Assembly: GCA_965649125.1 (NCBI GenBank)
Contig: CBFGJO010000003.1
Coordinates: 1,459-65,458, forward strand
Reading direction: 5' to 3'
Source of the DNA: a candidate division WOR-3 bacterium
GTDB taxonomy: Bacteria; Hydrothermota; Hydrothermia; Hydrothermales; Hydrothermaceae
DNA length: 64,000 nt
Both the position numbers and the translations under genes were made by a program. Under the pieces are notes generated by a model. The model was not told the DNA's origin and did not search any database. It saw only the letters and a program-made list of their open reading frames with translations. Positions 1 to 64,000 of the stretch are shown here, in pieces. Within the stretch, counting starts at the first letter, position 1, and every line of letters begins with the position of its first letter.

Positions 1-1
1 A

Positions 2-628
2 AATGGCTCAGGGCTCCACTCTCATCAATCTCTTTTTAAAGAAGGCAAGAATATCTTTTATGATAAAAAGGATGAATATAATCTTTCAAATATTGCAAAA
101 TCCTATATGGAGGGTTTGCTCAAACATGCACGGGAAATAACTGCTATAACAAATCAATGGGTAAATTCTTATAAAAGACTCGTTGTTGGGTATGAAGCAC
201 CCGTCTATCTTTCCTGGGGAAGAAAAAACAGGTCTGCTTTAATTAGGGTCCCTGCTTTTAAGCCTTATAAACCTGAATCCTGTAGAATTGAATACAGGGC
301 TCCTGACCCTGCCTGCAATCCCTATCTTGCCTTTTCATGTATGTTAAGAGCAGGATTAAAGGGAATTGAAGGAAATTATAAATTGAGAGAACCAATTGAG
401 GAAGATATATATCAAATGCCCGAAGAAGTTAAAAAGAAATATGGAATAGATGCTTTACCTGATTCTTTATATTCTGCAATTTTACTTATGGGAAAAAGTG
501 AACTTGTAAAAAGTATTTTAGGGGAATCTTTATTTGAAAAATTCATAAAGAATAAAAAAGCAGAATGGGAAAGATATAGAATACAGGTTACTGATTATGA
601 AATTGATAATTATCTCCCAATACTTTGA
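2..628 (+). CDS. glnA: glutamine synthetase, C-terminal part (5' end outside window)
   Basis: The frame is open from the window edge. Translation from nt 2 reads NGSGLHSHQSLFKEGKNIF. It continues NQWVNSYKRLVVGYEAPVY..WGRKNRSALIRVP..RIEYRAPDPACNPYLAF, which are classic GS catalytic-domain signatures. Confidence 0.9.
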   Translation, partial: NGSGLHSHQSLFKEGKNIFYDKKDEYNLSNIAKSYMEGLLKHAREITAITNQWVNSYKRLVVGYEAPVYLSWGRKNRSALIRVPAFKPYKPESCRIEYRAPDPACNPYLAFSCMLRAGLKGIEGNYKLREPIEEDIYQMPEEVKKKYGIDALPDSLYSAILLMGKSELVKSILGESLFEKFIKNKKAEWERYRIQVTDYEIDNYLPIL

Positions 629-667
629 AATTATTTTTTTAAAACTTTATAATTTAAATTTTAAATA

Positions 668-2356
668 ATGAATTTTGAAATTTCATTAAGAATTGGTGGA
701 GAAGCAGGAGATGGTGCTTTAACAGCAGGGAATATAATTGCAAAAATTTTTTCAAGATACGGACTCTTTGTATCCACTTATAAAGACTTTCCTTCACAGA
801 TAAGGGGGATTCATACAAATTACACCATAAGAGCATCCTTTATGAAAAAATTTGCGAGACCATCAAAACTTGATTTTCTCTTTGCTCTTGATAGGGAAAG
901 TGTTTTTTATCATCAACATGAGTTAAAGAAAAACGGAATTATAATTGTTGAAAAAAAATTTTCCCAAGGAATAAATTTCAGAGAAGATTTAAAAGTTTTT
1001 GAAATTCCTTTTATAGATATTGTATTAAAAGAATTTAAAAAAGGTGTTTTTAAAAACACCATTTTAATTGGTGCTTTTTCTCAGTTTATCAATCTTGAAG
1101 AAAATTATTTTATAGAAATTTTAAAAGAAATTTATGAAGGGAAAAGTAAAGATGTATTAAATACAAATTTAAAGGCTTTTGAAATTGGCAAAAATTTTAT
1201 AAAAGAAAATTTTAAAGATATTGAAAAAATAAATTTTCCTGAAAAAAAAGAAAACGATTTTATCTTAATCTCGGGTAATGAAATCTGTGCACTCTCTGCA
1301 ATATATTCTGGATGTAGATTTTTTTCAGGCTATCCAATAACCCCTGCAACAGAAATTCTTGAATTCCTTTCAAAATTTATGCCAAAGTTTGAGGGTATTG
1401 TTTTGCAAATGGAAGACGAGATTGCAGCAATAAATGCAGCAATTGGTGCAGGAATCGCAGGTTTGAGGTCAATGACAGCTACAAGTGGACCGGGTCTTTC
1501 TTTAATGACAGAAGGGATTTCTTATGCGGGTATGACTGAAACACCAGTTGTAATTGTTGATTCTCAAAGAGCAGGACCATCAACAGGGATGCCAACAAAA
1601 TTTGAGCAATCCGATCTATTCCATGCAATATTTGGTGGACATGGAGATATTCCAAGATGTGTTTTAGCACCTTCCCATCCCGAAGAGATATTTGAATTTA
1701 CAAATCTTGCCTTTAACCTTGCTGAAAAATATCAAATACCAGTTATACTTTTACTTGATCAATTCTTATCTCAAAATCTTTTTACAATAGAGATACCCGA
1801 AATTGATAAATTTAAAATAGAAAGGGGAAAATTTTTAAAGGAGATAGATCAAGAATTCAAAAGATTTTCATTTACAGAAGATGGAATTTCTTATAGAACT
1901 TATCTTGGGCAGGAAGGAAAAATATTCCATATAACAGGTGTTGAACACAATGAAGAAGGTAATATAACAACATATGGAATTTTAAGGAAAAGGATGAGTG
2001 AAAAAAGAATTTCAAAATTGAATCATTTAAAAAAGGAAATGCCAGACCCTTTAATTTTTGGGGAAGGTAAAAATATAATAGTAACATGGGGTTCAACCAG
2101 GCTTGCAATAGAAGAAATAATTAACGAATTAAAAAATTTAAAACTGGTTGTTATAAGAGGAATTTATCCTTGGAAAGATGAATTAAAAGATATTTTAAAT
2201 GGAGAAAAAATAATTTGTGTTGAACAGAATTTAAGTGGCCAACTTTCTTTTATAATTGAAAATATAACCAAAAAAGAAGTAATAAAAATTTTAAAATATA
2301 CAGGAAGACCTTTTTATTCTGAAGAAATAAAAGAAAAAATAGGAAAATTTTTATGA
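668..2356 (+). CDS. 2-oxoacid:ferredoxin oxidoreductase, fused gamma/alpha subunit
   Basis: N-terminal GGEAGDGALTAG..FPSQIRG is a gamma-type domain. It is followed by GNEICALSAIYSGCRFFSGYPITPATEI and TATSGPGLSLM..DSQRAGPSTGMPTK (alpha subunit). There is a 4-nt overlap with the beta subunit gene. Confidence 0.85.
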   Translation: MNFEISLRIGGEAGDGALTAGNIIAKIFSRYGLFVSTYKDFPSQIRGIHTNYTIRASFMKKFARPSKLDFLFALDRESVFYHQHELKKNGIIIVEKKFSQGINFREDLKVFEIPFIDIVLKEFKKGVFKNTILIGAFSQFINLEENYFIEILKEIYEGKSKDVLNTNLKAFEIGKNFIKENFKDIEKINFPEKKENDFILISGNEICALSAIYSGCRFFSGYPITPATEILEFLSKFMPKFEGIVLQMEDEIAAINAAIGAGIAGLRSMTATSGPGLSLMTEGISYAGMTETPVVIVDSQRAGPSTGMPTKFEQSDLFHAIFGGHGDIPRCVLAPSHPEEIFEFTNLAFNLAEKYQIPVILLLDQFLSQNLFTIEIPEIDKFKIERGKFLKEIDQEFKRFSFTEDGISYRTYLGQEGKIFHITGVEHNEEGNITTYGILRKRMSEKRISKLNHLKKEMPDPLIFGEGKNIIVTWGSTRLAIEEIINELKNLKLVVIRGIYPWKDELKDILNGEKIICVEQNLSGQLSFIIENITKKEVIKILKYTGRPFYSEEIKEKIGKFL

Positions 2357-3216
2357 ATCAGGAAAAAAATTACGAAGGTAAAAAGCCGGGATGGTGCCCT
2401 GGCTGTGGTGATTATGCAGTACTAAATGCATTAAAAAAAGTTTTTTCAAAAAAGGGGGTACATCCTTCAAAAATAGTGATAGTTTCTGGAATAGGTTGCA
2501 GTGGAAAACTTGGTGATTATGTTGCAACAAATTCAATTCACACATTGCATGGAAGGGTTTTACCGGTTGCAACTGCAATAAAACTATCAAATCCAGAACT
2601 CCTTGTAATTGGGGCGAGCGGAGATGGTGATACTTACGCAATAGGTATTTCTCATTTTATACATACATGCAGAAGGAACCCAGAAATAATACATATTGTT
2701 ATGAACAATCAGGTCTATGGACTCACAAAAGGACAGTTCTCACCAACAAGTTTAAAGGGATTTGTATCCACTTCAACACCTTATGGAGTTAAGGAAGAAC
2801 CAATTGATGGTGTTTTACTTGCTCTTGAAAGTGGAGCAACATTTGTTGCAAGAGGTTTTTCTGGAGATGTTCCAGGTCTAATTGAAATATTTGAAAAAGC
2901 AATTGAACATAAGGGCTTTTCCTTCATAGATGTTCTCTCACCATGTGTAACATTTAATAAACTGAATACTTATGAATGGTTTAGAGAAAGAATATTTAAA
3001 ATAGAAGAACCTTTTGGAATAAAATATCTTCCAAGAGCAATAAGATTTGTAAGGGAAGCATTAGAAGAAGGAAAATTTTTAACAGGCGTAATATATAAAA
3101 CGCAAAAATTGACCCTTTCTGAACTTCTCTTAAAAGATAAAGAAATTCCACTTGTAAAAAAAGAGATTGAAGTAAAAAAGGAGGAAATTCTGGATATCTT
3201 TTCACTCTTTAAATGA
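2353..3216 (+). CDS. 2-oxoacid:ferredoxin oxidoreductase beta (TPP-binding) subunit
   Basis: Motifs WCPGCGDYAVLNAL, GIGCSGK, GASGDGDTYAIG and NNQVYGLTKGQ. Translationally coupled to the alpha subunit gene. Confidence 0.85.
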   Translation: MNQEKNYEGKKPGWCPGCGDYAVLNALKKVFSKKGVHPSKIVIVSGIGCSGKLGDYVATNSIHTLHGRVLPVATAIKLSNPELLVIGASGDGDTYAIGISHFIHTCRRNPEIIHIVMNNQVYGLTKGQFSPTSLKGFVSTSTPYGVKEEPIDGVLLALESGATFVARGFSGDVPGLIEIFEKAIEHKGFSFIDVLSPCVTFNKLNTYEWFRERIFKIEEPFGIKYLPRAIRFVREALEEGKFLTGVIYKTQKLTLSELLLKDKEIPLVKKEIEVKKEEILDIFSLFK

Positions 3217-4199
3217 ATGTAAAAGAGTTTCTGAAAAAAAAATATGAAATATTAAAAAAATTTAAAGGAAAAAGAATAGGAGTTTTATGCGGGGGAACTT
3301 CAACTGAAAGGGAAGTATCAATAAGATCAGGGAAAATGGTATTTTCTGCTCTCAAAAAACTTGGTCTTAATGCAAAACTCATCATAGTTGAGGCTGATTT
3401 TATTGGGGAAATACTGAAGGAAAAGATGGACATTGCCTTTTTAATATTTCATGGAAAACCCGGTGAGGATGGGAAAATTCAAGGATTTCTGGATTTACTC
3501 GGTATTCCCTATACAGGTTCTGGGGTTATTGCATCTGCCTGTGGAATGAATAAATTTATTTCAAAGAAATTATTTATCGCATCAGGTATACCAACTCCTC
3601 CAGGTGTTTTTATCTATAATTATGAAAATATAGAAGAAAAAATGAAAGAAATAAAGAAAATGGGGCTTCCAGTAATATTAAAGCCAAAGGATGAGGGCTC
3701 AAGTATAGGTGTTGAAATAGTAAAAGAAGAAAAATATTTAAAGGAAAAAATATTAGAAAAAAGAAAAATTTATAAGGATATACTCGTAGAAAAATACATA
3801 AAAGGAAAAATTGTTACAACAGGAATTCTTGGAACAGGGAAAGATGCTTTTGCACTTCCTGTTCTTGAATTAAGACCTGTAAGAAGAGAATTTTATGATT
3901 ACACTGCTAAATACACAAAAGGTGAAACAGAATTCATTATACCTGCTGAACTTCCTGAAGATGTTTATAAAAAGTTACAGGAATACTCTTTAATGGCTCA
4001 CAGGGTTTTAGAATGTAAAGGTTTTTCAAGAGTTGACGGAGTTGTTTCAGAAAAAAATGAAATATTTATTCTTGAAGTAAACACACTTCCAGGTATGACA
4101 GAGTTATCGGACTTACCTGCAGAGGCAAAAAAGGCCGGCCTTTGTTATGAAGACCTTGTTCTGTTTATATTAAATACATTATTTTATGAAACTCACTAG
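3213..4199 (+). CDS. ddl: D-alanine--D-alanine ligase
   Basis: GVLCGGTSTEREVSIRSG N-terminus; ATP-grasp core PVILKPKDEGSSIGV; LEVNTLPGMTELS near the C-terminus. Confidence 0.9.
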   Translation: MNVKEFLKKKYEILKKFKGKRIGVLCGGTSTEREVSIRSGKMVFSALKKLGLNAKLIIVEADFIGEILKEKMDIAFLIFHGKPGEDGKIQGFLDLLGIPYTGSGVIASACGMNKFISKKLFIASGIPTPPGVFIYNYENIEEKMKEIKKMGLPVILKPKDEGSSIGVEIVKEEKYLKEKILEKRKIYKDILVEKYIKGKIVTTGILGTGKDAFALPVLELRPVRREFYDYTAKYTKGETEFIIPAELPEDVYKKLQEYSLMAHRVLECKGFSRVDGVVSEKNEIFILEVNTLPGMTELSDLPAEAKKAGLCYEDLVLFILNTLFYETH

Positions 4200-5598
4200 T
4201 TCTTTCATAGGGATACTTTTATTCTTTCTAACAATTTTTTTACCGCTTCCCTTTGAAATTAACCAGAAAAAGGTTCTTGCAGTTTGTATTTTAATGGCAT
4301 ACTTTTGGATATTTGAAGTGATCCCAATTTACATAACAAGCCTTTTCCCAATTTTACTTTTCCCGAGTTTAAAAGTTTTAACCCCACAGGAAGCATCCTC
4401 CCCTTATTCTCAGCCAGAGGTATACCTATTTTTAGGAGGATTCTTCATAGCAAAGGCAATGGAAAAATATGATTTACATAAAAGGATTTCTTTCTTTTTT
4501 TTAAAGATTTTCCCTAAAAATTTAAAGGGAATACTACTTGGTTTAATGTTTTCTATAGGATTTATGTCTTCATGGATGAGCAATACTGCAACATGTATAA
4601 TGGCATTTCCGATAGCACTTGCAATATTAAAATCATTGGAAATTAAAAAAGAAAATATAGACAAGGCTTTTTTTCTTTCAATTGCATATGCTTCAACAAT
4701 AGGAGGAATTTCAACACCAATAGGAACACCACCAAATATCGTATTTTTAGGACAATTTAGAAAATTTTTTCCAGAATATCCTGAAATAACATTTGCAAAA
4801 TGGATAATTTGTTTTTTACCCCTCTCTTTTATTTTTTTATTTTTAACCTGGTTTTTGCTTTGCTTACTTTTTATAAAAAAAGAAAATATAAAAATTGATT
4901 ATAAAAAAATTCTTGAAGAAAAAGAAAAGATTGGCAAAATGAAAATTCAGGAAAAAATAATTTTAACTCTATTTGTTTTTGTTGTTATCCTCTGGCTTAC
5001 AAGAAGTTTCTGGGATAAACTCCTTAATTTAAAAAATTTTTCAAATGATGCAATTGTTGCAATCCTTGGCGGAGTAATTTTATTTCTAATCCCTTATAAG
5101 GAAGAAAAAAAATTGAAACCCATTCTTGAATGGGAAGTTGCAAAGGAAATTCCCTGGGGAATTTTACTTATATTTGGTGGTGGATTTTCCCTCGCTTCTG
5201 CTTTTGAAAAAACAAATTTAACACAAAAACTTGCAGAATATTTAAAAATTTTTAAGGATTTAAATCCTTATATTTTTATGACAATAATATGCACATTCCT
5301 TGTATTTTTAACAGAGGTAACATCTAACACTGCAACAGCATCTATAATCCTTCCTTTTTTAGGGAGTCTTTCAAAGGGGATAAATTTAAATCCATTATTC
5401 CTTATGCTTCCTGCAACAATTTCGGTTTCATTTGCTTTTATGCTTCCATCAGGAACACCACCAAATGCGATAATTTTTGCTTCTGGTAAATTAAAAATAA
5501 AGGATATGGCAAAAACCGGCTTTATCTTAAACTTTATAGGTGTTATTTTAGTTGTTTTATCTTTCTTTTTTTATGTAAGATTCATATTGAAGATATGA
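4186..5598 (+). CDS. DASS/SLC13-family anion:sodium symporter
   Basis: 470-aa polytopic protein with a duplicated SNTAT motif (WMSNTATCIMAFPIA, VTSNTATASIILP) and duplicated GTPPN hairpin motifs. Confidence 0.8.
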   Translation: MKLTSSFIGILLFFLTIFLPLPFEINQKKVLAVCILMAYFWIFEVIPIYITSLFPILLFPSLKVLTPQEASSPYSQPEVYLFLGGFFIAKAMEKYDLHKRISFFFLKIFPKNLKGILLGLMFSIGFMSSWMSNTATCIMAFPIALAILKSLEIKKENIDKAFFLSIAYASTIGGISTPIGTPPNIVFLGQFRKFFPEYPEITFAKWIICFLPLSFIFLFLTWFLLCLLFIKKENIKIDYKKILEEKEKIGKMKIQEKIILTLFVFVVILWLTRSFWDKLLNLKNFSNDAIVAILGGVILFLIPYKEEKKLKPILEWEVAKEIPWGILLIFGGGFSLASAFEKTNLTQKLAEYLKIFKDLNPYIFMTIICTFLVFLTEVTSNTATASIILPFLGSLSKGINLNPLFLMLPATISVSFAFMLPSGTPPNAIIFASGKLKIKDMAKTGFILNFIGVILVVLSFFFYVRFILKI

Positions 5599-6248
5599 TT
5601 AAGATAGGACCATCAATAATTGCAGGTGATTTTTCAAAACTAAAAGAAAATATAAAAAAGGCGGAAAGAGCAGGAATGGATTTCCTGCATATTGACATAA
5701 TGGATGGAGTATTTGTAAAAAATATAACCTTTGGCCCGATGGTTTTAGAAGCAATATCCAGTATGACTGATTTGCCACTTCATGTCCATCTTATGATAAT
5801 TGAACCAATAAGATATATAAAAGAATTTTCAATGATAAAAAATACCCGCCTTATAAGTTTTCATTATGAGGCAACAGAGAAAATTTTAAAAACACTTATG
5901 GAGATAAAAAAAGAGAATAAAAAAGTTGGACTTGCCATAAATCCTGAAAGCTCTTTTGAAAATATTAAAAAATTTTTAAATAAAATTGATGAGGTCCTTA
6001 TAATGAGTGTTCATCCGGGTTTTTCAGGACAAAAATTTTTAACATATGTATTAGATAAAATAGAGGAAATTAAAAGATATAAGATTCAAAAAAAATTAAA
6101 TTTTGAGATTGCAATTGACGGAGGATTAAATGAGGAAACAATACCACTTGTCATTGAAAAAGGAGCAGAAGTTCTTTGTATAGGCTCCTATTTTTTTAAA
6201 AATAAAAATTCGGTAAAATTTTTGAATAGAATAAAAAATGCTTCATAA
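5595..6248 (+). CDS. rpe: ribulose-phosphate 3-epimerase
   Basis: Motifs PSIIAGDF, HIDIMDGVFVKNITFGP, SVHPGFSGQKF and AIDGG. Confidence 0.9.
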   Translation: MIKIGPSIIAGDFSKLKENIKKAERAGMDFLHIDIMDGVFVKNITFGPMVLEAISSMTDLPLHVHLMIIEPIRYIKEFSMIKNTRLISFHYEATEKILKTLMEIKKENKKVGLAINPESSFENIKKFLNKIDEVLIMSVHPGFSGQKFLTYVLDKIEEIKRYKIQKKLNFEIAIDGGLNEETIPLVIEKGAEVLCIGSYFFKNKNSVKFLNRIKNAS

Positions 6249-7209
6249 ACTCCTATTTTTAGGTCTTTATTTAAATCCCTTTGTTGCAAAGAAAAAAGAA
6301 TATATGGAAAGAATATATGCACTTGCAGATTCAGGAATAATTAATTTAGTTGTGATTGATTTAAAAACAGAAAACGGGAAGGTATGGTTTAACGAAAAGG
6401 AATTAAAAGAGATTTCAAAAAAATGTGAAGAAAAAAATATTTATTTAATAGTAAGAATAGTCTGTTTTGTTGACAATAATTTACCAATTTATGAGCCTCA
6501 AAGGGCTATTTTAAGTAAAAAGAATAAGGATTTATGGAAAGATATGCATGGAAACTATTGGTTAAACCCATTTGACACATTAAACTGGAATTACAACATA
6601 GAGGTTGCTGAACTTGCAGCAAAATGTAATGTAAAGGAAGTGCACTTTGATTATTTAAGATTTCCCTCTGATGGCGATTTATCTGATATGGATTTAAAAA
6701 ATCCACTAAATTGGGAAAAGGAAGAAGCAATTAAAGAATTTTTAAGAAAGGCATTTTTAAGGTTAAAAAAATACAAAACTTTCATAGTGCCCTGTCTTTT
6801 TGGTTTCTCACCATTCTGGAATTCTGTAAAAAGGGAAGGACAGAAAATTGAAGAGGTTTCAAAATACTCGGATAGAATTGCACTGATGCTTTATCCATCC
6901 CATTATGGTAAAAATTTTTTGAAAGAGGCAAATCTTATAAGAGAAAGGGCAATATATTTTGAAGGAATAACATTAGCAAAAATAAGAACAAAAATTCCTG
7001 TTGAAGCATATGTTCAGGGATTTAATTACAGAGCAAAAAATTTCGGTAAAGAATATATTATTGAACAAATAAAGGGCGCAATTCTTGCAGGAGTTGAAAA
7101 AATAATAATATGGAATCCACAAGGAGAATATAAATACGCAATTAAAGCATTAAAGGAAATAAAAAATGAAATTACTAATAATTTTATTTTTAATCAAGGG
7201 TCAAGATAA
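6238..7209 (+). CDS. putative glycoside-hydrolase-like TIM-barrel protein (DUF4015-like)
   Basis: WLNPFDTLNWNYNIEVAELAAKCNVKEVHFDYLRFP resembles the DUF4015 core (W..p...W.Y....a.Ea...G..E.qFDYiRFP). Assigned from memory of the family. Confidence 0.5.
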   Translation: MLHKLLFLGLYLNPFVAKKKEYMERIYALADSGIINLVVIDLKTENGKVWFNEKELKEISKKCEEKNIYLIVRIVCFVDNNLPIYEPQRAILSKKNKDLWKDMHGNYWLNPFDTLNWNYNIEVAELAAKCNVKEVHFDYLRFPSDGDLSDMDLKNPLNWEKEEAIKEFLRKAFLRLKKYKTFIVPCLFGFSPFWNSVKREGQKIEEVSKYSDRIALMLYPSHYGKNFLKEANLIRERAIYFEGITLAKIRTKIPVEAYVQGFNYRAKNFGKEYIIEQIKGAILAGVEKIIIWNPQGEYKYAIKALKEIKNEITNNFIFNQGSR

Positions 7210-7729
7210 AGAAATCCTTAGAGAAAAATTTGTTTATAGTCTTCTTGAAATATACTTTAAAAAGGATAATCGAATAAATGATTGTGCAGATTTTATAAGA
7301 AAAACATTATTAAATGCTTTAAATAAAATAGATTTAAAGGACTTAAACATAAATAAAAGAACACCATTTTTAGTTAAAGAAAATGACAAGTTTTTTTATT
7401 CATCCTTTGCCGATGCAAAGAATCTAATATTATATAACACAATTTTTTTGGGAAAGGATAAAAATAAAATAGATTTAAAAACAGGTGATATCTTATTCTT
7501 TTACAATCCAAAACAAAAATTACCATACCACTCAATGATTTATATAAAAATAAAAGATAAAGAATTTCTAATATACCATACAGGACCTATAGGAGATAAA
7601 AGCGGAGAATTGAAATTAATAGAATACAATTTAATTTTTAAACATCCAGAACCGGTGTGGTTTCCAATTCCATCAAATGAAAATTTTTTAGGATTTTTTA
7701 GATTGAAATTATTTGATAATTTAGATTAA
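7166..7729 (+). CDS. DUF1175 (YfaT-like) protein
   Basis: NDCADFIRKTLLNAL, TGDILFF, LIYHTGP and WFPIPSNENFLGFFRLKLF parallel E. coli YfaT as I recall it (DCAGLVRFAANEAL, PGDLMFF, VIYHTG, WIPNDSNPNFIGIYRLNFL). Hydrophobic N-terminus. Lies directly upstream of the A2M gene. Confidence 0.6.
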   Translation: MKLLIILFLIKGQDKEILREKFVYSLLEIYFKKDNRINDCADFIRKTLLNALNKIDLKDLNINKRTPFLVKENDKFFYSSFADAKNLILYNTIFLGKDKNKIDLKTGDILFFYNPKQKLPYHSMIYIKIKDKEFLIYHTGPIGDKSGELKLIEYNLIFKHPEPVWFPIPSNENFLGFFRLKLFDNLD

Positions 7730-7755
7730 AATTATAAAATTAAAAGGAGTGGAAT

Positions 7756-10700
7756 ATGTTTTTAAATATAATCATAAGTTTTTATTTAAGCAGTTCTATT
7801 TATTTAAAAGGTGAGAAACCAAAAATCTATATAAGTGGATATAATATCGGCAAAGCAGTTATAAGGATTTACAAAATTGAGGAAGCCTATGAAATATTCA
7901 AAAAATCAAAGGATATAAATTATCCATTTTTAAAAGAAGAAAGAAAATCAAATTTATTCAAAAGTCTTGAAGAAGGATTAAGGGAAACTAACAAAAGGAT
8001 AAGAAATTATTTTAGAAGAAATGTGAAAGAAAAAGAGAGAATAGAAATTGTAGAGACTTTCAAAATTAAAAAATTGGAGGAAAAAAAGAAAGGATTCCCT
8101 TCACCTTTAAGAGAGTTTGAAATTGTTGAAGAATGGACAGAAGATTTTGGACACGAATGGATAAGTAAAGATATTGAAATACCTGTCAATCAGAAAGGAG
8201 TTTATCTTGTAGAGGTAGCAAATAAAAAACTACAAGAATTTATTCCTTTGATAATTACTGATATTGGATTTATAACAAAAGAAGATAACGAAAATTTATA
8301 TATTCTTGCTCAAAACCTTTTAAATTCAGAGCCATTGAAAAAAGCAGATGTATGTATTAAATCAGGTGAGAAAATATTAAAGGAAGGAAAAACTGACGAA
8401 AACGGAATTTTCTATTTTAAAAAGAAAGAAAAAAATTTTGATGTAATTCTTTCTTATAATGGAAGCATAGCAATTTCAAAATCCTATGCACCCTGGGCAG
8501 AATTTCTACCTGAAAGAGTTTACATTTACACAGATAGACCACTTTATAGACCGAATGATAAAGTTTATTTTAAAATAGTTGCAAGAGTTCTGGAAGGAGA
8601 AAATTATAACCTCTATAAAGGCTCTTTAAGAGTTAAAATTTTAAATCCAAAAGATAATATTTTATTTGATAAAGAACTTCTGACAAATGAGTTTGGAACA
8701 TGTGGGGATTCATTAATTTTACCAGAAAATGCAAACCTTGGAACTTATAGAATAGATGTGTGCATTAAAGATAAAAGATTTTATCAAATATTCAAAGTAG
8801 AAGAATATAGAAAACCTGAATTTTCTATAAAGGTGGAATGTGAGCCAAAAGTTTTAACCTCTTTTGAAAAGGTTAAAATAAAAGTTAAAAGTGATTATTT
8901 CTTTGGTGCACCTGTTTCAGGAGGCAAAGTTAAATTGAAAATTTCAAGAAGGCCACTTTACTTTTATTACTGGGGATTTTATGAAGAGTCTTGGGCACAG
9001 GAATTCATAGAGGAAATAGAAGGAAATTTAAATGAAAATGGTGAATGGGTTTATGAATATGAAATTCCCCAAATTGATAGATATTATAATTATATTATTG
9101 ATGCAGGAGTTGAAGATGAAAGTGGTATTCAGCAATGGGGAAAAACAATTTTTAAAGCAGGGAAAACAAAATATGCAATTGATTTAAGAACTGATAAATA
9201 TATTTATTCAAAAGATGAAGAAGTTCAAATTTATATTTATGTTAAAGACCTTGAAAATAAAAAGCTAAAAGAGGGAGATTGCAGGATAAAAATTTTTGAA
9301 AAGGAATATAATGTAAAAATAAAAGAAGGAGAGGGATTTTTAAAGATAAAGGCAGAAAAAACAGGATATATAAGAATATATGCAGAATTTAAAGATGAAA
9401 AGGAAAATTTAATAACCGATGAAGCTTTTATTTGGGTAGATGGAGTGGGTTATGCCTTTGAATATAAAGAAAATAAGATTCAGATCGTAACTGAAAAGCA
9501 TGAATACAAGATCGGTGAAAACTTGAAAGCGATTATATTTTCACCCTTTGAAAATGGATATTTATTTTATACAATTGAAACTTATAGAATTGAAAAAGTA
9601 GGTATTTTAAAAATTGAAAAAAATACGGGAACTATTGAACTTAAACTCAAAGAAAATTATTCACCCAACTTTTTTATCCATGTTTTAGGAAATAATGAAA
9701 ATAATTTTTATAATAATAAAAAAGAAATAAATTTAAAATATGAAAAGAATAAATTGGATATAAGTTTTGAACTTGATAAGGAGAAATATTTACCAAGAGA
9801 TAAGGCGAAAATTAAAATAAAAGTGAAAGATTTTGAAGAGAAACCTTGTGAAGCGGAAATCTCGGTTTTTATAATTGACGAAGCCTTACTTTCCCTTCAG
9901 GATCCTTTTGAAGAAAACATTTTCTCCTTTTTTTATCCAAAAAGAATAACTTATACAGGTTATAGATCATCTATAAATTGGAGATTTTATAGTTATGAAG
10001 AATATTATGAAGAAGGTGCCCTTCAAAGTAAAATTCCTTTAATGGTTGCAAAAGAATTTGAAGAATATGGAAGATTTGCAATAAAAGGAATTGGTGAAGA
10101 AATGATGATAAGAAAGGGATTCAAAGACCTCGCTTTATGTATTTTAAGAGAAAAAACTGATAAAAATGGTGAGGCAGAAATTGAGCTTAATCTTCCTGAT
10201 AATTTGACAACATGGAGAATAAGGGTAAAGGCTTTAAAAGAAAATAAATTTGGGGAAGAAGAAAAGAAATTTTTAGTTTCAAAAGACCTGCTTGCAAGAC
10301 TTATTTTACCAAGATTTATAAGGGAAAGGGATACTGTTATTATAAAAGGAATAGTTCATAATTATCAGGATAAAAAGGAGAGTATTGATGTTAAAATTGA
10401 AACAAAGGGTATTGAACTCATTGGGAAAAATGAAATAAAGATTGGTGAAATCTTGCCGGGAAAAAATAAACAGGTTAATTTTAAAGTGTATGCAAAAAAT
10501 CCAGGAAATGTAGAATTCACATTGATTGCAAAAGGAGAAAACTCTTATGATGCACTAAATCTTAAAATTCCTGTTCTTCCCCATGGTATGGAGAGAGTGT
10601 TATCAATTTCAAATGTTTTAACAAAGGACAAAGATGAATTTGAACTTGAAATACCAGAAGATGTTCAAAATTTTTACTCTGCTTTTTATATTTCCCCTTC

Positions 10701-12195
10701 ATACCAGAATGCAGTTTTTTCTTCTTTAAAAGAACTCATAGGCTATCCTTATGGATGTGTTGAACAAACGATGAGCAGATTCTTACCCGATGTCGCTGTT
10801 AAGGATATAATAGAGAAAGCAGGAATAAAAGAACCATTATTTACACAGGAACTCCCGAAAATGATTGAAAAAGGACTTCAAAGATTATACAACTTCCAAC
10901 ATTCTGATGGTGGATGGGGATGGTGGGAAGATGATGAGTCTAACCCGTTTAATACTGCTTATGTTTTATATGGACTTGGTCTTTTGAAAAAAACAGCCTA
11001 CAAAGTAAATGAAGAAGTTATAAATAGAGGAATTAAGAAATTAAAAGAATTTTTAGGAAAAGAAAATTTAAGCGATCATGACAAAATATTCATGCTTTAT
11101 TCTTTATCATTACACGAAAAAATTAAAAAAGAAGATATTGATAAATATTTTAAAAGAGAATGTGAAAGTCCTTATATCCTTTCCCTTATTTCATTAATTC
11201 TTTCAGAGAATAAAAAGCAAGGAGAAATATATTTTTCAAAATTAAAAGAAAAAGTAATAAATATTGACGGAATTTCTTATTTTGAAGACACACTTTTAAA
11301 ATCAATTCATGGAACAATTTATGCTGACCCTGTTTTTATAACATCAAATGCTCTTTTATCAAGCCTTTTATACATCCCAAATGATGAATTCTGTACAAAA
11401 CTTTCACTTTATCTTTTAAATAAAAGAAGGGGAGCAATATGGCATTCAACAATAGCAACATCTTCATCAATAATTTCTCTTGGTGAATATATGAAGAAAA
11501 GAGGAGTTTTTGATTTTGATATCTCTTTAAATTTAAAGATAAATGGCAAAAATTTTGGAAATTATACAATAAGAAGAGAGAATATAAATGAATATAATTC
11601 ACCTAAAATTGTTCCTTCCACTTTTTTAAGAAAAGGAAAGAATAAAATAGTTTTTGAAAAATCTGGAAAAGGTGAACTTCTATATTCTTTCTTTGTAAAG
11701 TATTACTCAAAAGAAGAGAATATAAATGCAGGTGGAACAGAATTTAAAGTTTTAAAGGAAATATGGAGACTACAAGCGGTAAAAGAAGGTGGGAAAATTG
11801 TATATAAAAAGATACCTTTTTACGGAGAGGTTAAAAAGGGAGAATATCTTTTTGTAAAGATAAAAGTTATAAATGATGAAAAAATGGAATACTTTATGCT
11901 TGAAGACCCGCTACCTGCTGGTTGTGAGGTTGAAAAGGAAAGGGAAAGATTTTATATAGAAGGTGAAAAAAATTACGAAGGTTATTATAGATGGAATTGG
12001 GTAGGAGAAGAAATTCATGATGACAGGATTGCTTTCTTCTTAACAAGGATTTATCCTAAAGAAAATGAATTCTCTTATATTTTAAGAGCATATCTGCCAG
12101 GAAGATATCATGTGATGCCTGCAAAGGGAAGTTTAATGTATTTTCCTGATGTATTTGCCCATTCTGATGAATACATAATCAAGATAAGTGAATAA
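7756..12195 (+). CDS. bacterial alpha-2-macroglobulin family protein with thioester motif
   Basis: 1479 aa. GYPYGCVEQTMSRFLPD carries the CxEQ thioester (CVEQ at nt 10756-10767). The downstream FQHSDGGWGWW segment is typical of the thioester domain. Signal-like N-terminus without a Cys lipobox. Confidence 0.9.
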   Translation: MFLNIIISFYLSSSIYLKGEKPKIYISGYNIGKAVIRIYKIEEAYEIFKKSKDINYPFLKEERKSNLFKSLEEGLRETNKRIRNYFRRNVKEKERIEIVETFKIKKLEEKKKGFPSPLREFEIVEEWTEDFGHEWISKDIEIPVNQKGVYLVEVANKKLQEFIPLIITDIGFITKEDNENLYILAQNLLNSEPLKKADVCIKSGEKILKEGKTDENGIFYFKKKEKNFDVILSYNGSIAISKSYAPWAEFLPERVYIYTDRPLYRPNDKVYFKIVARVLEGENYNLYKGSLRVKILNPKDNILFDKELLTNEFGTCGDSLILPENANLGTYRIDVCIKDKRFYQIFKVEEYRKPEFSIKVECEPKVLTSFEKVKIKVKSDYFFGAPVSGGKVKLKISRRPLYFYYWGFYEESWAQEFIEEIEGNLNENGEWVYEYEIPQIDRYYNYIIDAGVEDESGIQQWGKTIFKAGKTKYAIDLRTDKYIYSKDEEVQIYIYVKDLENKKLKEGDCRIKIFEKEYNVKIKEGEGFLKIKAEKTGYIRIYAEFKDEKENLITDEAFIWVDGVGYAFEYKENKIQIVTEKHEYKIGENLKAIIFSPFENGYLFYTIETYRIEKVGILKIEKNTGTIELKLKENYSPNFFIHVLGNNENNFYNNKKEINLKYEKNKLDISFELDKEKYLPRDKAKIKIKVKDFEEKPCEAEISVFIIDEALLSLQDPFEENIFSFFYPKRITYTGYRSSINWRFYSYEEYYEEGALQSKIPLMVAKEFEEYGRFAIKGIGEEMMIRKGFKDLALCILREKTDKNGEAEIELNLPDNLTTWRIRVKALKENKFGEEEKKFLVSKDLLARLILPRFIRERDTVIIKGIVHNYQDKKESIDVKIETKGIELIGKNEIKIGEILPGKNKQVNFKVYAKNPGNVEFTLIAKGENSYDALNLKIPVLPHGMERVLSISNVLTKDKDEFELEIPEDVQNFYSAFYISPSYQNAVFSSLKELIGYPYGCVEQTMSRFLPDVAVKDIIEKAGIKEPLFTQELPKMIEKGLQRLYNFQHSDGGWGWWEDDESNPFNTAYVLYGLGLLKKTAYKVNEEVINRGIKKLKEFLGKENLSDHDKIFMLYSLSLHEKIKKEDIDKYFKRECESPYILSLISLILSENKKQGEIYFSKLKEKVINIDGISYFEDTLLKSIHGTIYADPVFITSNALLSSLLYIPNDEFCTKLSLYLLNKRRGAIWHSTIATSSSIISLGEYMKKRGVFDFDISLNLKINGKNFGNYTIRRENINEYNSPKIVPSTFLRKGKNKIVFEKSGKGELLYSFFVKYYSKEENINAGGTEFKVLKEIWRLQAVKEGGKIVYKKIPFYGEVKKGEYLFVKIKVINDEKMEYFMLEDPLPAGCEVEKERERFYIEGEKNYEGYYRWNWVGEEIHDDRIAFFLTRIYPKENEFSYILRAYLPGRYHVMPAKGSLMYFPDVFAHSDEYIIKISE

Positions 12196-13084
12196 AATTT
12201 TTGTTCTCTTAGTTTTCTTTAATATTTATGATATAAAAAGGGAAATCGGGGATAAAGGCGCTTTTATAATTACTGATGTAAAAAAAGGTAAAATAATTGA
12301 TTACCATAATAAAGAACTTTGTTTTAGATCTCTTTTACCACCGGGGTCATTTTTTAAAATTTTAACTGCAATAATTTTAATAGAAGAGGATATAATTGAT
12401 GAAAATGTCTATTTTGATTGTAAAGGCGAAGAAAGTTTTGAAATAGAAGGTGAAAAAGTAAATGTTAGATGCTGGATAAAAGATGGGCATGGTAAACAGA
12501 ATATAAGAGATGCAATAAAAAATTCATGCAACATATTCTTTGCAAAGGCTTCACTTTTAATAGAGCCTTATCTTTTTAAAAAATATTTTGAAATTTTAAA
12601 ATTAAATGAACTTTCAACAACTGATGTAGGGGGAGAGGTTCTAAGTGAAATAAAAATACCTTTAAAAAAGAAAGAAATAATAGATCTTGCACTGGGAGAA
12701 AATGGATTTGTTAGGATGACTTTATCTTCAATGCTCTCATTAATTCTTTCAATTTCAAGGGACGGAATGTATATTCCTTTATGGATAAAAGAAAAAAATA
12801 ACTTACCATGCAGGTTGCCAATATATAAATCTTTAAATATTTTAAAAGAGAGTTTAAGGGATGTATGTAAAGCTGGGACAGGAATTTATGCAAATTATAA
12901 AGATATGATGGCAGGAAAAACAGGAACACCTAAACATTTAAATGGATGGAGAACCCATGCAATCTTTGCAGGATATTATCCATATTATGATCCAAAAATT
13001 GGGATAATAGTATTTCTAAAAAATGGACAGGGTTCAAAAGATGCAGCACCACTTGCAAAAAAGATATTAAAGAGCCTTGAATAA
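12188..13084 (+). CDS. penicillin-binding transpeptidase-domain protein (no glycosyltransferase module)
   Basis: SxxK (PPGSFFKILTA, Ser codon at 12347), SxN (KNSCNIFF) and KTG (AGKTGTP) motifs in a 298-aa protein. GTG start overlaps the A2M stop. Confidence 0.7.
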   Translation: MNKIFVLLVFFNIYDIKREIGDKGAFIITDVKKGKIIDYHNKELCFRSLLPPGSFFKILTAIILIEEDIIDENVYFDCKGEESFEIEGEKVNVRCWIKDGHGKQNIRDAIKNSCNIFFAKASLLIEPYLFKKYFEILKLNELSTTDVGGEVLSEIKIPLKKKEIIDLALGENGFVRMTLSSMLSLILSISRDGMYIPLWIKEKNNLPCRLPIYKSLNILKESLRDVCKAGTGIYANYKDMMAGKTGTPKHLNGWRTHAIFAGYYPYYDPKIGIIVFLKNGQGSKDAAPLAKKILKSLE

Positions 13085-14585
13085 AATAATAATATTTCTA
13101 TTTCTAATACCATTTGATATAACAAAAGAGATTTCTGTTAGAATTTTATCAAAATATAATTTGAAGGAAGTTTATGTTTATGCAGGGAATAATAGATATT
13201 CTGTCAAAGTGTATAATAATGATAAAATTGAGATAAATGGACGCGTAAAAGATGATTTTTTCATAGTTTCCTCAAATGGAATTTTTATAGAAAGTAAAGA
13301 TATTAAAAGAAAATATAGGGGAAAAATAAGAATATATGCAAAAGATGGTGAAATTTTTATAATAAATCATGTAAATTTAAGAGACTATTTATCCTCTGCT
13401 GTAGTAGCAGAAATTGGAACTTCATATATTGAAGCGTTAAAGGCTCAAAGTGTTTTATCAAGAACATTTGCCCTTTTTTCAAAGAGACATGAAAATTATG
13501 ATTTTTGTGATCTAACCCACTGTCAGGTTTATAGGGGAATTATTGATGAGACTTCAATTTCAAGAAAAGCAGTAATAGAAACTGACGGAGAGGTTATCAC
13601 ATATAATGGAAAATTAATTGAACCATTTTTTTCTTCCTGTTGCGGTGGTTTTACTGCTTCACCTGATGAGATATTTGATTTAAACATTCCCTATATTGAA
13701 GCAAAATTTGATCCTTACTGTCAAAATAGTAAGGACTCTAAATGGATATTTAAAATAGAAAAAAGAAAAATTAATAAGTTAAAAATAAATCAAAAAGGGG
13801 AAAGTGGGAGGGTTAAAAAAATTTTATTAAATGACAAAAAAATGTCTGGATGGGAATTCAGAAATATGATTTCAAGAATATATGGATGGAATACTTTAAA
13901 ATCTAATTTATTTAATTTATATGAGGATGAAAATTTTTACATTTTTGAAGGAAAGGGACTTGGACATGGACTTGGGATGTGTCAGGAAGGTGCAAAGATT
14001 ATGGCATTGAATGGCTTTAATTACAAAGATATAATAAATTTTTATTTTAAAGATGTGGAAATAAAAAAATTAAAATTTGAATATGAGGTCTTTAAAGATA
14101 AAAATTTTATTTTTTATTCAACAAGTGGTGAAAAATATCTGCCTTATTTAAAAAATGCCCTTTATAGATTTGAAAGAATATGCAAAGAAAACGGAATTGA
14201 AGCTTCTAATTATTTCATAATTAAAGAGGAATTTGATTATTTTAGTTTTACAAAAAATTTAAAAATAAAGCCCTTTTATGGAGGTTATTTAGAAAAGGAT
14301 ACAATTAAATTAGCACCGTTAAATTTGCTTGAAAAATATTCAATCATTGAAGAAATTATAATTCATGAATTCTTGCATATTGCTTTATCAAAATATAATT
14401 TAAAAAAAGAATTGGAAGAAGGCATAATTTATTTACTTTGCCCTTATAATTTGAATAATGAAATTTTTAATGATATAAAAAGTTATAAAGAGGAGATTAA
14501 AAAAATAGAAATTTATAAAAAAATAGCACAGGACAGTTTAAAAAAATATGGAAATTTAGAAAATATTTTAAACAAAAGGAGGTGA
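13077..14585 (+). CDS. SpoIID/LytB-domain protein with C-terminal HExxH-containing extension
   Basis: SpoIID signatures AQSVLSRTFAL, CDLTHCQVYRG, FFSSCCGGFTAS and GHGLGMCQEGA. The C-terminal ~170 aa contain IIHEFLHIALS..ELEEG. TTG start overlaps the PBP stop. Confidence 0.85.
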   Translation: MNKIIIFLFLIPFDITKEISVRILSKYNLKEVYVYAGNNRYSVKVYNNDKIEINGRVKDDFFIVSSNGIFIESKDIKRKYRGKIRIYAKDGEIFIINHVNLRDYLSSAVVAEIGTSYIEALKAQSVLSRTFALFSKRHENYDFCDLTHCQVYRGIIDETSISRKAVIETDGEVITYNGKLIEPFFSSCCGGFTASPDEIFDLNIPYIEAKFDPYCQNSKDSKWIFKIEKRKINKLKINQKGESGRVKKILLNDKKMSGWEFRNMISRIYGWNTLKSNLFNLYEDENFYIFEGKGLGHGLGMCQEGAKIMALNGFNYKDIINFYFKDVEIKKLKFEYEVFKDKNFIFYSTSGEKYLPYLKNALYRFERICKENGIEASNYFIIKEEFDYFSFTKNLKIKPFYGGYLEKDTIKLAPLNLLEKYSIIEEIIIHEFLHIALSKYNLKKELEEGIIYLLCPYNLNNEIFNDIKSYKEEIKKIEIYKKIAQDSLKKYGNLENILNKRR

Positions 14586-15988
14586 TTATGAAAAAATTGA
14601 TTTATATATTTATCCCTCTTATAATCATCCTTTTAACTTTCATTTTATTTTTCATATTTTACAAAAGAGTTCCATCTGCTGCCTGGAAGATTAAAGAAAT
14701 TGAAGATATTTTTACAAAAAATGTAAATACCTATATTGTTTTTGATGATGTAAGTAAGATTTTAGAAAATTTAAATAAAAATGGGCTTATTGACACAATT
14801 AAAAATAAGGGGATAATTGAAGATTTACTTATATATCTTGGAGTTCCTATGAAATTAAGGAATGAAATTATAAAAAGAGATTTTATAAGAATTTTTAAAA
14901 AGATAGGAATTGGTTTTTACGAAAATGGATTTTTATTGGTCTTAGAGCCCGAAGGGATTTTTATAAATCTAATTTATAATTTAACAAGATTTGAAAAAGA
15001 GTTTTTAGGGGTTCCTTATACATTCCTAAGAGAAAATTTTGGTTTCTTTTTAATTGATAAATATATTGTAATTTCAAATAATGAAACCCTGCTTAAAGAA
15101 GCAATTGAACACTTAAAAAGAGAGAAAAAAAGATTTAAGAAATTTCATAAAAGGGAGTTTCCAGAAAATATTTTAATATATGGTGCCTATTTAAAAGAGG
15201 GAGGTCTTTTTAAATCAGAAAAATTCATTTTTTACTATAAGGAAAATGAAGGATTTACATTTTTAATTGAAGAGCCCTCTTACCTTTTTGGAAGAATTTT
15301 AAAGAACTTAGATGCTAATTTAAAGAATTTAGAATTTCCACCTGATTATATATTTTACATATCTTTTAAAAATTTTGATTTAAAAGAAGAAATTGAAAAA
15401 TTTGTAAAAGAAAAAAAAGAAGAGAGAATCGCAAAATTTTTTGAAAAATACTTTTATCTTTTAAAGGATATTGGAGAAAGTTTTGCAATCTCCTTTAATG
15501 GTTTGAAATATTTTGATGATTATTATGTCCCATTATTTTTAATTAAAATTGAAAAAAGAAATGAAATAGAAAGGTCTTTCAACTCTTTTATTTCAGAAAT
15601 TTCAAAAGAAGATTTAAATAAAAAAGAAGGAAGAAAGGAAGGTATTTATTACAGGTTTTTTACAAATAAAAATGGCGAAGATTACATTGGATATTTCAAT
15701 TTCAGAAATGATTTCTATATATCCTCTTCCTTAGATATTTTAAGAGATGAAATTTCAGTCTTAAATAAAAATATGAAGAAGAAAGATTTCACGGAAAAAG
15801 ATAATCTCTTTCTTTATTTTGACGGGCTTAAATTCTTAGAATTTCTAAAAGATTATTTTTCAAATATTATTTTTGACACTTTCATTTTAGAGAATAAGAT
15901 ATATCCTATTCTCAATTTATTGAATATAAAGGAAGTTTATGGAACTTTTAAAAGAGAAAAAAATAAAATAATAATAAATTTGAAATGA
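14582..15988 (+). CDS. N-terminally membrane-anchored protein of unknown function
   Basis: 468-aa ORF with a 4-nt overlap with the SpoIID gene. It has one N-terminal TM (LIYIFIPLIIILLTFILFFIF) and no motif I recognise. Confidence 0.5.
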   Translation: MIMKKLIYIFIPLIIILLTFILFFIFYKRVPSAAWKIKEIEDIFTKNVNTYIVFDDVSKILENLNKNGLIDTIKNKGIIEDLLIYLGVPMKLRNEIIKRDFIRIFKKIGIGFYENGFLLVLEPEGIFINLIYNLTRFEKEFLGVPYTFLRENFGFFLIDKYIVISNNETLLKEAIEHLKREKKRFKKFHKREFPENILIYGAYLKEGGLFKSEKFIFYYKENEGFTFLIEEPSYLFGRILKNLDANLKNLEFPPDYIFYISFKNFDLKEEIEKFVKEKKEERIAKFFEKYFYLLKDIGESFAISFNGLKYFDDYYVPLFLIKIEKRNEIERSFNSFISEISKEDLNKKEGRKEGIYYRFFTNKNGEDYIGYFNFRNDFYISSSLDILRDEISVLNKNMKKKDFTEKDNLFLYFDGLKFLEFLKDYFSNIIFDTFILENKIYPILNLLNIKEVYGTFKREKNKIIINLK

Positions 15989-16015
15989 AAATTAGTATTT
16001 TAATTGGTTCTAAAT

Positions 16016-16950
16016 TTAAATTACTTTCATTAATATTTTTACAATTGAGAAAATTGTGCCTGATAAAATCGCAGAGAGTGGAAGAGTAACTATCCATGAG
16101 AAAATTATATTTCTTATAACACCTAAATTTAAATTGCCATACCCCTTGCAATACCAATCCCTATAACTGCACCAACAACTGTATGGGTTGTTGAGATTGG
16201 TAAACCAAGTTTTGAGAATACCAAAACTGTTGTTGCAGAAGCAAACTCTGCAGAAAAACCCCTTGTGGGAGTTATATCGGTTACTTCTTCACCAACCGTT
16301 TTAATCACTTTATATCCGAAAAGCGCAGTTCCAACTGCAAGTGCGATTCCTCCAAAGAACAAAAGCCATACCGGGATTAAAAATTCTTTACCTGTTCCCT
16401 TCATTACCGAATATATTGCAGCAGCGGGACCTATTGCATTGGCTACATCATTTGCACCATGAGCAAATCCCATATACGTAGCAGTTAGAAGTTGTAAGAT
16501 TCCAAAAAGTTTCTCAACTTTTGAATAAATACCATTTCTTTCATTTCTCTCCTTATAAAAATGACCAGGTGATTATATAACCAAAAAAGGCAAAAGAAAT
16601 GGTCCATATTTTTTTTGCATTTAAAAAAGGGTCTTTTGTATCAAGTATTAATAACTTCACAAAATTGAAAATAAAAAAGGCAACAATCCCACCTAAAAGC
16701 GGGGAAATTATCTAGGAAAAAACTATCTTTAAAATTTTTAACCAGTATACATAACTTATTCCTCCGGCAAATATACCAAATCCAACAACTGCACCAACTA
16801 TTGAATGAGTTGTTGAAACAGGCATTCCAAGATGGGTTGCAACCTGAACCCATAAACCTGCTGAAAATAGAGAGGAGAACATTCCAAGAATGAATATATT
16901 TTTATTTTGAATAAAACATTCTATTTTAACAATACCTTTACCGAATCTCC
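16016..16950 (-). pseudogene. PiT-family inorganic phosphate transporter, disrupted
   Basis: PiT motifs are spread over three minus-strand frames: [84 protein letters not shown] and [26 protein letters not shown]. There is an in-frame TAG (plus-strand cta 16712-16714) where the family has Trp (FS*IISPLLGG). Frame changes occur near 16560 and 16130. The N-terminal GANDVAN repeat is missing. Confidence 0.75.
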
Positions 16951-17125
16951 TCAGGCATTTTAATTCTTTTTAAAGTAAGAAGTACCGCTATATCTTCAAC
17001 TTTATCAGGAATTTCATCCTGTTCATGGATTAATGAGCGGATTCTTCAATTTTCTCCTAATCCCCCTTTGAAAGGTAATCAAAAAGCGGTTTTAAAAGGG
17101 ATAAAGTTTCAAGAGATTTTTCCAT
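16938..17125 (-). pseudogene. remnant of a DUF47/PhoU-like PiT accessory gene
   Basis: The minus strand reads MEKSLETLSLLKPLFDYLSKGD*EKIEESAH, then after a frame shift SLIHEQDEIPDKVEDIAVLLTLKRIK. It is far too short for a ~205-aa DUF47 protein. Its position upstream of PiT matches the usual pairing. Confidence 0.35.
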
Positions 17126-17184
17126 ATGAAATCTTAACGGTTTAAAAGGAGATTTTTTAAATAACTTTAACACTATTCTCACAC

Positions 17185-17901
17185 TTACCTCCTTTTTAAA
17201 AATCTTAAAAAGAAAAGTTTTATAACAAGAAAAAATGCTTCAAATATTATCTTTTTAGACATCTTTGAAACACCAACTCTTCTTTCAATAAAAATTATAG
17301 GATATTCCTTTATTTTATATCCCATCTTTTTAGCGTAAAATGTTGTTTCTATTTGAAATCCATATCCTTCAGCATTTATTTTTTCCCATGGAAGGCGCTC
17401 AAGAACCTCCTTTTTCCATGCTTTAAATCCACCAGTTAAATCTCTTACAGGAACCCCTGAGAAGAGCCTTGCATAAACATTAGCAAAATAGGAAAGTAAA
17501 AGTCTTTTTATTGGCCAGTTCACAACACTTACCCCATTTAAATATCTTGAACCTATTATCAAATCATATCCACTTTTTATTTCTTTTATAAATTCTGGAA
17601 GGATTTCGGGTGAATGGGAAAAATCTGCATCCATTTGAATGATTACATCATAATTTCTTTCTATACCCCATCTAAACCCTGTTTTATACGCCTTTCCAAG
17701 CCCCTCTTTTTTTTCCTTTAAAATTAAATTAACCCTGTTATCTTTTTTAATTAACTTTTCTACAATACTTGCAGTTCCATCAGGTGAATTATCATCAACA
17801 ATTAAAATATTAGCATAAGGAACAAATTTAAATATCTCTTCAATTATCTTTTCAATATTTTCTCTTTCATTGTATGTAGGAATTACAATAAGAACTTTCA
17901 T
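17185..17901 (-). CDS. polyprenol-phosphate mannosyltransferase (GT2, DPM1-like)
   Basis: VLIVIPTYNERENI, ILIVDDNSPDGT and QMDADFSH motifs. Confidence 0.85.
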   Translation of the reverse strand: MKVLIVIPTYNERENIEKIIEEIFKFVPYANILIVDDNSPDGTASIVEKLIKKDNRVNLILKEKKEGLGKAYKTGFRWGIERNYDVIIQMDADFSHSPEILPEFIKEIKSGYDLIIGSRYLNGVSVVNWPIKRLLLSYFANVYARLFSGVPVRDLTGGFKAWKKEVLERLPWEKINAEGYGFQIETTFYAKKMGYKIKEYPIIFIERRVGVSKMSKKIIFEAFFLVIKLFFLRFLKRR

Positions 17902-20900
17902 TTAACAATTGAAAATTTAAAAAAACCCTTCTTTTTCCCAAACTCCCATCTTAAAATATAAATTCCTGAACCAAACCCACTTAAATCAATATCAAACTCG
18001 TTGAATTCGTTCCCCTTAATAAAAAATTTATTATTCTTTAATTTTATTCCTGAAAATGTCCAGAATTCCACTTTTAAATAACCTGAATTTTCAAAAAATG
18101 CCCTTAAAGTTGCTTTATTCTGTTTTAAAATTGATGGATAAATATAAACTCTTTCCTTTTCTTCCCTTTCCAAGGGAGTTAAATGGATCTTGAAAAAGGA
18201 TGTATTCTTATTATCATAACCTATTTTGGGAAAGATGATAGAATCTATTTTTAAATTGAATACATGGACCTCACAAAAATTTGAAAATGCAGATATTTCA
18301 TATTTACCATCTTTATCAACATCAGTTAAAATTGCATTCCCACTATTTGGAATATTCAATGGAAAATATGGGTCTTTATTAAAATCTTCATAAATTTGAG
18401 AAAACTTAAATGAATCAGGATATGAAATTGAAAATTTATTTTTAAAATAAAAAGTTAATGGAATGCTGTAAGGACTTAAATATTTATCACCTTTTATCCT
18501 TAATGGAAATTCATTAACATAACTTCCATTATGATTTAAAACTATTAGACTATCACCTTTTATAAAACATATCTCAAAATATCCATCTTTATCAAAATCT
18601 AAAAGGGATAGAGAAGAAAATTTTCCTTTCCCGGTATTTTTTTGACCCTCAATCTCTCCATTTAAATTGATTATATAAAAATTTCCATCCCCTCTTAAAA
18701 CTGCAATCTCATATTCATTATCAGAATCAAAATCTGCAATCAAAGGGAGTGAAGTTGTATTATAAAGGGCAGGTGAAAAAATAGGGAATCCATCTTTTTC
18801 ATTTAAATCTTTATCAATCAAATGTAAAACACCATCTTCATTTAAAATCACAAGATATTTTTTATTTTCTTTTTCTACAATTCCAAGACCTTTCCCGCAA
18901 GAAGTTGCATAAAATGATTTATAAGATAAATTTAATGGATTTAAAATATAATTGTTTCCATCTTCACATGAGAATATTATTTCTTCATCCTCTATAAAAT
19001 TGTAAATCATTGGAGGAGAAGTTATTTTTGAAAAGTAAACTGGAAATCCAGGAAAAATTTCTGGTGAGGGTTTTTTAAGAGAATACACTCTTAAACACCT
19101 ATCCGTTGCAAAAACAATTTCATAAATCCCATCATTATCAAAATCATAAAAAGAAGGTGGAAATTTTATCTCTTCATTTTCTAAATCAATGTATGGTGAA
19201 TTACCATAATTTGTTCCATCATTTTTTAAAATATAAATTTTCCCTCCACTTACAGCGCTTCCATAAAAGTTAAGTGTTAAATTTCCTGTTAGAATAAATT
19301 CTCCATTTCCATCTGAATCTATATCCAGAAAATTTATAAATGTTTCATTAAAATAATATCCTGAGTCTTTAAAAACCTCATCACATACAATCGGGAATGG
19401 CTTAAGATAGATATCCCTTTTATATCTTGCATTCATATATTCTCCTGAAAAACCACTTATCTCGGATAACTCTATAAAAGATTTTCCCTTATCCCAACTC
19501 TCTGAGGAAGGACAGGTAAAAATCCCAAATTTCTCATTATTACCCCTATAAAATGGGTCAAATTTTGAGCCAAACCATGTGTATGGATACTCTGTCCATT
19601 TATCCAGGTCCTGGATACAATCAGCCTCTTCAATATCAACACCTTTATGGATATCATTTGAATTTACCTCCCAATAATAGTTATAAACAATTTCTTCGTC
19701 AATATGCCATATTAAAAGACCACCAGATGGTAAAACGAAATCATAGTTACCATAAGGAGAGATTAAAACCCCACCTTTTTTAAAATATTTTAATGAATCA
19801 TAAAGATCTCTCTTTCTGAATTCACATAAAAAATATTCCCTTAAATCAATTGGAATCATTAATATTCTTGTTCCAAAAATCGTGTCAGGTAAATAGTTTA
19901 TTGTATCAGAAACATAGGGTGTTGATGGATAAATCTTTATTATTGAATCAAAACCAGAACCCTCTATTGTATCTATCAAACCATCTAAAAATCCAAAACC
20001 CCATAGAGGGTCATAATAGTTCCATGCCTCTGGATCAAAATATCTTTTTGGCATAAATCTCATCGTATAATCTATCCATAATCTTGTCCATGCACCATAG
20101 AAACTTGGAATTATTCCAGAAATCCTTGCAGTATCATCAATAGGAGTTTTTGCAATTATTTCAGACCATCCACCTGCCCCCATTAAATCCCATGCACCAA
20201 CACCTGTTGACCTTCCATAAATATCATACAGGTCAGTTAAATAAAAGGCATCATGACCAAACTCATGAAATAAAAGACCCTGAAGTTTTACAAAAAACGC
20301 GTCCTGAGAACCTGTCTCAGGTAATATTATTCCTCCAGAAATTGAATCAGATTGATTATTTAATAAAATATAAGGAAAGCCCAGATAATATTCAAGGGCA
20401 CCCTGAGGAATTGTAACAGTTGCTATATCAAAAGGAGTATCCCAGAATACATCTGTTTGCCATGTGCTTCCTGCATGAAATATTATTATAACATCCTTTA
20501 TTCCTTCTAAATGGTCTCTTACACCATTTTTATTCAAATCATCAAAATCAATACTTGTATCCTGATCCGCCAAAAAGAGTGCATCTTTAAAAAGTCTAAC
20601 AAGACCTATATCAAAATTGAGAGTATCACCATAATATCTCATTGGATATGGTAAAATATAAAAAGAGTCATTTTTATCAGGTTTAACTGTATATTCTATT
20701 TTTATTTTTCCATAAGAGATTGCAGAGATATACGATTTTAATGATTCAAGAACATTTTCAAAATATTTTTTATCATGGGGTGGTTCATAAAATAAAGAAT
20801 TTGTATCACCTATTGAATCAAGATTACCTTTTAAATTAAACCAGCCATTCCCGGTCGTTAAAGGGTCATCAATTTCTTCTTTTTTAAAAGCAACCCTTAT

Positions 20901-21137
20901 TGCAAGTATATGAATCCTTGCAGTATCATTTTGTTTTTTTATTTTTTCATTTTTATATATTTCTTTAAATTCAAGAACTCTCCTTATTTTATTTGAATTA
21001 AATTTTGAAATCTTTCTCCTTACCATTATATCTTTTTTTAATGCATTCTCTGATTTCTTAGACGGCAAAGTTTTCAAGGGATAAGAAAATAAAAAGGAAG
21101 TATTCAAAACAAAAGAAAATATTAAAAGTTTCTTCAT
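17898..21137 (-). CDS. secreted M6 (immune inhibitor A-like) metalloprotease with FG-GAP-like repeats and T9SS-type C-terminal domain
   Basis: HEXXH in LLFHEFGHDAF. Five D-x-D-x-DG-x-x-E repeats (DIDSDGNGEF, DFDNDGIYEI, DFDSDNEYEI, DFDKDGYFEI, DVDKDGKYEI). The C-terminal ~80 aa end GIYILRWEFGKKKGFFKFSIVK. The start is placed at M14 (MKKLLIFSFVLNTSFLFS signal), although the ORF track start is 21176. Confidence 0.75.
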   Translation of the reverse strand: MKKLLIFSFVLNTSFLFSYPLKTLPSKKSENALKKDIMVRRKISKFNSNKIRRVLEFKEIYKNEKIKKQNDTARIHILAIRVAFKKEEIDDPLTTGNGWFNLKGNLDSIGDTNSLFYEPPHDKKYFENVLESLKSYISAISYGKIKIEYTVKPDKNDSFYILPYPMRYYGDTLNFDIGLVRLFKDALFLADQDTSIDFDDLNKNGVRDHLEGIKDVIIIFHAGSTWQTDVFWDTPFDIATVTIPQGALEYYLGFPYILLNNQSDSISGGIILPETGSQDAFFVKLQGLLFHEFGHDAFYLTDLYDIYGRSTGVGAWDLMGAGGWSEIIAKTPIDDTARISGIIPSFYGAWTRLWIDYTMRFMPKRYFDPEAWNYYDPLWGFGFLDGLIDTIEGSGFDSIIKIYPSTPYVSDTINYLPDTIFGTRILMIPIDLREYFLCEFRKRDLYDSLKYFKKGGVLISPYGNYDFVLPSGGLLIWHIDEEIVYNYYWEVNSNDIHKGVDIEEADCIQDLDKWTEYPYTWFGSKFDPFYRGNNEKFGIFTCPSSESWDKGKSFIELSEISGFSGEYMNARYKRDIYLKPFPIVCDEVFKDSGYYFNETFINFLDIDSDGNGEFILTGNLTLNFYGSAVSGGKIYILKNDGTNYGNSPYIDLENEEIKFPPSFYDFDNDGIYEIVFATDRCLRVYSLKKPSPEIFPGFPVYFSKITSPPMIYNFIEDEEIIFSCEDGNNYILNPLNLSYKSFYATSCGKGLGIVEKENKKYLVILNEDGVLHLIDKDLNEKDGFPIFSPALYNTTSLPLIADFDSDNEYEIAVLRGDGNFYIINLNGEIEGQKNTGKGKFSSLSLLDFDKDGYFEICFIKGDSLIVLNHNGSYVNEFPLRIKGDKYLSPYSIPLTFYFKNKFSISYPDSFKFSQIYEDFNKDPYFPLNIPNSGNAILTDVDKDGKYEISAFSNFCEVHVFNLKIDSIIFPKIGYDNKNTSFFKIHLTPLEREEKERVYIYPSILKQNKATLRAFFENSGYLKVEFWTFSGIKLKNNKFFIKGNEFNEFDIDLSGFGSGIYILRWEFGKKKGFFKFSIVK

Positions 21138-21196
21138 AAGTTGAAAATTATAATAGTTTGATTTTTTAAAGTTCAAATAATTATAATTAAGATTTT

Positions 21197-22516
21197 ATGA
21201 AAAAAATAAAAATTGGGGTAATAGGAGTTGGTAGAGTTGGTCTTGTAACAGCGGTTGGTTTTGCTGAAAAGGGATTTCATGTATATGGAATTGATAAAGA
21301 TTTAAAAAAGATTGAAAAATTAAATAAGGGCGAGGTTCCCTTTTATGAACCCGGTCTTGAGAAATTGCTCAGAAAAAACTTTGAAAAACTCTTTTTCACA
21401 AATAGTATTAAAGAGGCAATTTCAAAATGCAATGTTTTGTTTATATGTGTTGGAACGCCTCAAAGAGAGGATGGCTCTGCAGATCTTTCCTACGTTGAAG
21501 AGGTTACAAGGGAAATTGCAGCAAATCTTGAAAAATATACATTGATTGTTGAAAAATCAACTGTTCCTGTAAATACCTGTGAATGGATTAAAAAAATAAT
21601 GAAACTTTACCTTAAAAAAAATATACCTTATGATGTTGCTTCAAATCCTGAATTTTTAAGGGAAGGAAAAGCAATTTATGATTTCATGAATCCTGACAGA
21701 ATTGTAATAGGAGTTGAAAGTGAAAGAGCAAAAGAAATTCTTTTAGAAATATATAAAGATTTTAATTGTGAAAAAGTTATAACTGATATTAAAACTGCTG
21801 AGATAATAAAACATGCATCAAATGCATTCCTTGCAATGAAAATATCCTTCATAAATATGATCTCTGATCTCTGTGAAAAAGTCGGTGCTGATGTTGATTT
21901 AGTTGCTTATGCAATGGGACTTGATAAAAGAATAGGAAAAGAATTTCTAAAGGCTGGAATAGGTTATGGTGGTTCATGTTTCCCAAAGGATATAAAGGCT
22001 TTTAAAAGAATAGGAGATGAATATAAGCTTGATTTTTCATTAATTGAATGTGTTGATAGGATAAATGCTCAAAGACCTTATAAGTTTTTTGAAAAAGTAA
22101 AGGAAGCATTATGGAGCGTTAAGGATAAGGTTTTATGTGTATGGGGACTTTCATTTAAACCTGATACTGATGATGTAAGGGAAGCACCAAGCATAAAAAT
22201 AATAAAAATTTTATATGAAGAAGGTGCAATCCTGAATTTATATGATCCAAAAGCAAATGAGCCATTTAAAGAGGTATTTCCGCCAGATGAAAGAATAAGA
22301 TATTTTGATTCTCCTTATGAAGCAGCAAGGAATGCCCATGCGATATTGATACTCACTGAATGGGAAGAATTTAAGAATGTTGATTTTGAAAAATTAAAAT
22401 CCCTTGTAGAAATACCAATAATTGTTGATGGAAGAAATATCTTTGAAAAGGAAATGGTTTATAAAAAGGGTTTCTCTTATTATCCAATAGGGAAAAAACC
22501 GTGCGAATCCTTATAA
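21197..22516 (+). CDS. ugd: UDP-glucose 6-dehydrogenase
   Basis: IGVIGVGRVGLVTAVGFAEKG Rossmann motif, catalytic GYGGSCFPKD, and GLSFKPDTDDVREAP. Confidence 0.9.
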   Translation: MKKIKIGVIGVGRVGLVTAVGFAEKGFHVYGIDKDLKKIEKLNKGEVPFYEPGLEKLLRKNFEKLFFTNSIKEAISKCNVLFICVGTPQREDGSADLSYVEEVTREIAANLEKYTLIVEKSTVPVNTCEWIKKIMKLYLKKNIPYDVASNPEFLREGKAIYDFMNPDRIVIGVESERAKEILLEIYKDFNCEKVITDIKTAEIIKHASNAFLAMKISFINMISDLCEKVGADVDLVAYAMGLDKRIGKEFLKAGIGYGGSCFPKDIKAFKRIGDEYKLDFSLIECVDRINAQRPYKFFEKVKEALWSVKDKVLCVWGLSFKPDTDDVREAPSIKIIKILYEEGAILNLYDPKANEPFKEVFPPDERIRYFDSPYEAARNAHAILILTEWEEFKNVDFEKLKSLVEIPIIVDGRNIFEKEMVYKKGFSYYPIGKKPCESL

Positions 22517-23442
22517 CAGGCGTTTGTGGCTTTATAGGATCACATCTTGCTGAGAAATTTTTAAAGGAAGGAGAAGAAGTTTTCGGAATTGATAATTTTT
22601 TAACAGGAAATGAACAAAATCTTAAAGTGCTTCTAAAATATAAAAATTTTAAGTTTGAAAAAGTAAGTGTTGAAGATATTGAAAAAATTGAAAAGTTTGA
22701 TCTAATAATACATCTTGCCTCCTGTGCTTCCCCAAAAGATTATTTAAAATATCCTCTTGAAACAATGAGTGCAAATTCAATAGGAACATGGAAACTTCTT
22801 GAAATTTCAAAAAAAATTAATGCAAGATTTGTTTACGGTTCAACATCAGAAATTTATGGTGACCCCCTTGAAACTCCACAAAAAGAAGAATATCATGGAA
22901 ATGTAAATCCTGTTGGTGAAAGAAGCGTATATGATGAATCAAAGAGATTTGGCGAAGCCTTATGTATGGCTTATTATAGAAAATTTAAAGTTGATATTAG
23001 AATAGTAAGAATATTTAATACTTATGGACCAAGAATGAAAATGGATGATGGAAGGGTTATACCAAATTTTATAACCCAGGCTTTAAAAAACAAAGATTTA
23101 ACAATATATGGAGATGGTAATCAAACAAGAAGTTTTTGTTATGTAGATGACCTTATTGAAGGGATATCCAAATTTTCTTTAAAAGAAAAAGTGAAGGAAA
23201 GAATAATAAATCTTGGTAATCCAGATGAAGTTAAGATAAAGGATTTAGCAAACTTGATTTTAAAGTTAACGGGCTCAAAATCAAAAATGAAATTTTTTCC
23301 TCTTCCCCCTGATGACCCGAAAAGAAGGTGCCCTGATATCCAAAGGGCAAAAAATGAAATTAATTGGAAACCAAAAATAGGTCTTAAAGATGGGCTTTTA
23401 AAGACAATAGAGTATTTTAAGGAGGTTTTATGGAAATTTTAA
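22501..23442 (+). CDS. UDP-glucuronate decarboxylase (SDR epimerase/dehydratase family)
   Basis: ILITGVCGFIGSHL, STSEIYGDP, YDESKRFGE (YxxxK) and RIFNTYGPRM. GTG start overlaps ugd. Confidence 0.85.
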   Translation: MRILITGVCGFIGSHLAEKFLKEGEEVFGIDNFLTGNEQNLKVLLKYKNFKFEKVSVEDIEKIEKFDLIIHLASCASPKDYLKYPLETMSANSIGTWKLLEISKKINARFVYGSTSEIYGDPLETPQKEEYHGNVNPVGERSVYDESKRFGEALCMAYYRKFKVDIRIVRIFNTYGPRMKMDDGRVIPNFITQALKNKDLTIYGDGNQTRSFCYVDDLIEGISKFSLKEKVKERIINLGNPDEVKIKDLANLILKLTGSKSKMKFFPLPPDDPKRRCPDIQRAKNEINWKPKIGLKDGLLKTIEYFKEVLWKF

Positions 23443-25139
23443 ATTATGATATAATAATTGTGGGGGCAGGTCTTGCAGGTTTAAGGGCAGCAGTTGAGAT
23501 ATGCAGAAAAAATAATAAAGTAAAGGTTGCAATTCTCTCAAAGGTTATGCTTATAAGGGCTCACTCTGTATGTGCGGAAGGCGGAACAGCAGCAGTTTTA
23601 AATCCGGAAGGGGGTGACTCATTTGAACTTCATGCATGGGATACTGTAAAGGGTGCTGATTTCTTAGCAGATCAAGATGTTGTTATGAGATTTGTTAAAA
23701 TGTGCCCTGAAGAGATATATTTACTTGAGCACTGGGGAGCCCCCTGGTCAAGAAAGGAAGATGGAAGGATAAACCAGAGACCTTTTGGGGGACATACATA
23801 TCCAAGGGCAACATTTGCAGAGGATAAAACAGGCTTTTTTGAAATGCAAACTTTATACGATACTTTACAGAAATTTGATAACTGTGACAAATTTGAAGAA
23901 GTATTTGTTACAAAACTCTTTGTAGAGGATGAAAAATTTAATGGATTATATGCTTACGATATGGTAAATGGAAAATTCATTGTCTTAAAAGGAAAAGCAG
24001 TTATAATGGCAACAGGTGGAGGAGGAAGAATATATGCCTTTACAACATTCTCCCATAGTGTAACAGGTGATGGACTTGCGCTTGCTTATAAAGAAGGAAT
24101 CCCTTTAAGGAATATGGAATTTATGCAATTCCATCCAACAGGACTTGTTCCATCAGGAATTTTGATGACAGAGGCATGCAGGGGGGAAGGTGGTTATTTA
24201 AGGAATAATAAAGGTGAAAGATTTATGGAAAAATACGCACCTGACAAGATGGAACTTGCACCAAGGGACATAATTTCAAGAGCAGAGATGACAGAAATAC
24301 TTGAAGGAAGAGGATTTGAAGGTCCTGAGGGGCTTGATTATATCCATCTTGATTTAACCCATCTTGGAAGAGAGAGAATTTTGGAAAGGCTGCCTTTAAT
24401 AAGAGAAGTAACGATAAAATACATAGGGCTTGACCCTATTGAAAAACCAATCCCTGTAAGACCTGTTCAGCATTATACAATGGGAGGAATTGATGTTGAT
24501 ATTGATGGAAGAAGTAAATTTGCAAATCTATTTGCAGCAGGTGAGGTTGCCTGTAATGGGCTTCATGGGGCAAATAGACTCGGAACAAATTCAACAGCAG
24601 AATGTCTTGTATGGGGGAGAATAACAGGTGAAAAGGCACTTGAATTTGTTTTAAATGAAAAATTTGAACCAAAGATATCCGAAGGAAAAATAAAGGATGA
24701 GGAAAATAGAATAAAAAAGATATTTGAAATGGATGGAAAGGAAAATTTGTATTCTCTAAGGAAAGAATTGAGGCAAACAATGGACAAATATGTCGGTGTT
24801 TTTAGAGATAAAGAAGGACTTGAAACTGCAATAAAAAAGATAAGAGAAATAAAGGAAAAAATTAAAAATGTAAGGATAAACGATAAGAGTCTTTATTACA
24901 ACACTGACCTTACATCCTATCTTGAACTTGAAAATATGACTCTTGTTGCAGAAGTGGTTGCAGTTTCAGCAATTGAAAGAAAAGAATCAAGAGGAGCACA
25001 TGCAAGAAGAGATTATCCAAAAAGGGATGATGAAAATTATTTAAAGCATACAATTGCAGAATATACAGAGGAAGGACCAAAAATTTCTTACAGAGATGTT
25101 AAAATTACAATATGGAAACCTGTTGAAAGAAAATATTAA
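23430..25139 (+). CDS. sdhA: succinate dehydrogenase/fumarate reductase flavoprotein subunit
   Basis: DIIIVGAGLAGLRAA, RAHSVCAEGG (FAD-linking His context), FHPTG, CRGEGGYLRN and ESRGAHARRDYP. Confidence 0.9.
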   Translation: MEILNYDIIIVGAGLAGLRAAVEICRKNNKVKVAILSKVMLIRAHSVCAEGGTAAVLNPEGGDSFELHAWDTVKGADFLADQDVVMRFVKMCPEEIYLLEHWGAPWSRKEDGRINQRPFGGHTYPRATFAEDKTGFFEMQTLYDTLQKFDNCDKFEEVFVTKLFVEDEKFNGLYAYDMVNGKFIVLKGKAVIMATGGGGRIYAFTTFSHSVTGDGLALAYKEGIPLRNMEFMQFHPTGLVPSGILMTEACRGEGGYLRNNKGERFMEKYAPDKMELAPRDIISRAEMTEILEGRGFEGPEGLDYIHLDLTHLGRERILERLPLIREVTIKYIGLDPIEKPIPVRPVQHYTMGGIDVDIDGRSKFANLFAAGEVACNGLHGANRLGTNSTAECLVWGRITGEKALEFVLNEKFEPKISEGKIKDEENRIKKIFEMDGKENLYSLRKELRQTMDKYVGVFRDKEGLETAIKKIREIKEKIKNVRINDKSLYYNTDLTSYLELENMTLVAEVVAVSAIERKESRGAHARRDYPKRDDENYLKHTIAEYTEEGPKISYRDVKITIWKPVERKY

Positions 25140-25149
25140 GGAGGGAAAA

Positions 25150-25614
25150 GTGGTAAAAAATAAAAAGGGAATTTTAGGATGGATTTATTTAAAAGGGACA
25201 AATTTTGAAAGGTATCTTTATACCCTTCACAGGATAACAGGATTTATCCTTGTGATTTACATAACATTTCATATAATCCTTATGGGTTCAAGAAGTTTCT
25301 CTGAAAATGCCTGGAAAAAGGTTCTTGGATTTTTAGGAATAACTTTTGAAAATGGATTTTATAAAGTTAATCCAGTGGTTCATTTTTTTGAGTATTTCCT
25401 TGTTCTTGCAGTGCTTTTCCATGCCTTCAACGGGATGCGCCTTATATTCACAGAAATTGGAATCTTGATCGGTAAACCTTCAAGACCTGAATATCCTTAT
25501 ATTTCAAAATCAATAGTTTCTTCACGCCCTTTTATGATACTTTTAATGATAATAGCCTTTTTCTTTGTAATAATCGGAATATATGAATTTTTTTTAATCA
25601 AGGGGGGAAAATGA
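25150..25614 (+). CDS. succinate dehydrogenase/fumarate reductase membrane anchor (cytochrome b-like) subunit
   Basis: Three-TM protein between sdhA and sdhB, with His residues in TM segments (LHRITG, FHIILMG, LFHAFNG). The start is chosen at the GTG after AAGGAGGG. The ORF-track start 25054 overlaps sdhA. Confidence 0.6.
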   Translation: MVKNKKGILGWIYLKGTNFERYLYTLHRITGFILVIYITFHIILMGSRSFSENAWKKVLGFLGITFENGFYKVNPVVHFFEYFLVLAVLFHAFNGMRLIFTEIGILIGKPSRPEYPYISKSIVSSRPFMILLMIIAFFFVIIGIYEFFLIKGGK

Positions 25615-25970
25615 GAAAAATAGTTTTCTGGGGATTGCACCTTTTAGCAGGATTTTTTATCTTTTTCTTTCTTTTGTGGCACATATTTTATATGCATTAT
25701 GCTTCCTTAGGAAAAACAATTGGATTTGGAACAGTTTATCCCCTCATTTTTTCAGAAGTTGTTGCAAGAGCAAAAATGACTACTTTTAAAATTGCCTATG
25801 TTTTGTTTTTAATTTTTGTCCTTTATCATGCCTTCTATGGACTTAAAAATATCTTAATTGAAACAGAATTTGGGAAGAAGTTTGAAGTTCCTATAAAAAT
25901 CTTGATCATAATATTTGCATTATTCCTTTTTTTATACGGAATTTTTACCACACTAAAAATTGGAGGATAA
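25611..25970 (+). CDS. succinate dehydrogenase/fumarate reductase second membrane anchor subunit
   Basis: 119 aa with three TM segments and LWHIFYMHY / LYHAFYG His motifs. Has 4-nt overlaps in the sdh block. Confidence 0.5.
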   Translation: MRKIVFWGLHLLAGFFIFFFLLWHIFYMHYASLGKTIGFGTVYPLIFSEVVARAKMTTFKIAYVLFLIFVLYHAFYGLKNILIETEFGKKFEVPIKILIIIFALFLFLYGIFTTLKIGG

Positions 25971-25971
25971 A

Positions 25972-26775
25972 ATGAAAGAAATAACTTTTAAAATTTTAAG
26001 ATTTGATCCTGCAAAAGATAAAAAACCTTATTTTATGGAATATAAGATAAACGTAAAAGAGGGAGATACTGTTCTTGATGCACTTATATACATAAAAGAA
26101 AATATGGATTCAACACTTTCAATAAGGTATTCCTGTAGAATGGGGGTATGTGGTTCATGTGGGATGATAATAAACTCAAAACCTGAACTTGCTTGTCATA
26201 CACAGATATTTGAATTAAAATCAAATACAATAGAGGTAAGACCAATGCACAATTTACCTATTGTAAAGGACCTTGTAACAGATCTTTCTGATTATCTTAA
26301 AAAACATAAAAGCATAAAACCATATATAATAAGAAAAGATAAAGAGGAAATGGATAAACCAAAAAGAGAGTACGCCCAATTACCGGAAGAACTTCTTAAA
26401 TTTCTCCAGTTTTCTTATTGTATAAAGTGTGGATTATGTATAACACAATGTCCTACCTGTTCTGCTTATGAAGGATTTTTAGGACCATTTGTTTTAACAC
26501 AAGCATATAGATATTCAATTGATTCAAGGGACGAAGGATACAATGAAAGAATTAAAATAATACAATCTTCCCTTCCAAATTGCCATTTTGCAACTGCCTG
26601 CTCTTCTGCTTGTCCCAAAGGGGTTGACCCTGCGATGGCAATTCAACTTTTAAAAAGAATATCCATTCTAAATTCCTTAGGAATTTTTAAAAAGAGGATA
26701 TCAGAAATTCTTCCCCCACCTTCTCCTTCACCTGATAAGGATAAATATCCAAAGGCACCACCACCAACTGTTTAA
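25972..26775 (+). CDS. sdhB: succinate dehydrogenase/fumarate reductase iron-sulfur subunit
   Basis: CRMGVCGSCGM (2Fe-2S), CIKCGLCITQCP (4Fe-4S) and CHFATACSSACPKG (3Fe-4S). ATG preceded by GGAGGA. Pro-rich C-terminal tail PPPSPSPDKDKYPKAPPPTV. Confidence 0.9.
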   Translation: MKEITFKILRFDPAKDKKPYFMEYKINVKEGDTVLDALIYIKENMDSTLSIRYSCRMGVCGSCGMIINSKPELACHTQIFELKSNTIEVRPMHNLPIVKDLVTDLSDYLKKHKSIKPYIIRKDKEEMDKPKREYAQLPEELLKFLQFSYCIKCGLCITQCPTCSAYEGFLGPFVLTQAYRYSIDSRDEGYNERIKIIQSSLPNCHFATACSSACPKGVDPAMAIQLLKRISILNSLGIFKKRISEILPPPSPSPDKDKYPKAPPPTV

Positions 26776-26777
26776 TT

Positions 26778-27290
26778 TTGAAGGATGAATTAATTGTAAT
26801 ATTTACATCTTTACTTCCAGTTTCAGAATTAAGAGGGGCAATTCCTCTTGCAATTTTTAAATTTAAGTTCCCTCTCTTAAAAGCCTTTATTTTAAGTATA
26901 ATAGGGAATACGATTCCAGTTATTTTTTTAACTTTTCTTCTTGGAAGGGTTGAAAGATATTTATCAAAAATAAAATTTTTAAACAAAATATTCAATTTTC
27001 TGAAAATAAAAGCATTAAAAAGAGAAAAAATTTACGAAAAATATGGAATATTTGGAATATATCTATTTGTTGCAATTCCTTTACCTTTTACAGGTGCATG
27101 GACAGGCTGCTTGCTCTCCTATCTTTTGATGTTAAAACCCTTAAAAGCTTTTATTTCAATATTTTTCGGGATAATAACTGCGGGCATATTTGTAAGTTCT
27201 ATTATAATCGCTGGTATGAAATTTGGAATTTTTATAGGTATTTTGTTTGGAGCTTTTCTTCTCTTTATACTTAACTTATTAATAAAATGA
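26778..27290 (+). CDS. small multidrug-export-like membrane protein (COG2426-like)
   Basis: LLPVSELRGAIPLAI N-terminal motif and four TM segments. TTG start. Confidence 0.5.
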   Translation: MKDELIVIFTSLLPVSELRGAIPLAIFKFKFPLLKAFILSIIGNTIPVIFLTFLLGRVERYLSKIKFLNKIFNFLKIKALKREKIYEKYGIFGIYLFVAIPLPFTGAWTGCLLSYLLMLKPLKAFISIFFGIITAGIFVSSIIIAGMKFGIFIGILFGAFLLFILNLLIK

Positions 27291-27991
27291 AATTTTTAAA
27301 CTTTATCATTGGATTTATTCTCGGTAAAGAGTATGTATACAATGTATATTATGGAGTAATTGGAGCAGGTATTGCGCAGGTTGAAATTCCTGAAATAGTG
27401 ATTTACCGGGATATTCCATGTTACAGGATTGTTGCAAAGGGTTATACAAATAAATTTTTTTCCTTAATCTTTAATGTAAATGATAGAGTTGAATCTTACA
27501 TAGATACACATAATTTAAGAACAATAAGATATGAAAAACACTTAAGTGAAGGAACATGGAAGCAGGATGAATATGTTGAATTCTTTCATGAAAAGGAAAT
27601 TGCTGTTTATTCAAAGGGTGATACAGTTTTACTTCTTCCAAATTCTTTTGATATTGCAGGGATACTTTTTATGATAAGAAAAATGGATATAGAAGTTGGT
27701 GAGACAATTTCAGTGAATTTACATATTGATAGAAAAAATTGTAATTTAAAAATATTTGTAGAAAAAGAAGAAGAAGTTGAAACAGGAACAGGTAAACAAA
27801 AAGCCTATCTTTTAAAACTCTTACAGGAAAAGGGAGCATGTGGTGGAAAATCAGGACTTGAAACAATTTTTGGTTCAAAAGGCGGGCTTTCTGTATGGAT
27901 TTCAAAGGATGAAGAAAGAAAGATTTTAAAAATCTCTGCGAAAGTTTTCTTTGGTTCAATAAGAGCAATTTTAAAGGAGATAAGAGGATGA
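27287..27991 (+). CDS. DUF3108-like protein
   Basis: YRIVAKGYTNKFFSLIFNVNDRVESYIDTHNLRTIRYEKH resembles the DUF3108 beta-rich pattern. Assigned from memory only. Confidence 0.45.
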   Translation: MKFLNFIIGFILGKEYVYNVYYGVIGAGIAQVEIPEIVIYRDIPCYRIVAKGYTNKFFSLIFNVNDRVESYIDTHNLRTIRYEKHLSEGTWKQDEYVEFFHEKEIAVYSKGDTVLLLPNSFDIAGILFMIRKMDIEVGETISVNLHIDRKNCNLKIFVEKEEEVETGTGKQKAYLLKLLQEKGACGGKSGLETIFGSKGGLSVWISKDEERKILKISAKVFFGSIRAILKEIRG

Positions 27992-28911
27992 CAGGAGTAA
28001 GTGGTCCTTTTTATATAGAATCCTTCTTTGGTAAGCATTTATATCATTATAAGATAAAAAATTGGATTTTAAGAAAAAAAACAAATTATCAACTTGTTGA
28101 TATATGTGAACTTGAATTCTTTGGAAAAACAGTTTTTCTTGATGAAAAAATACAATCAGCACAGATTGATGAATTCATTTACCATGAAGCACTTGTCCAT
28201 CCTGCAATGCTTTTAAGTGAAAATCCAAAGGAAGTTTATATAATAGGAGGAGGGGAAGGAGCAACATTAAGAGAAGTATTAAAACATAAGGTGAAAAGAT
28301 GTATTATGTGTGACATAGATGAAGAATTTGTAAAAATATGCAAGGAATATCTTCCTGAATGGCATATGGGAAGTTTTGAGGATAAAAGAAGTATTTTAAT
28401 TTATAAAGATGCAAGGAGTGAACTTGAAAAAAGGAACGAGAAATTTGATGTTATAATTTCTGATTTAACAGAACCAATTGAGGGAGGGCCATCCTCTTAT
28501 CTTTTTACATTGGAATTTTATGAAATAATTAAAAAAAATCTTAAAGAGGATGGAATATTTGCAACCCAGGCAGGAAGTACTATCCCTTATTATAATTTAT
28601 TTTTTTGTTCAATATATAAAACACTGAAAAAAGTTTTTGAATTTGTTCTTCCTTATGAAATATATATGCCTTCCTTTAATATGTCCTGGGGATTTTTTAT
28701 TGCCTCTTCAAAAAATTTTATAAAAAAAATAAATTGTGAACTGTTTGAGATAAAAATAAAAGATAGAAAGATTTTTGAGAAACTAAAATTTATAACCCCA
28801 CCTTATCTTGAAAAAATTTTTATAATTCCAAAAAATTTAAAAAAAGATTTAGAGGAGAAAGGAAGAGTATTAAATGATGAAAAACCATTTGTTTGGGAAG
28901 TTGAAAAATAA
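27988..28911 (+). CDS. speE: polyamine aminopropyltransferase (spermidine synthase)
   Basis: FLDEKIQSAQIDEFIYHEALVHPAM, IIGGGEGATLREVLKH and VIISDLTEP. Confidence 0.85.
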   Translation: MTGVSGPFYIESFFGKHLYHYKIKNWILRKKTNYQLVDICELEFFGKTVFLDEKIQSAQIDEFIYHEALVHPAMLLSENPKEVYIIGGGEGATLREVLKHKVKRCIMCDIDEEFVKICKEYLPEWHMGSFEDKRSILIYKDARSELEKRNEKFDVIISDLTEPIEGGPSSYLFTLEFYEIIKKNLKEDGIFATQAGSTIPYYNLFFCSIYKTLKKVFEFVLPYEIYMPSFNMSWGFFIASSKNFIKKINCELFEIKIKDRKIFEKLKFITPPYLEKIFIIPKNLKKDLEEKGRVLNDEKPFVWEVEK

Positions 28912-28952
28912 AATTGTTTTTTTGTATAATATTAAAATTAAAGGGGCGAAAA

Positions 28953-29705
28953 ATGGCAGGACATTCAAAATGGGCACAAGTTAAGCATAAAAAGGAAAAA
29001 GTTGACAAAGAAAAAGGTAAAATTTTTAATAAACTCATAAGGGAAATAACTGTTGCAGCAAGACTCGGAGGAAAGGATCCCGAATTTAATCCAAGATTAA
29101 GGCTCGCGATAGAAAGGGCAAAATCCTATAACATGCCATGGGAAAATATTGAAAGGGCAATAAAAAAAGGAACAGGTGAACTTGAAGGTATCAAATACGA
29201 GGAAGTGATATATGAAGGATATGGACCCGGTGGAGTTGCAATAATTGTTGAGGCAACAACAGATAACAAAAATAGGACTACAAATGAAATAAGACATATT
29301 TTTTCAAAATATGGTGGAAACCTCGGAATCACAGGATGCGTATCCTGGCAATTTAAAGAAGAAGGTGTTTTACATGTTCCAAAGGAAGTAATCAGTGAAG
29401 AGGAAATTTTTGAAATGGCAATTGATGCAGGTGCAGAAGATATAAAAATAGAAGGAGAAAATTATGAAATAATATCTAAGCCTGAAAATTTTTATAATTT
29501 AAAGAAAGTATTGAGTGAAAAAGGGTTACCAGTTGAAGGTGATATAATGAAAATACCTACATCAACAACAAAAGTTGAAGGGAAGAAGGCTGAACAACTT
29601 TTAAAATTACTTCAAGCCCTTGAAGAACATGATGATATTCAAAGAACCTATTCAAATTTTGAAATAGAAGAAAAAGAATTTGAAATCTTAACAAAATCAA
29701 TTTGA
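28953..29705 (+). CDS. yebC: YebC/PmpR family DNA-binding transcriptional regulator
   Basis: MAGHSKWAQVKHKKEKVDKEKGKIF..REITVAARLGG..NPRLR. The start is taken at the ATG after AAAGGGG rather than the ORF-track start 28914. Confidence 0.9.
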   Translation: MAGHSKWAQVKHKKEKVDKEKGKIFNKLIREITVAARLGGKDPEFNPRLRLAIERAKSYNMPWENIERAIKKGTGELEGIKYEEVIYEGYGPGGVAIIVEATTDNKNRTTNEIRHIFSKYGGNLGITGCVSWQFKEEGVLHVPKEVISEEEIFEMAIDAGAEDIKIEGENYEIISKPENFYNLKKVLSEKGLPVEGDIMKIPTSTTKVEGKKAEQLLKLLQALEEHDDIQRTYSNFEIEEKEFEILTKSI

Positions 29706-30148
29706 AAATTCTTGGAATAGACCCAGGTTTAAAAGAAACAGGTTATGGAATAATTGATGAAAATTATAAACTGATTGATTTTGGAATAATTAAAGGCAAA
29801 GATTTTTTTGAACAGTTAAAAAAATTTGAAAAAATTATAAAAAATAAAAAAATAAATTATGCTTTCATTGAAGATGTTTTTTCTTATAAAAATCCAAAGT
29901 TATCTTTAAAATTAGGAGAAGTAAGAGGCGCATTTATTTATTTACTTAAGTCAAGAAAAATAAAAATTTTAAGTTTAACAAATTCAGAAATAAAAAGAAT
30001 AATAACAGGGAATGGAAGGGCAAGCAAAAAACAACTGGAGTTTATGGTTTCAAGTTTCCTTTCATTAAGAAAAAAAATTCCCAATCATATTTCAGATGCG
30101 CTTGCCTGTGCAATTGCAGGTTTTTTAAAGAAGAAAAATGTTCTTTAA
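29702..30148 (+). CDS. ruvC: crossover junction endodeoxyribonuclease RuvC
   Basis: ILGIDPGLKETGYGII, FIEDVF, GNGRASKKQ and SDALACAIAG. TTG start. Confidence 0.85.
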   Translation: MKILGIDPGLKETGYGIIDENYKLIDFGIIKGKDFFEQLKKFEKIIKNKKINYAFIEDVFSYKNPKLSLKLGEVRGAFIYLLKSRKIKILSLTNSEIKRIITGNGRASKKQLEFMVSSFLSLRKKIPNHISDALACAIAGFLKKKNVL

Positions 30149-30707
30149 GATAAGTGGAAAAATGATTTATAAAGAACCTTTTAAAGTGGGGATAGAAGTT
30201 AATTTTGGAGAATCAGGTATTACTTACGAAATTTTTACACCATTAAAAATTTATGAAAAATATAAAGAAGGGGATAAGATAGAACTTTTTATTCATACAT
30301 ATTTAAGGGAAGAAGAATTCTCTTTGTATGGATTTGAAAAAAAGGAAGAAAAAGATATTTTTGAAAAAATAATTTCTGTTCCAGGGATTGGTCCACGCCT
30401 TGCAATTCAAATAATATCAAACTATTCTCCTTCTGAAATTTCAGAAATTGTTGAGAAGGAAGATATAAAAAAACTTTCAAAAATAAAAGGGGTTGGAACA
30501 AAGAGGGCATCAAGAATAATATTTGAATTAAAAGAAAAAATACCTTCTTTTAAAACTTACACAGACCTTGAAAGGGAAGCAATAAAAGTTCTTATGAATC
30601 TTGGACTTAATAAAAAAGAAGCAGAGGAAATCCTTTATAATACTTTAAAGGATAAAAAATTTGAAAGCGTTGAAGAAGTTTTGAAAGAAATATTTAAAAC
30701 ATTTTAA
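30138..30707 (+). CDS. ruvA: Holliday junction DNA helicase subunit RuvA
   Basis: LYGFEKKEEKDIFEKIISVPGIGPRLA and IKGVGTKRASRII helix-hairpin-helix pairs. Confidence 0.85.
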   Translation: MFFKISGKMIYKEPFKVGIEVNFGESGITYEIFTPLKIYEKYKEGDKIELFIHTYLREEEFSLYGFEKKEEKDIFEKIISVPGIGPRLAIQIISNYSPSEISEIVEKEDIKKLSKIKGVGTKRASRIIFELKEKIPSFKTYTDLEREAIKVLMNLGLNKKEAEEILYNTLKDKKFESVEEVLKEIFKTF

Positions 30708-30751
30708 TTTTTTTATTTTTTACTTTATAATATATTTTTTAAGGAGGGTTT

Positions 30752-31111
30752 ATGGATTTACAAAGCATTCTTGAAGAAACACTTAAAAAAATAGCAGGAG
30801 CAAATTATGTATCATGTGTTGGAATGGATGGAATTGCACTTTCACAGGCAATAAAAGAGGTATCTTTTGACCCTGCAATACTTGATGCTGAAATTGCAAA
30901 TCTTATCGCATACGGAGTTAAAACATGCGAAAGTATTAATGGAGGAGAATTTGAAGAAATATTATTCTCAACAGATAAATACTTAATTCTTGCAAGAAAA
31001 ATAAACAGAGACGCCTTTTTAATAATTGCCCTTTCTGAAATCAAAAATCTTGGACTTGCAAGAATTCAGGCAAAAAAAGCAACAGAGGAATTAAAGAAAG
31101 TATTAGAATAA
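30752..31111 (+). CDS. Roadblock/LC7 domain protein
   Basis: 119 aa. The LKKIAGANYVSCVGMDGIALSQ pattern is typical of Roadblock/LC7. Good SD (AAGGAGGG). Confidence 0.5.
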   Translation: MDLQSILEETLKKIAGANYVSCVGMDGIALSQAIKEVSFDPAILDAEIANLIAYGVKTCESINGGEFEEILFSTDKYLILARKINRDAFLIIALSEIKNLGLARIQAKKATEELKKVLE

Positions 31112-32231
31112 AATAAGAAAATACAATTCTTTAATCTGCTTTATTTTACTTTTTAGTGGTATTATATTAAAAAAATTAAACTTTCCATCAATTTCCTTAA
31201 TTTTAATTATTCTCTTCTCATTTTTCTTTTTAAGGGAAAACTTTTTCTGGATTTTAATCTTTCTTTCGGGCTTTTTTTATTTTAAAAATAATTATAAAAT
31301 TTCAAAAGAGTTTCTAATAATAAACAAAAATTTACATACTTATTTTTCAAAAATAATTGATAAGAGTTTTGATAGAGATGATTCAGAATTCTTAAAAGCA
31401 ATAGTTCTTGGTGAAAGGGGGAAACTATCCCTTTCCTTAAAGGAAAAATTTAAAAGAACAGGCACAGTCCATTTTTTTGCGATCTCAGGGCTTCATATGG
31501 GGATAATATTTCTTTTCTTTTTTATTTCATTCAGGATTTTGAGAATAAATTATAAATTTGCAAATCTTTTATCAAGCATATCAATTTTGATTTATACAAC
31601 AATTTTACCATTAAGACCATCAATTTTAAGAGCAAATATAATGATTTTAACATTTTCTATTATGGAATTTTTTGAAAGAAAAAGCGTCCCTTTGAATACT
31701 TTGGGATTTGCAGGATTTTTATCACTTTTAATAAATCCTTTATGGGCTTTTGACCATGGGTTCTTACTTTCCTATCTTGCAACAGGGGGAATCTTATTTT
31801 TGTATCCCACAATTTTCAATTTTTTAAGAACAAAATATGAATTCTTAAATAAATATATAATTTCACCATTGATTGTCTCATTCTCTGCACAGATTTTTGT
31901 TTTTCCTTACATTTTGTATTTCTTTAAATATCTTTCATTAATATCAACAATCTCAAACCTTATCTTAACACCCCTTTTAACCCTTACAATAATTTCTTCA
32001 TTTTTATTTTTAATCTTTTATAATTTCCCAATTTTAAATGAAGGTTTTAAAGGATTCACCCTTTTATCAAAAGACCTGCTTTTTGTTTTTAATGATTTTT
32101 TTGCAGATTTAAATTTCTCCTGTCTTTATTTCAAAAATTTTACACCACTTGTTTTTCTGCTCTATCCTTTAACTCTTTTGCTTGGAATTTTTTTAAATTT
32201 AAAAACAAAAGAGAAAATGAGATTAGTTTAA
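31107..32231 (+). CDS. minimal ComEC/Rec2-family channel protein (start codon unresolved)
   Basis: LKAIVLGERGKLSLSLKEKFKRTGTVHFFAISGLHMGII is the ComEC competence-domain signature and is followed by about 7 TM segments. The frame is open from 31107, but the first ATG/GTG/TTG is at 31497, after the signature. Confidence 0.7.
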   Translation, partial: NKIRKYNSLICFILLFSGIILKKLNFPSISLILIILFSFFFLRENFFWILIFLSGFFYFKNNYKISKEFLIINKNLHTYFSKIIDKSFDRDDSEFLKAIVLGERGKLSLSLKEKFKRTGTVHFFAISGLHMGIIFLFFFISFRILRINYKFANLLSSISILIYTTILPLRPSILRANIMILTFSIMEFFERKSVPLNTLGFAGFLSLLINPLWAFDHGFLLSYLATGGILFLYPTIFNFLRTKYEFLNKYIISPLIVSFSAQIFVFPYILYFFKYLSLISTISNLILTPLLTLTIISSFLFLIFYNFPILNEGFKGFTLLSKDLLFVFNDFFADLNFSCLYFKNFTPLVFLLYPLTLLLGIFLNLKTKEKMRLV

Positions 32232-32243
32232 TTCTTGGACTAT

Positions 32244-32273
32244 TTGAAGTTTTCATTTTGTATTCATTATAAT
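32244..32273 (+). promoter_or_regulatory. sigma70-like promoter upstream of the lutB-like gene
   Basis: TTGAAG (32244-32249), 18-nt spacer, TATAAT (32268-32273). Confidence 0.4.
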
Positions 32274-32292
32274 AACTCCTTTAAAAGGAGTT
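32274..32292. promoter_or_regulatory. 19-bp perfect palindrome covering the SD of the lutB-like gene
   Basis: AACTCCTTTAAAAGGAGTT lies immediately after the -10 box and ends 1 nt before the ATG at 32294. Confidence 0.5.
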
Positions 32293-32293
32293 T

Positions 32294-33757
32294 ATGATGG
32301 AAGATGTTCATAAAAAATATTTTGAGTTTCAAGAAGAAATATATAAATGGCTCTATCATGAGTTTACAAGACTTGCACTCAGAAGGGCAATCAGTTCATT
32401 CAGGGAGGCAAGAGATAAGGCACTTGAAGAATTTCCCTATGTAAAAGAAGAAAGGAAAAAATTGATAAAGATAAAGGATGAAGTGATTTCAAATCTTGAT
32501 TTCTGGATTGAAAAGGCAATGAAGGCAGTTGAAAGGGCAAAGGGTAAAGCATATTATGCAAAAAATATAGATGATGCTCTTGAAATAATAAAAAGGATTG
32601 TCGGAACAGGTAAAACGATTGTTAAGGCAAAATCCATAACTTCTGAGGAACTTCATCTTAATAAACATCTTGAAGAATGGGGGAATAAAGTTTATGAAAC
32701 AGACCTTGGTGAATTCATAGTTCAGCTTATTAAATCAAGACCAATGCATATTCTTGCACCTGCAGTTAATATTTCAAGGGAAAGGGTTGCTGAAATATTT
32801 TCAAGACTTGCAGGTGAAGAACTTCCACCTGATATACCAAAACTTGTTAAATTTGCAAGAAAATTTTTAAGGGAGAAATATTTTGAAGCAGATATTGGAA
32901 TAAGTGGGGCAAATGCAATAACTGCTGACACTGGTTCTGTTTTTTTACTTGAAAATGAGGGGAATATAAGATTTGTTACAAATGCTCCACCTGTACATAT
33001 TGTAATAACAGGAATAGAAAAGATACTACCCACTTTTAGAGACGGTTCAATTTTAACAGAGGTTGTTGCAAGATATGCCGGATACAATGCAATGAGCTAT
33101 GTATCAATAATCTCCGGACCTTCAAAAACAGGGGATATAGAAAAAACAGTGGTTTATGGTGCACATGGTCCTGAGGAATTTCATGTTATCTTTCTTGATA
33201 ATGGAAGAAAGGAAATGGCAAAGGAAGATATTATAAAAGAGGCTTTAAGGTGTGTAAGGTGTGGTGTTTGTATGTATGAATGTCCTGTTTATGCAATCAC
33301 AACAGGCTACTGGGGATACATCTATATGGGAGGAATAGGGATCCCATGGACTTCCTATGTTGCAGGAGGATTTTTAGAATCAGCACCCCTTGCGTTTACC
33401 TGTATAATATGCAATAGATGCAAAGTTTACTGTCCAATGGAGATTGATACAGGTGAAATTGTTTTAAAAATAAGGGAAATTTTAAAAAAGAAAAATTTTG
33501 AAATGCCGTTTTTCTTAAGGAGTATGAACAAGGCAATCGTAAATGATAATAAATGCAGTGGATGTGGAATATGTATTTCTGTCTGCCCTTTTAAAATTCC
33601 AGAATTTAAAACAAAAAACGGGAAAAGGGTATCTTTTATAAATGAATCATGTCTTGGATGCGGAGTATGTATCTCTTCATGTCCATCAAAGGCAATAGAG
33701 GCATACGGTTTTAAAGATGAAAGAATATATGCTCTTTTAGAGGAGGCTATAAAATGA
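32294..33757 (+). CDS. LutB/LldF-like LUD-domain iron-sulfur protein with extra C-terminal ferredoxin domain
   Basis: VKAKSITSEELHLNKHLEEWGNKVYETDLGEFIVQL..HILAPA matches LutB. CVRCGVCMYECPVY and CIICNRCKVYCPM clusters are followed by additional CSGCGICISVCPF and CLGCGVCISSCPS. Confidence 0.8.
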   Translation: MMEDVHKKYFEFQEEIYKWLYHEFTRLALRRAISSFREARDKALEEFPYVKEERKKLIKIKDEVISNLDFWIEKAMKAVERAKGKAYYAKNIDDALEIIKRIVGTGKTIVKAKSITSEELHLNKHLEEWGNKVYETDLGEFIVQLIKSRPMHILAPAVNISRERVAEIFSRLAGEELPPDIPKLVKFARKFLREKYFEADIGISGANAITADTGSVFLLENEGNIRFVTNAPPVHIVITGIEKILPTFRDGSILTEVVARYAGYNAMSYVSIISGPSKTGDIEKTVVYGAHGPEEFHVIFLDNGRKEMAKEDIIKEALRCVRCGVCMYECPVYAITTGYWGYIYMGGIGIPWTSYVAGGFLESAPLAFTCIICNRCKVYCPMEIDTGEIVLKIREILKKKNFEMPFFLRSMNKAIVNDNKCSGCGICISVCPFKIPEFKTKNGKRVSFINESCLGCGVCISSCPSKAIEAYGFKDERIYALLEEAIK

Positions 33758-34470
33758 AGAAAATAGGTATTTTCCTTGGATGTGTATCAAAAACAAAAGA
33801 AGAAATTTTGTCCTCATTTGAAAGTGTTTTTAAAAAGATTAAATACCCTTATAAGTTTCTAATGGAGAAAAATTGCTGTGGTGCACCTTATCTTTTATCG
33901 GGAATGACTGACGAATTCAAAAGGAATGCCGAAGAGGTAAAAAAAATACTAGAAGAGGAAAAAATAGGAGCTCTTGTTCTCCATTGTCCTTACTGTCATT
34001 CCTTTATGAAAAAAAGATATACTGGGTATGGAGTAAATATAAATGTTAAAATTTTACATTTTACAAGTTTTATAAAAAGATTGATTGAAAGAGGTAAGGT
34101 AAGAATTAAGAAGAAAATTGATAAAGAGACAGTTTATCATGATTCGTGCTACCTCGGAAGACAGGGAGAGGGGATTTATGATGATCCACGTGAAATTCTT
34201 AAAAATACTGTATCTTCGCTCCTTGAACTTAAACTTTCAAGAGAATATACAACATGTTGTGGAGGGAACTCATCTATGGTTACATATCTTCCCCATCTTT
34301 TTAGAGAGATATCAAAAGAAAAGATAGATAAAGAGGTAATTCCAATTGGAGCAAAACTTCTAACAATAAGTTGTCCCCATTGCTATTTTAATTTCTCAAA
34401 TGCAAATAAAGAACTTGGAAATCCAGTTGAAGTAAAACATATAATTCAGATTTTAGATGAGGTAATTTAA
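33754..34470 (+). CDS. LutA/GlpC-like (Fe-S) oxidoreductase with two CCG cysteine-rich domains
   Basis: Two repeats containing CCG motifs (NCCGAPY.., TTCCGGNS..) and CP.C motifs. 4-nt overlap with the lutB-like gene. Confidence 0.7.
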   Translation: MKKIGIFLGCVSKTKEEILSSFESVFKKIKYPYKFLMEKNCCGAPYLLSGMTDEFKRNAEEVKKILEEEKIGALVLHCPYCHSFMKKRYTGYGVNINVKILHFTSFIKRLIERGKVRIKKKIDKETVYHDSCYLGRQGEGIYDDPREILKNTVSSLLELKLSREYTTCCGGNSSMVTYLPHLFREISKEKIDKEVIPIGAKLLTISCPHCYFNFSNANKELGNPVEVKHIIQILDEVI

Positions 34471-34488
34471 AATATTTCCACAAAGTTT

Positions 34489-35130
34489 TTAATTCTTTTT
34501 TCTCTTTTTTATAAATTCAAAGGCTAAGAGGGTATAATCTATTAATTTTTTTGAAAAATCATCAACTTCTTGAGGTTTGTAAGGTTTTGAAATGTATATT
34601 GAGACTTTTGAAAATGGTAAGGGCAATTTGAATCTATCCCATGTATTAAATTCTATATATTTTGAATATCCTGTTCCAACAAAAACTATTTTTTTATCTG
34701 TTTCTTCTGAAAGAACTATTGCGCCATCTTTAAATACCCATCTTGGACCTCTTGGTCCATCAGGAGTAATTGCGACAGAAAAACCCCTTTTTAAAAGTTT
34801 TCTAAGTGTTAAAAATCCTATTTCCCCTTTCCTTTTAAATGAGCCTCTTGCAAGATTAAATTTAAATGTTTTTAAAATTCTTGAAATTATTTCCCCATCC
34901 CTGTGTCTTGAAACTAAAACTGCTATTTTTTTATTTCTATGAGTATATATTAAAGGGAAAATCTGGGAATGCCAGAAGCAGAATATGCAATTTTCACTTT
35001 TTCTTATTTTATCAGGAAAATAATTTTTATTTCCAAAAAAATTTATCTTTAGAGTTTTTGAATAAAAGTAATAAATTAAAGAAATAAACCCTGTAAAAAT
35101 TTCAAGAAATTTATCTTCTAACTTCTTCAA
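34489..35130 (-). CDS. DUF374 (lysophospholipid acyltransferase-like) protein
   Basis: [20 protein letters not shown] and [10 protein letters not shown] motifs. Confidence 0.65.
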
Positions 35131-36877
35131 ATTCCTTTAATGCCTCAATTTCCTTTAATACCCTTTCTTTTTCTATTTCAAATTCTTCCATTTTATATTC
35201 CTTCAATCTAATAATTTTTTCAATCAAATGAGGATTCAAAAGTTCTTCTAAACTTCTTCCTTTTTTAAGTCCTTCCATTGCAGAATTATAGTAAGTAATA
35301 ATAACTTCCATCATCCCCTTCTGTTTTTTTATGGGACAGGAAGCATCCCTTTCATCAAAAGCACTCTGTGATAAAAATCCCTCCCTTATAATTTTTCCGG
35401 TTTCAAGTAAAATTCTTTCAGGTTCTTCAAGTGCATCAGGACCAACAAGTTGAACTATCTCCTGGAGCTCTGCATCTTTCTGCAAAATCTCAGAAGCCAT
35501 CCTTCTTAACTCTGAATATTCCTCACCGAGATTCTTTTCATACCATTCTTCCATTAAACCATAATAAAGTGTATAACTTCTTAGCCAGTTAATTGCAGGG
35601 TAATGTCTCCTGTAAGCAAGAGATGTATCCAGTGCCCATAATCCACCTGTTATCCTCAATGTATTTTGTGTTACAGGTTCTGAAAAATCTCCACCAGGAG
35701 GAGATACCGCACCTATTGCAGTAACAGAACCCTCTCTATCATCCTTACCCAAACATTTCACTCTTCCTGTTCTTTCATAAAATCCTGAAAGTTTTGCAGC
35801 AAGATATGGAGGGAACCCTTCTTCACCTGGCATCTCTTCAAGTCTTGAAGATATTTCCCTTAATGCTTCAGCCCATCTTGATGTAGAATCTGCGAGTAAA
35901 AGAACATTATATCCCATATCCCTATAATATTCAGCCATTGTAATACCTACATATATTGATGCTTCCCTTGCTGCAACTGGCATATTTGAAGTATTCACAA
36001 CTAAAATGGTCCTCGCCATTAAAGGACCACCATGAAATGGGTCTTCAAGATGAGGAAATTCAGTTAACACATCAGCCATCTCATTCCCTCTTTCACCACA
36101 TCCTATATATACAACAATTTCAACAAGTGCATACTTTGCAAGGGTTTGCTCTAAGACAGTTTTACCTGTTCCAAAACCACCAGGAAGTGCTGCATTCCCA
36201 CCAAGTGCAACAGGGAAGAAAAAGTCAAGAACCCTTTGCCCTGTTATAAGGGGCTGTGTTGGTTCAAGTTTCCTTTTATACGGTCTTGGATTCCTTACAG
36301 GCCATTTATGAAACATACTTATTTTACTTCCATTATCAAGTTCACATATTATATCCTCCACTTTATATTCTCCTTCTTTTGCTATAAACTTAACTTTTCC
36401 TTCTTTTATATTTGGTGGAATCATTATTTTATGAATTATAGAATGTGTTTCCTGAACCTCACCTATTATATCTCCTGGAAGAACTTCTTCATTCAAAGAT
36501 ACTTTCGGAATAAAATACCATTTTTTTTCTCTTGAAAGTGCAGGAACAGAGAGCCCCCTTGAAACAAAATCACCTGCTTTAAATCTAAGTACATCAAGTG
36601 GACGCTGAACACCATCAAAGGCATTTGCAAGGAGACCTGGTCCAAGTTCAACCTGCAAGGGCTCTCCAGTTCTTTCCACTGGCTCCCCAACAAAAAGACC
36701 AGAGGTATCCTCATAAACCTGAATATATGCAAGATCCTCTTTAAGTCTAATTATTTCTCCAACAAGCCCTTCCTTTCCAACCCTTACTATCTCATTCATT
36801 CTTGAACCTTTCATTCCCTTTGCAATCACGAGAACACCTGAAATTCTCGCTATGTATGGTTTCATTTTTACCTCCAA
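35111..36877 (-). CDS. ntpA: V/A-type ATP synthase catalytic subunit A
   Basis: 588 aa. Walker [20 protein letters not shown] and [17 protein letters not shown]. Has the characteristic non-homologous insert after the N-terminal barrel. Confidence 0.9.
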
Positions 36878-36922
36878 ATTGAGTTTAATTATAAAGAATA
36901 ATTTTTATGATTTCAAAATGTT

Positions 36923-36952
36923 TTGACTTTTTAAATTTTTTTTCTTTATAAT
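36923..36952 (+). promoter_or_regulatory. sigma70-like promoter for nuoM-nuoN
   Basis: TTGACT (36923-36928), 18-nt spacer, TATAAT (36947-36952). Followed by AAAGGAG and the GTG start at 36981. Confidence 0.45.
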
Positions 36953-36980
36953 TTTTGTTCTTTTCAAAAAGGAGTTAAAA

Positions 36981-38564
36981 GTGTCATTCCCTTTTTTAAG
37001 TATTATAACATTTTCACCCTTTTTAGGGGCAATTATAATGCTCTTTTTAAGGAAAAGGGAACTTATTGTTAAAATAGTGGCGGCAATTTCCTCAGGTATT
37101 TCTCTTTCACTTTCAATCTTTATCCTTTTCCTCTATGATATAAATAAAGGTGGTTTCCAGTTTATAGAATATTTTCCCCTTGTTCCTTCTCTTGGTATAT
37201 CCTATCATTTAGGAGTTGATGGAATATCAATAACTCTTGTCCTTTTAACAGCATTTATAATCTTTACAGGTGTGTTTGCTTCATGGACAATACCTTTCAG
37301 GGTTCAGGAATTTTACATCTTATTATTTGTTCTTGTCACAGGAGTTTTTGGTGTATTCGTTTCATTAGATTTATTTATCTTCTTCCTATTTTATGAACTT
37401 GCAGTTCTTCCAATGTATCTTTTAATAGGTATATGGGGGAAAGGAGCGGATTTAAAACCAAAGATACCACCAAAGGGAATAATTGGATTTATAATGAGGC
37501 CAATTGATACTGCTATGAGAAATGTTTCTCTTGGAACAAAAGAGTATGCAGCAGCAAAACTAACACTATATCTTCTTTTGGGTTCTGCCTTTATACTCGT
37601 TGGTATGCTCGTTGTTTATTTTACCGGTGGTAAAAGTTTCAATTATTTTATCCTCTATGAGGCAACAAAATCAGGTATTTATTCTTTCCCTTTTCAAAAA
37701 ATCCTTTTCTTATGTTTTTATATAGGATTTGGTGTGCTTGCAGGTGTTTTCCCCCTTCATACATGGTCCCCTGATGGACATGCAGCAGCACCAACTGCTG
37801 TCTCAATGTTACATGCAGGTGTTTTAATGAAGCTTGGTGCATATGGAGCACTCAGAATAGGATTTGGTCTTATGCCTGAAGGTGCAAAGTTCTGGGCACC
37901 AGTTGTCGGATTTATCGCATGCATAAATATTGTTTATGGTGCGCTCTCAGCAATGAACCAGATGGATTTAAAATATGTTGTTGCCTATTCTTCTGTCTCC
38001 CATATGGGATTTGTTATGCTTGGTGCAGCAACTCTATCAGAGCCAGGTGTTTCAGGAAGTGTATTTCAGATGTTTTCCCATGGGATAATGACAGGACTTT
38101 TATTTGCTCTTGTTGGTCTTGTTTATGAAAAAGCACATACAAGGGATGCACTTCAAATGGGCGGATTTGGTAAAAAAATGCCAGGAATTGCAACTGCTTT
38201 TGGGATAGGCGGTTTAACATCTCTGGGACTTCCGGGTTTATCAGGATTTGTTGCAGAATTTTTGGTATTCTGGGGGTGTTTAACAATTCCAAAAAATATT
38301 CCTTATTATAAATTTGGATGGGTATGGTTTCCACTTGCAATCACAGGGACATTTATAACAGCAGTTTATGTTTTAAGAATTTTAAAAATTGTGTTTTTTG
38401 GACCCCTTGATGAGAATAAATATAAAGATTTAAAAGATGCGGAAGGACCTGAATGGGTTTCTTTATGGGTCTTATCCCTTGTTTTAATTCTCTTTGGGCT
38501 TTTCCCATTTTTACTTGTAAGATATATTGATATAGGTGTTCTTGAATTTTTAACGAGGTTTTAA
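36981..38564 (+). CDS. nuoM: NADH-quinone oxidoreductase subunit M (antiporter-like)
   Basis: PLHTWSPDGHAAAPTAVSMLHAGVLMKLGAYG and YSSVSHMGFV motifs. About 14 TM segments. Confidence 0.85.
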   Translation: MSFPFLSIITFSPFLGAIIMLFLRKRELIVKIVAAISSGISLSLSIFILFLYDINKGGFQFIEYFPLVPSLGISYHLGVDGISITLVLLTAFIIFTGVFASWTIPFRVQEFYILLFVLVTGVFGVFVSLDLFIFFLFYELAVLPMYLLIGIWGKGADLKPKIPPKGIIGFIMRPIDTAMRNVSLGTKEYAAAKLTLYLLLGSAFILVGMLVVYFTGGKSFNYFILYEATKSGIYSFPFQKILFLCFYIGFGVLAGVFPLHTWSPDGHAAAPTAVSMLHAGVLMKLGAYGALRIGFGLMPEGAKFWAPVVGFIACINIVYGALSAMNQMDLKYVVAYSSVSHMGFVMLGAATLSEPGVSGSVFQMFSHGIMTGLLFALVGLVYEKAHTRDALQMGGFGKKMPGIATAFGIGGLTSLGLPGLSGFVAEFLVFWGCLTIPKNIPYYKFGWVWFPLAITGTFITAVYVLRILKIVFFGPLDENKYKDLKDAEGPEWVSLWVLSLVLILFGLFPFLLVRYIDIGVLEFLTRF

Positions 38565-38565
38565 A

Positions 38566-39972
38566 ATGAAAACATTCATATTTGAAATAACTCTTTCAAT
38601 AGTAGGATTTATAATTTTTTTAATTGATATAATTTTAAAGGACAAAAAAAATAAACCAGTTATCCTCGCTATCCTTACATCTTCTTTCCTTTTTATCTCA
38701 TTAATAATCTCCTCCTTTTTCTCTTCCTTTTCTTCAAAATTTGGCTTTTCCCTTGACAGTTTTTCCTATTATTTAAAAATTTTATTCTTTACTGCGGGAA
38801 TAATAGGATGTATAGGTTCAATCCCTTATTTAAAAGAAAGGATACCCGATAAATCCCTTGAATATCTTTTACTAATTCTATTTTCAATTATTGGAATGTC
38901 ATTCCTTGTTTCCTCAAAGAATATACTTTTATTCTTTATATCCTTTGAATTGCTTTCAATCCCGCTTTATGCATTGACAGGATTTTATAAAAAAGATATA
39001 AGGGCACCGGAAGCCTCTTTAAAATTTCTACTTGTTGGTGTTTTTTCATCCGCAATCCTTTTCTTTAGCCTTTCATTCCTTTATGGAGCAGGAGGCAGCG
39101 GGGATTTTGAAGTTTTAAGGGAAAAATTCAAAGAAACATCTCCGATACTTTATACCGGGATGATAATGTTCCTTGTTGGTATAGGTTTTAAAATAGCAGC
39201 AGTTCCATTTCATACATGGCTACCTGATGCATACGAGGCTGCACCACCTTCTTATGTTGCATTTCTTTCAGTCGCACCAAAAGCAGCGGGTTTTGCTGCC
39301 CTTATAAGATTTTTATTTGAAATATTTCCATCAGAAAACCCGTTAATCCCTGTAATAGCTCTTCTTTCAGGAGTTACAATGATTTTTGGTAACCTTGTTG
39401 CACTTCCCCAGACAAATATAAAAAGACTGCTCGCTTACTCATCAATTGCCCACATCGGTTATATTTTAATAGGGGTTGCATCATTTGACGAAACCGGAAT
39501 AAGTATGGTTCTATTTTATCTATTTATCTATCTATTTTCAAATATGGGGGCATTCCTTGTTGTAGAATCACAGGTAAATTCACTTGTTGATGAAAGAATA
39601 GATGCATTAAAAGGACTTGCACAGAAAAATCCTATTCTTTCTCTTTCAATGCTCATCTTCCTTCTTTCTCTTGGTGGCATACCTTTTGTTGCTGGTTTCT
39701 GGGCAAAACTCTTTGTTTTTCTTGCAGGTGTTAAAAGCTCTTACTGGTTCCTTGTTTTACTTGGTGGAGTATTAACAATCGTTGCTCTTTACTATTATTT
39801 AATGGTTGCAAGAAGAATGTATATAGAAGAGGAATTTAGCAAAAAAATAGAAGTTCCATTGCCTCTTAAAATATCAATTGGTATCTGCACACTTGGAGTA
39901 CTTTTTTTTGGTATCTTACCGCGTATCCTTGTTAATTTTTCTGAGTGGGCAGCAAAGGGAATATTAAGATAA
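38566..39972 (+). CDS. nuoN: NADH-quinone oxidoreductase subunit N (antiporter-like)
   Basis: PFHTWLPDAYEAAPPSYVAFLSVAPKAAGF and LLAYSSIAHIGY. Confidence 0.85.
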   Translation: MKTFIFEITLSIVGFIIFLIDIILKDKKNKPVILAILTSSFLFISLIISSFFSSFSSKFGFSLDSFSYYLKILFFTAGIIGCIGSIPYLKERIPDKSLEYLLLILFSIIGMSFLVSSKNILLFFISFELLSIPLYALTGFYKKDIRAPEASLKFLLVGVFSSAILFFSLSFLYGAGGSGDFEVLREKFKETSPILYTGMIMFLVGIGFKIAAVPFHTWLPDAYEAAPPSYVAFLSVAPKAAGFAALIRFLFEIFPSENPLIPVIALLSGVTMIFGNLVALPQTNIKRLLAYSSIAHIGYILIGVASFDETGISMVLFYLFIYLFSNMGAFLVVESQVNSLVDERIDALKGLAQKNPILSLSMLIFLLSLGGIPFVAGFWAKLFVFLAGVKSSYWFLVLLGGVLTIVALYYYLMVARRMYIEEEFSKKIEVPLPLKISIGICTLGVLFFGILPRILVNFSEWAAKGILR

Positions 39973-40167
39973 CTTTTTCTTCTTTTTATAAATTATTCCA
40001 ATTGGTATAAGCACGCAGTATCCAAGAGTAAGTAATACTGGTGAAATCGTTATATCTCCTATTGCAAGAAATATGTATCCCAAAATAATGAAAATTAAGC
40101 CTATACCCATAATTATGTAATTCTCTTTTTTAAAAGGTGCTTTTATAAATTTTTCTTCCTTTTTCAT
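39964..40167 (-). CDS. small two-TM membrane protein (DUF3098-like)
   Basis: 67 aa. FKKENYIIMGIGLIFIILGYIFLAIG resembles DUF3098. Its stop overlaps the nuoN stop convergently. Confidence 0.4.
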   Translation of the reverse strand: MKKEEKFIKAPFKKENYIIMGIGLIFIILGYIFLAIGDITISPVLLTLGYCVLIPIGIIYKKKKKLS

Positions 40168-41813
40168 CTATATACCTCCTTAAATTCATTTTTTTCATAA
40201 TTATAAATTCTTATAATTTCTTCATTCCATGAATAAAAATCATTCAAACCGTTTAAAAAACCTTTTACATTTAAAAAATCTCTAATTCTGTAAAAATCTT
40301 TAATTCCATAAGAAACTATTTCTTTCAAAAGAAGACCTGTTTCATATCCTCTAATCGCAACAATTCCTGGTAAACTGCTATAATTTTTTATATACTTTTC
40401 CTTAAATTCCTCATACATCAAATTTGTTAATGGAAATAAATATGAACCTGAAACATAAACATTTTCTAATGCTTCACCCGCAACCAGAATAGATTTTTCT
40501 CTTAAAAGGTAATGGGTTGAAAATATCGGGCAGTTAACCTTTAAAAATTTTATCTGGGTTATAATTCCAATTGCATCTTTTTCTTCTGAAGGAAGTATAA
40601 GGATTGCATCAGGTGAAAATCCTTTTATTTTTTTTATTTCTTTTTGATAGTCTGTTGAATCCGGTGAATATGGAAGGGTAAAAATTTCAATCTCTTTATT
40701 TTCTTTAAAAATCTGAATAAAAAGATCCTTTGCAATCTCACTTTCATTTATATCCGCATAAAGAATACCTATTTTTTTATATCCTTTAAGGAGCATAAAA
40801 TCTGAAATCTTTTTAACCTCGTAATAAATTCCTTCATTAAAAGCAAATATATTTTCTCCAATTGCTCCAAGCCTTATATCACTTGCAGTTGGTGAAATAA
40901 CAACTATTCTCTCCTTTGAAAGAAATGGGAAGATAACTGTTGCACATCTTGTTAAAAGTGGTCCTACAATTATATAAGGTTTTTTTTCAAGAAAAAAAGA
41001 CATGCTATTGTATAGATAAGAAGGGTCTGACCTTGTATCAAATATTTCAATCAAACTATTTTCCTCAAAAGAAAGATTAAATCCATTTAAAAATTCCTTG
41101 CCGTATTCTTCAAATTCTCCTGTTAAAGGAATCAAAAGAAGTATTTTAAAGATATATTCCTTCTCAATTTCCTTTTGTTCTTTTTTTAGAATTTTTTCCG
41201 CCTCCTTAAAATATTTTCCACCTATTTCTTTAAGTTCATTATAGATTGAATCCCTCTCAATTATTCTATTTTCTCTTAAAGCATAGAGGAATGCATAATA
41301 AAGACTCTCGGAATAAAGAGGTGTCTCCTCTGTTTCTTTCAAAATGATTTTTATATCATTAAAATTAAGTTTTTTAATAAGGTTTTTAAATTTTTTCTCT
41401 GAATCCTTTTTTATTTTAATATCATTTGTTTTTTTATAAGCATTTAAAAAATTTTGAGCAGCCCTTATATAAAAATTTTCTTTTTCATAAGAAATAGCAA
41501 GAAAATAAAAAACTTTATCAATAAGTTCTGAAGATGGAAAATCAATTAAGAACTTATTTCCTTCTTTTATTGCATCTTCATACCTTTTTAAAAGATAATA
41601 AGTATAAAAAATGTAAAAAGATGAAAGTTCTTCATTCTCTTCTTTTGCCTTATTAAAAATTAAAATTGCTTCTTCATATTTTTTATCCCTTAACTTTTCA
41701 ATCCCCTTTTTTAAATAACCTTCTTTAATTTCCTTTTTAATTTCAATCTCTTTTTTATAAAAAACAAAACAGGATGTGCAAAGAAGAAGGGAAAGATTTA
41801 AAAATCTTATCAT
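40164..41813 (-). CDS. TPR + type-1 periplasmic-binding-fold protein (LpoA-like architecture), probable lipoprotein
   Basis: N-terminal LLLCTSC lipobox-like signal. About 190 aa of TPR-like repeats. These are followed by a LivK/ANF-receptor-like fold (IIVGPLLTRCA, KKIGILYAD, PDAILILPS). Confidence 0.55.
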   Translation of the reverse strand: MIRFLNLSLLLCTSCFVFYKKEIEIKKEIKEGYLKKGIEKLRDKKYEEAILIFNKAKEENEELSSFYIFYTYYLLKRYEDAIKEGNKFLIDFPSSELIDKVFYFLAISYEKENFYIRAAQNFLNAYKKTNDIKIKKDSEKKFKNLIKKLNFNDIKIILKETEETPLYSESLYYAFLYALRENRIIERDSIYNELKEIGGKYFKEAEKILKKEQKEIEKEYIFKILLLIPLTGEFEEYGKEFLNGFNLSFEENSLIEIFDTRSDPSYLYNSMSFFLEKKPYIIVGPLLTRCATVIFPFLSKERIVVISPTASDIRLGAIGENIFAFNEGIYYEVKKISDFMLLKGYKKIGILYADINESEIAKDLFIQIFKENKEIEIFTLPYSPDSTDYQKEIKKIKGFSPDAILILPSEEKDAIGIITQIKFLKVNCPIFSTHYLLREKSILVAGEALENVYVSGSYLFPLTNLMYEEFKEKYIKNYSSLPGIVAIRGYETGLLLKEIVSYGIKDFYRIRDFLNVKGFLNGLNDFYSWNEEIIRIYNYEKNEFKEVYR

Positions 41814-42346
41814 TCTTTTTCTTTTTTAACAGCCTTCATCTCTTTCATACATTCCTTTGCATATTCAAAATAATTAATTGCATGTTTTTTTATTTCCTCA
41901 ATTTCTTCCTTTTTTATTTTTCTTTTTATCTCTCCGGGCACTCCTGCAACAAGGCTGTTTTTTGGAATTTTAGAACCTTCTTTTATAATTGTGCCTGCTG
42001 CTATTACCACATTATCACCTATTTCAGCACCATCAAGGATTATACTCCCCATACCTATTAAACAATTATTTCCAATCTTGCATCCATGAATTATTGCATT
42101 ATGACCTATTGTAACATAATCACCAATTATAACAGGGAATTTATCCTTTGTAACATGAATCACTACATTATCCTGAACATTTGTATATTTACCTATTTTT
42201 ACATAATGGATATCTCCTCTGATAGTTGCACCAAACCAGATGGAAGAATAGTCTCCAATTTCCACATCCCCTATTATTATTGCAACTGGTGCAATAAAAA
42301 CTTCTTTCCCATATTTTGGTAATTTATTTTTATAAGAGAAAAACAT
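41810..42346 (-). CDS. gamma-class carbonic anhydrase family (hexapeptide repeat) protein
   Basis: FIAPVAIIIGDVEIGDYSSIWFGATIRGD..IGKYTNVQDNVVIH and repeated [LIV]G hexapeptides. Confidence 0.85.
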   Translation of the reverse strand: MFFSYKNKLPKYGKEVFIAPVAIIIGDVEIGDYSSIWFGATIRGDIHYVKIGKYTNVQDNVVIHVTKDKFPVIIGDYVTIGHNAIIHGCKIGNNCLIGMGSIILDGAEIGDNVVIAAGTIIKEGSKIPKNSLVAGVPGEIKRKIKKEEIEEIKKHAINYFEYAKECMKEMKAVKKEKE

Positions 42347-42360
42347 TTCTTAAATAAAAA

Positions 42361-42432
42361 GCGGGAGACGGGATTTGAACCCGCGACCCCCAGCTTGGGA
42401 AGCTGGCGCTCTTCCACCTGAGCTACTCCCGC
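42361..42432 (-). tRNA. tRNA-Gly (anticodon CCC)
   Basis: The minus strand GCGGGAGTAGCTCAGGTGGAAGAGCGCCAGCTTCCCAAGCTGGGGGTCGCGGGTTCAAATCCCGTCTCCCGC folds as a cloverleaf. The acceptor stem is 7 bp, the D stem GCTC/GAGC and the anticodon stem CCAGC/GCTGG with loop TTCCCAA. The T arm is GCGGG-TTCAAAT-CCCGT. No CCA is encoded. Confidence 0.9.
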
Positions 42433-42433
42433 A

Positions 42434-42820
42434 TTAAGATAATTTATTATAAGGATTTTTTAAAAGATTTTTCAATTTCTTTTTAATTAACTTATCTTTA
42501 TCAAAAATTATAATATCCATATTCTTGTTAAATTCTGCCATAACCTGCAAGCATGCACCGCAAGGATAGCATGGATTTTTATCCGCATATATATAAATTT
42601 TTTTCAAATCCTTATAACCCTCTGAAATTGCTTTGAATATCGCAACCCTTTCAGCACAAACTGTAAGCCCATAAGAAGCGTTTTCAATATTAACACCTTT
42701 AAAGATCTTCCCTTCTTTTGTAATAACTATTGACCCAACCCTAAACTTTGAATATGGAGAATATGAATTCTTTAATAATTCTTTTAATGTTTCCAGAATT
42801 TCTTTATAATCTTCTCTCAT
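42434..42820 (-). CDS. cdd: cytidine deaminase
   Basis: CAERVAIFKAI (H/C-A-E) and CYPCGACLQVM zinc motifs. 128 aa. Confidence 0.9.
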   Translation of the reverse strand: MREDYKEILETLKELLKNSYSPYSKFRVGSIVITKEGKIFKGVNIENASYGLTVCAERVAIFKAISEGYKDLKKIYIYADKNPCYPCGACLQVMAEFNKNMDIIIFDKDKLIKKKLKNLLKNPYNKLS

Positions 42821-42841
42821 ATTATAATTATAAACTTAAAA

Positions 42842-43528
42842 ATGAAAGAAATGCCATTTACAGAGCATCTTGAAGAATTGAGGAAAAGGATAATAAGGAG
42901 TTTGCTTTATTTAACTTTTGGAACAATACTTGGTTTTTTTATCTCCCCTTATATTTTAAATTATATTAAAAAACCAGTTAAAAAAATATATTTTTTTTCT
43001 CCGCCTGAAGCATTCCTTGTAAAATTAAAAATTTCAATCCTTGTATCATTTTTTCTTGTTTTCCCTTTAATACTTTTTGAGGCATGGAGATTTATTGAAC
43101 CAGGTCTTTATAAAGAAGAAAAAGAAAAAGTTTTACCCTATGTAATTTCTGGTGTTATTTTATTTTATTCAGGGACATTATTTTGTGCCTTTTTAGCATA
43201 CCCAATTGGTATAAAATTTTTAATTTCCTTTGGAAACAGTATAATTGAGCCACTAATTGGAATAGACAATTTATTCAAAATATTTTTTTATTTAATCCTT
43301 TCCTTCTCAATTCTATTTGAATTACCAATATTTGTATTAATCCTCACAAAAATTGGGATAATCTCCCCAAAAATGCTTCAAAAAAGGAGAAGGGAAATAA
43401 TTGTTGGAATATTTATAATAACTGCTATAATAACGCCATCTGTTGATGCAATAACACTTCTTTTAATATCAATTCCCCTTTATTTACTTTTTGAAATATC
43501 AATAATCATAGCAAAGAGAATAAAATGA
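42842..43528 (+). CDS. tatC: twin-arginine translocase subunit TatC
   Basis: MPFTEHLEELRKRIIRS start and six TM segments with a PGLYKEEK loop. Confidence 0.85.
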   Translation: MKEMPFTEHLEELRKRIIRSLLYLTFGTILGFFISPYILNYIKKPVKKIYFFSPPEAFLVKLKISILVSFFLVFPLILFEAWRFIEPGLYKEEKEKVLPYVISGVILFYSGTLFCAFLAYPIGIKFLISFGNSIIEPLIGIDNLFKIFFYLILSFSILFELPIFVLILTKIGIISPKMLQKRRREIIVGIFIITAIITPSVDAITLLLISIPLYLLFEISIIIAKRIK

Positions 43529-44301
43529 AGATAAAAATGGAAATAGAGTATGATGGTAACGATTTTTATGGATGGCAAATCCAGAAGGATTTTATAACGG
43601 TTCAGGGTGAGATTGAAAATGCTTTAAAAAAAATATTTCTGGTAAATATAAGGATAAAAGGGGCTTCAAGACTTGACAGGGGTGTCCATGCAATTTCACA
43701 GGTTGCCCATTTTGAGATTTCAAAAAGATTTTTTAACAGATTCTTTAAAAATTTAGAGGATTTTAGAAAAAGTTTAAATTCAATATTGCCAGATTCAATA
43801 TATATTAAAAATGTGGAAATTGCAAAAAATGATTTTCATGCAAGATTTTCAGCAAAAGGAAAAATATATATTTATAAAATATTTTTAGGGAAATCACCTT
43901 TAAAAAGAAAATATCTCTGGGAAATTGATTATAAAATAAAAATAAGGAGTTTATACAAAATGGCAGAGTTTATAAAAGGGAAAAGGGATATGAGAAAATG
44001 GGCACCTTCACATAAAGGAGAAGGAACCTGTAATATATTTGATGCGGGATGGAAAAGAAAGGGGAATGTATTAATCTTTTATATTGCTGGTGATAGGTTT
44101 TTAAATAAATTGATAAGGTCTTTGGTTGGAAATATGATCTTTCTTGCAAAAGAAGGGAATTATTTAAAATTTAAAGAATATATTGAAAAAGGACCTGAAA
44201 AAATAATAATTGCGCCACCACAGGGTCTTTATCTTTTTAAAGTTATTTATAAAAAAAGATTGCTCAAACAGGAAATAGAAGAGTTTGTCAAAAATGTATA
44301 A
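43525..44301 (+). CDS. truA: tRNA pseudouridine(38-40) synthase
   Basis: IEYDGNDFYGWQIQ and GASRLDRGVHA (catalytic Asp). Confidence 0.85.
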   Translation: MKIKMEIEYDGNDFYGWQIQKDFITVQGEIENALKKIFLVNIRIKGASRLDRGVHAISQVAHFEISKRFFNRFFKNLEDFRKSLNSILPDSIYIKNVEIAKNDFHARFSAKGKIYIYKIFLGKSPLKRKYLWEIDYKIKIRSLYKMAEFIKGKRDMRKWAPSHKGEGTCNIFDAGWKRKGNVLIFYIAGDRFLNKLIRSLVGNMIFLAKEGNYLKFKEYIEKGPEKIIIAPPQGLYLFKVIYKKRLLKQEIEEFVKNV

Positions 44302-44315
44302 AATTATACATGCAC

Positions 44316-44343
44316 TTGACAAAATTTTTTTTTTCAGTATAAT
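44316..44343 (+). promoter_or_regulatory. consensus sigma70 promoter
   Basis: TTGACA (44316-44321), 16-nt T-rich spacer, TATAAT (44338-44343). Confidence 0.55.
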
Positions 44344-44374
44344 TATATATCTTTAACCCATTAAAAGGAGGTGA

Positions 44375-44440
44375 ATGACTTTGAGTACAATAAAAAGGTG
44401 GGTAAATCAAGGATTTGGAAATTTTATCGGAAAATTTTAA
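44375..44440 (+). CDS. candidate 21-codon small ORF (MTLSTIKRWVNQGFGNFIGKF)
   Basis: ATG preceded by AAAGGAGGTGA, but the spacer is only 3 nt. Lies between the promoter and the first paralog gene. No other support. Confidence 0.25.
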   Translation: MTLSTIKRWVNQGFGNFIGKF

Positions 44441-44455
44441 AAAGGAGGAGGTATT

Positions 44456-45034
44456 ATGATTTTTTTTTATTTAATTTGTTTGTATAAGGTTGAATTTCAC
44501 TATCAAATGAAAGAAGCAAAAACAAATCCTTACATACCTTCTTATACTTTTAAGATGCTTTATTTCCCTTCAAATAGAACCTATGGATTTGGGGGAATGT
44601 ACGAAATCTGGAGTGAAGGACTATATGTTATAGGTTCGGGTTATAATGAAAAACATCTTTATGCAAAATGGGATTACAGAAATTTAATTTTATGTATCCA
44701 CAAATCTTCTTATTTTTTAAAAGATAGATTCCGAATACAGGGAGAAATTGGTCTTGGAGAATGGAAATATAAATTTTATCAATTTAAAGATCCTTCTTCG
44801 TATGAGGGTATAACTCCTGAAAAATTCATTTATATGGAGGGAATATCATATATATCCTCAATTTCTTTTGCTATTGGAGTTCAAGTTCCTTGTCTTAGAG
44901 TTTCACTTTACCTTTCTGCTTCTAATATTACACCACTTTTTTCTGTTTCTGGTTTTTACCCACCTGGGTTTTCATGGAATCAGTATATTCAGGTAGGCGT
45001 AGGTATTGCAACATGGTGGAATATAAAGAAATAG
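44456..45034 (+). CDS. hypothetical aromatic-rich small protein, paralog 1
   Basis: 192-aa ORF with strong SD AAAGGAGGAGG. Tyr/Trp/Gly-rich alternating pattern suggests a beta-rich fold. No family recognised. Confidence 0.5.
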   Translation: MIFFYLICLYKVEFHYQMKEAKTNPYIPSYTFKMLYFPSNRTYGFGGMYEIWSEGLYVIGSGYNEKHLYAKWDYRNLILCIHKSSYFLKDRFRIQGEIGLGEWKYKFYQFKDPSSYEGITPEKFIYMEGISYISSISFAIGVQVPCLRVSLYLSASNITPLFSVSGFYPPGFSWNQYIQVGVGIATWWNIKK

Positions 45035-45079
45035 TTTTTGCTTTCAAACCTTAAGTTAAAGTGCAATAAGGAGGAAAAG

Positions 45080-45592
45080 ATGATAGGATTTTTTTTATTT
45101 TCATTAAGTATAAATTTTTTCCGGGGATTTAAATGGTATGAATATGAAAAACCTCCTTATTATTTTGGGACGATAGAGCATAATAGATATGATATAGAAA
45201 TAGTTTTGCCAAATTTTTCAGTTCAGAGTGGAATTGAAAATATGAAAATTGATGCAAGCGAGCTTGGTTTTCTCCCTTGTGTGTCATCTCTTTACCAAAG
45301 CATTATAAGCATTGGAATAAAAAAAGGGTTAAAATACAAATGGAGTCAATTTGAATTAGGGGCGAATACAGGATATTTTGGCTATTCATACAGGTTTTAT
45401 CCTGGTATTGAACATCTTATTTCCTTTCTTTTTATTCCTTCTTTTCACATTAAAATCGAAATTCCTAAGACAAATCTTTTATTAGCACTTTTCACCTTTT
45501 ATTCCCAACCTTTTATTTACTTCAAGCATAACCCACCTTTAACTACTCCTTTTGCGCTATTTTTTGAAATAGGATTTAAAGTTAAAGAATAA
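45080..45592 (+). CDS. hypothetical aromatic-rich small protein, paralog 2
   Basis: ATG after AAGGAGGAAAAG (the ORF-track TTG at 45038 is probably too early). Size, composition and hydrophobic N-terminus are similar to the preceding gene. Confidence 0.5.
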   Translation: MIGFFLFSLSINFFRGFKWYEYEKPPYYFGTIEHNRYDIEIVLPNFSVQSGIENMKIDASELGFLPCVSSLYQSIISIGIKKGLKYKWSQFELGANTGYFGYSYRFYPGIEHLISFLFIPSFHIKIEIPKTNLLLALFTFYSQPFIYFKHNPPLTTPFALFFEIGFKVKE

Positions 45593-45741
45593 AAAAACAA
45601 AATTTAAGATGTTAAACAAATTGAAAATGATACTTATAGGGTGTTTGGGGACACTTCTTTATTATCTCCATTTGATAGGGCTAGTGAATTTATTTCATCT
45701 TTTTCTTTTTTAAAAATTTTCACGATAAAAAATATAAATTT

Positions 45742-45891
45742 TATTCCCTCTATTGGGTTTGGTTGTTTACATATAGTGGTCCTCTTTATCCTGGTTTAAA
45801 ACACCCGGGCTCGGCTACAAGTTTTATCGGCGTAGGAGATGTTTGTTTAAGAAAAAAGATCAAAAATACAAATATTTCCTTGTGTTTCTGA
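45742..45891 (+). pseudogene. possible decayed third paralog (C-terminal fragment)
   Basis: Reads YSLYWVWLFTYSGPLYPGLKHPGSATSFIGVGDVCLRKKIK, which resembles the paralog 1 C-terminus FSVSGFYPPGFSWNQYIQVGVGIATWWNIKK. A separate 35-codon signal-like ORF (MLNKLKMILIGCLGTLLYY..) begins at 45619 in another frame. Confidence 0.3.
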
Positions 45892-45924
45892 ACGGAACCT
45901 AACCTGAAGAGTTCCGTTTTCTGA
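45890..45924 (+). terminator. hairpin with short T-run, possible intrinsic terminator
   Basis: AACGGAAC (45891-45898) pairs with GTTCCGTT (45911-45918) around a 12-nt loop, followed by TTCTG. The T tract is weak. Confidence 0.3.
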
Positions 45925-46097
45925 TGGAACAATTATTCCATATATATGAATAATGTAATCAGTATTTGCCTCTGGAAAACTACCACTTGTAACTATATCA
46001 TCAGAAGATTCCTCTTATTTACACCCCCGAGGTGTAATTTGTTTTTGCTACGACTTAATTGATTTTCCAATGTTTTTTATGTTATTCTTAAAACTTT

Positions 46098-48179
46098 ATG
46101 AATGTAATTGATTTATTTTTTAATCCAAAAAAAGTTGCAATAATAGGTGCTTCAAGAGACCCAAAAAGCCTTGCCTATCAGACATTCAAAAGTATGATAG
46201 AATCAGGGTTTGAAGGCGCATTTTTCCCTGTAAATCCAAATGCCGATTATGTTCTTGGTTATAAATCTTATAAAAGTGTGTTTGAAATCCCTGATAAAGT
46301 TGATCTTGCTGTTATAACAACTCCTTCAAAGATTGTTCCAGATATTTTGGAAGAATGCGGTAAAAAGGAAATTAAAGCAGTTATTATAATAACAGCAGGA
46401 TTTAAAGAAATTGGAAGGGAAGGCGAAATTCTTGAAGAAAAGGTAAAGGAAATTGGTAAAAATTATAATATGAGGATTGTTGGTCCAAACTGTCTTGGAG
46501 TTATAAATACATCTCCAAAAGTAAGATTAAACACATTCTTTGCTACACCTCTTCCAGAAAGGGGAAAGGTCAGTGTTGTCTCCCAATCAGGAGCAATATG
46601 TGTTTCACTTCTTGACCATGCAAGGGAAAAAGGGATTGGATTTTCAAAAATTTTAAGCATTGGAAACAAGGTTGATGTTGATGAGGTTCATGCCCTTTTA
46701 TATTTTAAAGATGACCCTGAAACCGAGGTAATTCTCCTTTATATTGAAGGTCTTTTAAGGGGAGAAGAATTTTTTAATGTTGCAAGGGAAACAGCAAGGA
46801 AAAAACCTGTTCTTGTGCTAAAGGTTGGAAGAACAGAGGAAGGAGCGAAGGCTGTATCATCACATACAGGGGCAATTGCTGGAATTGACCAGCTTTATGA
46901 TGCAATTTTTAAAAAGGCAGGTATTTTGAGAGTTAATACAATTGAAGAGATGCTTGTGAAAGCACTTGCACTTACCTGTCAACCCCTTCCAAAACGAAAC
47001 AGGATTGCAATAATAACAAATGCAGGTGGAACAGGTGTTATTGCAACTGATGAATGTGTAAAAAGGGGATTGAAACTTGCAAGAATTGATAGGAAAACAC
47101 TGGAAAAATTAAGGGAAAAGGTGCCACCATACGCATCCCTTTCTAACCCCTTTGACCTTATAGGGGATGCTGACGCTGAAAGGTATGAATGGGTTATGAA
47201 AAATCTTTTAAAAGACAAAAATGTTGATGCGGTTATATGTATGATGGTTCCCCAGAAAATGATAGATATGGATGAGGTTGCAAAAAGGATGGCAAAATAT
47301 GCTAAGAATAACAAAAAACCATTAATTCCTGCATTCCTTGGAGAAAAAAGCGTATTAACACCTATTGAAATTTTAAAAAAAGAAGGTGTTCCCTTTTATA
47401 TATTTCCAGAGGATGCAATAAACGCAGTTTCAGGTCTTTATGAATATATAAAATTAAAGAAATCAATAAAAGATGAAAAAGAAATTTTATTTGAGGTAAA
47501 AAAAGATGAAGCAAAAAAGATTTTAAGTAAATCAATTAAAAATGAAGATGGTTTTATCCCGCTCCATGATACTTTAAGGGTTTTAGAATGTTATGGGTTC
47601 AAAATAGTTGAATGGGAATATGCTCAGGATGAAAAGGAGATTGAGAGAATATGTAAGAAAATAAGTTTTCCTGTTGCTATGAAGGTTGTTGCAGATAAGG
47701 TAATTCATAAAATGAAAAAAGGAGGAGTAATTCTAAATATAGAATCTCAAGAGGAAGCAATAAAAAAATTTATAGAAATAAGAAAAAAATTTTCAAATGA
47801 AGGATTTAAAGGGGTAATACTTCAAAAAATGGCAAGGATGGGTAGAGAATTAATAGTGGGTGCAAAAAAGACTCCATTTTTCCCTCCACTTGTTATGTTT
47901 GGGCTTGGCGGAATATATGTAGAAATAATTAAAGATGTAAGTTTTGGCATTGTCCCTATTTTCCCAAAAGAAGCAATTGAGATGATTAAAGGGATAAAAG
48001 GGTTTAGTTTACTTAAAGGAAGTAATATAAATAAAATAAAAGAGATTATTTTAAGAGTATCCCAGATGGTTAAAGAGATTGAAGAGTTAGAGGAGATTGA
48101 TTTAAATCCGGTTTTTGCATATAAAAAAGAGGCAATTGTTGTTGACGCAAGAATAAAGATTAAAAAGGAGGAAAAATGA
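46098..48179 (+). CDS. ADP-forming acetyl-CoA synthetase family protein (fused alpha-beta)
   Basis: CoA-binding N-terminus (KKVAIIGASRDPKSLAY). RIVGPNCLGVI, VSQSGA and SSHTGAIAG (phospho-His loop). C-terminal ATP-grasp. Confidence 0.85.
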   Translation: MNVIDLFFNPKKVAIIGASRDPKSLAYQTFKSMIESGFEGAFFPVNPNADYVLGYKSYKSVFEIPDKVDLAVITTPSKIVPDILEECGKKEIKAVIIITAGFKEIGREGEILEEKVKEIGKNYNMRIVGPNCLGVINTSPKVRLNTFFATPLPERGKVSVVSQSGAICVSLLDHAREKGIGFSKILSIGNKVDVDEVHALLYFKDDPETEVILLYIEGLLRGEEFFNVARETARKKPVLVLKVGRTEEGAKAVSSHTGAIAGIDQLYDAIFKKAGILRVNTIEEMLVKALALTCQPLPKRNRIAIITNAGGTGVIATDECVKRGLKLARIDRKTLEKLREKVPPYASLSNPFDLIGDADAERYEWVMKNLLKDKNVDAVICMMVPQKMIDMDEVAKRMAKYAKNNKKPLIPAFLGEKSVLTPIEILKKEGVPFYIFPEDAINAVSGLYEYIKLKKSIKDEKEILFEVKKDEAKKILSKSIKNEDGFIPLHDTLRVLECYGFKIVEWEYAQDEKEIERICKKISFPVAMKVVADKVIHKMKKGGVILNIESQEEAIKKFIEIRKKFSNEGFKGVILQKMARMGRELIVGAKKTPFFPPLVMFGLGGIYVEIIKDVSFGIVPIFPKEAIEMIKGIKGFSLLKGSNINKIKEIILRVSQMVKEIEELEEIDLNPVFAYKKEAIVVDARIKIKKEEK

Positions 48180-48742
48180 TAAAAGTGGTGTTAATAGTCC
48201 TTATAATTTTAATTATAATTTTTTTAATTTCTATTTATAATTCTCTTGTAAAAGAGAGGATGCAGGTAAAGAATGCATGGAGTCAAATAGATGTTCAACT
48301 AAAAAGAAGGCATGACCTGATTCCAAACCTTGTTGAGGCAGTTAAAGGATATATGAAATATGAAAAGGAAACATTAACAAAAGTTATTGAAGCAAGGGCA
48401 AAGGCTGTTAGTGCAAGGGATGGAGGTGATTTAAAAGAGATTGGAAAAGCAGAAGGAGAACTTTCAGGGTTTCTTGGAAGATTATTTGCCCTTTTTGAAA
48501 GATATCCGGAATTAAAGGCAAATCAGAATGTAATGATGCTTCAAGAAGAACTTACAAATACCGAAAATAAGATAGCATTTGCAAGACAATTTTATAATGA
48601 TATGGTGATGAAATACAATACATCTATACAGGTTTTTCCAAAAAACATTATTGCAAATATGTTTAATTTTAAGTCCTTTGCCTTTTTTGAAATAGAAAAA
48701 CCGGAGGAAAAAGAGGCACCAAGGGTAAGTCTTGATGTCTGA
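48176..48742 (+). CDS. lemA: LemA family protein
   Basis: N-terminal TM followed by NAWSQIDVQLKRRHDLIPNLVE and RQFYNDMVMKYNT. Confidence 0.9.
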   Translation: MIKVVLIVLIILIIIFLISIYNSLVKERMQVKNAWSQIDVQLKRRHDLIPNLVEAVKGYMKYEKETLTKVIEARAKAVSARDGGDLKEIGKAEGELSGFLGRLFALFERYPELKANQNVMMLQEELTNTENKIAFARQFYNDMVMKYNTSIQVFPKNIIANMFNFKSFAFFEIEKPEEKEAPRVSLDV

Positions 48743-49685
48743 AATAATTACCTTTTATGATTTACAGAGAAAAAATATAAGGAAAACAGTACTTTTAATC
48801 TTATTTTTTATTTTACTTACGGGATTTACAGGTTTTCTGATAGATAATCTATTTTTAGGATTCCCTGATTATATAAAATTCCCTTTTATAACAAGTATTG
48901 CAACTTTTATTTCTGGAATACACTCTTTTATATCTTATAGATATGGAGATAAAATAGTCTTAAATTCAGTTAGGGCAAGACTTGCAAATCCAGAAATTTT
49001 TGAAGAAAAAAGGCTTATAAATATTGTTGAAGAAATGAAAATAGCAGCAGGTATTCCTATGCCAAAAGTATATATTGTTGAAACTGATATTCCAAATGCT
49101 TTTGCAACAGGAAAGGATCCTGATAACTCATCAATTGCTGTAACAAGAGGGCTTTTAAAAATTTTAAACAGGGAAGAAATGCAAGGAGTTATAGGACACG
49201 AAATTGCCCATATAAAAAATAGGGATATTTTAACAATGACAGTTGCAATAACTTTACTTGGCATAATAATAATTTTATCAGATATTGTTTTAAGAAGTTT
49301 AAGGTCCAGAGGGGATAGAAGAAGAAAAGTTTATATAAGAGGTAATATAATAATTTTTTTAATTATCTTAATCATTGCAATAATTGCACCATTAATTGGA
49401 AGACTTGTTTTTCTTGCAATTTCAAGAAGCAGGGAGTATCTTGCTGATGCAACCTCAGCCGAGCTCACAAGAGACCCGCTTTCACTTGCAAATGCTCTTG
49501 AAAAAATCCATTTAAGTCAAAAAGGCGCACCTATCGGTAATAAGGCAATTTCTCCCCTTTTTATAGTCTCACCACTTAGAAATAAATTAGAAAATATAGA
49601 AAATTTATGGGCTGATTTATGGAGTACACATCCTCCAATTGAAAAAAGAATTTTTTACTTAAAAAGGATGGCACATAGAGTTTAA
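48735..49685 (+). CDS. M48 family (HtpX-like) zinc metalloprotease
   Basis: GVIGHEIAHIKNRD HExxH, SREYLADA and HPPIEKRI. Confidence 0.85.
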   Translation: MSEIITFYDLQRKNIRKTVLLILFFILLTGFTGFLIDNLFLGFPDYIKFPFITSIATFISGIHSFISYRYGDKIVLNSVRARLANPEIFEEKRLINIVEEMKIAAGIPMPKVYIVETDIPNAFATGKDPDNSSIAVTRGLLKILNREEMQGVIGHEIAHIKNRDILTMTVAITLLGIIIILSDIVLRSLRSRGDRRRKVYIRGNIIIFLIILIIAIIAPLIGRLVFLAISRSREYLADATSAELTRDPLSLANALEKIHLSQKGAPIGNKAISPLFIVSPLRNKLENIENLWADLWSTHPPIEKRIFYLKRMAHRV

Positions 49686-50704
49686 TGAAAGCGGTTTTAA
49701 TAAATGAAAATGGACCACCTGAAGTAATAAAGATTGCTGAAGTTCCTTTAAGAGAATTAAAAAAAGATGAGGTAAGGATAAAAGTTAAAGCAGCAGGAAT
49801 AAATCATCTTGATATATGGATAAGAAAAGGGCTCCCAGGTCTTTCTTTAAAATTTCCACATGTCCTTGGAGCAGATGCAGCAGGTATTGTTGAAGAAATA
49901 GGAGAAAATGTTGAAAGAATAAATAAAGGTGATAAAGTTTTAATATACCCTGCAATTTTTTGTGGAAGATGCAAAGAATGTGTTTCAGGAAATGAAAATT
50001 TATGTAAAGAGTATAAAATTTTTGGTGAAAGAATACAGGGTGTTCAATCCGAATATATAAATGTGCCAAAGGAGAATGTCTTTTTAATTCCAGAAAATAT
50101 TTCTTTTGTTGAAGCAGCAGCAATTCCACTTGCACTTTTAACAGCTATCCAGATGATTGAAAAAGCAAACCCTGAACCGGGTATGAACTGTCTTGTTATG
50201 GCAGCAGGTTCCGGTGTTAGTTTAAATTTGATACAACTTTTAAAAATAATAAGATGTAATGTCTTTGTTACAGCAGGAAATAAAGAGAAGATTGAAAGAG
50301 CAAAATGGTTTGGCGCTGACGATGGTGTTGTCTATACAGAAAATAATTGGGAGAAAAAATTAAAGAATATTTGTGAAAAAATTGATATCATATTTGACCA
50401 TACCGGAAAGGATTTCTGGGAAAAATTAATAAAAATAGTTAATTGGGGAGGAAAGATAGTTATATGTGGTGCAACAAGTGGTTATGATGTAAAAATTGAT
50501 TTAAGACATGTATTTTTCAGACAGATCCAAATAATCGGTTCAACAATGGGTGGAAGGAGACACCTTTTAAAAGGGCTTGAATATGTAAAAAAGGGGCTTA
50601 TAAAAATATCTATAAGTAAAGTCTTAAATTTTGAAAAGGCACAGGAAGCACATAAACTGATTGAAGATAGAAAAACATTTGGTAAGATTGTTTTAAAATT
50701 TTAA
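49685..50704 (+). CDS. zinc-binding medium-chain dehydrogenase/reductase
   Basis: PHVLGADAAGIVEEIG, structural-zinc CGRCKECVSGNENLC and MAAGSGVS nucleotide fold. Confidence 0.8.
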   Translation: MKAVLINENGPPEVIKIAEVPLRELKKDEVRIKVKAAGINHLDIWIRKGLPGLSLKFPHVLGADAAGIVEEIGENVERINKGDKVLIYPAIFCGRCKECVSGNENLCKEYKIFGERIQGVQSEYINVPKENVFLIPENISFVEAAAIPLALLTAIQMIEKANPEPGMNCLVMAAGSGVSLNLIQLLKIIRCNVFVTAGNKEKIERAKWFGADDGVVYTENNWEKKLKNICEKIDIIFDHTGKDFWEKLIKIVNWGGKIVICGATSGYDVKIDLRHVFFRQIQIIGSTMGGRRHLLKGLEYVKKGLIKISISKVLNFEKAQEAHKLIEDRKTFGKIVLKF

Positions 50705-50726
50705 TTTATGTTATAATTAATTTATT

Positions 50727-51857
50727 ATGACTCAAATATTTCAATTTCTTTTTATTTATATTTCTCCACTCCCGCCCTCAGGTATTGAGGCAAATGATTA
50801 TCCAAATGATGCGGGAGGAAAAATAGAAATAAGATGGGAACTTTCCCCTTCTGATTCAATAATAGATAATTATATAATTTTCAGACAGGAGGAAGTTGAA
50901 GGGAAATGGAGTTTACCCCAAATGCTTGAAATTCTTCCAAGGGGGACAAACTATTTTCTTGATTCAAACTGCAAAAATAAAGTTAAATACAGGTATTTTA
51001 TAAGGGCAATAAAGGGTGATTTATGGAATGATAGCGAATTTTCAAATGTAGCAGTTGCTTCACCGCAGTGGTTTCATAAAAAAAGAACGAGTGTTTTAAT
51101 CTTACTTATAATCATACTCCTTTTTCTCTTATATTTTATAAAAAGGGGGAAAAAGGAAGAACTGTTTATAAGAAAAATCACTGGGCTTGATGCAATAGAT
51201 GAAGCAGTTGGCAGATCAACAGAACTTGGAAGACCACTACTTTTTATCCTTGGTCTTGGAACTATTGCTGAGATACCAACAATTGCAGGACTTTCAATTT
51301 TAAAAAGGGTTGCAAAAAAAGCAGGTGAATATGAGGTTGATATTATAGTTCCCTGCTTTGATCCTGTTGTATTTGTTGCAGCACAGGAAACAGTTAAAGA
51401 AGGTTTTATTGAGGCAGGTAGACCAGACCTTTATAAAGAAGGGAATGTATTCTTTTTATCCTACGACCAGTTTGGTTATGCTGCTGGCTGTGATGGAATA
51501 ATGATCAGAGAAAAACCAGGTGCAATATTTTTGCAGGGATATTTTTATGCTGAATCACTTATTCTTGCAGAAACAGGAAACTCCATAGGGGCAATACAGA
51601 TATCAGGAACAACTGCTGTAACACAACTCCCTTTCTTCATTGCGGCAACCGATTATACATTGATAGGTGAAGAGATGTATGCAGCAAGTGCATATTTAAC
51701 GCGTGACCCACTATCAGTTGCAACAATAAAAGGTGAAGATTATGTAAAAGTATTACTTATAATAATAGTATTAACAGGACTTTTACTTGAAACAATCGCA
51801 TTTTTGACAAAAAATCCTTTATTCCATTTTTTAAAAAACTTTTTTGAAGTGATATGA
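50727..51857 (+). CDS. FN3-like ectodomain + TM + ~230-aa domain + C-terminal TM protein, unknown function
   Basis: PPSGIEANDYPNDAGGKIEIRWELSP..YRYFIRA looks FN3-like. TM segment SVLILLIIILLFLLYFI. Conserved-looking GLDAIDEAVGRSTELGRP segment. First gene of a five-gene coupled block. Confidence 0.55.
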   Translation: MTQIFQFLFIYISPLPPSGIEANDYPNDAGGKIEIRWELSPSDSIIDNYIIFRQEEVEGKWSLPQMLEILPRGTNYFLDSNCKNKVKYRYFIRAIKGDLWNDSEFSNVAVASPQWFHKKRTSVLILLIIILLFLLYFIKRGKKEELFIRKITGLDAIDEAVGRSTELGRPLLFILGLGTIAEIPTIAGLSILKRVAKKAGEYEVDIIVPCFDPVVFVAAQETVKEGFIEAGRPDLYKEGNVFFLSYDQFGYAAGCDGIMIREKPGAIFLQGYFYAESLILAETGNSIGAIQISGTTAVTQLPFFIAATDYTLIGEEMYAASAYLTRDPLSVATIKGEDYVKVLLIIIVLTGLLLETIAFLTKNPLFHFLKNFFEVI

Positions 51858-52639
51858 AAAAGGGAGTTCCACTTGTAATAACCTTTATTTCAGGATTCAT
51901 ATTAATAATTGCTTTATTTATTCCCCGTGAACCCTTTGGAAGTTTACAGGAAAGATTTAATGATTGGTATATAATTGTTTCAGGATTTACCCTTATCCTT
52001 GGCATTGATTCACTTCTTGCATACCATTATAGAAAGATTAAAAGAAAGGAAAAAGAATCACCTTATTCCCTTGCATTACTTTTAACATTCATAATAACAC
52101 TTTTATGGGGAATATATTCAGGAATAAAACATGGAAACCCATTTGCCCCTACATCAACATTTTTGAGATATTTTTATACATATATATTTGTTCCACTTCA
52201 AGCAACAATGTTTTCCCTTTTAGCATTTTTCATAGCCTCTGCTGCTTACAGGGCATTCAGGGCAAGGGGATTAAACGCAACTTTACTTTTAATATCAGCA
52301 GGAATTGTTATGCTTGGAAGGGTTCCAAAGGGGGAGGATTTTTCTCCATATTTTATTGGTATTACATTTATTTTAATTGCGATAGTCTGTGTACTTGAAG
52401 CAATTCCAAGAATCTCAATATATGAAAGAATTTTATTTTTCGGACTCGCCATTTTTTCTTTACTCCTTATTTTCCCCATAGGTATTTTCTTAAAAGCAAA
52501 ATTGCCCTTACTTTCTGATTGGATAATGAATGTTCCTCAACTTGGTGCAAAAAGGGGATTATTCATTGGTATATCACTTGGTGCAATAGCAATGGCTTTA
52601 AGAATTATTCTTGGTATAGAAAGAACATATTTAAAATGA
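51854..52639 (+). CDS. polytopic membrane protein, unknown function
   Basis: 261 aa with about 7 hydrophobic segments. ATGA overlap at both ends. Confidence 0.55.
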   Translation: MKKGVPLVITFISGFILIIALFIPREPFGSLQERFNDWYIIVSGFTLILGIDSLLAYHYRKIKRKEKESPYSLALLLTFIITLLWGIYSGIKHGNPFAPTSTFLRYFYTYIFVPLQATMFSLLAFFIASAAYRAFRARGLNATLLLISAGIVMLGRVPKGEDFSPYFIGITFILIAIVCVLEAIPRISIYERILFFGLAIFSLLLIFPIGIFLKAKLPLLSDWIMNVPQLGAKRGLFIGISLGAIAMALRIILGIERTYLK

Positions 52640-53457
52640 GAGAATTTTTTGAAAAAATATCAAGAATTGATAGAAGAATAATATACATTTTAGTTTTTGT
52701 ATGTATTACAATTCCGCTTTTAACTAAAAAAGGATTTGAATTTGAGGCACTTCCAGAGGTTAAGAATGCCTATGAATTTATAGAAAAATTAAAAGAAGGG
52801 TCTAATGTTTTAATTTCAATAGATTATGATGCTGCAAGCATGCCAGAACTTCAACCCCTTCTTGAAGTTATGCTTATCCATTTATTTAGAAAGGATTTAA
52901 AAGTGATAATGATGGGACACTGGCCACTTGGTCTTCCATTAGGACAGATTGCCCTTGAAAAAATTGCAAAGGAGATGAAAAAAGAATATGGAAAAGATTA
53001 TGTATTTCTTGGATATAGACCTGGAATAGCAGCAGTTATGCTTAATATGGGAAAGGAAATAAGAATGGTGTTTGATGTTGATTATAAAGGAACACCAATT
53101 GATTCATTACCTTTAATGAGAAATATTCATAATTATAATGATATTGCACTTTTAATAGGATTTGAGGCTGGCGCAGTTGGGGACTATTGGGTTCAATTTG
53201 CTCAGGCAAGATATGGACAGAAAATAATTTTAACATCAACAGCAGTTGTTGCACCGGATTTATATCCTTATTATCAGGCAAAACAGATTGAAGGACTTAT
53301 AGGGGGATTAAGAGGTGCTGCTGATTATGAAAATCTTTTAAAAAGAAGGGGATTTGCCTATGCGGGAATGACCGCTCAAACAGTTATACATATTATAATT
53401 CTGATATTCATAATTATTGGTAACATAGGTTTTGTAGCATTGAGGAGAATAAAATGA
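52636..53457 (+). CDS. bitopic (N- and C-terminal TM) protein with central soluble domain, unknown function
   Basis: The start is taken at the ATG in the ATGA overlap (MREFFEKISRIDRR..). The ORF-track start 52519 runs in another frame across the preceding gene. Confidence 0.55.
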   Translation: MREFFEKISRIDRRIIYILVFVCITIPLLTKKGFEFEALPEVKNAYEFIEKLKEGSNVLISIDYDAASMPELQPLLEVMLIHLFRKDLKVIMMGHWPLGLPLGQIALEKIAKEMKKEYGKDYVFLGYRPGIAAVMLNMGKEIRMVFDVDYKGTPIDSLPLMRNIHNYNDIALLIGFEAGAVGDYWVQFAQARYGQKIILTSTAVVAPDLYPYYQAKQIEGLIGGLRGAADYENLLKRRGFAYAGMTAQTVIHIIILIFIIIGNIGFVALRRIK

Positions 53458-54119
53458 TAGATATAATATTTTTATGGATTGCAGCAGGATTAACAATTGC
53501 AATATTTTCTTTTTTATACAAAGATAATCCCTTTTATAAGTTTGCAGAACATATATATGTTGGCTCTGCTGCAAGTTTCTGGTTCTTATATTTATGGTTT
53601 TTTGATGTTGAACCAAAAATTTTGGGACCATTCAAAAATGTTTTTAAAACTTATGGATTTTGGAATATGTGGCTCCATTTTACACCTGAACAATGGATTT
53701 TATTCATTCCAATATTTCTATCAATATGCATGCTACTCAGATTCATTCCAACTCTTGCATGGCTTTCAAGATGGGCAATAGCGTTTACAGTTGGAATGGC
53801 AGCAGGACTTGGTGTAACAGGTTCGCTTCAGGGATATATAGTTCCTCAAGTTCATGCAACAATTCTGCCTTTAATTGAAAAAGATTTACTTTCAAGTTTT
53901 AACAATTTAATAATAATTGTTGCAACAATTTCAACCTTATTTTACTTTTTCTTTTCAAAAGAACATAAAGGTACACTTGGTATCTTTTCAAGAATTGGAA
54001 TAACATTTATTATGATAGCCTTTGGTGCATCCTTTGGATATACAATAATGGCTCGTGTCTCCCTTTTAATAGGAAGAATTCATTTTTTACTATTTGAATG
54101 GCTTGGCTCTTTATTCTAA
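53454..54119 (+). CDS. polytopic membrane protein, unknown function
   Basis: 221 aa with about 6 hydrophobic segments. ATGA overlap with the upstream gene. Confidence 0.55.
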   Translation: MIDIIFLWIAAGLTIAIFSFLYKDNPFYKFAEHIYVGSAASFWFLYLWFFDVEPKILGPFKNVFKTYGFWNMWLHFTPEQWILFIPIFLSICMLLRFIPTLAWLSRWAIAFTVGMAAGLGVTGSLQGYIVPQVHATILPLIEKDLLSSFNNLIIIVATISTLFYFFFSKEHKGTLGIFSRIGITFIMIAFGASFGYTIMARVSLLIGRIHFLLFEWLGSLF

Positions 54120-55567
54120 TATTTTTAAATCAAACTGAATTAAAAGAGAAACTTTTCTTAGAGGAGCCAAAAAAATATAGAACATTTTATTATGATTTGA
54201 GGAATGAATATTTAAGAAATAAAGAATTTGAAAAACTTTATAAAATATCAAAACTCGCGGTTGATGAACTTGGTAAAAACTATTTATTCTATTCTGATTT
54301 TTTAATTTCAAGATATTTAACAGGCAGAAAATTTTACACACTCATTGATTCAATTGATTCATTTTTTGAAAGGGAGGAAATTAAAAGGATACTATTTTTA
54401 ATAATTGATTTGAAATTTTATGAATTTGCTGAAAAATTTATAAAATATGAGAGGGAGAAAAATAAGGATAAAAAAAATTTTTCAGAGATGCTTTATAGAA
54501 TTTATATTGAAAAAAATGATTATAAAAATGCGCTTAAAGAAATTAAGAATTTTGAAAACAAAGAAGTTATAAAAATTGAGATTAAAAGGATTTCAAAGAA
54601 TATTCCCTTTGAAATTATTGAAAATGAATTTCAAGAAGAGGAATTTTATGGAGTTCTTGCAGAGATAGCAATTTCAAAAAATATTTATGAAAAGGGAATA
54701 AATTATTATATAAAATCAAAGGATGAAAAGAAATTGGAAGAGTATGTGGAAAAAAATCCTGATTACATAATTAAATTTACTCAAAAAGAGAAAGAACCTT
54801 TAATTTTATTTTACAGGGCAAAGGCTCTTGAAAAAAAGGGGGAAAAAGAGGAAGCAAAAATTGTTTATGAAAATATAAAAGGGAAAATTAAAAAATTTGA
54901 GGATGAAATCCACTATTCCCTTGCAAATATATATCTTGAAGAAAATGAAATGTCAAAAGCAAAAGAAAATATTGAGAAAATAAAAAATGAGGAGAAAAAA
55001 AATGAAGTTTTGGGTTTGTATAATATTTTAACTGGTAATTTTAAAGAAAATTTTGAAATTCTAAAAAAATTAAATACAGCCTCTTCCCTTTTTTATTTTT
55101 TCCTTTCCGCCTATTTTTCTTTTAATTTTGATAAAGCAGAAAAACTCTCATTTAAATTCATTCAAAGTTTTCCACTGGATAAAAGGGTGCCTGATATCCT
55201 TTTTTTATCTTATATTTTAAAAAACTTTAAAGAGAAATTGAAAGAGTATGCCCTTTTTCATTATAAAATTTTAAAAGGGGAAGAAATTGAAATAAAAAAT
55301 GAAAAAGAAAAAGTTGATTTTTTATACTCTTATCTTTATGGAATTTATTTTAAGAGAAAAGGAGAAATAGATAAGAGTCTTATTTTTTTTGAAAAGGTAA
55401 GAGATGGCGATATACCAGAGATAATAAAAGTAAAAGCACTTATAGAAATTGCAGAGATATACAAGAAAAAGGATAAAAACAGAGCAAAAGAAATTTATAA
55501 AGAAATAATCTTAAAATATCCAGATAACCCATTTTTCCCTTACATTGAAAGGGAGATAAGAGAATAA
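54098..55567 (+). CDS. TPR-like repeat protein with N-terminal signal/anchor
   Basis: 489 aa. Lys/Glu-rich helical repeats (e.g. AKALEKKGEKEEAKIVYENI, LANIYLEENEMSKAKENIEKI, AEIYKKKDKNRAKEIYKEII). 22-nt overlap with the upstream gene. Confidence 0.6.
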   Translation: MAWLFILIFLNQTELKEKLFLEEPKKYRTFYYDLRNEYLRNKEFEKLYKISKLAVDELGKNYLFYSDFLISRYLTGRKFYTLIDSIDSFFEREEIKRILFLIIDLKFYEFAEKFIKYEREKNKDKKNFSEMLYRIYIEKNDYKNALKEIKNFENKEVIKIEIKRISKNIPFEIIENEFQEEEFYGVLAEIAISKNIYEKGINYYIKSKDEKKLEEYVEKNPDYIIKFTQKEKEPLILFYRAKALEKKGEKEEAKIVYENIKGKIKKFEDEIHYSLANIYLEENEMSKAKENIEKIKNEEKKNEVLGLYNILTGNFKENFEILKKLNTASSLFYFFLSAYFSFNFDKAEKLSFKFIQSFPLDKRVPDILFLSYILKNFKEKLKEYALFHYKILKGEEIEIKNEKEKVDFLYSYLYGIYFKRKGEIDKSLIFFEKVRDGDIPEIIKVKALIEIAEIYKKKDKNRAKEIYKEIILKYPDNPFFPYIEREIRE

Positions 55568-55762
55568 AGTTAAAAAATAGTAAAGTAACTGTGAACATTC
55601 TTGCTTTAGTGCCTGGTATAATGAGTTTACTTATTGTGGTTTTTGCTACATTTATGCAAATTTATATCTCAAAGATGAAAAATAAACTTGTTCAAAAAGA
55701 TTAAAAAACTCACAAAGTCTCTTTAAGTTTCTATAATAAAAAAAGATATAATATTGAATAGT

Positions 55763-56137
55763 TTATCTTATAAACTTTAAAAAAGTAAAAAGAATTGCTG
55801 TTATAACACCAATTTGAAGAGCCCAGAATATAAACATCCATTTTATTATGTTTGCATATGTTCTTGAAATTTCAACCCTTAATTTTGAAATTTCTTCTGT
55901 TATCCTTTTATCAAGTTTTGCAAGGTCTTCTGAGCGCAATCTTGATATCTCTTCAGTTATCCTTTTGTCAAGTTTTGCTATCTCTTCAGTAAGTCTTCTT
56001 TCATATTTCTCTGTTTGGATCTCTATTATATTTTCCTTTACCTTTTCATCTGCAAGATTTATTAACTCAAGAAGTGCTTCTACTCCATCATCACCCAACT
56101 TTTCCCTCAAAACCTTTGGAACATTTATTATTTTCAT
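55763..56137 (-). CDS. tail-anchored coiled-coil protein (DUF1640-like) with 19-aa tandem duplication
   Basis: LREKLGDDGVEALLELIN N-terminus. Repeats EEIAKLDKRITEEISRLRS / EDLAKLDKRITEEISKLRV. C-terminal TM WMFIFWALQIGVITAILFTF. Confidence 0.6.
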   Translation of the reverse strand: MKIINVPKVLREKLGDDGVEALLELINLADEKVKENIIEIQTEKYERRLTEEIAKLDKRITEEISRLRSEDLAKLDKRITEEISKLRVEISRTYANIIKWMFIFWALQIGVITAILFTFLKFIR

Positions 56138-56143
56138 AAATAA

Positions 56144-56172
56144 ATTATAAGGGAAAATTAAAGAAAAATCAA
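56144..56172 (-). promoter_or_regulatory. sigma70-like promoter placing the transcription start at or next to the ATG (leaderless candidate)
   Basis: The minus strand has TTGATT (56167-56172), a 17-nt spacer and TATAAT (56144-56149). Six nt (TTATTT) then precede the ATG at 56137. No SD. Confidence 0.4.
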
Positions 56173-56187
56173 AGGAGTTTTAAATAA

Positions 56188-56916
56188 TTATTCTATATTT
56201 TTGCTTATTTCCCTTATATTTTCTGCACAGAGTTTTATCTCAATTGCAATGTTTATATTATTTAAATTCTCTGATTTCTGAGAAATTGTATTTCCTTCCC
56301 TTAAAATCTCCTGCCCCAAAAAATCAATTTTTTTACCACATTCACCCTTTGAATTTATGGTTTTAAATATTGAATCAATATGTGAAAGAATCCTTACCTT
56401 TTCTTCCTTACATTTTTCATCATCCAGATTTTTTAATAAATTATCAAGTTTTTTAACTTCTTCCAAGAGTGCCTTTTTTAAATTTTCACCTTCCTCTTTT
56501 CTAAATTTCAAAAGTTTTTTTATTGCAATCTCAAGTGTATTTAAAAATATTCTTTTTTTCTTCTCTAAATTCTCCTTTTTTATGAAAATCTCCCTTAAAA
56601 TATCAGCGTTATCAAAATATATGTTCAACTTTTCACTTTTTTCAAATCTTTTTATACTATGAATAAGTCTTTTAAGTTTTTTTTCATCAGCAATATAATC
56701 TTCTGGTGGTGGAAAATAAAACTTAATTTTTACTTTACCCCTTTTTAAATATTTTCTGAGAATTTTTCTCATCTCCCTTTCAAGCCCGATTATATCCCTG
56801 TTTCCTGAAAGGGTTATTTCAAGTTCCTTTGAATTAAGAGAGATTATTTCAACTTCAAAATTTCCATATTTTTTTGTATATCTTTTCGCATATCCATATC
56901 CTGTCATGCTTAACAT
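56188..56916 (-). CDS. yicC: YicC/YloC family protein
   Basis: MLSMTGYGYA start. C-terminal GKKIDFLGQEILREGNTISQKS matches the YicC DUF1732 motif. The start is chosen at the ATG 1 nt after the upstream stop rather than at 56940. Confidence 0.8.
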   Translation of the reverse strand: MLSMTGYGYAKRYTKKYGNFEVEIISLNSKELEITLSGNRDIIGLEREMRKILRKYLKRGKVKIKFYFPPPEDYIADEKKLKRLIHSIKRFEKSEKLNIYFDNADILREIFIKKENLEKKKRIFLNTLEIAIKKLLKFRKEEGENLKKALLEEVKKLDNLLKNLDDEKCKEEKVRILSHIDSIFKTINSKGECGKKIDFLGQEILREGNTISQKSENLNNINIAIEIKLCAENIREISKNIE

Positions 56917-56917
56917 A

Positions 56918-57574
56918 TCATTCCAGAATAACTTCTTCAAAAAGGAGTTGATTTAGGAAAAAATAAAGGAATGAAAAGAAAAGTAGAATATAAAAATAGG
57001 GGGAAAGGAATTTTTCATTATATAAAACTTTATTTGTGAGGGAAATTGCAGAAATAAAAGGCGGTATAAAAAGGGGAATTATAATAAGAGGTAAAAAAAA
57101 TTCTTTTGCCTTTGTATTCATTGCTAAAAAGGAGATTAAAATTCCCAAAGAAGAAAAGGAAAAGGATGTAAAAAATAAAATTATTAAAAAGTAGGAAAAT
57201 ATCTTTAATGAAAAGGGGAAATTTAAAAAAATTAAAAATAAAAAATAAAGAAGTATTCCTGAGAGGAATAAAAAAATTGTTAAAGAAAGTGTTTTTCCGA
57301 TAAAAATGCTTTCCCTGTCAATTGGTAAAATAAGAAGCCCTTTAAAACCACCATTCATTTCCTTCACTATGTATTTTGAAAGGGTTATTATTCCAGAAAA
57401 AAGAAAGGAGAGCCAGAAAATAAAGGGTGAAAATTCTTTATTCTGAATTGTAAAAGAGATAAAAACTATTAACAAAAATGAAAAAAGTAGAAAAGGTATT
57501 ATTATTTCTCTTGTCTTTATTTCAAGAATTATATCTTTATAAATTATCCAAAAAGAGGAAAATTTTTTAGCCAA
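56918..57574 (-). CDS. CcmB-like ABC-2 type permease
   Basis: 218 aa with six TM segments. KDIILEIKTRE and LLILPIDRESIFIGKTL resemble heme exporter CcmB. No CcmA or CcmC nearby. Confidence 0.4.
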   Translation of the reverse strand: MAKKFSSFWIIYKDIILEIKTREIIIPFLLFSFLLIVFISFTIQNKEFSPFIFWLSFLFSGIITLSKYIVKEMNGGFKGLLILPIDRESIFIGKTLSLTIFLFLSGILLYFLFLIFLNFPFSLKIFSYFLIILFFTSFSFSSLGILISFLAMNTKAKEFFLPLIIIPLFIPPFISAISLTNKVLYNEKFLSPYFYILLFFSFLYFFLNQLLFEEVILE

Positions 57575-57752
57575 TTACTTTATTTACTTTTCTTAAACAT
57601 TTTGTGCAAACATAAACTCTTTTTATTTTATCTTTTTCTTTTATCCTTATTTTATGTAAATTTGGTTTAAAAAATCTCCTTGTAACATTATGAGCATGGG
57701 AAACATTCCTTCCTATTTGTGTATGTTTTCCACATTTATAACATTTTGCCAT
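57567..57752 (-). CDS. rpmB: 50S ribosomal protein L28 (four-Cys zinc-ribbon form)
   Basis: MAKCYKCGKHTQIGRNVSHAHNVTRRFFKPNL..VCTKCLR. Confidence 0.9.
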   Translation of the reverse strand: MAKCYKCGKHTQIGRNVSHAHNVTRRFFKPNLHKIRIKEKDKIKRVYVCTKCLRKVNKVIG

Positions 57753-57784
57753 ATTTTAATTGTATAGTAAAAATATCTATAATT

Positions 57785-58834
57785 TCAATCGCGTTGCCAC
57801 CATCTATTCGGAAATTTTTCCTTTAAAATTTTGTCTCCTTCACCTACCGGCTCTAAACCATTCATTCTCATCTCTGCATCCATCATTATTTTAACAAGTT
57901 CCTTAAATTTAATTTTTGGTTCCCATCCAAGTTCCCTTTTTGCCTTTGAAAAGTCTGCCCTTAAATTTTCAACATCTATAGGTCTTAAATATTCTTTATC
58001 TATCCTTATATAACTTTCCCATTTAAGTCCAACATAGGAAAAAGCCTCCTCAAGAAACTCTTTAACGGAATGCCATTCACCCGTTCCTATTACATAATCA
58101 TCAGGTTTTTCCTTTTGGAGCATTTTCCACATTACTTCAATATATTCGGGTGTATAACCCCAATCCCTTTTTGCTTCTATATTTCCTAAGTATAAAAACT
58201 CCTGTTTTTTCTTAAGAATATTTACAATTCCAAGTGTAATCTTTCTTGTAACAAATGTTTCCCCTCTTCTTGGTGATTCATGGTTAAAAAGTATTCCATT
58301 TACAGCAAATATTCCATAAGCATCCCTGTAAATTCTTGTCATCCAGTAAGCATAAAGTTTTGCTGCTGCATAAGGACTTCTTGGAAAAAATCCAGAATTT
58401 TCATTTTGAGGAGGGCGAGCAAGACCAAACATTTCTGATGAAGAAGCCTGATAAAATTTACAGGAAATACCACTTTTTTTAATTGCCTCTAAAATCCTTA
58501 CCGCTCCTAAACCTGTTATATCTCCTGTATATTCAGGCAGATCAAAACTAACTTTTACATGGCTCTGCGCACCTAAGTTATAAATTTCATCAGGTTTTAC
58601 CTCATAAATTAAATTTGTTAAATATGAAGAATCTGATAAATCTCCATAGTGTAAGAAAAGTTTTGCGCCAGGTGTATGGGGGTCTATGTATATGTGTTCA
58701 ATCCTTGTTGTTGATGTTGTTGAAGACCTTCTTATTATTCCATGAACTTCATATCCTTTTGACAACAAAAATTCTGCCAGATAAGAACCATCCTGTCCAG
58801 TTATTCCAGTTATTATTGCCTTTTTCGTTTTCAT
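57785..58834 (-). CDS. gmd: GDP-mannose 4,6-dehydratase
   Basis: [37 protein letters not shown] and [17 protein letters not shown]. Confidence 0.9.
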
Positions 58835-58864
58835 AATTTAATTATAATGGTTTATAATAAAAAA

Positions 58865-59857
58865 ATGAAAGTAATTGCCTTTGAAACTTCCTGTGATGAA
58901 ACATCCTGTGCAATTTTAGAGAATAACAAAGTCTTAGCAAATATAACAACAGTACATATTCTTCACAGGGAATATGGAGGTGTTGTGCCTGAGATTGCTT
59001 CAAGAGTTCATACTGCATTAATTTTACCGAGTTTAAAAACAGCCCTTGAAATTTCAAAAATAAATATTGAAGAGGTTGATATAATTTCAGCAACACAGGG
59101 ACCAGGTCTTATTGTTTCGCTTTTGGTTGGTTTTACATTTGCAAAATCACTTGCATATTTTTATAAAAAACCATTTATAGGGGTTGACCATCTTGAAGGT
59201 CATTTATATTCAATATTTATTGATTTTCCTGATTTAAAACCACCTATTTTATTTCTGCTTGCTTCAGGTGGCCATACCGAATTTTTTTTAATGGAAGAGA
59301 ATGAAGAAATAAAATATCTTGGGGGAACACTTGATGATGCAGCAGGTGAAGCCTTTGATAAAGGCGCAAAGATTTTAGGTTTCCCTTATCCTGGTGGCGT
59401 AAGAATTTCTGAAATTGCAGAAAGAGGGAACCCTCAAAAATTTAATTTTCCAAGAGCAAAAACACCGCCATTTTCTTTCAGTTTTTCTGGTTTGAAAACA
59501 TCTTTACTTTATTTTGTAAAAAAAAGACCTAAAAGATTTATAGAGGAAAACCTGGAAGATATATGTGCATCATATCAAGAGGCAATTGTTGATAGTTTAT
59601 TAGAGAAAACAAAGGAAGCAAAAGAAATTTTAGGAATAGAGAAAATAGCAGTTGTTGGAGGTGTTTCTGCAAATGAAAGACTGAGGAAAAAATTTAAGGA
59701 AATTTTGAAAGAAGTCTATTTCCCTTCAAAAATTTATACATCTGATAATGCATGCATGATAGGGATAAGAGCAATCTCACTTTTTAAAAAGGGAATAAGA
59801 ACACCTTTTGATGCTTTACCTTATACTGTTTATCCATTAAAAGCAAATTCAATTTAA
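58865..59857 (+). CDS. tsaD: tRNA N6-adenosine threonylcarbamoyltransferase
   Basis: MKVIAFETSCDETSCAI, VDHLEGHL, GGHTEF and DDAAGEAFDKGAK. The start is taken at the second in-frame ATG. Confidence 0.9.
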   Translation: MKVIAFETSCDETSCAILENNKVLANITTVHILHREYGGVVPEIASRVHTALILPSLKTALEISKINIEEVDIISATQGPGLIVSLLVGFTFAKSLAYFYKKPFIGVDHLEGHLYSIFIDFPDLKPPILFLLASGGHTEFFLMEENEEIKYLGGTLDDAAGEAFDKGAKILGFPYPGGVRISEIAERGNPQKFNFPRAKTPPFSFSFSGLKTSLLYFVKKRPKRFIEENLEDICASYQEAIVDSLLEKTKEAKEILGIEKIAVVGGVSANERLRKKFKEILKEVYFPSKIYTSDNACMIGIRAISLFKKGIRTPFDALPYTVYPLKANSI

Positions 59858-60745
59858 AATAATTTTGGGATAAATACTCACAAAAATTATTATTGAAAAG
59901 AGAAATAAAAAATAATAGTTAAAAATTTTTATCTGATTCATATTTTTATTTTTTACTTCAAAGAATGATAAAATACCAAGGGGTATGGATAAAAGATAAA
60001 GTAAAAGAAATTTTAAAATTAAGGGGGTAATAAGATATGAATAAAGGATTAAATATGCAGAAGAGATTCTTCCTTTTTCTTCTCCAAAAATTACAGGTAT
60101 TGTCTTTACATTTAGAATTCTATCTCCTTCTATATCAAGCAAATCTCTAAAAGAAATTGCAGGTGTTAATGCTAAGAAGATTAAAAGATAAATTTTCAAT
60201 GGAATTTTTTTATAAGGAAGATTTATTCCGAAGCCCATCATAAATGAAAATAATGCAGCAATTCCAAGAATTAAAATATTTAATGGAAAAAATTTTTTTA
60301 ACCTGAGTGGAGGAACTGAATAAATAATATGTAAAAGATGGGAAAATAAAAATATTAAAAAAACTCTTAAAGAAAAGAGTGTTAAAAAAATACTTGAAAT
60401 GAAAAAGAATAAAAAATAAAATATGACTTCCCTTTTATTGTATTCATAAAAAAATGGATTTGTCTTTCTTACATATTTATCTCCCTCTTTATCAAAATAA
60501 TCGTTCAAAATTAATGCTGACTCAAATAAAAGGAAAAGAGAGAGGAAAACATTTAAAAAATAAAAAAATTTTTCTATCCTGTATTCTTTTAAAAAAATTG
60601 AGATCAAATAACCGCCAGTTGTGAGGAAAAAATAGTGTAAGAAAAGATAAATTCTCAAAATGGGAAAAGAAAGCCTTTTTAAAAAGGATGATTTTATATA
60701 TAAAAAAATTGTAAAAATTGAAACTCCTAAAAATAAATAAAACAC
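59849..60745 (-). CDS. UbiA-family prenyltransferase
   Basis: NDYFDKEGDK (NDxxDxxxD), a second Asp-rich motif RDLLDIEGD, and about 8 TM segments. Confidence 0.8.
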   Translation of the reverse strand: MFYLFLGVSIFTIFLYIKSSFLKRLSFPILRIYLFLHYFFLTTGGYLISIFLKEYRIEKFFYFLNVFLSLFLLFESALILNDYFDKEGDKYVRKTNPFFYEYNKREVIFYFLFFFISSIFLTLFSLRVFLIFLFSHLLHIIYSVPPLRLKKFFPLNILILGIAALFSFMMGFGINLPYKKIPLKIYLLIFLALTPAISFRDLLDIEGDRILNVKTIPVIFGEEKGRISSAYLILYSYLITPLILKFLLLYLLSIPLGILSFFEVKNKNMNQIKIFNYYFLFLFSIIIFVSIYPKIILN

Positions 60746-60760
60746 CTTTTAAATTAAATT

Positions 60761-63172
60761 TTACTTTATCTCACCTAATATTTTGAATTCAACTCTTCTA
60801 TTTAACTGATGCTGTTCCTCTGTCTTTGCATTTGGAACAACGGGTCTATCCTCACCATATCCAATCGCAACAAGTCTTCTTGCATCTATTCCATGTTTTG
60901 TTATGAAATATGTTTTAACAGAGTTTGCCCTTGCATCTGTTAATCTAAAGTTGTATGCTCTTGTTCCCCTTTCATCAGCATGACCACCTATTTCAACTTT
61001 CATTGTTGGATTATCCTTTAAAACCTGAGCGATTGAATCAAGAACTGGATAAGATTCTGGTCTTATTGTTGCCTTGTTGAAATCAAAATAGATATTTCTA
61101 AATGTGAAAACCATTTTTTCCTGGAGCATCGGGAAGTCCTTTATATTCTTTTCCCCTCCTCTTACACTAACATAGGCAGCCTGTGGAATATACTTTGGAC
61201 CTTTTTCTGGTTTTGGCACACTCACTTCAAATAGATATGTCCCTGCATATAGAATTATCTCATAAGTTCCATCCTCTTTACTTTTCATTTCTTTAACAAG
61301 TTTACCTGTTGAATCCTTTATAACCATATCTCCGACAAGTGCTTCGTGTGTTTGGGCATTATAAATTTTACCAAGAACTATTCCTTTATTTGGTTTTAAA
61401 AGGATATCTTTTTCAATTAAAGTTGCAGGTTTCATTATTATAGACTCTACTTTTTTATAATAATCAGGATGCTCAAATATAAAGGTATATTCACCTGCTT
61501 CAAGTTGAACCTTTAAAAATCCAAGGGTATCTGCTTTTAATTTCTCCTCTTTATCTTTAAATTTAACTGTTATTTCAGGCTGAACTGGCTCACCTGTTAA
61601 TGCATCCTTTATTTTTAAAGCAAGTATTCCATAATTTGGAACAAGTTTAAATGTTAAATCAGCTGTTTTACCTGCTTTAACTTCTCCAGACAGTTTCTTT
61701 GGAAAATATTTTTCTTTTACAACATGAACAATATAATCTCCCGGAGTTAATGAATAAAAGAAAAAACCATTTTGGTCTGATGAAAGTTTTTTAACAAGTT
61801 TATTCCCTTTATAAATATTTACTTCTGCAATTAATGGTTTGCCTGTGATAGAATCCTCAATTGTTCCTCTTATCTTTCCTTTCATTGGAGTTCTCAATCC
61901 CCAGTAAAGACTGAGTGCTTCTCCATTGCTTCCAAAGAAAAATCCTCTTGAATGGGAATAACCAAGATCAAAATAGAAATAATCAAAGGAAAAACCTATC
62001 CCATAAGAAAGGGAAATCCCTTGATGACCGCCTAAGGAACTCCCTATTCTTGTGATAAACCACTCTTTTAGTGGATATTCAAAAGCAAAGGAAAGTTTTG
62101 GTATGATTGAAGAAAGTGCCCTTTCCTTAAACCCTTGCTCATAATCAAAGAATATCTTCCACATTTTTTCAGGGTTAAAATAGGTTATTCCAAGCCTCAA
62201 AATAAGAGGCAATTTCTTTGAAAATGGATCTATTTCATAGGTATCAGAGGTATCAACCCCTAAACTCTCCCTTTTTTCTTTATTCAATAAATTCCATATG
62301 TTAAAATCTTCAATTCTTCCAAAATGATAACCTTCTTTTGCATATTTGTCCAAACCAAAATCAATCCCGAAAACAGGACCTGTTCCCCATTTTAAAGAAG
62401 AATAAATGTTTGAGAATGAAAGTCCTATAGCAAATCTATCCTTATAATTTGCTCCAAGTCCTAAATCAAAAGAAAAACCATTTCCACCAATACCATATCT
62501 TGCCTTTAATGTATCGTATCCCTCTATTTCTCTTTTTCCTGAAACAAGTGCTGCTCTAAAATCAAGAACTTCTTCATATCCTATACCAATAATGTAAGAG
62601 AATCCAAGCCCATAAATTATTCTTAAATCCTCATTATAATCGTACCTGTATCCAAAAGAAAATTTATTTTCTAAATAAGATAATGCCTCTGCATCAAAAT
62701 CATTTAAATCGTATATTTTTCCGAGTTTATTTCCAAAAAATGAAAGGGACCAGAAATCCTTTGTTGTTTTAATAAAACTTGCATTTACGATTCGCATCCC
62801 AAATCCAAAGTATTTATAAGCAAATGAAAGCCCTGTTAAATCACCTCCAAGATGAAGTTTAAAAAATCTACCAGGTATTGAATTATAAAATTCTTGTTTA
62901 TCTTTATAATTTAAACTATCTCCATTATTTGCTTTATCAGCCATCTTATTCCACCATGATATTGAGAATGTGTTGTTTGTAAATCCTAAAAATCCTGATA
63001 AGGGAAAAGAAAAGGAAAATGAGGGATTCAATTTTGAACATAAAAGTGCAGGATTATAAAATATTGCCTGTGAACCATAAGTATAAGAATAACCAAGCCA
63101 CATTCCCGCATTTGGATAGTTATAATAGGAAAATAAAATACATGGAAAAATTAAGATAAAAAATCTCTTCAT
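60761..63172 (-). CDS. outer-membrane protein: N-terminal beta-barrel + three CarboxypepD_reg-like domains + C-terminal OmpA domain
   Basis: Signal peptide. About 440 aa of aromatic/Gly-rich alternating strands. Three G.I.D..TG.P repeats (GTIEDSITGKPL, IKDALTGEPV, IYNAQTHEAL). OmpA motif FDFNKATIR..GHADERGT..YNFRLTDARA..NRRVEF. Confidence 0.8.
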   Translation of the reverse strand: MKRFFILIFPCILFSYYNYPNAGMWLGYSYTYGSQAIFYNPALLCSKLNPSFSFSFPLSGFLGFTNNTFSISWWNKMADKANNGDSLNYKDKQEFYNSIPGRFFKLHLGGDLTGLSFAYKYFGFGMRIVNASFIKTTKDFWSLSFFGNKLGKIYDLNDFDAEALSYLENKFSFGYRYDYNEDLRIIYGLGFSYIIGIGYEEVLDFRAALVSGKREIEGYDTLKARYGIGGNGFSFDLGLGANYKDRFAIGLSFSNIYSSLKWGTGPVFGIDFGLDKYAKEGYHFGRIEDFNIWNLLNKEKRESLGVDTSDTYEIDPFSKKLPLILRLGITYFNPEKMWKIFFDYEQGFKERALSSIIPKLSFAFEYPLKEWFITRIGSSLGGHQGISLSYGIGFSFDYFYFDLGYSHSRGFFFGSNGEALSLYWGLRTPMKGKIRGTIEDSITGKPLIAEVNIYKGNKLVKKLSSDQNGFFFYSLTPGDYIVHVVKEKYFPKKLSGEVKAGKTADLTFKLVPNYGILALKIKDALTGEPVQPEITVKFKDKEEKLKADTLGFLKVQLEAGEYTFIFEHPDYYKKVESIIMKPATLIEKDILLKPNKGIVLGKIYNAQTHEALVGDMVIKDSTGKLVKEMKSKEDGTYEIILYAGTYLFEVSVPKPEKGPKYIPQAAYVSVRGGEKNIKDFPMLQEKMVFTFRNIYFDFNKATIRPESYPVLDSIAQVLKDNPTMKVEIGGHADERGTRAYNFRLTDARANSVKTYFITKHGIDARRLVAIGYGEDRPVVPNAKTEEQHQLNRRVEFKILGEIK

Positions 63173-63182
63173 TTTACCTCCT

Positions 63183-64000
63183 TTATTTTTCTAATGTTTC
63201 AAGATCTGTTAAAACTGTTGCTTCAATCCATCCATTAACTCTTAAAGAATCCCTTGACCTTAAATATGCTTTACCTTGCTTCGGTATTTTAACTTTTAAT
63301 ACATAAAATACAAGAGAATCTTGAAATACATTGAAATCATCCTTAGTAAGTTCTAATGTATCACTCCATGATTTAGCACCTGTTGATTTACCTGTAACAG
63401 TATCTTTTGGGGCAGAATAAAAGGGAAAATTATGAATTACTGAATCAGGAGGCCATTCAAGACCTTTTAAATAAATTGTTCCATAAGCCTGCGCCGGGAG
63501 CGAATGTCTGAAATTCAGTATTATTCTAATTTTTGCAACCTGCCCTTTTTTTGCTGCTTCCCTTATTTCCTTTTCTGTTTTAAAAGTATCTTCTTTTGTA
63601 AAAATTATATCTTCAAGGAGTTGGGCTCCAAAGAGAACCCTTTTTACCCCCAAGATCGTATCTAAAATTGTACTACCTGTTTTAATCTTTGTATCTTCAA
63701 CTCTTATTTGAAGTTTATGTGGACCAAAAGGGAAATCAGGATAAATTACTTTTATAATTGTATCTATATTGCCTGGAGGGAATTTGAAATATATTGTATC
63801 ATCTCTCCATATTTTCATAGTATCACCAATTGTATCCCAGCACCATGGAGTAAATCTCACATACCCTTTAATTGTATCAGGTGCATTTCCTTTTATCTTT
63901 ACCTTGCCAATCATTGTAAATAAAAGGGAGCGGAAAAGTGACCTCATAGTATCAATATCTTTTCCAAGTGACCTTCTCAAACTTGCATAAAATATCTGAA
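63183..64000 (-). CDS. hypothetical secreted/envelope protein (5' end probably outside window)
   Basis: The frame stays open upstream of the ORF-track TTG start (63980) to the window edge. No family recognised. It is 10 nt upstream of the OmpA-domain gene. Confidence 0.45.
   Translation of the reverse strand, partial: QIFYASLRRSLGKDIDTMRSLFRSLLFTMIGKVKIKGNAPDTIKGYVRFTPWCWDTIGDTMKIWRDDTIYFKFPPGNIDTIIKVIYPDFPFGPHKLQIRVEDTKIKTGSTILDTILGVKRVLFGAQLLEDIIFTKEDTFKTEKEIREAAKKGQVAKIRIILNFRHSLPAQAYGTIYLKGLEWPPDSVIHNFPFYSAPKDTVTGKSTGAKSWSDTLELTKDDFNVFQDSLVFYVLKVKIPKQGKAYLRSRDSLRVNGWIEATVLTDLETLEK

Follow-up and report, generated by a model that had tools for sequence, protein, structure and literature searches.

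The 64,000-nucleotide stretch of DNA that we analyzed (the window) encodes four membrane proteins, G1–G4, whose gene order and strand are kept in all 69 related loci that are long enough to show all four genes. As judged by sequence, this module is undescribed: the central region of G1 belongs to an uncharacterized domain catalogued in Pfam as being of unknown function, DUF6754 (PF20539), and its obligatory partners G2, G3, and G4 lack a family entry. We propose tentatively, and with somewhat less than even confidence, that the four proteins are subunits of one heteromeric inner-membrane complex, the DUF6754 module, which may serve as an ATP-independent transmembrane relay or translocation device.

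Gene order and distribution

The source organism of the window is a candidate division WOR-3/Hydrothermia bacterium. All five ORFs that a preliminary description had grouped into one module are present on the forward strand, namely G1 (positions 50727–51857, 376 aa), G2 (51854–52639, 261 aa), G3 (52636–53457, 273 aa), G4 (53454–54119, 221 aa), and G5 (54098–55567, 489 aa). The three ATGA stop/start overlaps reported between G1 and G2 (51854–51857), G2 and G3 (52636–52639), and G3 and G4 (53454–53457), as well as the 22-nt overlap between G4 and G5 (54098–54119), can be read directly from the sequence. The mechanically called ORF of G3 starts at a TTG at 52519, and in alignments all homologs share a start at the ATG of 52636. 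However, 4-nt overlaps also join at least nine other co-directional neighbor pairs of the window, and the genes upstream of G1 (encoding an ADP-forming acetyl-CoA synthetase, LemA, an M48 peptidase, and an MDR dehydrogenase, with a gap of 22 nt to G1) are packed equally densely. The genome is compact and such overlaps are not distinctive; because they are the norm in the window, they cannot by themselves delimit a module.

It is synteny that raises the five-ORF observation above chance. The 69 collinear loci come from WOR-3, Hydrothermota, Stahlbacteria, Edwardsbacteria, Cloacimonadota, Latescibacterota, and UBP2; the intergenic gaps within G1–G4 of related loci are mostly −4 to +15 nt, and the G3/G4 junction is a 4-nt or 1-nt overlap in most of them. 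More distant loci (Armatimonadota, Fervidibacterota, and others) contain the same four genes at 29–50% identity, so that the distribution extends beyond the FCB group. All four proteins are strongly conserved (~45–60% identity between phyla), and their pairwise identity matrices correlate with r=0.77–0.85. The genes flanking the module vary from genome to genome, in agreement with the earlier view that they are unrelated to it. Tight packing and 4-nt overlaps, being general in this genome, would fit a reading in which G1–G4 are co-transcribed, unrelated membrane proteins that form no complex; this is hardly credible given that the order is strict in the 69 loci and across superphyla while the surroundings change, and that it withstands insertions of foreign genes inside the module. 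The operon structure instead suggests a complex of fixed stoichiometry, and the module appears to be inherited vertically as a tight operon. More than 7,890 relatives of G1 were found, and 413 GTDB species encode one; one WOR-3 protein is 92% identical to G1 of the window. An exhaustive profile search with G3 yielded 4,769 representative clusters at 50% identity. The module was not found in plasmid or phage collections, and G1–G4 have no match in PADLOC; it is housekeeping rather than mobile.

The five-gene module of the preliminary description thus stands for the membrane set G1–G4, which is kept as a tight operon, and not for G5, which is restricted to Hydrothermia. G5 is a TPR protein (TPR_6, 31.8 bits; TPR_2, 27.1 bits; both above the Pfam thresholds) whose hydrophobic N-terminus is an anchor or a signal. 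By tblastn it was recovered only in the nearest relatives (loci L001–L004), and in three further loci (L005–L007) a divergent equivalent overlaps G4 at its end. The 22-nt overlap and the retention of the G4/G5 arrangement in these loci are consistent with all five products forming one fixed-stoichiometry complex. We consider this quite unlikely, because every other locus from WOR-3, Cloacimonadota, Edwardsbacteria, Latescibacterota, and Armatimonadota lacks G5 on the 3' side of G4 and because it evolves far faster than the core (76% identity vs. 93–95% for G2–G4). G5 is a lineage-specific accessory of Hydrothermia that lies outside the conserved core.

Domain architecture and predicted topology

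The domain sketches previously drawn for the five products hold in light of HMM matches, alignments, hydropathy, and models of G1 and G3. G1 consists of a hydrophobic, signal-like N-terminus, an FN3 domain (aa 18–111), TM1 (aa 118–143), the DUF6754 domain (aa ~146–327), which is a six-stranded Rossmann-like alpha/beta domain of about 190 aa, and TM2 (aa 328–361). It does have a family: its central region is a full-length, high-scoring member of DUF6754 (356.5 bits, E=8.7e-107), the Pfam match covering aa 112–361 (positions 51060–51809, forward strand). This region is very highly conserved, with 35 invariant columns across FCB and Armatimonadota representatives, and alignments of it reveal the motifs IRRIPGLxAIDEAVGRxTEMGRP, DQF(G/A)YAAG, AESLILAE(T/N)G, GAIQ(I/V)AGT, and DYT(I/L)IG(E/D)E. 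The AF2 model of G1 has a pLDDT of 82, and its confidence is low at aa 250–290, the loops that contain the most conserved motifs. We infer that the FN3 domain is periplasmic and that the Rossmann-like domain is cytoplasmic, clamped by the two TM helices. Some G1 proteins carry a Zn-ribbon and one additional TM helix ahead of TM1.

G3 has a similar layout, with TM1 (aa 13–30), a soluble six-stranded Rossmann-like domain (aa ~35–235), and TM2 (aa 240–272), and its AF2 model is confident (pLDDT 93, pTM 0.88). Its signature motifs are SxD(Y/W/F)D, YGxD(Y/W)VN(L/I)GYRPG, GLxGAAEYE, and MxxQSxxH. Both termini are predicted to be cytoplasmic and the Rossmann-like domain periplasmic; one homolog (P0324) has an additional TM helix past G3.

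For the two polytopic proteins we used hydropathy and charge counts as aids in assigning topology. G2 has a core of six TM helices, to which the long form in the window adds a 2-TM insert (aa ~160–215) that hydropathy and alignments place only in the Hydrothermia-type long form; its signature motifs are PLQATMFxLLAFFIASAAYRAFRAR and LRIxLxxER, and its N- and C-termini are probably cytoplasmic. G4 has six TM helices and the motifs SFLY(K/R)(D/E)NxxY(K/R)FAEH, predicted to lie on the cytoplasmic side, and FGAxFGxT(V/I)MARxSLxIxR. Both of its termini are probably outside, an orientation opposite to that of G2, because terminal TM helices have been added in three loci (L090, L039, and L089) and a CBM11/Lyase_N-like beta-sandwich is inserted in the TM2–TM3 loop in another (L092). 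Taken together, the sequences, the models, and these natural variants, including the domain insertions, point to two oppositely oriented pairs, G1/G3 and G2/G4. The alignments of G2 and G4 contain intramembrane invariant Gly, Phe, Met, and Thr residues, and invariant charged residues are predicted at both membrane interfaces. In the models, the invariant residues of the G1 and G3 domains appear to map to the loops that follow beta-strands, where this fold usually has its ligand crevice.

Comparison with known families and systems

The preliminary description had recognized no transporter, secretion, respiratory, or biosynthetic signature, and HMM and PDB profile searches likewise name no known system for the core, the match of G1 to DUF6754 being what the profile searches added. 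Searches with G2, G3, and G4 gave no match in Pfam, NCBIfam, or PADLOC: G2 has no consistent Pfam or NCBIfam match, no Pfam family was found among 30 members of G3, and G4 has no Pfam family, the matches to DUF3704 spanning only 10 residues. Relatives of G1 are annotated as "DUF6754 domain-containing" or "fibronectin type III domain-containing protein," and we found no mention of DUF6754 or PF20539 in the literature searched. Profiles of G1–G4, including those of G2 and G4, match no PDB sequence except through the FN3 part of G1, which matches titin and Fn3-like chains with E values down to 1e-9; a profile of the DUF6754 domain alone has no match at E≤10. Walker and cofactor motifs are absent from G1–G4, as had been noted, and HMM searches of the operon gave no match to families of the P-loop, ABC, FeS, or flavin type. 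No riboswitch or other ligand clue was found upstream in 24 loci. The Foldseek matches of G1 are dominated by its FN3 part, and those of G3 are generic Rossmannoid matches (best E≥3e-4, TM-score 0.3–0.6). Because FN3 matches overwhelmed the fold search with G1 and because DUF6754, G2, and G4 were compared by sequence, remote kinship to a known machine could exist.

G3 shares with polysaccharide co-polymerases of the Wzz/Wzc class the order TM–periplasmic domain–TM with both termini cytoplasmic, but the periplasmic domains differ, being an alpha/beta base that carries a long helical hairpin in the co-polymerases and a compact Rossmannoid in G3; no Wzz HMM matches G3, and no co-polymerase is among the 50 fold matches listed. 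The Bat operon of FCB-group bacteria (BatA/BatB with TM and vWA domains, TPR proteins BatC/BatE) likewise places membrane-anchored Rossmannoid (vWA-like) domains beside TPR genes; G1 matches BatA_N at 17 bits, below the cut-off of 25.9 bits and in the TM region only, and the weak fold matches of G3 include an integrin beta-I domain. Unlike Bat, the module has no VWA HMM match, no canonical DxSxS MIDAS motif, and no MoxR or DUF58 partner, and its TPR gene lies outside the conserved core.

A possible transmembrane relay and its alternatives

In the proposed complex, the Rossmann-like domain of G1 would be held at the cytoplasmic face between its two TM helices, that of G3 would be held in a similar arrangement at the periplasmic face, and G2 (N-in) and G4 (N-out) would form a tightly packed core of ~12 helices. 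The cytoplasmic site of G1 would bind a ligand or chemical group, which would be passed through this core to the periplasmic site of G3, or whose binding would be signaled across the core to that site; the direction might also be the opposite. No ATPase would take part in the relay. The outside partner may be an envelope glycan or an envelope protein, as suggested by extracytoplasmic add-ons in single lineages: FN3 and an LTxxQ-like tail on G1, the CBM11/Lyase_N-like domain in the G4 loop, a CARDB insert within the G3 domain, and G5. Among these, the FN3, CBM11/Lyase_N-like, and CARDB domains hint at glycans. GT4, Wzi, PAP2, LspA, and T9SS cargo genes neighbor some loci, but they are common in these genomes anyway; T9SS-CTD proteins adjoin G1 in 8 of 63 loci compared with ~4–5% elsewhere, a weak enrichment.

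The same glycan-type domains and the PAP2, PMT_2, GT4, and Wzi neighbors would also suit an enzyme complex embedded in the membrane that serves to modify or build either an envelope polymer or a lipid-linked intermediate. In this reading, the cytoplasmic DUF6754 domain would bind an activated donor (nucleotide-sugar or acyl), G2/G4 would present a lipid carrier, and G3 would complete transfer or processing. The best structural matches of the G3 soluble domain, a six-stranded parallel alpha/beta sandwich, are single GT-B Rossmann domains (LpcC 5i45, E=3.3e-4, then OtsA 1gz5, PimA 4nc9, WaaG 8b5q, and MnaA), invariant acidic and Arg residues lie at the C-terminal strand ends of both soluble domains, and the membrane core has no obvious polar conduit. 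We nevertheless regard this as unlikely: the fold matches are weak (TM-score 0.2–0.45, ~12% identity) and typical of any Rossmannoid, glycosyltransferase, acyltransferase, and SGNH HMMs have no match, the neighbors are not conserved, and GT-B enzymes need a pair of Rossmann domains on one side of the membrane whereas G3 is a single domain, predicted periplasmic, with TM helices on either side and the G1 domain predicted on the opposite face.

Decidedly unlikely, in our judgment, is a stator- or receptor-like device that couples conformational change between cytoplasm and envelope and moves no substrate. The tightly packed helices with GxxxG-type invariants, the restriction of conserved charges to the interfaces, the conserved pocket of the cytoplasmic domain, and the FN3, CBM, CARDB, and TPR parts outside as possible sensors or anchors are in its favor, but there is no invariant intramembrane Asp as in MotB, ExbD, and TolR, MotA_ExbB and GldL HMMs have no match, kinase, cyclase, and HTH output domains are absent from the operon and its neighbors, and such uniform conservation and single copy are rare in sensors. 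An ion- or electron-translocating module resembling Rnf/Na+-NQR (RnfA/RnfE or NqrD/NqrE with TM-anchored RnfG/NqrC and RnfB) is very unlikely. Those systems also combine several small subunits in one operon, including two opposed 6-TM subunits (RnfA and RnfE are reportedly oppositely oriented) and TM-tethered soluble domains on both faces; the 6-TM cores of G2 and G4 are predicted to be similarly opposed and span ~210–260 aa, and flavodoxin-like folds and transhydrogenase dIII are among the weak fold matches of G3. However, HMMs for Rnf-Nqr, FMN_bind, Fer4, and flavodoxin have no match, so that there is no sequence relationship, G1–G4 lack conserved Cys, flavin, and FeS motifs, and the G2 and G4 alignments contain neither an invariant Cys nor an invariant intramembrane Asp or Glu. 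Moreover, G2 and G4 are not detectable paralogs (hhalign probability 0.7%), and each soluble domain of the module is clamped by two TM helices rather than one.

If G1–G4 form the proposed complex, a membrane complex without a match to any characterized system would be widespread in bacteria. The four-gene operon is intact in every related genome examined and therefore represents real, widespread bacterial cell biology.

Gene order and distribution of the module

The five genes in question are encoded on the forward strand of the window at 50727–51857 (G1), 51854–52639 (G2), 52636–53457 (G3), 53454–54119 (G4), and 54098–55567 (G5), and ORF calls together with direct reading of the sequence agree with the preliminary description of five ORFs connected by three ATGA overlaps and a 22-nt overlap between G4 and G5. 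The mechanical ORF start of G3 is a TTG at 52519; its homologs back the ATG at 52636. Overlaps of 4 nt also join at least nine further pairs of genes that run in the same direction in the window, whose G+C content is about 30%, so that on their own the overlaps are weak evidence here. G1 shares 92% identity with a protein from a candidate division WOR-3 MAG; its next relatives are from Hydrothermia and Hydrothermales.

One genome from each GTDB species was pattern-scanned for relatives of G1, which at least 413 species encode, and 80 loci were fetched and searched with all five proteins by tblastn. G1, G2, G3, and G4 lie on the same strand and in the same order in 69 of the 69 loci long enough to judge, so that gene order is conserved for these four genes. 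The module spans a median of 3.4 kb with intergenic gaps mostly between −4 and +15 nt, and according to the record titles the loci come from WOR-3, Hydrothermota, Stahlbacteria, Edwardsbacteria, Cloacimonadota, Latescibacterota, and UBP2. The pairwise identity matrices of the four proteins correlate with each other (r = 0.77–0.85), which fits inheritance of the four genes as a unit. G5, which matches TPR_6 (31.8 bits, cut-off 26.3) and TPR_2 (27.1 bits, cut-off 27), was detected by tblastn in loci L001–L004, and divergent TPR genes overlap the end of G4 in L005–L007; this confinement argues that it is an accessory restricted to the Hydrothermia lineage. There is a real, undescribed module here, made up of four genes instead of the five first proposed.

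The distant locus L087, in which G1, G2, G3, and G4 show 50%, 29%, 31%, and 35% identity, led to Armatimonadota and Fervidibacterota, where the four genes also stay together and G1 is short (255–280 aa) and lacks the FN3 part. The preliminary description, which recognised no transporter, secretion, respiratory, or biosynthetic signature and proposed a synteny test across the FCB group and related candidate phyla, is amended in two respects: a DUF entry exists for one of the four core genes, and the module is also found outside the FCB group. In the Armatimonadota and Fervidibacterota loci a conserved ORF of about 100 aa, here called G0, lies directly upstream of G1 (L087:5009–5323, L090:7691–7996, L091:6713–7027, and L092:7590–7931) and carries the motif R(R/K)(L/M)E(V/T)PA(V/I)xFLE..KP(L/V)xF with a hydrophobic hairpin after it. 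One further ORF stands upstream of G0 in L087 and L091, the L091 copy with a sub-threshold bPH_6 match, and neither ORF was detected in the window or the FCB loci. L091, from one Armatimonadota genome, also has two tandem DUF6754 genes (7154–7900 and 8001–8780). An apparent fusion of G3 and G4 in the same locus (9804–11297) has an out-of-frame-like junction, is probably a frameshift or assembly error, and was kept out of the evidence.

The order of the module survives gene insertions. In L085 (7838–8905), L086 (3584–4651), and likewise L051, a gene for an N6_N4 DNA methyltransferase separates G3 from G4, with the module otherwise intact, and a transposase-like ORF with an HVHEIII motif directly follows G1 in L033 (3477–4013). 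The Edwardsbacteria MAG of L033 encodes a second, complete module on another contig (L074), which represents either two copies or mixed bins. The identity pattern of the module looks vertical. An anti-phage defense system would be expected to match PADLOC or to have a mobile, patchy distribution, but the module has neither property: no PADLOC model matches it, and the plasmid and phage collections searched do not contain it. A defense-system or mobile-element origin was rejected on these grounds.

Flanking and lineage-specific genes

Upstream of G1, a co-directional run at 46098–50704 (+) encodes, by Pfam, an ADP-forming acetyl-CoA synthetase, LemA, an M48 (HtpX-like) peptidase, and an MDR zinc dehydrogenase, with overlaps of 4, 11, and 1 nt and 22 nt between the run and G1. 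The module may be co-transcribed with these genes in this organism; by tblastn across the loci, the MDR gene is common to the two closest relatives only. Downstream, genes on the reverse strand at 56188–58834 encode a YicC-like endoribonuclease, a CcmB-like ABC-2 membrane protein, and a GDP-mannose 4,6-dehydratase, none of which is kept beside the module in other loci. The intervening 124-aa ORF (55763–56137, −) has a TM helix at its C-terminus and a coiled-coil segment in which AKLDKRITEEIS(R/K)LR is repeated. Its sole Pfam match, to CCDC90-like (PF07798, formerly DUF1640), scores 18.2 bits where the cut-off is 33.5, so that its earlier label as DUF1640-like is weakly backed. When the 718 flanking ORFs were clustered, no family occurred in more than 12 of the 69 loci, and Pfam-annotated neighborhoods from other assemblies differed each time, in agreement with the original view that the flanks are unrelated to the module.

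Several flanking genes recur within single clades. In ten loci of one WOR-3 clade (L009–L018-type loci; e.g., L013:4625–5110 and L082:8472–8942), the gene immediately after G4 encodes lipoprotein signal peptidase II (Peptidase_A8, LspA), and genes resembling outer-membrane β-barrels come next. These genes, AdoHcyase, and SAM synthetase were considered as conserved-neighbor clues and rejected, as all are clade-specific. Large secreted peptidases (S8, C25) with a T9SS C-terminal domain are encoded by the gene next to G1 on its upstream side in 8 of 63 loci (13%; e.g., L041:3084–6590, L065:6385–9891, and L084:1630–5118), compared with about 4–5% at other positions and about 5% of all flanking ORFs. 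We treated this as background abundance and did not adopt a link to type IX secretion, the module being present in Armatimonadota too. Neither the flanking ORFs nor the regions upstream of G1 in 24 loci, which were searched for riboswitches and other RNA elements, yielded a clue to a ligand.

The four proteins and their predicted topology

G1 was assigned to DUF6754 (PF20539) using the Pfam gathering threshold of 27 bits over most of the model; it scores 356.5 bits over model positions 2–252 of 257, and 15 of 15 diverse domain-only sequences also match. The AF2 model (pLDDT 82) has a short N-terminal helix, the FN3 part (aa 18–111), TM1 (118–143), a six-stranded α/β domain (~150–325), and TM2 (328–361). 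Membership in FN3 was defined as a seven-stranded β-sandwich with sequence or structure similarity to FN3 domains; this β-sandwich is modeled with pLDDT above 90, its profile matches titin and Fn3-like chains (E = 1e-9 to 6e-6), and Foldseek returns FN3 matches at probability 1.0 with target TM-scores of 0.6–0.76. The fold search with full-length G1 was uninformative for classifying DUF6754, all 50 listed matches being FN3 or spurious. The loops at aa 250–290 contain the invariant motifs DQFGYAAGxDG and AESLILAETG yet are modeled with low confidence, which would fit an interface that is ordered in a complex only. A strong charge bias (KK..R.K after TM1), classic positively charged signal n-regions in some homologs, and variants in which an N-terminal Zn-ribbon comes with one added TM helix before TM1 together place the FN3 part outside and DUF6754 inside in the predicted topology. 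In one homolog the FN3 part is GH85_C-like. Some Armatimonadota G1 proteins (P0499 and P0510, 462–490 aa) have a coiled-coil tail of about 200 aa past TM2, presumably periplasmic, with LTxxQ-like repeats that match Pfam LTXXQ below threshold (E = 0.077).

G2, G3, and G4 match no model in Pfam, NCBIfam, or PADLOC, and scanning 30 homologs of each revealed no consistent weak family. PDB sequences were searched with profiles of all four proteins, among them one limited to the DUF6754 domain and, for G2 and G4, versions to which Armatimonadota sequences had been added, and nothing but FN3 was found at E ≤ 10; the profile searches called for at the outset thus assign the proteins to no known complex. 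Weak matches of G2 (TssN, SpoVAB, DUF373, SLATT, and claudin) and of G3 (ILEI, TrkH, and MARCHF6_C) were rejected because each involved few members and was below threshold, as was DUF3704 for G4, which 12 of 30 members match below threshold over 10 residues. Searching 1.84 billion representative proteins with the G3 profile gave 4769 matches at E ≤ 1e-3 (1054 at E ≤ 1e-30), and the G3 family is therefore large.

The G3 model (pLDDT 93, pTM 0.88) consists of TM1, a helix, a (βα)x6 domain, and TM2. Against the PDB, Foldseek found generic Rossmannoid matches only (TM-scores 0.2–0.64), among them GT-B half-domains (5i45, E = 3.3e-4), MT0777, LOG-like and MoCo-carrier proteins, integrin β-I, and transhydrogenase dIII. 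The soluble domain is predicted to lie outside because of the flanking charges (DRR before TM1, RRxK after TM2), the G3 variant P0324, in which an Arg-rich stretch, a third TM helix, and an exported tail follow TM2, and the CARDB insert of P0287 (838 aa; L088:7001–9517), which is part of an insert of about 550 aa. Other G3 homologs have a tandemly duplicated soluble domain (P0301, 630 aa) or a helical insert of about 240 aa (P0297, 537 aa). The domains of G1 and G3 have a common order of secondary-structure elements, and the invariant residues of both map to loops after strands; their sequences show no detectable similarity (hhalign probability 0.5%).

Within the membrane, the residues of G2 and G4 that are invariant in both clades are Gly, Phe, Met, and Thr, some of them at GxxxG-type spacings; Cys is never invariant, nor is any intramembrane carboxylate. 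Charged or polar invariants are located at the interfaces (R133, R136, R234, E256, and R257 in G2; N25, E32, H33, R106, Q132, R201, and R208 in G4), and the predicted cytoplasmic motifs are YRAFRAR in G2 and YKDNPFYKFAEH in G4. Positive charges of G2 cluster at the N-terminus, in the TM2–3 loop, in the TM4–5 loop (YRAFRAR), and at the C-terminus, and so point to an N-in, C-in core of six TM helices, to which the protein of the window adds two. G4 is predicted to be N-out and C-out because G4 of L090 and a paralog in L039 have an additional TM helix at the N-terminus with positive charges in front of it, a homolog in L089 has one extra C-terminal TM helix followed by KTR, and the TM2–TM3 loop of G4 in the Fervidibacterota locus L092 (10802–11875) contains an insert. 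This insert, a β-sandwich of about 140 aa that matches Lyase_N (27.4 bits, E = 3.6e-6) and CBM_11 (E = 2.8e-4), is possibly a glycan-binding add-on. With these orientations the module would comprise two pairs of opposite orientation. Paralogy within the module was rejected for all pairs (hhalign probabilities of 1.5% or less): none was detectable between G2 and G4, neither of which has an internal repeat, and the best local matches among the module proteins fall in structurally equivalent elements. The L039 paralog belongs to a group found in five loci of the Cloacimonadota type, where it lies directly upstream of G1 in the order G4′-G1-G2-G3-G4 (L039:9213–9929, +; L060:154–768; and the other members of flank cluster 10). 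It is 238 aa long and shares the SFLYRDN.FYKFAEH and GASFGYTVMARISLLIGR motifs with G4.

Comparison with known systems and proposed activity

In no membership test did the module qualify as a known system, and by the evidence available the module would fall outside the known kinds; for DUF6754, G2, and G4 this comparison was made by sequence. ABC and other ATP-driven transporters need a Walker A/B subunit, but G1 to G5 have no P-loop or ABC_tran match, and no conserved ATPase was found among the neighboring genes across loci. The Bat operon combines BatA_N and a vWA domain bearing a MIDAS motif with MoxR/DUF58 partners; G1 reaches 17 bits against BatA_N (cut-off 25.9) without a VWA match, and these partners are missing from the module neighborhoods examined.

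Our reading starts from a strongly conserved four-gene unit that has no known relatives and shows neither an ATPase nor a cofactor family within the operon or close to it. The four proteins would form one complex, in which a ligand-binding Rossmann-like domain is clamped by TM helices to each face of a tightly packed 12-helix core made of two oppositely oriented 6-TM subunits, and which, without using ATP, would pass a ligand, chemical group, or conformational signal from one side of the membrane to the other. Add-ons on the extracytoplasmic side (FN3, CBM11/Lyase_N-like, CARDB, LTxxQ-like tail, and TPR) suggest that the partner outside is an envelope glycan or protein. That such a complex exists is much more likely than the activity proposed for it, and the statement as a whole, an ATP-independent trans-membrane relay or translocation complex of G1–G4, is put forward tentatively.

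Three other readings were weighed. The glycan-type add-ons would suit an envelope-modifying enzyme complex, and G3 has a weak single-domain fold similarity to GT-B glycosyltransferases; these enzymes, however, form one cleft from two Rossmann domains, whereas no Glycos_transf model matches and the G1 and G3 domains are predicted on opposite membrane faces. We regard this reading as unlikely. A signalling or mechanical coupler appears improbable: MotAB, ExbBD, TolQR, and GldLM stators have an invariant intramembrane Asp or Glu in the anchor subunit, but the intramembrane invariants of G2 and G4 include no carboxylate, and no MotA_ExbB, GldL, or GldM model matches the module. The opposite orientation of G2 and G4, predicted from charge bias, terminal extensions, and inserts, would recall the inverted 6-TM pair of Rnf and Na+-NQR, though without detectable homology. 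That pair has conserved Cys ligands, which G2 and G4 lack; the Rnf-Nqr model matches neither protein nor 30 homologs of each even at E ≤ 1; and the flavin/FeS domains of the anchored Rnf and Nqr subunits have no counterpart in G1 and G3, which match no FMN_bind, Fer4, or flavodoxin model. An Rnf/Nqr-like redox or ion module is thus very improbable. 

Returning to the relay complex, we give just under an even chance to the reading that the DUF6754 module represents a class of inner-membrane machine that is new and independent of ATP, in which two inverted-orientation pairs relay a ligand, group, or signal between cytoplasm and envelope as core housekeeping in several FCB-group candidate phyla and Armatimonadota.

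The number of species encoding a G1 relative shows that the module is not confined to one metagenome bin, and in metagenomes the members of the G3 family are diverse and number in the thousands. Three of the four proteins have no family entry, and neither "DUF6754" nor "PF20539" is named in any paper of the literature searched for the fourth. The module looks experimentally tractable, its soluble domains being small and confidently modeled, and Armatimonadota, which carry it, include cultivated species. Its presence in two distant bacterial lineages and its conservation are as expected of core machinery. Should it prove to be a new kind of trans-membrane relay or translocation device, the few known ways of linking cytoplasm and envelope would gain another plan, and a role would be found for a gene set conserved in WOR-3, Cloacimonadota, Latescibacterota, and Edwardsbacteria, phyla for which genomes are almost the only source of knowledge.
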